Part shown: positions 1 through 26,142 of the stretch, piece by piece
How positions within the stretch are numbered: the stretch's first letter is position 1
How the letters are laid out: every line of letters starts with the position of its first letter
Source of the DNA: Macrostomum lignano
Taxonomy: Eukaryota
Length of the DNA: 26,142 nucleotides
Direction: 5' to 3'
Assembly: GCA_002269645.1 (NCBI GenBank)
Contig: NIVC01005108.1
Location: 1-26,142 of the forward strand
Program-made: the position numbers and the translations under genes
Notes under the pieces: generated by a model
The model's input: only the letters and a program-made list of their open reading frames with translations
The model's database searches: none
What the model was told of the DNA's origin: nothing

Positions 1-66
1 CGACAAGCCGCTTGCCGGTGGCCTCCGCTCCTGCCACCTGCCGCCCGAGGTGCTGATGAGGGCCAT
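1..66 (+). CDS. Partial internal exon of a protein-kinase-like gene (subdomain VIII region)
   Basis: Frame from base 2 reads DKPLAGGLRSCHLPPEVLMRA(M). HLPPE resembles the kinase YxAPE motif. It ends at a GT donor (67-68) just before the (ACTA)n tract and joins in phase to the AG acceptor at 308-309. Confidence 0.5.
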
Positions 67-77
67 GTATAGATTCC

Positions 78-273
<196 letters not shown>

Positions 274-309
274 GACTCAATAACTATGCCATGCTCCATC
301 CCTACCCAG

Positions 310-677
310 GCCGTGGGCTGCAGCGCTGACTGGTTCAGCTACGCACGCTGGCCTTCTGGCTGCTGCACCGCCGTTTTCCCATTGTGCCGCCGAGATTCGT
401 CACCGACATCGCCGACTTCGCCAGCCACATGGCTGGCCGGGCTTCGCCGAGCTCGAGCGCGCGTTCGCTAACAAAGTGAGCCGAGTCTACCGAACTCGTC
501 ATCGCCCTGCTGCAGCCGCGGCCGTCTCGGCGGCCAGTGGGATTCTGCGGTTTCGCCGAGCACGCCAGCTGCTGGTGGAGAGCCGCCTGTTCCCCGGCGG
601 TCACCGAGGCTGAGCAGCTGCGCCGGCTGGTTGAGTCCAACCGCCTGCTGCCGCCGTTCCTGCCGCTGCCGCTGTAG
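310..677 (+). CDS. Terminal exon of the kinase-like gene (subdomains IX-XI), frameshifted as assembled
   Basis: Pieces in three frames join to MPW(G)CSADWFSY(G)TLAFWLLHRRFPIVPPRFVTDIADFASHMAG-GFAELERAFANK--AESTELVIALLQPRPSRRPVGFCG...LPPFLPLPL*. DWFSYGTL matches kinase subdomain IX (DxWSxG) and LVIALLQPRPSRRP matches subdomain XI. Stop TAG at 675-677. Needs indels at ~315-317, 343, ~438 and ~476-480. Confidence 0.5.
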
Positions 678-1395
678 GGCGAAGGCCAGAGGCGACTCGG
701 GCTTGAAGGAGGTCACTTTCTGAAGGCATGAGCAGTGATGGACGATGGACGAACGATAAACGACTGCTGCTATGGCCGGACATTTCCCAAGCATGTCCTG
801 CTGTGGGTGTCCCTTTATGGGTGTTTTGAGATTCTGTGGGTGTTTTGGGGTTTGTGGTATTTTGTGATTTCTTGTGTTGTGCTCGGGTTTTAAAGCTGTT
901 TTTGTCACAAGAAGTCTCAGTCCAATCAGTCATGAAGATTGTGAGATTTATTATCACTAAATGCGTCTCGCACTTTTAGCACAGTCTAACACTTTATCTC
1001 GTGACTTTATTCTCGAAAAATGGTAACCGGCAGCTCTGTTATTAAGTTTGTTACATGTAAAAATATTTCACAAAAATTGTTCTGCTTGATCGACCATACC
1101 TAAACTCAATGTAATTTTTATTCGACTGGAGTTTATCATGTCTGTTTCCTTAATCAGACAAGAAAACACTTTTCAAGCTTTTCCAACGCTTTATAATAAA
1201 ACAAACAGTATCCAATATTTATTTCCGGTGCAATGTCCTCACGCAGTCGTTATTTTCGGTTTGGGCGGAATTTTAAACAGCAAAAATTCTAAGAATCAGT
1301 TTAAATCTTCACTCTTTTCAGCGAGGCCTTGTGGATAATTTGCTAAAAAATCTGCGAAAAAAAAATTGCAAAATAATCAACAGAATCGTCTGAGA

Positions 1396-1457
1396 ATGTC
1401 GCGAGACAGACTGCCGGACCTGAGGCGGGCGATGGCTTTGGGGAGGATGCTGCTCAG
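1396..1457 (+). CDS. STX1: Syntaxin exon 1 (N-peptide)
   Basis: ATG 1396, [16 protein letters not shown] (compare the syntaxin N-peptide MRDRLPDL/MKDRTQEL); donor CAG|GTGAGA at 1458. Confidence 0.8.
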
Positions 1458-4400
1458 GTGAGAACTGCATCTGATTGACCAGTGCGACTGCTCGACAGTG
1501 GACTGTCTGACAATGGGACTGTCTGACAATGGGACTGTCTGACAATGGAACTGTCTGATAGTGGGACTGTCTGACAATGGGACTGTCTGACAATGGACTA
1601 TCTGACAATGGGACTGTCTGATAGTGGACTGTCTGACTATGGACTATCTGACAATTCTGACAATGAGACTATCTGACAATGGGACTATCTGACAATGGGA
1701 CTATCTGACAATGGGACTGTCTGACAATGGGACTATCTGACAATGGGACTATCTGACAATAGGACTATCTGACAATGGGACTGTCTGACAATGGGACTAT
1801 ATGACAATGGGACTATCTGACAATGGGACTATCTGACAATGGGACTATCTGACAATGGACTATCTGACAATGGGACTATCTGACAATGGGACTATCTGAC
1901 AATGGGACTATCTGACAATGGGACTATCTGACAATGGGACTATCTGACAATGGGACTATCTGACAATGGGACTGTCTGACAATGGGACTGTCTGACAGTG
2001 GACTGTCTGACAATGGGACTACTGACAATGGGACTGACAATGGGACTGTCTGACAGTGGGACTGTCTGACAATGGGACTCTGCGCCCGCAAATTCGCGCT
2101 AAGATCGTGCCAGACGAAGAAGAGCTCGGCGACGAGAACTTTTCGATGGAACCGGACGATCAGCCGGGCAGGCGCGGAGACCCAGCGTTGGCAGCGGCCG
2201 CGCAACTCCGAAGGCTTCATGGACGATTTTTTCGCTGACGTCGACGCTGTCCGTCGCCTGATTAACGAAATCGAAGCTAGCGTCTGCAGCGTCAGGATGA
2301 AGCACTCGCACATCCTGGCCTCGCCAAACAACGACCAGAGTGAGTTTCTGCGGAGTGAAATCACTCTCTAGACTCTTGACTGATCGGAGTGAACTCACTC
2401 TGGCACACCATGACTGATCTCAGTGAACTCACCCACCCTTGAGCAGGCAGTTTCTGCTTCAAATCTTCATTATTCAGGACCCAAATCCATTTGTTGCAGA
2501 AACAAAGGAAGAACTTGAAGTCCTGATGCAGAACATCAAGACCAACGCTAACAAAGTGCGAATGAAGCTCAAAGGTTCGTGCTACTGTTTATTGGGATCA
2601 TTATCCCCTCAGAGCTCATTGGGATCATTATCCCCCCGCCACTCATTAGGATCATTATCCCCCCACCAGATTTCATTGGGATCATTAACCCCCACCAGAG
2701 ATCATTGGGATCATTAAACCCCACCAGAGATCATTGGGATCATTATCCCCCACCAGAGATCATTGGGATCATTATCCCCCACCAGATTTCATTGGTGATC
2801 ATTAACCCCCCGGAGTTCATTGGGATCATTATCCCCCCAGAGTTCATTGGGATCATTATCCCCCAGAGTTCATTGGGATCATTATCCCCCACCAGAGATC
2901 ATTGGGATCATTATCCCCACCAGATTTCATTGGTGATCATTAACCCCCGGAGTTCATTGGGATCATTATCACATTCATTAACAGCTGACAGTCAGGTCAC
3001 ATAGCAACCGACTCCCATCGAATCTCCAGCCGTTGAGCAGGGTCTTGAGCAGAGTGAGCTGTCCGACGTGGATCCACAGCCGACGTGCGAATCCGCAAAA
3101 CCCAGGTAAATTTCTGCTTTTACTGTTGCAGATTCTGACAGAAAAACAGGAAAGAAATTAATCGGCTTTCCCGCTCAGTCCAACACAAGAGCCTCTTAAA
3201 AATTTTTGCATAAATTATTTTGCTAAAATCTCCGAAATACCAGAAAGTTTTAAAGCATTATTGCTTTGCAGCACTCGACAATCACGCGAAAGTTCATAGA
3301 GACAATGAGCGAGTACAACAGGGCCCAGTTGGAGTACCGCAGCGGCTGCAAGGCTCGGATTAGACGCCAGATGGAGATCAGTAATCCGAGGCTTAGTTCG
3401 ATTTTGGCTAGACTCCTGTGCTGACTGTGGCGCTGGTGAAGGCAAAATATTTACCAGATATTAGTTGCACGCTGGCCCCTATTGGTGCGATCGTTTTGGC
3501 GGGTTAATTTTAATGAATCTTCTCTCTCTGTGCACACTTGATTGCGACTCAGTGGCTGCCGGTTCTTATCTCTCTGTACACACTTGATTGGACTCAGTGG
3601 CTGCGGTTCTTATCTCTCTGTACACACTTGATTGGACTCAGTGGCTGCCGGTTCTTATCTCTCTGTACACACTTGATTGGACTCAGTGGCTGCCGGTTCT
3701 TATCTCTCTGTACACACTTGATTGGACTCAGTGGCTGCCGGTTCTTATCTCTCTGTACACACTTGATTGAACTCTTATGGCTGCCGGTTCTTATCTCTCT
3801 GTACACACTTGATTGAACTCTATGGCTGCCGGTTCTTATCTCTCTGTACACACTTGATTGAACTCTATGGCTGCCGGTTCTTATCTCTCTGTACACACTT
3901 GATTGAACTCTATGGCTGCCGGTTCTTATCTCTCTGTACACACTTGATTGACTCTATGGCTGCCGGTTCTTATCTCTCTGTACACACTTGATTGGACTCA
4001 GTGGCTGCCGGTTCTTATCTCTCTGTACACACTTGATTGAACTCTATGGCTGCCGGTTCTTATCTCTCTGTGCACACTTGCACACTTGCACACTTGAACT
4101 CTATGGCTGCCGGTTCTTATCTCTCTGTACACACTTGATTGGACTCAGTGGCTGCCGGTTCTTATCTCTCTGTACACACTTGATTGAACTCTATGGCTGC
4201 GGTTCTTATCTCTCTGTGCACACTTGCACACTTGCACACTTGAACTCTATGGCTGCCGGTTCTTATCTCTCTGTACACACTTGATTGGACTCTATGGCTG
4301 CCGGTTCTTATCTCTCTGTACACACTTGATTGGACTCTATGGCTGCCGGTTCTTATCTCTCTGTACACACTTGATCTCGCGTATCCGCGTACCTCCCATA

Positions 4401-7400
4401 TTTTACTCCGAAACACAATATTATTTAGAAAGTGTCTATTGATAAAAATAATTTTAGTAGCCTTGTGTTCACCCGAATCTCAGTCTGGCTCAATAACAGG
4501 TATAAAAACTGGCTTCTGTTTTTGGGGAGTGCTAGATGTCTGGGGATCCACTGGGGCGCTGAGCTGCAGAAGAGCGTCATAAAAAGCTTGCAGCAGGCAC
4601 CAGGCTGAACTGAATGCCTGCGTGCCAAACTGCTGAAGCCTCAATTTGATTGACTGCACTATTCGATGTGGCCGCTTGTTGAGTGACGCCCCACTTCGCT
4701 TCCAGTGACTTGTCGTTGCATTATTAATTTGCACGTCAGCCGATTGCAGAAAAATCCAATCAAAAGTGTCAGTTGAAAGTGAAATTTTAAATCATTTTCA
4801 GCAGCTGCTCAGATATCTTAGAGACCTAACTCGTTCCCCACCTCTCTCTCAGACCTCTCTCCAGGTCTCCCTCCCTCCGATTTCTGCGTCAGATCTCTCT
4901 GCATCAGATCTCTCATAAGATCTCTCATCAGATCTCTCATCAGATCTCTCATCAGATCTCTCATCAAATCTCTCATCAGAATCTCTCATGAGATCTCTCA
5001 TCAGATCTCTCATCAAATCTCTCATCAGATCTCTCATCAGATCTCTCATCAGATCTCTCATCAGATCTCTCATCAAATCTCTCATCAGATCTCTCATGAG
5101 ATCTCTCTCATCAAATCTCTCATCAGATCTCTCATCAGATCTCTCATCAGATCTCTCATCAGATCTCTCATCAGATCTCTCATGAGATCTCTCTCATCAA
5201 ATCTCTCATCAAATCTCTCATCAGATCTCTCATCAGATCTCTCATCAGATCTCTCATCAGATCTCTCATCAGATCTCTCATGAGATCTTTCATCAGCTCT
5301 CTCAGATCCTCGCAGAGGATACCTACTGACATGCAGAGCTTCTCTAGTGAAGCCGTCAGTCAGAGCAGCGCGGCCCGCACCCACCGCAATTCCAGCACCT
5401 GACGCTTTCCCGCAAATTTGTGGACGCCATCAGCCGCTACAACGCCTGCCAGATCGCCTTCAGGCAGGGCTGCAAGGCGAAGATTTCTCGCCATTTAGCG
5501 CTCAGTAAGAAAGCTGCTCTGCGAGCTCGTGGCTTTGAGCTTGAGAAGCATTCAGGCTTGTGCCCGCTCGAATCTTGATTGTTTGTTGCATTGCACGGTG
5601 CTTTGTTATTTTTATGCCTTGTTGTGGCTTTGGGCAGCACATTCTGTTGTTAACAGGCGCCCGCCCAGCCATTTGTCAACAATACTGAGTGCTCGCGAAC
5701 TACAGAGCTTGAAAAAAATTTGAGAATTGACTTCTGCTGCTAGAAGAAATCTTTATGGCTATTTCCGCTGCTTGAGGACCGTTCTTCTGGTATAAAAGAA
5801 AATGTTTCCGCTCGTCTGTCTTTTTTCTGCTTCGAACTTGCTATATCCTATATACTAAAAATGAGTTGTCTGTGGGTATGCGATAGATTTCAGAAAAAAT
5901 GGCTCAACCGATTTTCTTCAAACTTGCACCATTCGATCAGAAATTCTCCTGGGACGGTACATGCATCTTGGCTAAGAAATTGCTATATATTAAAGGATTA
6001 AATATTCGAAAAACATGCTTTTTTGCAAAGGTCAAGCAAAATTTTCGACTTGAAATGCATTGTAAGAATGCTAGAGAAAAAACTGACTGGCTGAATTTCA
6101 ATTCTGATAAAGATTGCATCACAACAAGTAGAAAACAGTGCCGAAGAAATGCACACACGACTTGATTTAAATTGCGTAACCAATATTGCTAACTTGAATT
6201 GAAACTGATACTGGCTGACTGAGAAATTGATTTTGTCATAACTTTTTACTCTAATTGACTTGCTGTAAGAATTGAATTATAAGGGCCACAATTGATGTAC
6301 TCCAATTGAAAGAGATAGCCCAGATGCGAACAGACTGGAATGCTAATGTAGCGACCTGGGTTCGAATCTTAGTAGTGCAAAATAATTTTTTTATTAAAAC
6401 ACCTTGAAAACATGAAACTGCTAAACATAAAAGAAGCACAATGTCAAACATATCAGTGGCACCATGTCGAACATTAAAGAGCCACCATGCCAAACATAAA
6501 CGAGCCACCATGTCAAGCATTAAAAAGCCACCATGTCAAACATATTTGTGACTCCATGTAAAACATATATACGTGACTCCATGTCAAACATAAAAGAGCC
6601 ACCATGTCAAACGTAAAAGAACCGACATGTTGAACATTAAAGAGCCACCATGTCAAACGTAAAAGAACCACCATGTCGAACTTTAAAGAGCCACCATGTC
6701 AAACGTAAAAGAACCGACATGTCGAACATTAAAGAGCCACCATGTCAAACATTAAAGAGCCACCATGTCAAAATTAAAGAGCCACTTTGTCATACTTAAA
6801 AGAGCCACCATGTCAAACATTAAAGAGCTACCATGTCAAACATAAAAAAGCCACCATGTCAAACTTTAAAGAGCCACCACGTCGAACGTGAAAAAGCCAC
6901 CATGTCAAGCATAAAAGAGCCACCATGTCTAACAATAAAGAACCACTTTTTCGAACATTAAACAGCCACCATGTCAAATGTAAAAGAACCGACATGTCGA
7001 ACATTAAAGAGCCACGATGTCAAACATTAAAGAGCCACCATGTCAAAAATTAAAGAGCCACTTTGTCATACTTAAAAGAGCCACCATGTCGAACATTAAA
7101 GAGCTACCATGTCAAACATAAAAAAGCCACCATGTCAAACTTTAAAGAGCCACCACTTCGAACGTGAAAAAGCCACCATGTCAAACATAAAAGAGCCACC
7201 ATGTCTAACAATAAAGAACCACCATGTCGAACATTAAAGAGCTACCATGTCAAGCATAAAAGAGCCGACATGTCGAAAATTAAAGAGCTACCATGTCAAA
7301 CATTAACGAGCCACCATGTCAAACATTAAAGAGCCACTTTGTCGAAAATTAAAGAGCTACCATGTCAAACATAAAAGAGCCAACATGTCGAAAATTAAAG

Positions 7401-10400
7401 AGCCACCATGTCAAACGTAAAAGAACCACCATGTCGAACATTTAAGAGCTACAATGTCAAACATTTAAGAGCCACCATGTCAAACGTAAAAGAACCACCA
7501 TGTCGAACATTTAAGAGCTACAATGTCAAACATTAAAGAGCCACCATGTCAAACATTAAAGAGCCACCATGTCAAACATAAAGGAGCCACTTTTTCGAAC
7601 ATTAAAGAGCCACCACGTTGAACATTAAAGAGCCACCATGTCGAACATTAAAGAACCACCATGTCAAACATTAAAGAGCCACCATGTCAAATAATAAAGA
7701 GCCACCATGTCAAACATTTAAGAGCCACCATGAAAAAAATTTAAAGAGCCACCATGTCTAACATTAAAGAGCCACCATGTCCAACATGCAACATTAAAGA
7801 GCCACCATGTCCAACATATATGTGACTCCATGTCGAACATTAAAGAGCCACCATGTCGAACGTTAAAGAGCCACCATGTCGAACATAAAAGAGCCACCAT
7901 GTAAAACATTAAAGAGCCACCATGTCTAACATTAAAGAGCCACCATGTCGAACGTTAAAGAGCCACCATGTCAAACATTAACGAGTCACCATGTCAAGCG
8001 TATACGTGACTCCATGTCAAACATTAAAGAGCCATCATTTCAGACATTAAAGTGTCACCATGTCGAACATTAAAAAGCCACCATGTCCAACATTAAAGAG
8101 CCACCATGTCTAACATATATGTGACTCCAAGTCGAACATTAAAGAGCCACCATGTCCAACATGCAACATTAAAGAGCCACCATGTCCAACATATATGTGA
8201 CTCCATGTCGAACATTAAAGAGCCACCATGTCGAACGTTAAAGAGCCACCATGTCGAACATAAAAGAGCCACCATGTAAAACATTAAAGAGCCACCATGT
8301 CTAACATTAAAGAGCCACCATGTCGAACGTTAAAGAGCCACCATGTCAAACATTAACGAGTCACCATGTCAAGCGTATACGTGACTCCATGTCAAACATT
8401 AAAGAGCCATCATTTCAGACATTAAAGTGTCACCATGTTGAACGTTAAAGAGCCACCATGTCGAACATTAAAGAGCCACCATGTAAAGCATATATGTGAC
8501 TCCATGCCAAATATATACATGACTCCATGTCTAACACATACATGACTCCATGTCAAACATTAAAGAGCCACCCTGTCGAACGTTAAAGAGCCACAATGTA
8601 GAACATTAAAGAGCCACCATGTCGAACGTTAAAGAGCCACCATGTCGAACATTAAAGAGCCACTTTGTCAAACATAGAAGAGCCACCATGTCAAACATAG
8701 AAGAGCCACCATGTCAGACATTGGAAGCCACCGTATCAAACATAAAAGAGTTACCATGTTGAACAAAAAAGAGCCACAATGTAGAACATAAAAGAGCCAC
8801 CCTGTTAAACATAAAATATACACAATTTCAAATGTAAAAGTAAGTGAATTTTAAAGGAGCCGCTATAATGCTAAAGAAATTGTCGCACTAGCTACTTATT
8901 GTCTGGTGGATGCTTGCTATTTGGGGATGCTATCTATCTTGGGATGCTTGCTATCTGGGGGATGCTTGCTATCTGGGGATGCTTGCTATCTGGGGGATGC
9001 TTGCTATCTGGGGGATGCTTGCTATCTGGGGGATGCTTGCTATCTGGGGGATGCTTGCTATCTGGGGGATGCTTGCTATCTGGGGGATGCTTGCTATCTG
9101 GGGGATGCTTGCTATCTGGGGGATGCTTACTATCTGGGGGATGCTTGCTGTCTTGCGATGATTTCTTTTTGCATTGCACTTCATTTGAGTATTTTGTCTG
9201 TTTTCTTTGTGAAGGCTTTATTTCGCTATTTTTTGTTACTTACTTGTAGAGAACAGAGACTCTATATAGATGTCCCCAACGGGGGGCAAAGATTGCTAGT
9301 CCTATATACTAAAAATGAGTTGTCTGTATGTATGTATGTATATGGGTATGCGATTGATTTCAGAAAAAACGGCTCAACCGATTTTCTTCAAACTTGCATC
9401 ATTCGATCAGAAATTTTCCTGGCACAGTACATGCATCTTGGCTAAGAAATTGCTCAATGTTAAAGGGATTAAATATTCGAAAAACACGCTTTTTTGCAAA
9501 GGTCAAGCAAAATTTTCGACTTGAAATGCATTGTAAGAATGCTAGAGAAAAAACTGACTGACTGAATTTCAATTCTGATAAAGATTGCATCACAACAAGT
9601 TGAAAACAGTGCCGAAGAAATGCACACACGACTTGATTGAAATTGCGTAACCATATTGCTAACTCGAAGTGAGACTGATACTGGCTGACTGAGAAATTGA
9701 TTATGTCATAACTTTTTACTCCAATTGACTTGCTGTAAGAATTGAATTATAAGGGCCACAATTCATGTTCTCCAATTGAAAAGAGATAGCCCTGATGCGA
9801 ACAGACTGGAATGCTAATGTAGCGACCTGGGTTCGAGTCTTAGAAGCGCAAAATAATTTTTTTATTAAAACACCTTAAAAACTAAAAAACTGCTAAACAT
9901 AAAAAAAGCGCAATAGAAGAGCCACCATGTCAAACCTAAAGGAGCCACCATGTCGAACATTAAAGAACCACCATGTCGAACATAAAAGAGCCACCATATC
10001 GAACATAAAAGAGTTACCATGTTAAAAATTAAAGAGCCACCATGTCGAACATAGAAGAGCCACCATGTCGAACATAGAAGAGCCACCATGTCAAACATTA
10101 AAGAGCCACCATATCAAACATAAAAGAGTTACCATGTCAAACATTAAAGAGCCACATTGTCAAGCATTAAAGACCCACCATTTCAAACCTAAAATAGTTA
10201 CCATGTCAAACATTCAATAGCCACCATGTCAAACATTAAAGAGCCACCATGTCGAACATAAAAGAGCCACCATATTAAACATAAAAGAGTTACCATGTCA
10301 AACATTAAAGAGCCACCATGTCGAACATTAAAGAGCCACCATGTCAAACATTAAAGAGCCACATTGTCAAGCATTAAAGACCCACCATTTCAAACCTAAA

Positions 10401-13400
10401 AGAGCCACCATGTCAAACATTAAAGAGCCACCATGTCGAACATTAAAGAGCCACCTTGTCAAATATTAAAGAGCCACCATTTCAAACCTAAAGAAGCCAC
10501 CATGTCGAACATACAAGAGCCACCATGTCGAACATAGAAAAGCCACCATGTCAAACATTAAAGAGTCACCATGTCAAACATTAAAGAGCCACCGTTTCAA
10601 ACCTAAAAGAGCCACCATGTTAAAAATTAAAGAGCCACCATGTCAAACATAAAACAGACACCATTAAGAACATTAAAGAGCCACCATGTCAAATATAAAA
10701 CAGCCACCATTTCGAAAATTAAGGAGCCACCATTTCAAAAATTTAAGAGCCGCTATGTTAAACATTAAAGGGCCACCTTGTCAAATATTAAAGAGCCACC
10801 ATTTCAAACCTAAAAGAGCGACCCTGTCGAACATACAAGAGCCACCATGTCGAACATAAAAGAGCCACCATGTCGAACATACAAGAGCCACCATGTCGAA
10901 CATAGAAAAGCCACCATGTCGAACATAGAAAAGCCACCATGTTAAACATTAAAGAGCCAATATTTCAAACCTAAAGGAGCCACCATGTCGAACATAAAAG
11001 AGTCACCATGTTAAAAATTAAAGAGCCACCATGTCGAACATTAAAGAGCCACCATTTCAAACATTAAAGAGCCACCATGTCAAACATTAAAGAGCCACCG
11101 GTTCAAACCTAAAAGAGCCACCATGTCGAACATTAAAGAGCCACCATGTCAAACATAAAACAGACACCATGTCAAACATTAAAGAGCCACCATGTCAAAC
11201 ATTAAAGAGCCACCGGTTCAAACCTAAAAGAGCCACCATGTCGAACATTAAAAAGCCACCATGTCAAACATTAAAGAGCCACATTGTCAAACATTAAAAA
11301 GCCACCATTTCAAACCTAAAAGAGCCACCATGTCAAACATTAAAGAGCCACCATGTCAAACATTAAAGAGCCACCTTGTCAAATATTAAAGAGCCACCAT
11401 TTCAAACCTAAAGAAGCCACCATGTCGAACATACAAGAGCCACCATGTCGAACATTAAAGAGCCACCATATCAAACATAAAAGAGTTACCATGTCAAACA
11501 TTAAAGAGCCACCATGTCAAACATTAAAGAGCCACCATGTCGAACATAAAAGAGCCACCATATCAAACATAAAAGAGTTACCATGTCAAACATTAAAGAG
11601 CCACCATGTCGAACATTAAAGAGCCACCATGTCAAACATTAAAGAGCCACCTTGTCAAATATTAAAGAGCCACCATGTCGAACATAAAAGAGCCACCATA
11701 TCAAACATAAAAGAGTTACCATGTCAAACATTAAAGAGCCACATTGTCAAGCATTAAAGACCCACCATTTCAAACCTAAAATAGTTACCATGTCAAACAT
11801 TCAATAGCCACCATGTCAAACATTAAAGAGCCACCATGTCGAACATAAAAGAGCCACCATATTAAACATAAAAGAGTTACCATGTCAAACATTAAAGAGC
11901 CACCATGTCGAACATTAAAGAGCCACCATGTCAAACATTAAAGAGCCACATTGTCAAGCATTAAAGACCCACCATTTCAAACCTAAAAGAGCCACCATGT
12001 CAAACATTAAAGAGCCACCATGTCGAACATTAAAGAGCCACCTTGTCAAATATTAAAGAGCCACCATTTCAAACCTAAAGAAGCCACCATGTCGAACATA
12101 CAAGAGCCACCATGTCGAACATAGAAAAGCCACCATGTCAAACATTAAAGAGTCACCATGTCAAACATTAAAGAGCCACCGTTTCAAACCTAAAAGAGCC
12201 ACCATGTTAAAAATTAAAGAGCCACCATGTCAAACATAAAACAGACACCATTAAGAACATTAAAGAGCCACCATGTCAAATATAAAACAGCCACCATTTC
12301 GAAAATTAAGGAGCCACCATTTCAAAAATTTAAGAGCCGCTATGTTAAACATTAAAGGGCCACCTTGTCAAATATTAAAGAGCCACCATTTCAAACCTAA
12401 AAGAGCGACCCTGTCGAACATACAAGAGCCACCATGTCGAACATAAAAGAGCCACCATGTCGAACATACAAGAGCCACCATGTCGAACATAGAAAAGCCA
12501 CCATGTCGAACATAGAAAAGCCACCATGTTAAACATTAAAGAGCCAATATTTCAAACCTAAAGGAGCCACCATGTCGAACATAAAAGAGTCACCATGTTA
12601 AAAATTAAAGAGCCACCATGTCGAACATTAAAGAGCCACCATTTCAAACATTAAAGAGCCACCATGTCAAACATTAAAGAGCCACCGGTTCAAACCTAAA
12701 AGAGCCACCATGTCGAACATTAAAGAGCCACCATGTCAAACATAAAACAGACACCATGTCAAACATTAAAGAGCCACCATGTCAAACATTAAAGAGCCAC
12801 CGGTTCAAACCTAAAAGAGCCACCATGTCGAACATTAAAAAGCCACCATGTCAAACATTAAAGAGCCACATTGTCAAACATTAAAAAGCCACCATTTCAA
12901 ACCTAAAAGAGCCACCATGTCAAACATTAAAGAGCCACCATGTCAAACATTAAAGAGCCACCTTGTCAAATATTAAAGAGCCACCATTTCAAACCTAAAG
13001 AAGCCACCATGTCGAACATACAAGAGCCACTATGTCGAACATTAAAGAGCCACCATATCAAACATAAAAGAGTTACCATGTCAAACATTAAAGAGCCACC
13101 ATGTCAAACATTAAAGAGCCACCATGTCGAACATAAAAGAGCCACCATATCAAACATAAAAGAGTTACCATGTCAAACATTAAAGAGCCACCATGTCGAA
13201 CATTAAAGAGCCACCATGTCAAACATTAAAGAGCCACCTTGTCAAATATTAAAGAGCCACCATTTCAAACCTAAAAGAGCCACCATGTCGAACATTAAAG
13301 AGCCACCTTGTCAAATATTAAAGAGCCACCATTTCAAACCTAAAGAAGCCACCATGTCGAACATACAAGAGCCACCATGTCGAACATAAAAGAGCCACCA

Positions 13401-16400
13401 TATCAAACATAAAAGAGCCACCATGTCGAACATAAAAGAGCAACCATGTCAAACATAAAACAGACACCATTAAGAACATTAAAGAGCCACCATGTCGAAC
13501 ATTAAAGAGCCACCATGTCAAATATAAAACAGCCACCATTTCGAAAATTTAAGAGCCGCCATGTTAAACATTAAAGGGCCACCTTGTCAAATATTAAAGA
13601 GCCACCATTTCAAACCTAAAAGAGCGACCCTGTCGAACATACAAGAGCCACAATGTCGAACATAAAAGAGCAGCTATGTAGAACATAAAAGAGCCACCAT
13701 GTCAAACATAAAAAAGCCACCATGTCAAACATAAAAGAGCCAACATGAAGAACATTAAAGAGCCACCATGTCGACCATTAAAAGAGCCACCATGTCGAAC
13801 ATACAAGAGCCACCATGTCGAACATAGAAAAGCCACCATGTCGAACATAGAAAAGCCACCATGTTAAACATTAAAGAGCCAATATTTCAAACCTTAAGGA
13901 GCCACCATGTCGAACATAAAAGAGTCACCATGTTAAAAATTAAAGAGCCACCATGTCGAACATTAAAGAGCCACCATGTCGAACATTAAAGAGCCACCAT
14001 GTCAAACATAAAACAGACACCATGTCAAACATTAAAGAGCCACCGGTTCAAACCTAAAAGAGCCACCATGTCGAACATTAAAGAGCCACCTTGTCAAATA
14101 TTAAAGAGCCACCATTTCAAACCTAAAGGAGCCACCATGTCGAACATTAAAAAGCCACCATGTCGAACATTAAAAAGCCAACATGTCAAACATAAAAGAG
14201 CCACCATGTCAAACCTAAAAAAGCCACCATGTCAAACATAGAAGAGCCACCATGTCAAACATAATAGAGCCACCATGTCAAACATTAAAGAGCCACCATG
14301 TCAAACATAGAAGAGCCACTATGTCAAACATAAAAGAGCCACCATGTCGAACATAAAAGAGTCACCATGTTAAAAATTAAAGAGCCACCATGTCGAACAT
14401 TAAAGAGCCACCATGTCGAACATTAAAGAGCCACCATGTCGAACATTAAAGAGCCACCATATCAAACATAAAAGAGTTACCATGTCAAACATTAAAGAGC
14501 CACCATGTCGAACATTAAAGAGCCACCATATCAAACATAAAACAGACACCATGTCAAACATTAAAGAGCCACCATGTCGAACATTAAAGAGCCACCATGT
14601 CAAACATAAAACAGCCACCATTTCGAAAATTAAGGAGCCACCATTTCGAAAATTAAAGAGCCGCCATGTTAACCATTAAAGGGCCACCATGTCAAACATT
14701 AAAGAGCCACCATGTCGAACATAAAAGAGCCACCATGTCGAACATTAAAGAGCCACCATGTCAAACATTAAAGAGCCACCGGTTCAAACCTAAAAGAGCC
14801 ACCATGTCGAACATTAAAAAGCCACCGTGTCGAACATAAAAAAGTCAACATGTCAAACATAAAAGAGCCACCATGTCAAACCTAAAAAAGCCACCATGTC
14901 AAACATAGAAGAGCCACCATGTCGAACATAAAAGAGCCACTATGTCAAACATAAAAGAGCCACCATGTCAAACATTCAAGATATCCAATTTCAAATGTAA
15001 AGGTATAAAGCGCCATGCCAATTTAAAGGAGCCACTATAAAGCTAAGGAAATTGTCGCTCTAGCTACTTATTGTCTGGTGGATGGTTGCTATTTGGGGAT
15101 GCTATCTATCTTGGGGATGCTTGCTATTTGGAGGATGCTTGCTTTCTGGGGGATGCTTGCTATCTGGGGAATGCTTGCTATCTGGGGAATGCTTGCTATC
15201 TGGGGGATGCTTGCTATCTGGGGGATGTTTGCTATCTGGGGGATGCTTGCTATCTGGTGGATGCTTGCTATCTGAGGGATGCTTGCTATCTGAGTGATGC
15301 TTGCTATCTGGGGGATGCTTGCTATCTGGGGTATGCTTGCTATCTGAGGGATGCTTGCTATCTTGGGGTATGCTTGCTATCTGAGGGATGCTTGCTATCT
15401 TGGGGATGCTTGCTATCTGGGGGATGCTTGCTATCTGCGGAATGCTTGCTATCTGGGGAATGCTTGCTATCTGGGGGATGTTTGCTATCTGGGGGATGCT
15501 TGCTATCTGGGGGATGCTTGCTATCTGGGGGATGCTTGCTATCTGGAGGATGCTTGCTATCTTGGGGATGCTTGCTATCTGGGAAATGCTTGCTATCTGG
15601 GAGAATGCTTGCTATCTGGAGGATGCTTGCTATCTGGGGGATGCTTGTGGTCTTGGGAAGATTTCTTATTGCAATTCACTTCATTTGAGCAGTTTGTCTG
15701 TTGTCTTTGTGAAGGATTTTTTGGCTGTCTTTTTGTTAATTGTAGAGAACAGAGATTCTATCCAGATGTCCCCCATCGGGGGGCGAAGATTGCTAGTTTG
15801 TAAACTATTATTAGAGCGCTTCTGCAAATTAAAGCAAAAAATGTTCAATATTCATTGACTCTTACTTAAAGTAGATTAAAGAACGCTTCATATTTTTCCA
15901 TTTTAGCCGGTCGGCAAACAACCGATGCTGAACTGGAAGAAATGATTGAATCCGGCAACCCCGCCATCTTCACCCAGGGAGTAAGTTGCACTTTGGCCTC
16001 TAGGATGGTTGCTGGTAAGAGAGCAGCCAGGTATACCAGCTAGGGATGTTAGCAGCTAGGGGATGTACCAGCTAGGAAATACCAGCAGTAAGTGTACTGA
16101 GAACATTTACATGTAGAACGGATGTAACATCTAGGATGGATTCCAACAAAGACGGATACCAGATTGAATTTGACGAATCAGGGGGTTGCCAACCAGAAAG
16201 GCACCAAACAGAAAGTCACCAACAAGAAGTCACCAACTAGAAAGTCACCAACCAGAAAGTCGCCAACCAGAAAGTCGCCAACCAGAAGGTTATCAACCAG
16301 AAAGTTACTAACTAGAAAGTCGCCAACCAGAAAGTCACCAACCAGAAAGTCACCAACCAGAAAGTCACCAACCAGAAGGTTATCAACCAGAAAGTCACCA

Positions 16401-17108
16401 ACCAGAAAGTCGCCAACCAGAAGGTTATCATGCAACCAGAAAGTCACCAACCAGAAAGTCACCAACCAGAAAGTCGCCAACCAGAAAGTCGCCAACCAGA
16501 AAGTTACTAAACAGGTTACCAACTTACCAGAATGCTTTCAACTAGGCCAACAATAAACCAGGTTATCAAATAGAAAGTTACCAACGAAGGTTACAAACCG
16601 ACCATAAGACTGTTTTTTATTTTGCAGATCATGACCGACACTCAGCAGGCCAAGCAGTCCTTGGCAGACATTGAGGCCCGACACGAGGATATCATAAAAC
16701 TGGAAAAGAGCATCAAAGAGCTGCACGACATGTTTCTAGACATGGCCATGCTTGTAGAGAGCCAGGTATGAGGTTTATTTGAATTTTATTCGATCTGCTT
16801 TAAAAATTCAACGACCTCTTATGGATGCCAGGGTGAAATGGTTGATCGGATCGAGAACAACGTGCAGCAGGCTGTTGACTATGTCGAGGCTGCCAAGAGA
16901 GACACTAAAAAGGCCGTCAAATATCAGAGCAAGGCTCGAAAGGTGATTGAGCTGAAAACTTCTGCATGGTGGGCATGTGCATTCACCAGTTATTATACGT
17001 GCATTTATCAACCCCCGATTGCAGAAAAAGATCATTCTACTGGTCTGCCTGTTGGTCGTGCTTATCTGCATTGTAGGCGGCATCATTGGCGGTGTGGTCC
17101 CGAAATGA
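1396..17108 (+). CDS. STX1: Syntaxin-1-like plasma-membrane t-SNARE, 9 coding exons plus an alternative exon 5: 1396-1457, 2104-2339, 2500-2574, 3030-3105, (3272-3380 or 5396-5504), 15907-15980, 16628-16765, 16832-16942, 17025-17108
   Basis: N-peptide MSRDRLPDL; Habc FMDDFF...KHSHILASP...ANKVRMKLK...ADVRIRKTQ; linker [25 protein letters not shown]; SNARE motif [44 protein letters not shown]; C-terminal TM helix. All introns are GT-AG. Exon sizes 75/109/74/138/111 nt match my recollection of vertebrate STX1 exon structure. One clear frameshift at ~3070 and a probable compensating pair at ~1441 and ~2202. Confidence 0.93.
1494..2079. repeat. 16-bp minisatellite (GGGACTRTCTGACAAT)n, ~36 units, syntaxin intron 1
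   Basis: Directly visible tandem array occupying ~585 of the 646-nt intron. Confidence 0.97.
2104..2339 (+). CDS. STX1: Syntaxin exon 2 (linker and Ha helix)
   Basis: Acceptor CTAAG| at 2102-2103; encodes [45 protein letters not shown]; donor GTGAGT at 2340. The 5' boundary is less certain than the 3'. Confidence 0.85.
2500..2574 (+). CDS. STX1: Syntaxin exon 3 (Hb helix)
   Basis: TTGCAG| acceptor; (K)[24 protein letters not shown]; donor GT at 2575. Confidence 0.92.
2591..2970. repeat. Variable-length (~21-30 bp) minisatellite with core CATTGGGATCATTATCCCC, syntaxin intron 3
   Basis: Visible tandem array; each unit contains the inverted repeat GGGAT-CATT-ATCCC. Confidence 0.95.
3030..3105 (+). 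CDS. STX1: Syntaxin exon 4 (Hb-Hc loop), 1-bp deletion as assembled
   Basis: [14 protein letters not shown] in one frame, then ADVRIRKTQ in another; adding one G to GG at 3070-3071 gives [20 protein letters not shown]| acceptor, GTAAAT donor at 3106. Confidence 0.88.
3272..3380 (+). CDS. STX1: Syntaxin exon 5a (Hc helix), 109 nt
   Basis: TTGCAG|[36 protein letters not shown](T)|GTAATC; phase 0 in, phase 1 out. Confidence 0.93.
3521..4375. repeat. 45-bp minisatellite (CTCTCTGTACACACTTGATTGGACTCAGTGGCTGCCGGTTCTTAT)n, ~19 units
   Basis: Visible array; overlapping ORFs repeat every 15 aa. Two variant types (GGACTCAGTGG and GAACTCTATGG). Confidence 0.97.
4890..5308. repeat. 12-bp minisatellite (AGATCTCTCATC)n, ~35 units
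   Basis: Visible array; overlapping ORFs repeat every 4 aa (MRDL/SLIR). Confidence 0.97.
5396..5504 (+). CDS. STX1: Syntaxin exon 5b, duplicated Hc-helix exon, putatively mutually exclusive with 5a, 109 nt
   Basis: TTCCAG|[36 protein letters not shown](T)|GTAAGA. Same length and phases as 5a, 16/36 identical residues, no stop or indel. Confidence 0.85.
6309..6392 (+). other. Degenerate tRNA-derived (SINE-head-like) module within Helitron copy 1
   Basis: A-box-like TAGCCCAGATGC (6316), B-box GGTTCGAATC (6359-6368), tRNA-like spacing, T-arm CTGGG/CTTAG, T7 run at 6386-6392. The acceptor stem does not pair. Confidence 0.55.
6421..8835. repeat. 23-bp satellite (GAGCCACCATGTCRAACATTAAA)n, ~100 units, inside Helitron copy 1
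   Basis: Visible array; includes a CATATATGTGACTCCATG variant and internal block duplications. Confidence 0.97.
8902..9149. repeat. 18-bp satellite (GGGGGATGCTTGCTATCT)n, ~14 units, inside Helitron copy 1
   Basis: Visible array; overlapping ORFs repeat every 6 aa. Confidence 0.97.
9780..9863 (+). other. Degenerate tRNA-derived module within Helitron copy 2
   Basis: TAGCCCTGATGC (9787), GGTTCGAGTC (9830-9839), T7 run 9857-9863; homologous to 6309-6392. Confidence 0.55.
9893..15002. repeat. 23-bp satellite, ~220 units, inside Helitron copy 2, with a 1587-bp higher-order duplication
   Basis: Visible array; diagnostic variants recur at a 1587-bp offset (10151/11738, 10655/12242, ORFs 11353/12940). 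Confidence 0.97.
15074..15647. repeat. 18-bp satellite, ~32 units, inside Helitron copy 2
   Basis: Same unit as 8902-9149, longer and more diverged. Confidence 0.97.
15907..15980 (+). CDS. STX1: Syntaxin exon 6 (linker)
   Basis: TTTTAG|(T)[24 protein letters not shown]|GTAAGT; 74 nt; accepts phase 1 from 5a or 5b. Confidence 0.95.
16034..16600. repeat. Degenerate ACCAGCTAGGGATGT-like repeats (16034-~16090) and a 15-bp minisatellite (ACCAGAAAGTCACCA)n (16186-16600), syntaxin intron 6
   Basis: Visible arrays; overlapping ORFs repeat every 5 aa (KSPTR/LVGDF). Confidence 0.93.
16628..16765 (+). CDS. STX1: Syntaxin exon 7 (SNARE motif, N-half)
   Basis: TTGCAG|[46 protein letters not shown]|GTATGA; includes the zero-layer Gln. 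Confidence 0.97.
16832..16942 (+). CDS. STX1: Syntaxin exon 8 (SNARE motif, C-half)
   Basis: GCCAG|[37 protein letters not shown]|GTGATT. Confidence 0.97.
17025..17108 (+). CDS. STX1: Syntaxin exon 9 (tail-anchor TM helix)
   Basis: TTGCAG|[30 protein letters not shown] at 17106-17108. Confidence 0.95.
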
Positions 17109-17220
17109 CGGCTCTTAAAACTGACAAAGATAATTTTTAAACGAACGGTTTTATTCTTCTACCCTTACTCGGAATTTGCATGGATATCAAAACTTTCGTA
17201 TGATCTCAACCGCATGTGGA

Positions 17221-17226
17221 AATAAA
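17221..17226 (+). promoter_or_regulatory. Candidate polyadenylation signal of the syntaxin gene
   Basis: First AATAAA after the stop, 113 nt downstream; further AATAAA hexamers follow, so usage is unknown. Confidence 0.35.
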
Positions 17227-19114
17227 TTTACACAACACCAAAAACATTTTAGCGAACTCAACTATGAAATTAAAATGTACTTGCGTGTAAAAATACCTGT
17301 ATCAAAGGTGACATTTTGACTAAAAAAATAAATTGGCAAAACAAAACAAATTATATATTTAAGGGTAAAAAACAGGCCGCAGGTACTCGCAGTGCGATTT
17401 CAGAACGACAGAATCAAGAGAAGATAATCGACGAAGCGCTAATTATGCACATGCCTTACCTGCATGATTCCAGCAGCATCAACACCGTGACTTCTTTGGA
17501 ACTGAAGCGAGTGAGCGCTAATGCACGTAATTACAAAACAAAATAAACGTTTACACTAGCTGTTTTCCTATGATTCCTATTTTTTCAGTTAAAATACGAA
17601 TTCTATGCTTTTCTGTCATGTTTTTCATCTGTCGGCTGATCTAATAGCTTAAATTTAACTTGATATCGGTGTAAACCTTAGCCTAAATTCGAGACGGCCA
17701 ATTTGGCATTGTTATGTAAGCAACTACAAGTCATGGCGAAGAAGCCCTTTTTAACGACATTGCATATTTTACGAAAATAAAAACTATAAATTTCATAAGC
17801 CGCTTAATTATAAAGCTATGGTTTTGACGTTATCAGCTTTTTTAATTATAAGGATTATATGTTTTGTTTTAGCTAGTCCTGCGAAAAGGATTGAACGCAA
17901 ATTTCAAATTATTTTCTGCATTTTCGATCGGACGCTTAATTAAATTTAGCGCTATTAATTAAATCTAGCTGAGCGGGTTAACCAGGACTCCATGAGTTTA
18001 GAAATGCGCGATTTCTTTGATTTGCTTTACTTATCGTTATCTGCGAGTAACTGTAAACTTTGACATACAAAACTTACTTACTTGTACTATTTATTATATT
18101 TTGACGCTTGATATTATAATATCCTACAAAGATTAGTACTATCCTAATGGTATTGTATTATATTAACTTATAAAAAAGATAAACAACATTGGAGTCTTAA
18201 TACTGATATTGTGCATAACATATTCAAACTACCAACATCTAGTAGCTACACATTGCAGCTTTTGTTTATGCCATTAAATCACCATGAGCTGAAAATGTTG
18301 TAGTCTGCAGTTTGATATCATACAATACTTTAATACAAATAATAAAGCTGTTTTGTTTTGTAGTTATTATTAGTAACATTTATAAAGCAGTTTTATTAAA
18401 AATCTAATTCTATGCAAACAAAATGAAATGCAAGCTTCTGATAATGATATATTCTAGTAATATTAATTACAATTATTATTTCTTTTTAAGTAACTTTTAG
18501 GTTTTTTATAACTTTTGGTTTCCTTTCTTATATTCTTGGTCTTATATTTAAAAGCTCAATGAGGGTTTAGACTTAAAATGAAATTTTTTCACAATCATTT
18601 CTATCTTTAAAAAACCTAGAAAAGTATTTTTAGGCCTTTTTGGTTGAAACTTTTTAGGAAAGTTTCTTATTTTTATTTTTCTATAAAATTATAAAACATA
18701 TTGATATAATTTTAAAAATCCAATATTAGTATAGTAGTATATACCACTCTGACCATTAATTGAAATATGGCACGAAGAACTTTTACAGCTAAAACAAGTA
18801 GACAGTAAAACAAAAACTGAAATTTATTCAATGTTTTTTTGTCAATATGACCAACAATAAAGCTATCTAGACACTTGTGAGCCTACAGTGTATAGTTAAA
18901 AATGATTTCAATTCTGGAAGAGATTTCCTCTACAACTAAGATATGGCAAAGGTAGCTAAATGTGAAAATAGTTTAAGCTGGTTGACTGTGGTTGGTTAAG
19001 TTGAAAATGGTTAAGCATGCATTATAACTAATAGTTTGAGTTGAAATTTTTCGTAAGTACTTGTGTTTAGCCAATTAATTTTACTGTATCATAGAAAGTA
19101 AATCTGGTTTGCAG

Positions 19115-19511
19115 AATCGCCGGCACAGCAGTATTCGCTGCCACTCTGCCAAGCGCCATGGCCACCGTCGGCATAGAAGCCGCAGCTTCCAACGGGGCAA
19201 TGGCCGCCAAGTGGTGCGCTCGCGGTCTCCTGATAGCTGCGGCATTGACGCTGCCGCATGGAACTCGCAGCGGATCCGCTCCTACTCGCCGCTATCATCG
19301 CCGTTGCCTAGCAACCAAGTAGACTATTATGACGCTGCAAATCTGCATCGGTTTAGCCAGTTGGGAGACAATCAAAGTATGCGAGGCTGCGATGTCTTGG
19401 CGGAAAATTCATTACCTGGCGGGCACGATCGCAGCAGATATCACCCATGTACGATTTGCTTCTTTTGTGAATTTACGCCTGTCTGTCTGTCTGTCTGTCT
19501 GTCTGTCTTAG

Positions 19512-19553
<42 letters not shown>

Positions 19554-20275
19554 ACTGACTGACTGACTGGCTGACTGACTGACTGACTGACTGATTTTGT
19601 CTGAAAAGTGTCATTATCAAAAAATGTCTTCAATGCTTGGATTCTTTTATGCGTGTTAGACACGTTATCGTTATAGATTTTCGTTAGAAACTTGAGATAA
19701 TTTTTACCGACACCCCATCATCATGACGGCTAGATCCGCCTCCGCCAAGGCCTACGACCTGGGCAGAGGGCCGCAACGAATAACAATGGGTGGAAGAAGG
19801 AGAAGGCCAAGAAGAATTTGATGATGAAGAAGACAGCGAGGATGATGATGAAATTGAGGACTCAACAACGAAAGTCCAGCCCGACTGGCGCCGCTTTTAC
19901 AGCCCGCCAAAGCCCGAATTTGTTTACAAGTCGCTGATGCGTCGCAATCGGCCTAATCGAATTGAATCGGCGGCGTCTTCGTCGACTTTGCTGACTTCTT
20001 CGGCAGCGGCGGCGCCGCCAGATTCAAAATCGACAGCGAAAGCCACGCCGCCTTCCGATAGAGCGACCTTTCTGGCTAGGAGGCTGGGAATTCAGCCGAC
20101 GCCGCCGCAGCCAACGACGGGATGCTTCTGCCGGGGACGCCGGCCGCAGATGGCGGATGCAGCCACTCAGACGAGTCTGCCGTGCTGTCCGGGACGCTGC
20201 TGCCCGTCGTTGCGAAGGCCAACCTCATATGGCAAGAAGGACGTCCTGCAAGGTCGGCTGGAATTTGAAGAATGA
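19115..20275 (+). CDS. Putative two-exon (or partial) gene for an unidentified low-complexity protein: exons 19115-19448 and 19734-20275, internal TAA at 19781
   Basis: GC-rich islands in AT-rich DNA. TTGCAG| at 19114, GT at 19449 and TAG| at 19733 join in frame to give ...HRRHRSRS...SRYHPYPPPPRPTTWAEGRNE*QWVEEGEGQEEFDDEEDSEDDDE... Start codon not identified; no family recognised. Confidence 0.35.
19479..19594. repeat. Compound microsatellite (GTCT)n then (GACT)n, in the predicted 19449-19733 intron
   Basis: Directly visible. Confidence 0.95.
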
Positions 20276-20678
20276 TTTGGAATATAAGAAGCAATCGAGA
20301 CTTCCGTTGCTTGTTTTACTTTTCATAGCAATTTTGATAGGCCTCCACATATTCCTAACAAAACTCAGAATTCCGGCGTTTTCAGCCATCCTGCATCAGT
20401 TTTAGCATCTACCATTCATAATTAAATAAAACTTCGTCCTAATCAGTGCAATTTTTCAACTGTTTGTGTAAAACTGCGTTTTCATTCGTTAGAAACTATT
20501 GAAGATGAAATCAAGACAATATTTAATTTACGAGCTGTTTTATTGAAAGAATACTTTTACGCATAGTTAGTTTCATCAGTTTTCGGAAAATCGTTAGGCC
20601 AAAGTTCATATGCCAGAGTTATACAATTGCAGCTCTGAAAACTTCACCCGATTTTGTCAGTAGAATTTTAGCAGACTT

Positions 20679-22942
20679 TTACCAAAACGAGCACTTTTCA
20701 CTCGGGTTCATCGTCTGCCGGACTCCGCACTGGAAGACTTGGGCAAATCCTTTGCTATTCTCCATCATTCCGCGAACGCGCAGATGCGGCGGGCTGTGCT
20801 TGATGTTCTTGAAGCGCCGCTTTAGAGCCGCTGGCTCGGCCTTCGTGCACCAGGCCTGCGCCGCTTGAACGAAGAACAGTCGCTCGGGCGTCAGTTCAGA
20901 TGGCAGGTTCGGCAGCTGCAGCCGGCGACCAGTCTCGCCCTGTAATTGCATGGCACAGCGATGTCATTGCCCAGAGTCGTATTGGAGCCGTGCGGTACGC
21001 CGGGCACCAGCTCATAGGAGCCGTATCGAGAACGCACGCATTCGACCCGGCGCAGGTACTCCTCGGTGGTCCGGTTGTCCCAGTGGTTACCGTGGATTCC
21101 CTCCTTGTTGAGCTGGCGGCCTTTGATGTCGAATGCGTGACCGATTTCATGACCAACGACCAATCCCAGGCCGCCCAGGTTCATGTAGTCAGGATAGTCC
21201 CTATGGTACATCGGAGGCGACAGTATTCCCATGGGAAACACGATCTCGTTGCGCCGCATGTAGTTGTACGCATTAGTTGTAAGGCCACTTAAAGTGAGAA
21301 AGGCTGTGGTAGCCGAGCTGTTTTCCGTCGATAGCACGCCGAACTTCTTTCGTGCCGATGCCCAGAGCGCAATGGAGAACAACCTGCCAAAGTCCTTATC
21401 CACTGAGACTTTCGAATATCGGCCTTTTCGAAAGGAATTAATAGCAGGCGAATAGTACGCAGAAAGTTGGTCGGCTGACAAGACCTCAAACCCTATTGTG
21501 TGCTTGAGCGACAGAAGCTTTTCAATAATGATATCTTTCGTATCCGACTCTATCCAGTCCTGATTAAGCACGCTGTTAACTGTTGCATTCTCCAGGAGGT
21601 CGATCAAATTCTGCACATGCTCAAAGTTCTCTGCATGGTAGGCCTTCTGATACATTCGCTCAACTACTGGAGACAGCAAGTCTTTAGTGCGCTTCATGCA
21701 TGCATCTACCGGTCTCCCCACTGCTTTATCCATCACATCTTCTCTCAGTGGGGACTCAGTCCACATGCGCTCTAAACGCATGGGTAGGAACCTCGCAAAA
21801 CTTAGCAGCCAGTCAACAACAAGAAAGCTTTGGTAAATGGAGAGCTTTCTACTGGCTGAATATGTTGATTTCTTTTTGAAGTACGTCACAAAGTTTATTA
21901 CTCGCTTTGGATTCTCCAGCTCCACCAAGGCATCCGGGTCGTAGTCAGACTGAACCAGCTCGTCAAAGAATAGGCTCCACGAAAATGGATCAGCTGGGTT
22001 TGCACATTGACTAAGCGCATCTAGATCACGGATCTTGTGCTGCTGTTGCTTGGCAAGCTTGCTGCAGCCATCCGACCAATTAGCGTATCGTTCGGACTGC
22101 TGGATCTGTTTTAGAACTCGACTGAAACTGAAACTCTCGTTAGCGATGGTCAGAACAGTCGCTCCGCCAATAGAACTGAAAAATGTTAATATGGGCTCGA
22201 AATTGGACATTGAGCGGTAGAGCTTTGTACTTGCTGAAATAACCACTCTGCTAGCCTTTCTTAGCTTATTGCTGTCGCCTCGCTTCAGCTCTCGAATGTA
22301 TGATGAGGACACGCGGACATCAAACATAGTATGGACATCCGTATTCACAATGCGGGCTAAGATTGATTCGATTGTCCGATTAGACCGTCTTGGACTGACG
22401 GCTTCAACAAGATGCTTGAGAAGGCTAGAGAAGAAATGCTGAGCCGCAACTGTGTCATTTTTCATGGATCTATAGCGCATCCATTTGGTGCAACTGCGAA
22501 AAAGCATCCTTGTAAGGTTGTACAAGTCTCTAACTTTCGGATCCGTGCTGTTGACTACCCAGTCCAGCATCAGCACTTCGAACAGATTGCTGCGTAGTTG
22601 ATTTCGCATCACAGAGTAGGAGTTCTGGTAGAAGGTCGGGCCAGTTAGCTTTAATGACTTGAAAACCTCATCGGGGTCGTATTTGTAGTTCACTGGAAAG
22701 TTGCCGCATGCGTAGTTGTAAAAGTCAACGCATGGATTTGCGCTGAAATTCATCTTGCTAGAAACAGCGGCAGAGAGTGCAACACAGGCTGACGCTTGGC
22801 ATACGCTTGTTGCTGGTTAATCATTGCGTGATTGCTCTCGACAGAGCGGCAGCTGAGAACTGCTGTTAGCCTCTTCTGTCACAGACTGATCCGTCGATGG
22901 CACCGCGGAGACAACCGCTAGAAACGCGAATAAAGCGAGCAT
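20679..22942 (-). pseudogene. Intronless M13 (neprilysin/ECE-like) metallopeptidase gene, disrupted as assembled
   Basis: Signal-peptide-like MLALFAFLAVVSA (ATG 22942); CxxxxCV and NPCVDFYNYACG; NAYNY...NEIVFPMGIL; GHEIGHAFD (HExxH at 21151-21137); AQAWC, HSP..LRV, terminal CSFW* (TAA 20681-20679). In-frame TAA at 22819-22817 and a frameshift with missing sequence at ~20956. The family call is secure; pseudogene versus assembly error is not. Confidence 0.8.
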
Positions 22943-23785
22943 CAAGAACAGTTTGGCCGTCGGATTGGGGTCAGAAAAATATCTGCATAAACTGTGTCTG
23001 CACACAGGAACACTTATAGCAAGTGCCACTTTCAAATAAATAATCTGAAGTTCTGAATGCGCTTTACTTTGGCCAGTTTGCGCTAAAACTGGTCCTCCTG
23101 GTCTGCCATTCGCTTCCTTCGAGTACAGCGATGGCTAGCGATGGCTAACTTTGAAATTTAGCTGAAATAATAACTGGTATTAACTGGTATGCGCCAGTTC
23201 TAAAACCAACTACCGAGTCAACGTGCAGAAATCTAGTGTAAATACAAGTTTTGACCGTTTAATGTATGTGTACATGTACGTGTACTATAATGGGGTTGTT
23301 GCATATAATTTTGCGATGCTGCCAAAAATCACGCAGTTTTTTCCATTTCCCTTGACCCCTGAGGACACCCCTGAACACGCTATGTGTGTAACACTTTTCT
23401 ATAGCCTTTCTCACGGGTAATAAATTGAAATGGAAATTTCAAGCTACTCGCATCCATCAGCCAGACACAAACAGGTCGGTCCCTAACGCTTTATTACGCT
23501 GATATTAACCCGGACCTTTTAAACTGATAGATTTTGATTTGCACCTGTATATTCTGTTCAACAAGTTAGCAATGACGTTATCAGCTTAAATTAGCTAAAG
23601 GTACTTATTTTTATGAGCATGAATTTTGATTCACCAAAATTTGTCTATGGTAGTAAATCAAGTGAAATCTGCAATGGCAAATTTAGCGTAAATTGAAATA
23701 AAAATAAAAAAGTTAAATATTTTTGTACCCACCCATACTTGCTCAATCCGCCTCTGTCTCAGACTTGCCAGCTATAGCTATTCTA

Positions 23786-24269
23786 ATGGTGACTCGAGCC
23801 ATCGCATTCGCAGTTTGTGTGTGCTTTGCGGTTTTATTTTCTGCTGGCGATTGTTGCACCTGTGAGTTGTTGCTGAACCTCCTCTACTCGTGCCTACATT
23901 TGCTGGAATCAGTTAATTTTTTATCCGCAACTCCCTACCAACCAAATTGTAGCCACAGTAAAAAAAGCTATCGTAGTGCCGAAGCCAAAGCTCATCGGCT
24001 GCTTCAAGGACGAGGTGCTCAACCGTGACTTCACTGAATACGGCGGCCTACGAATTAACAGAATGGACGCTGAGCAGTGCCAAAAGTTGTGCACCCCGTT
24101 GGCAACAACCTACATGGGCATACAGGGAGATGAATGTTGGTGCGGCAACTCGTTTGGCAAACACGGCCAGGGCACGGAGAGGGACTGCGGCCAGGTGTGC
24201 TCCGGTAGCATGGATGAGCACTGCGGCGGGGAAAACTTCAATAGCGTGTACGAGGTTTCACCCGAATAA
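23786..24269 (+). CDS. Small secreted single-WSC-domain protein; exons 23786-23861 and 23977 (or 23959)-24269
   Basis: Hydrophobic leader MVTRAIAFAVCVCFAVLFSAG; donor GTGAGT at 23862; WSC pattern LIGCFKD...C...C...G.ECWCGN...C...CSG...CGG...VY with 8 Cys; TAA at 24267-24269. Confidence 0.85.
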
Positions 24270-25974
24270 TTATTTTCAAGCTGAAGACACGATGCACGGT
24301 AGTTCGGTAACTTACTTTTTTATACTACTTGTCAATGTGTACTGAGCTTTGAAAAGTACATAGTGTACTGAGCTACACAATCTTAGATGTATTCTTAATT
24401 TCCATCGTAAGAGACTACTAGTAGTAGGATTTCGGTTGAATTTTTTGCTTCTGTTAAAAAGAATAGCTATATGTCATACAACTCATATGATAGCACGAAG
24501 CGTTTTCTGTTATATATCAAAACGTATAATGTTTTTCTAATGTTTTAATGTCGTCAGCATTTTCTAAATATTTTCATATGCTAACACAAAATTTAATTAG
24601 ACCTCGTGATGCACGTGCACAATGCCACAGGTATACATATATGACTCATTTCATGAGTATCGAGAATTTTGCAGATCCTTGACTAGATCCACACCGGAAC
24701 TGCTTGAATCTTTGAATTAGAAAACAGACTTTCGATATGCAACAAATTATTTTTAAGACTGTCATGTGTAGCGGGTATGAACCATAAATGCACACACATG
24801 TATGCCTGAAGTTGTTTCACTGCTTTAAAGTACATCATTAAATTTTGAAACGCACCAAAATATACATGTAGGGCGTCATTTATTACACATTTTTTCTTGC
24901 GCCTAGTATATGAAAACTGTAAATCATACTGTTTCACTTAAATCTGGAGATATGGACATGCATTTAGATAATGAATAAATATAAACTGTATTTCCATGTT
25001 TTGTGCGTGTCCCATCAGTTCTTGTTTGCGCGTCCTTTCTCATCACACGTAGCATCGGCCTCGTGTAGATGGCTGCAATCAATCAACAAATTGAGCTGAC
25101 AAACCAGATCACTTCTGAAATATAGGTGCAGAAGTGACCGTTTTTTCACCACTCATTCAATTCTTAAGTCTCGCCAATAAAAAAGAAGCTGGATCAGTTC
25201 TGTACTTGGGTCTCTGGTTATGGACGTTGTGACGGTTTGAGTTCTTGTACATCGTATTAGCAAAAGTAATTAATAATTTGTATTTGTGTACGTACTGGCT
25301 GACCTGTTAATCAGAGAAAGTTTTTCACTATATTTTTAAATCTTAATACTCCAATTTCAAATGACTATAAAAAAAGGTTTGAACCTTGAATAATTTCCCT
25401 GCACTCTGTTTGTCTCGTTTTGTCGCTCGTCGCTTTTGGCCTTATGCTGAGTCTAATAATTTGTAGATAAATATATTGAATAATTCGAAGATTTTTCGAC
25501 AGTATTTCGACAGCTCGACCTTGTAATTCGCCTAATCCACTAGGCTTATTCACTACATGTAAATCCTGATAGACCGCTACACCACACATCAACGACGTAT
25601 CTGTTTCCCCATAGATATCCGTATTGATATTCAATTTCTAAAAAATGCAGCAAAATAAACTTACTTGTACAGCTCGGATTTGCATGAAAATTTACAGAAA
25701 ATTTATTACACACAAAACAAACGCCTGTGTGAAATTTCAAGTCTATCAGACCACGCAAAGCGGAACGACAATATTTTTAAAAGTACTCGTTCAGTACGAG
25801 TATTTATAGTGAACAAGCTGTTTAAACCCGGGGAATTTCAATCCCCGGAACTTGATCATGTTGGCTAGTGGTGTTGCGCAAGAATGTCAGGCAATGTCTG
25901 TCTTAAAACAAGTATTGGCAAACTCCGACCTCTGCCCTGCGCCTTCCTATACGTCCCTTGGATCCTTTGAAACT

Positions 25975-26142
25975 TCTGTCAATTCTCTCCTGTTTCCTCT
26001 TTTCTGTCTCGTCTCTTATCTTCTTCTCTTCTTTCTCTCTCCTTTCTTCCCTCTCCCCTCTTCTTTCTTGTCTCTCCTTATCTTCTTCTCTCTCGTCTTT
26101 GTCTATCAGCTCCCCTTTCTCATCTTTTTTTTGCTCTGTTAT
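25975..26142. repeat. Pyrimidine-rich (CT) low-complexity tract, possibly a minus-strand E/K/R-rich coding segment
   Basis: Almost purely C/T on +; the minus frame from 26142 is open to TAA at 25905-25903. Confidence 0.6.

Follow-up and report, generated by a model that had tools for sequence, protein, structure and literature searches.

A probable ancient pair of mutually exclusive 109-nt exons in a syntaxin-1 paralogue of Macrostomum lignano

Exon 5 of a syntaxin-1 paralogue in Macrostomum probably exists as an ancient, mutually exclusive pair of 109-nt exons, with a type A exon (5a) upstream and a type B exon (5b) downstream. The gene lies on contig NIVC01005108.1 of M. lignano, which was analysed over its whole stretch of 26,142 nt (the window). 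An earlier note on this DNA had described 5a and 5b as tandem, homologous and frame-locked alternative exons of syntaxin-1 affecting the Hc helix, and the current analysis supported this description; the start of the following linker is affected as well.

The protein predicted from the window has a Habc (Syntaxin) domain (Pfam PF00804, 8.8e-34), a SNARE motif (PF05739, 2.8e-19) and a hydrophobic C-terminal tail corresponding to the transmembrane anchor. Its best PDB matches were to Stx1A (E about 1e-91), the closest proteins were M. lignano syntaxins, and the gene is accordingly identified by homology as a syntaxin-1 paralogue of this flatworm. The following features were located in the window:

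1396-1457, forward strand: putative exon 1, N-peptide (62 nt, ATG to GTGAG donor; phase 2 as assembled)
2104-2339, forward strand: putative exon 2, acidic linker and Ha helix, ending ...SPNNDQ
2500-2574, forward strand: exon 3
3030-3105, forward strand: exon 4, end of Hb to start of Hc (1-nt frameshift beside 3068)
3272-3380, forward strand: exon 5a, spiralian type A alternative exon by sequence, 109 nt
3518-4375, no strand: minisatellite with a 45-bp period, in the intron between 5a and 5b
4896-5304, no strand: tandem array with a 12-bp period, just upstream of 5b
5396-5504, forward strand: exon 5b, spiralian type B (canonical-like by apparent descent) with a Macrostomum-specific ending, 109 nt
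6423-14981, no strand: satellite with a 23-bp period, 8.5 kb, between 5b and exon 6
15907-15980, forward strand: exon 6, linker (contains the double-inclusion TGA, 15929-15931)
16628-16765, forward strand: exon 7, start of the SNARE motif
16832-16942, forward strand: exon 8, C-terminal part of the SNARE motif
17025-17108, forward strand: exon 9, transmembrane anchor and TGA stop

The 8.5-kb satellite takes up the greater part of its intron, which is 10.4 kb long.

The geometry of the pair, as given in the earlier note, was confirmed by direct reading and by script. Exons 5a and 5b are exactly 109 nt each, are preceded by AG and followed by GT, are entered in phase 0 and left in phase 1, and share 16 of 36 residues (64 of 109 nt). 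As 109 is not a multiple of three, exactly one of the two must be spliced in. The script likewise bore out that inclusion of both leads to the TGA at 15929-15931 in exon 6, and that skipping of both shifts the frame and gives an early stop. Transcripts of either kind would carry an early stop upstream of three exon junctions, and would probably be removed by nonsense-mediated decay. When rat Stx1A was used as a tblastn query against the window, 5a and 5b matched the same residues, as adjacent homologous exons, with E values of 3e-12 and 2e-9, respectively, indicating that the matches are not due to chance; a third copy of exon 5 was not found in the window by this search. An inverted-repeat search of positions 3100 to 6400 for RNA docking/selector pairing returned only satellite-internal or chance matches.

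The same arrangement was found in other genes and phyla. Type A lies upstream of type B in the window, in the M. lignano paralogue Mlig016078 (L001), in the annelid Dimorphilus (L003; type A 3999-4107, type B 4846-4954) and in the brachiopod Lingula (L005), each time between the exons encoding ...RIRKTQ and (T/A)GR...ESGNP; the exon length, measured in the window, L001 and L003, was 109 nt for both types. Two isoform pairs in RefSeq, X2/X5 of the nemertean Lineus and P0133/P0155 of Octopus, are identical outside residues 123-156. In addition, full-length type A and type B CDS were present on Logan/JGI contigs of about 1 kb, which can only be spliced mRNAs. Transcripts of these relatives carry one type each, both in the Lineus and Octopus isoform pairs and in the single-type CDS contigs. 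Gordionus (Nematomorpha, L004), an ecdysozoan and the one non-spiralian genome inspected, has a single exon at this position. The duplication, which the earlier note had regarded as lineage-specific, would thus be older than the split of Platyhelminthes, Annelida, Brachiopoda, Nemertea and Mollusca. Judged by these comparisons, the pair in the window is an inherited feature and not an invention of its lineage; it is common to flatworms, annelids, brachiopods, nemerteans and molluscs, with isoforms already in RefSeq, and is in this respect more ordinary than the note had held.

The exons were classified by identity and by a neighbor-joining (NJ) tree. On average, 5a shares 24.2 of 36 residues with type A exons and 20.0 with type B exons, and 5b shares 20.7 with type B and 14.8 with type A. 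The type A exons formed a group in 337 of 500 bootstraps of the NJ tree, and the outgroup exon was nearer to type B than to type A (28.0 vs 23.4 of 36). Type A is marked by I4, I9, (K/R)A at positions 17-18 and M34, and type B by L4, V9, AC at 17-18 and L34; 5a carries I4, I9, RA and M34, and 5b carries L4, V9, AC and L34. At position 1, 5a has H instead of Y, as does a Hirudo sequence. Type A ends in ...RQMEI and type B in ...RQLEI. Exon 5a is, on these criteria, the spiralian-specific type A, and 5b is assigned to a line of descent from the canonical-like type B. Type B would have stayed near the single exon of other animals, with type A as the derived spiralian copy. The designation of 5a as canonical and 5b as divergent is therefore reversed with regard to descent, 5b being the canonical-like type B orthologue, although in Macrostomum 5b is the more derived of the two sequences.

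The G-C-K common to 5a and 5b had been read as a sign of recent duplication, an argument that fails: type A ancestrally has D-G-C-K, and the type B exon of L001 still has E-R-C-K, indicating that 5b acquired its G independently. Gene conversion was also considered as a source of the G-C-K in both exons, and was rejected as unsupported because the two exons have in common a run of just 11 nt, GGCTGCAAGGC, which is not unusual at 59% identity.

In paralogue L001 the corresponding exons are 5a' (19146-19254) and 5b' (20998-21106, intact but unannotated), both of 109 nt with AG/GT sites. At the nucleotide level the window and L001 resemble each other only in exons 5a, 5b, 7 and 8; the introns are unalignable, and no intronic conservation marking regulatory elements was found between the two. 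Exon 5b and its L001 counterpart share 25 of 36 residues (pS 0.64, pN 0.16), giving a dN/dS of about 0.13, on par with that of 5a (about 0.12). Set beside the unalignable introns, this ratio indicates purifying selection on 5b. Both 5b of the window and 5b' of L001 have the derived RHLAL ending, which indicates selection on the new sequence as well; the Macrostomum type B exon has gained a conserved KAKI(S/A)RHLAL ending.

These data bear on whether 5b could be a relic pseudo-exon left from a functional ancestral pair and no longer spliced, with 5a being constitutive. All annotated flatworm proteins recovered have type A, and among the type B sequences compared 5b diverges the most. A type B exon, even a degenerate one, was not found in the M. 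lignano paralogue L002 (tblastn E up to 100; blastn word size 7), a loss which shows that the exon is dispensable. Searches with queries of 118 and 323 aa for a correctly spliced Macrostomum 5b isoform recovered none from a collection of 5.8 billion proteins, only the mis-joined model P0002, which fuses 5a' with part of 5b'; this absence says little, since the collection seems to be without transcript-derived Macrostomum syntaxins. A relic would, however, hardly be expected to retain both splice sites, a length of exactly 109 nt and an open frame, together with a low dN/dS between unalignable introns and a derived ending common to two paralogues, and we consider this explanation improbable. 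The proposal that 5b belongs to another paralogue and was mis-assembled into this intron, which had been named as an alternative in the earlier note, could draw on the abundance of satellites in the intron, which make it prone to mis-assembly. It is extremely improbable, because A followed by B in one intron interval recurs in independent assemblies (L001, L003, L005) and no other syntaxin exons lie beside 5b in the window (tblastn, rat Stx1A). A mutually exclusive pair remains the preferred reading.

The CDS of this copy of the gene is interrupted as assembled, upstream of the pair (exon 4 and exons 1-2), which had gone unremarked in the earlier note. Relative to the M. lignano protein P0001 (ELSDGGSTADV), exon 4 is without one G beside 3068 (gac g[g]t gga); with this frameshift allowed for, the two are identical at 191 of 196 residues, leaving 5 aa differences. 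Intron 1 has phase 2 in the window but phase 0 in L001 and L002, the two M. lignano paralogues, and an indel is therefore suspected in exon 1. In exon 2 the acidic stretch, homologous to the paralogues, and FMDDFF are read in different frames, so that the frame switches inside the exon. Besides exon 4, exons 1-2 are thus probably frameshifted as assembled. The exon 4 deletion, the conflicts in exons 1-2 and the 5 aa differences from P0001 would all suit a decaying duplicate or pseudogene in a duplicated genome, with the exon pair still intact only because inactivation was recent. Yet the deletion in exon 4 sits in a short G run, that in exon 1 may do so too, and one-base differences in length are frequent among the tandem repeats of the introns, a pattern that long-read assembly error explains just as well; the reading frame stays open throughout exons 5a to 9 (about 700 nt). 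A pseudogene is thus rather unlikely, and would concern this copy only, leaving the nature of the exon pair unaffected.

The window protein aligns to rat Stx1A over 239 residues, and exon 5 corresponds to H120-I155. This is about the C-terminal three quarters of Hc, whose start lies in exon 4; most of the helix is swapped, though not the whole of it as had been stated. The cysteine equivalent to rat C145 is present in both 5a and 5b in this alignment, as the earlier note had reported. Among the positions at which the two types differ consistently are 143/144, 147, 150 and 153 (rat Stx1A numbering), which form a run. R142, K146 and residue 150 have roles in docking the linker helix (PMC10895456), and by helical periodicity 150 and 153 should share the R142/K146 face, on which the L165/E166 linker helix docks. 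The exon 5 block also contains R151 and I155, the residues that bind the MUN domain of Munc13 (PMC8728020), and at this site Macrostomum has changes of I to L, E to A and Q to H. Because the swapped block holds both the linker-docking face and R151/I155, the most likely function of the pair would be to provide two syntaxin-1 isoforms differing in closed-state stability and ease of opening. Residue positions thus suggest that A and B differ in function, and the proposal of the earlier note that exon choice tunes the closed/open state is a reasonable one. A wider reading, which we offer tentatively as the less probable case, is that the A/B switch regulates the opening of syntaxin-1 in a way not yet described, has been conserved throughout Lophotrochozoa for over half a billion years, and changes the linker-docking face of Hc and in Macrostomum also the R151/I155 site, with the exon chosen according to cell type. 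If so, spiralians would obtain from one gene the range that vertebrates have in the paralogues STX1A, 1B, 2 and 3.

The closest known counterparts are the isoform pairs of Lineus longissimus (X2/X5) and Octopus vulgaris (P0133/P0155), which swap the same 36-residue block with the same A/B signatures as the window. Their type B is nearly canonical (…GRIQRQLEI), whereas 5b of the window is strongly derived (…AKISRHLAL), and their type A starts with Y, whereas 5a starts with H. Squid s-syntaxin Habc (PDB 1S94), a cephalopod and not a flatworm protein, carries the type A exon, the type of 5a, so the Hc helix is structurally known in its type A form; a structure of spiralian type B was not found. 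The sequence search gave no sign that 1S94 had been treated as one of two splice forms. In rat syntaxin-1A complexed with Munc18-1 (PDB 3C98, 4JEH), the exon 5 block is of a single, type B-like form.

Exons 5a and 5b of vertebrate SNAP-25 are a tandem, equal-length, mutually exclusive pair that alters a regulatory surface of a neuronal SNARE. The window pair has the same design, but the SNAP-25 pair belongs to a different SNARE in vertebrates, and affects the palmitoylated linker together with the last part of the first SNARE motif. Alternative exon choice is also found in a syntaxin-1 orthologue, C. elegans unc-64, and in mammalian syntaxins, where alternative C-terminal exons are regulated by CELF/UNC-75 (PMC4946901); these swap the C-terminal membrane anchor, whereas the window pair swaps Hc and linker. 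Literature searches found no description of an Hc-region alternative exon in a syntaxin. The statement that no such switch was known therefore holds for published papers but not for RefSeq, which lists isoforms differing by exactly this exon.

Two versions of the part of syntaxin-1 that maintains the closed conformation have been kept across at least five phyla; both the linker-docking face (R142/K146/150) and the Munc13 site (R151/I155) lie in this part. The A and B exons are thus ready-made, physiologically validated variants with which Hc-linker contacts, the closed/open balance and Munc13 dependence can be tested. Neither the M. lignano model P0126 nor the Dimorphilus gene models include the type B exon, and P0002 joins it wrongly, so that annotators of spiralian syntaxin-1 should look for this exon.

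The product of the syntaxin-1 gene in the window carries Pfam Syntaxin and SNARE domains and a transmembrane tail, and PDB chains of rat syntaxin-1A align with it at an E value of about 1e-91. Its nearest database proteins were from Macrostomum lignano: the 5a isoform matched P0001 at 191 of 196 residues, and P0125 and P0126, from two further M. lignano syntaxin-1 genes, shared about 60% identity with the query for the 5b isoform. The gene is therefore a Macrostomum syntaxin-1 paralogue.

Syntaxin-1 exons in the window
~1396-1457, + strand, exon 1 (62 nt from the ATG to the sole donor, phase 2)
~2104-2339, + strand, exon 2
2500-2574, + strand, exon 3
3030-3105, + strand, exon 4
3272-3380, + strand, exon 5a (109 nt, AG before, GT after)
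5396-5504, + strand, exon 5b (109 nt, AG before, GT after)
15907-15980, + strand, exon 6
16628-16765, + strand, exon 7
16832-16942, + strand, exon 8
17025-17108, + strand, exon 9 (stop codon at its end)

The sequence bore out the earlier note's observation of two 109-nt exons with intact AG/GT sites and the same phase. Each consists of 36 codons plus one base, and they share 16/36 residues and 64/109 nucleotides. A tblastn search with rat Stx1A (used as a probe only) detected 5a (E = 3e-12) and 5b (E = 2e-9), and no third copy of exon 5 in the window. Splicing in silico likewise confirmed that inclusion of both exons leads to a TGA at 15929-15931, and that skipping both also shifts the frame. 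The premature stop resulting from joint use or joint skipping lies in exon 6, with three exon junctions downstream of it; such transcripts would be subject to nonsense-mediated decay, so that an either/or outcome would be enforced. Simple steric exclusion was ruled out as the cause by the 2-kb intron between the exons, and no credible candidate for competing RNA pairing was found around 5a and 5b.

The M. lignano gene model P0002 joins a 5a-like block to a downstream portion of a 5b-like one. At the locus of the gene behind it (Mlig016078, GCA_002269645.1), exons 5a' (19146-19254) and 5b' (20998-21106) are both 109 nt long with AG/GT sites, and 5b' is intact and unannotated. A third paralogue, Mlig011532, had only the first exon of the pair, and no type B remnant was found in its 4.1-kb intron (7580-11676); the type B exon is lost in Mlig011532g1, whose intron contains a repeat of about 94-bp period instead.

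Exons 5b and 5b' share 25/36 residues, with pS 0.64, pN 0.16 and dN/dS of about 0.13, synonymous sites being close to saturation. For 5a against 5a' the figures are much the same (25/36 residues, dN/dS 0.12). Nucleotide alignments of the window with the two paralogous loci covered exons 5a, 5b, 7 and 8 only, ending within about 6 bases of the exon 5 boundaries, and 5b and 5b' have a derived ending, KAKI(S/A)RHLAL, in common. Neutral decay of 5b since the paralogue split was ruled out by the dN/dS value, the exon-confined similarity and this common ending. Independent assemblies show the same layout again, which ruled out mis-assembly of 5b. A search of the protein collection found no 5b isoform with correct splicing; the collection for Macrostomum apparently comprises genome-annotation proteins only. 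As the earlier note described, 5a and 5b are alternatives locked by reading frame that affect Hc and the linker, and both are real exons under selection.

Beyond the flatworms, a search with full-length proteins revealed two sharply distinct spiralian versions of the 36-residue block, type A and type B. Between isoforms X2 and X5 of Lineus longissimus all differences fall within residues 123-156, and the same holds for the Octopus vulgaris proteins P0133 and P0155. In the annelid Dimorphilus gyrociliatus, an annotated type A exon (3999-4107) is followed by an intact, unannotated type B exon (4846-4954), both 109 nt with AG/GT sites, and in the brachiopod Lingula anatina type A (20462-20569) again precedes type B (20845-20952). 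In the Lingula locus (13768-20040 and 20462-22903), exons 3-4 and the A/B pair are each present twice, which suggests either an artefact of assembly or a local duplication of recent date. At the one non-spiralian locus inspected, that of the nematomorph Gordionus, a single exon occupies the interval flanked by the counterparts of exons 4 and 6. Full-length coding sequences of one type or the other were also found on many Logan/JGI contigs about 1-1.5 kb long. At the loci inspected the gene is divided into nine or more coding exons across several kb, so these contigs are spliced mRNAs, and spiralians therefore express both types. The exon 5 pair is thus very likely an ancient set of mutually exclusive exons; the lineage-specific duplication put forward earlier does not fit the presence of the same pair in the Mlig016078 paralogue, Dimorphilus and Lingula, and in the Lineus and Octopus isoforms.

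Mean identity of 5a was 24.2/36 with type A and 20.0/36 with type B, and 5b averaged 14.8/36 with type A but 20.7/36 with type B. In a neighbour-joining tree, all first-position exons together with 5a split from the rest in 337/500 bootstraps, a reasonable support given 36 sites. The single exon of non-spiralians was nearer type B (28.0/36) than type A (23.4/36). By these comparisons, 5a is the spiralian-specific type A and 5b descends from the canonical-like type B, having diverged strongly in Macrostomum. By descent, the labels of the earlier note (5a canonical, 5b divergent) are reversed. The G-C-K motif of both copies had also been taken as a sign of lineage-specific duplication; however, type A is ancestrally D-G-C-K and the paralogous 5b' keeps E-R-C-K, so the G in 5b arose independently. 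An 11-nt identical run around G-C-K was of no significance.

Exon 5 aligns with H120-I155 of rat Stx1A, whose Hc helix begins near residue 111. For the Munc18-1 complex, the linker region is given as residues 157-189 (PMC10895456), so Hc extends to about residue 156. About three quarters of Hc, on its C-terminal side, thus come from this exon: most of the helix is swapped, not the whole of it as had been proposed. The earlier interpretation is partly supported.

Types A and B differ consistently at positions 120, 121, 123, 128, 136/137, 143/144, 147, 150 and 153. In the linker helix, E166 is reported to form bridges with R142 and K146, and L165 to touch K146 and residue 150 (PMC10895456). Because helical periodicity would place 142, 146, 150 and 153 on one face, the differences at 150 (Q vs K) and 153 (L vs M) are predicted to lie on the linker-docking face, with those at 143/144 and 147 beside it. 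Exon 5 further covers R151 and I155, to which the MUN domain of Munc13-1 binds (PMC8728020). R151 is conserved everywhere; Macrostomum type B has I155 to L, Q152 to H and E154 to A. In functional terms, the best-supported reading is that choosing between the exons would yield two syntaxin-1 forms differing in closed-state stability and in how readily Munc13 opens them, which agrees in spirit with the closed/open tuning suggested in the earlier note.

Mutually exclusive exons are a known kind of switch in SNARE genes, vertebrate SNAP-25 exons 5a/5b being one such pair. Syntaxins provide a further example in their alternative C-terminal exons (PMC4946901). For Lineus and Octopus the Hc switch itself is already on record in the form of RefSeq isoforms, and a crystal structure exists for type A (squid s-syntaxin Habc, 1S94). 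No published description of the switch or its phylogenetic depth was found in an incomplete literature library. The more interesting by-product is the conservation of the switch throughout the lophotrochozoans, which should be of moderate interest to specialists on SNAREs. It also helps annotation, since the type B exon is omitted or mis-joined in several gene models. The deposited models Mlig016078g1 and Dimorphilus DgyrCDS9419 lack it (at 20998-21106 and 4846-4954 of their loci), and UniProt model P0002 fuses 5a' to part of 5b', a gap in public annotation.

Exons 5a to 9 are open throughout. Ahead of exon 5 the coding sequence is broken as assembled, a point that the earlier note missed. In exon 4 a frame change adjoins 3068, where one G is absent (gac g[g]t gga) relative to ELSDGGSTADV in P0001. 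Exon 1 ends in phase 2; the two M. lignano paralogues have an intron 1 of phase 0. Within exon 2, the acidic stretch with homology to the paralogues is read in a different frame from FMDDFF. A long-read indel error in the assembly is plausible, because at least the exon 4 event (and possibly that in exon 1) sits in a short G run and one-base length differences are numerous among the intronic repeats. Given the broken frames, the gene might alternatively be a true pseudogenised copy in a duplicated genome.

Tandem arrays crowd the introns of this gene, at an unusually high density. Introns 1, 3, 5a-5b, 5b-6 and 6 each hold at least one minisatellite (periods 16, 29, 45, 12, 23, 18 and 15 bp).

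Tandem arrays in the introns
6423-14981, satellite of 8.5 kb (23-bp unit AAACATTAAAGAGCCACCATGTC, ~370 copies, strong A-over-T skew), most of the 10.4-kb 5b-exon 6 intron
8902-9153, 18-bp array TCTGGGGGATGCTTGCTA inside the satellite
15074-15647, the same 18-bp array just downstream of the satellite
1500-2079, 2587-2970, 3518-4375, 4896-5304 and 16189-16504, minisatellites in other introns

The last SNARE-motif exon and the transmembrane exon also come in alternative versions in spiralian syntaxin-1 (Lineus P0129-P0140 and P0171; Dimorphilus 6725-6763 vs 8271-8351); within 2.4 kb downstream of exon 8 the window has one transmembrane exon only. A 620-aa ORF of a neighbouring gene (20891-22753, minus strand) matches Peptidase_M13_N and the first half of Peptidase_M13, and belongs to the neprilysin/ECE family with a HEIGHAFD zinc motif; the 3' part of this gene must sit in another exon or frame.
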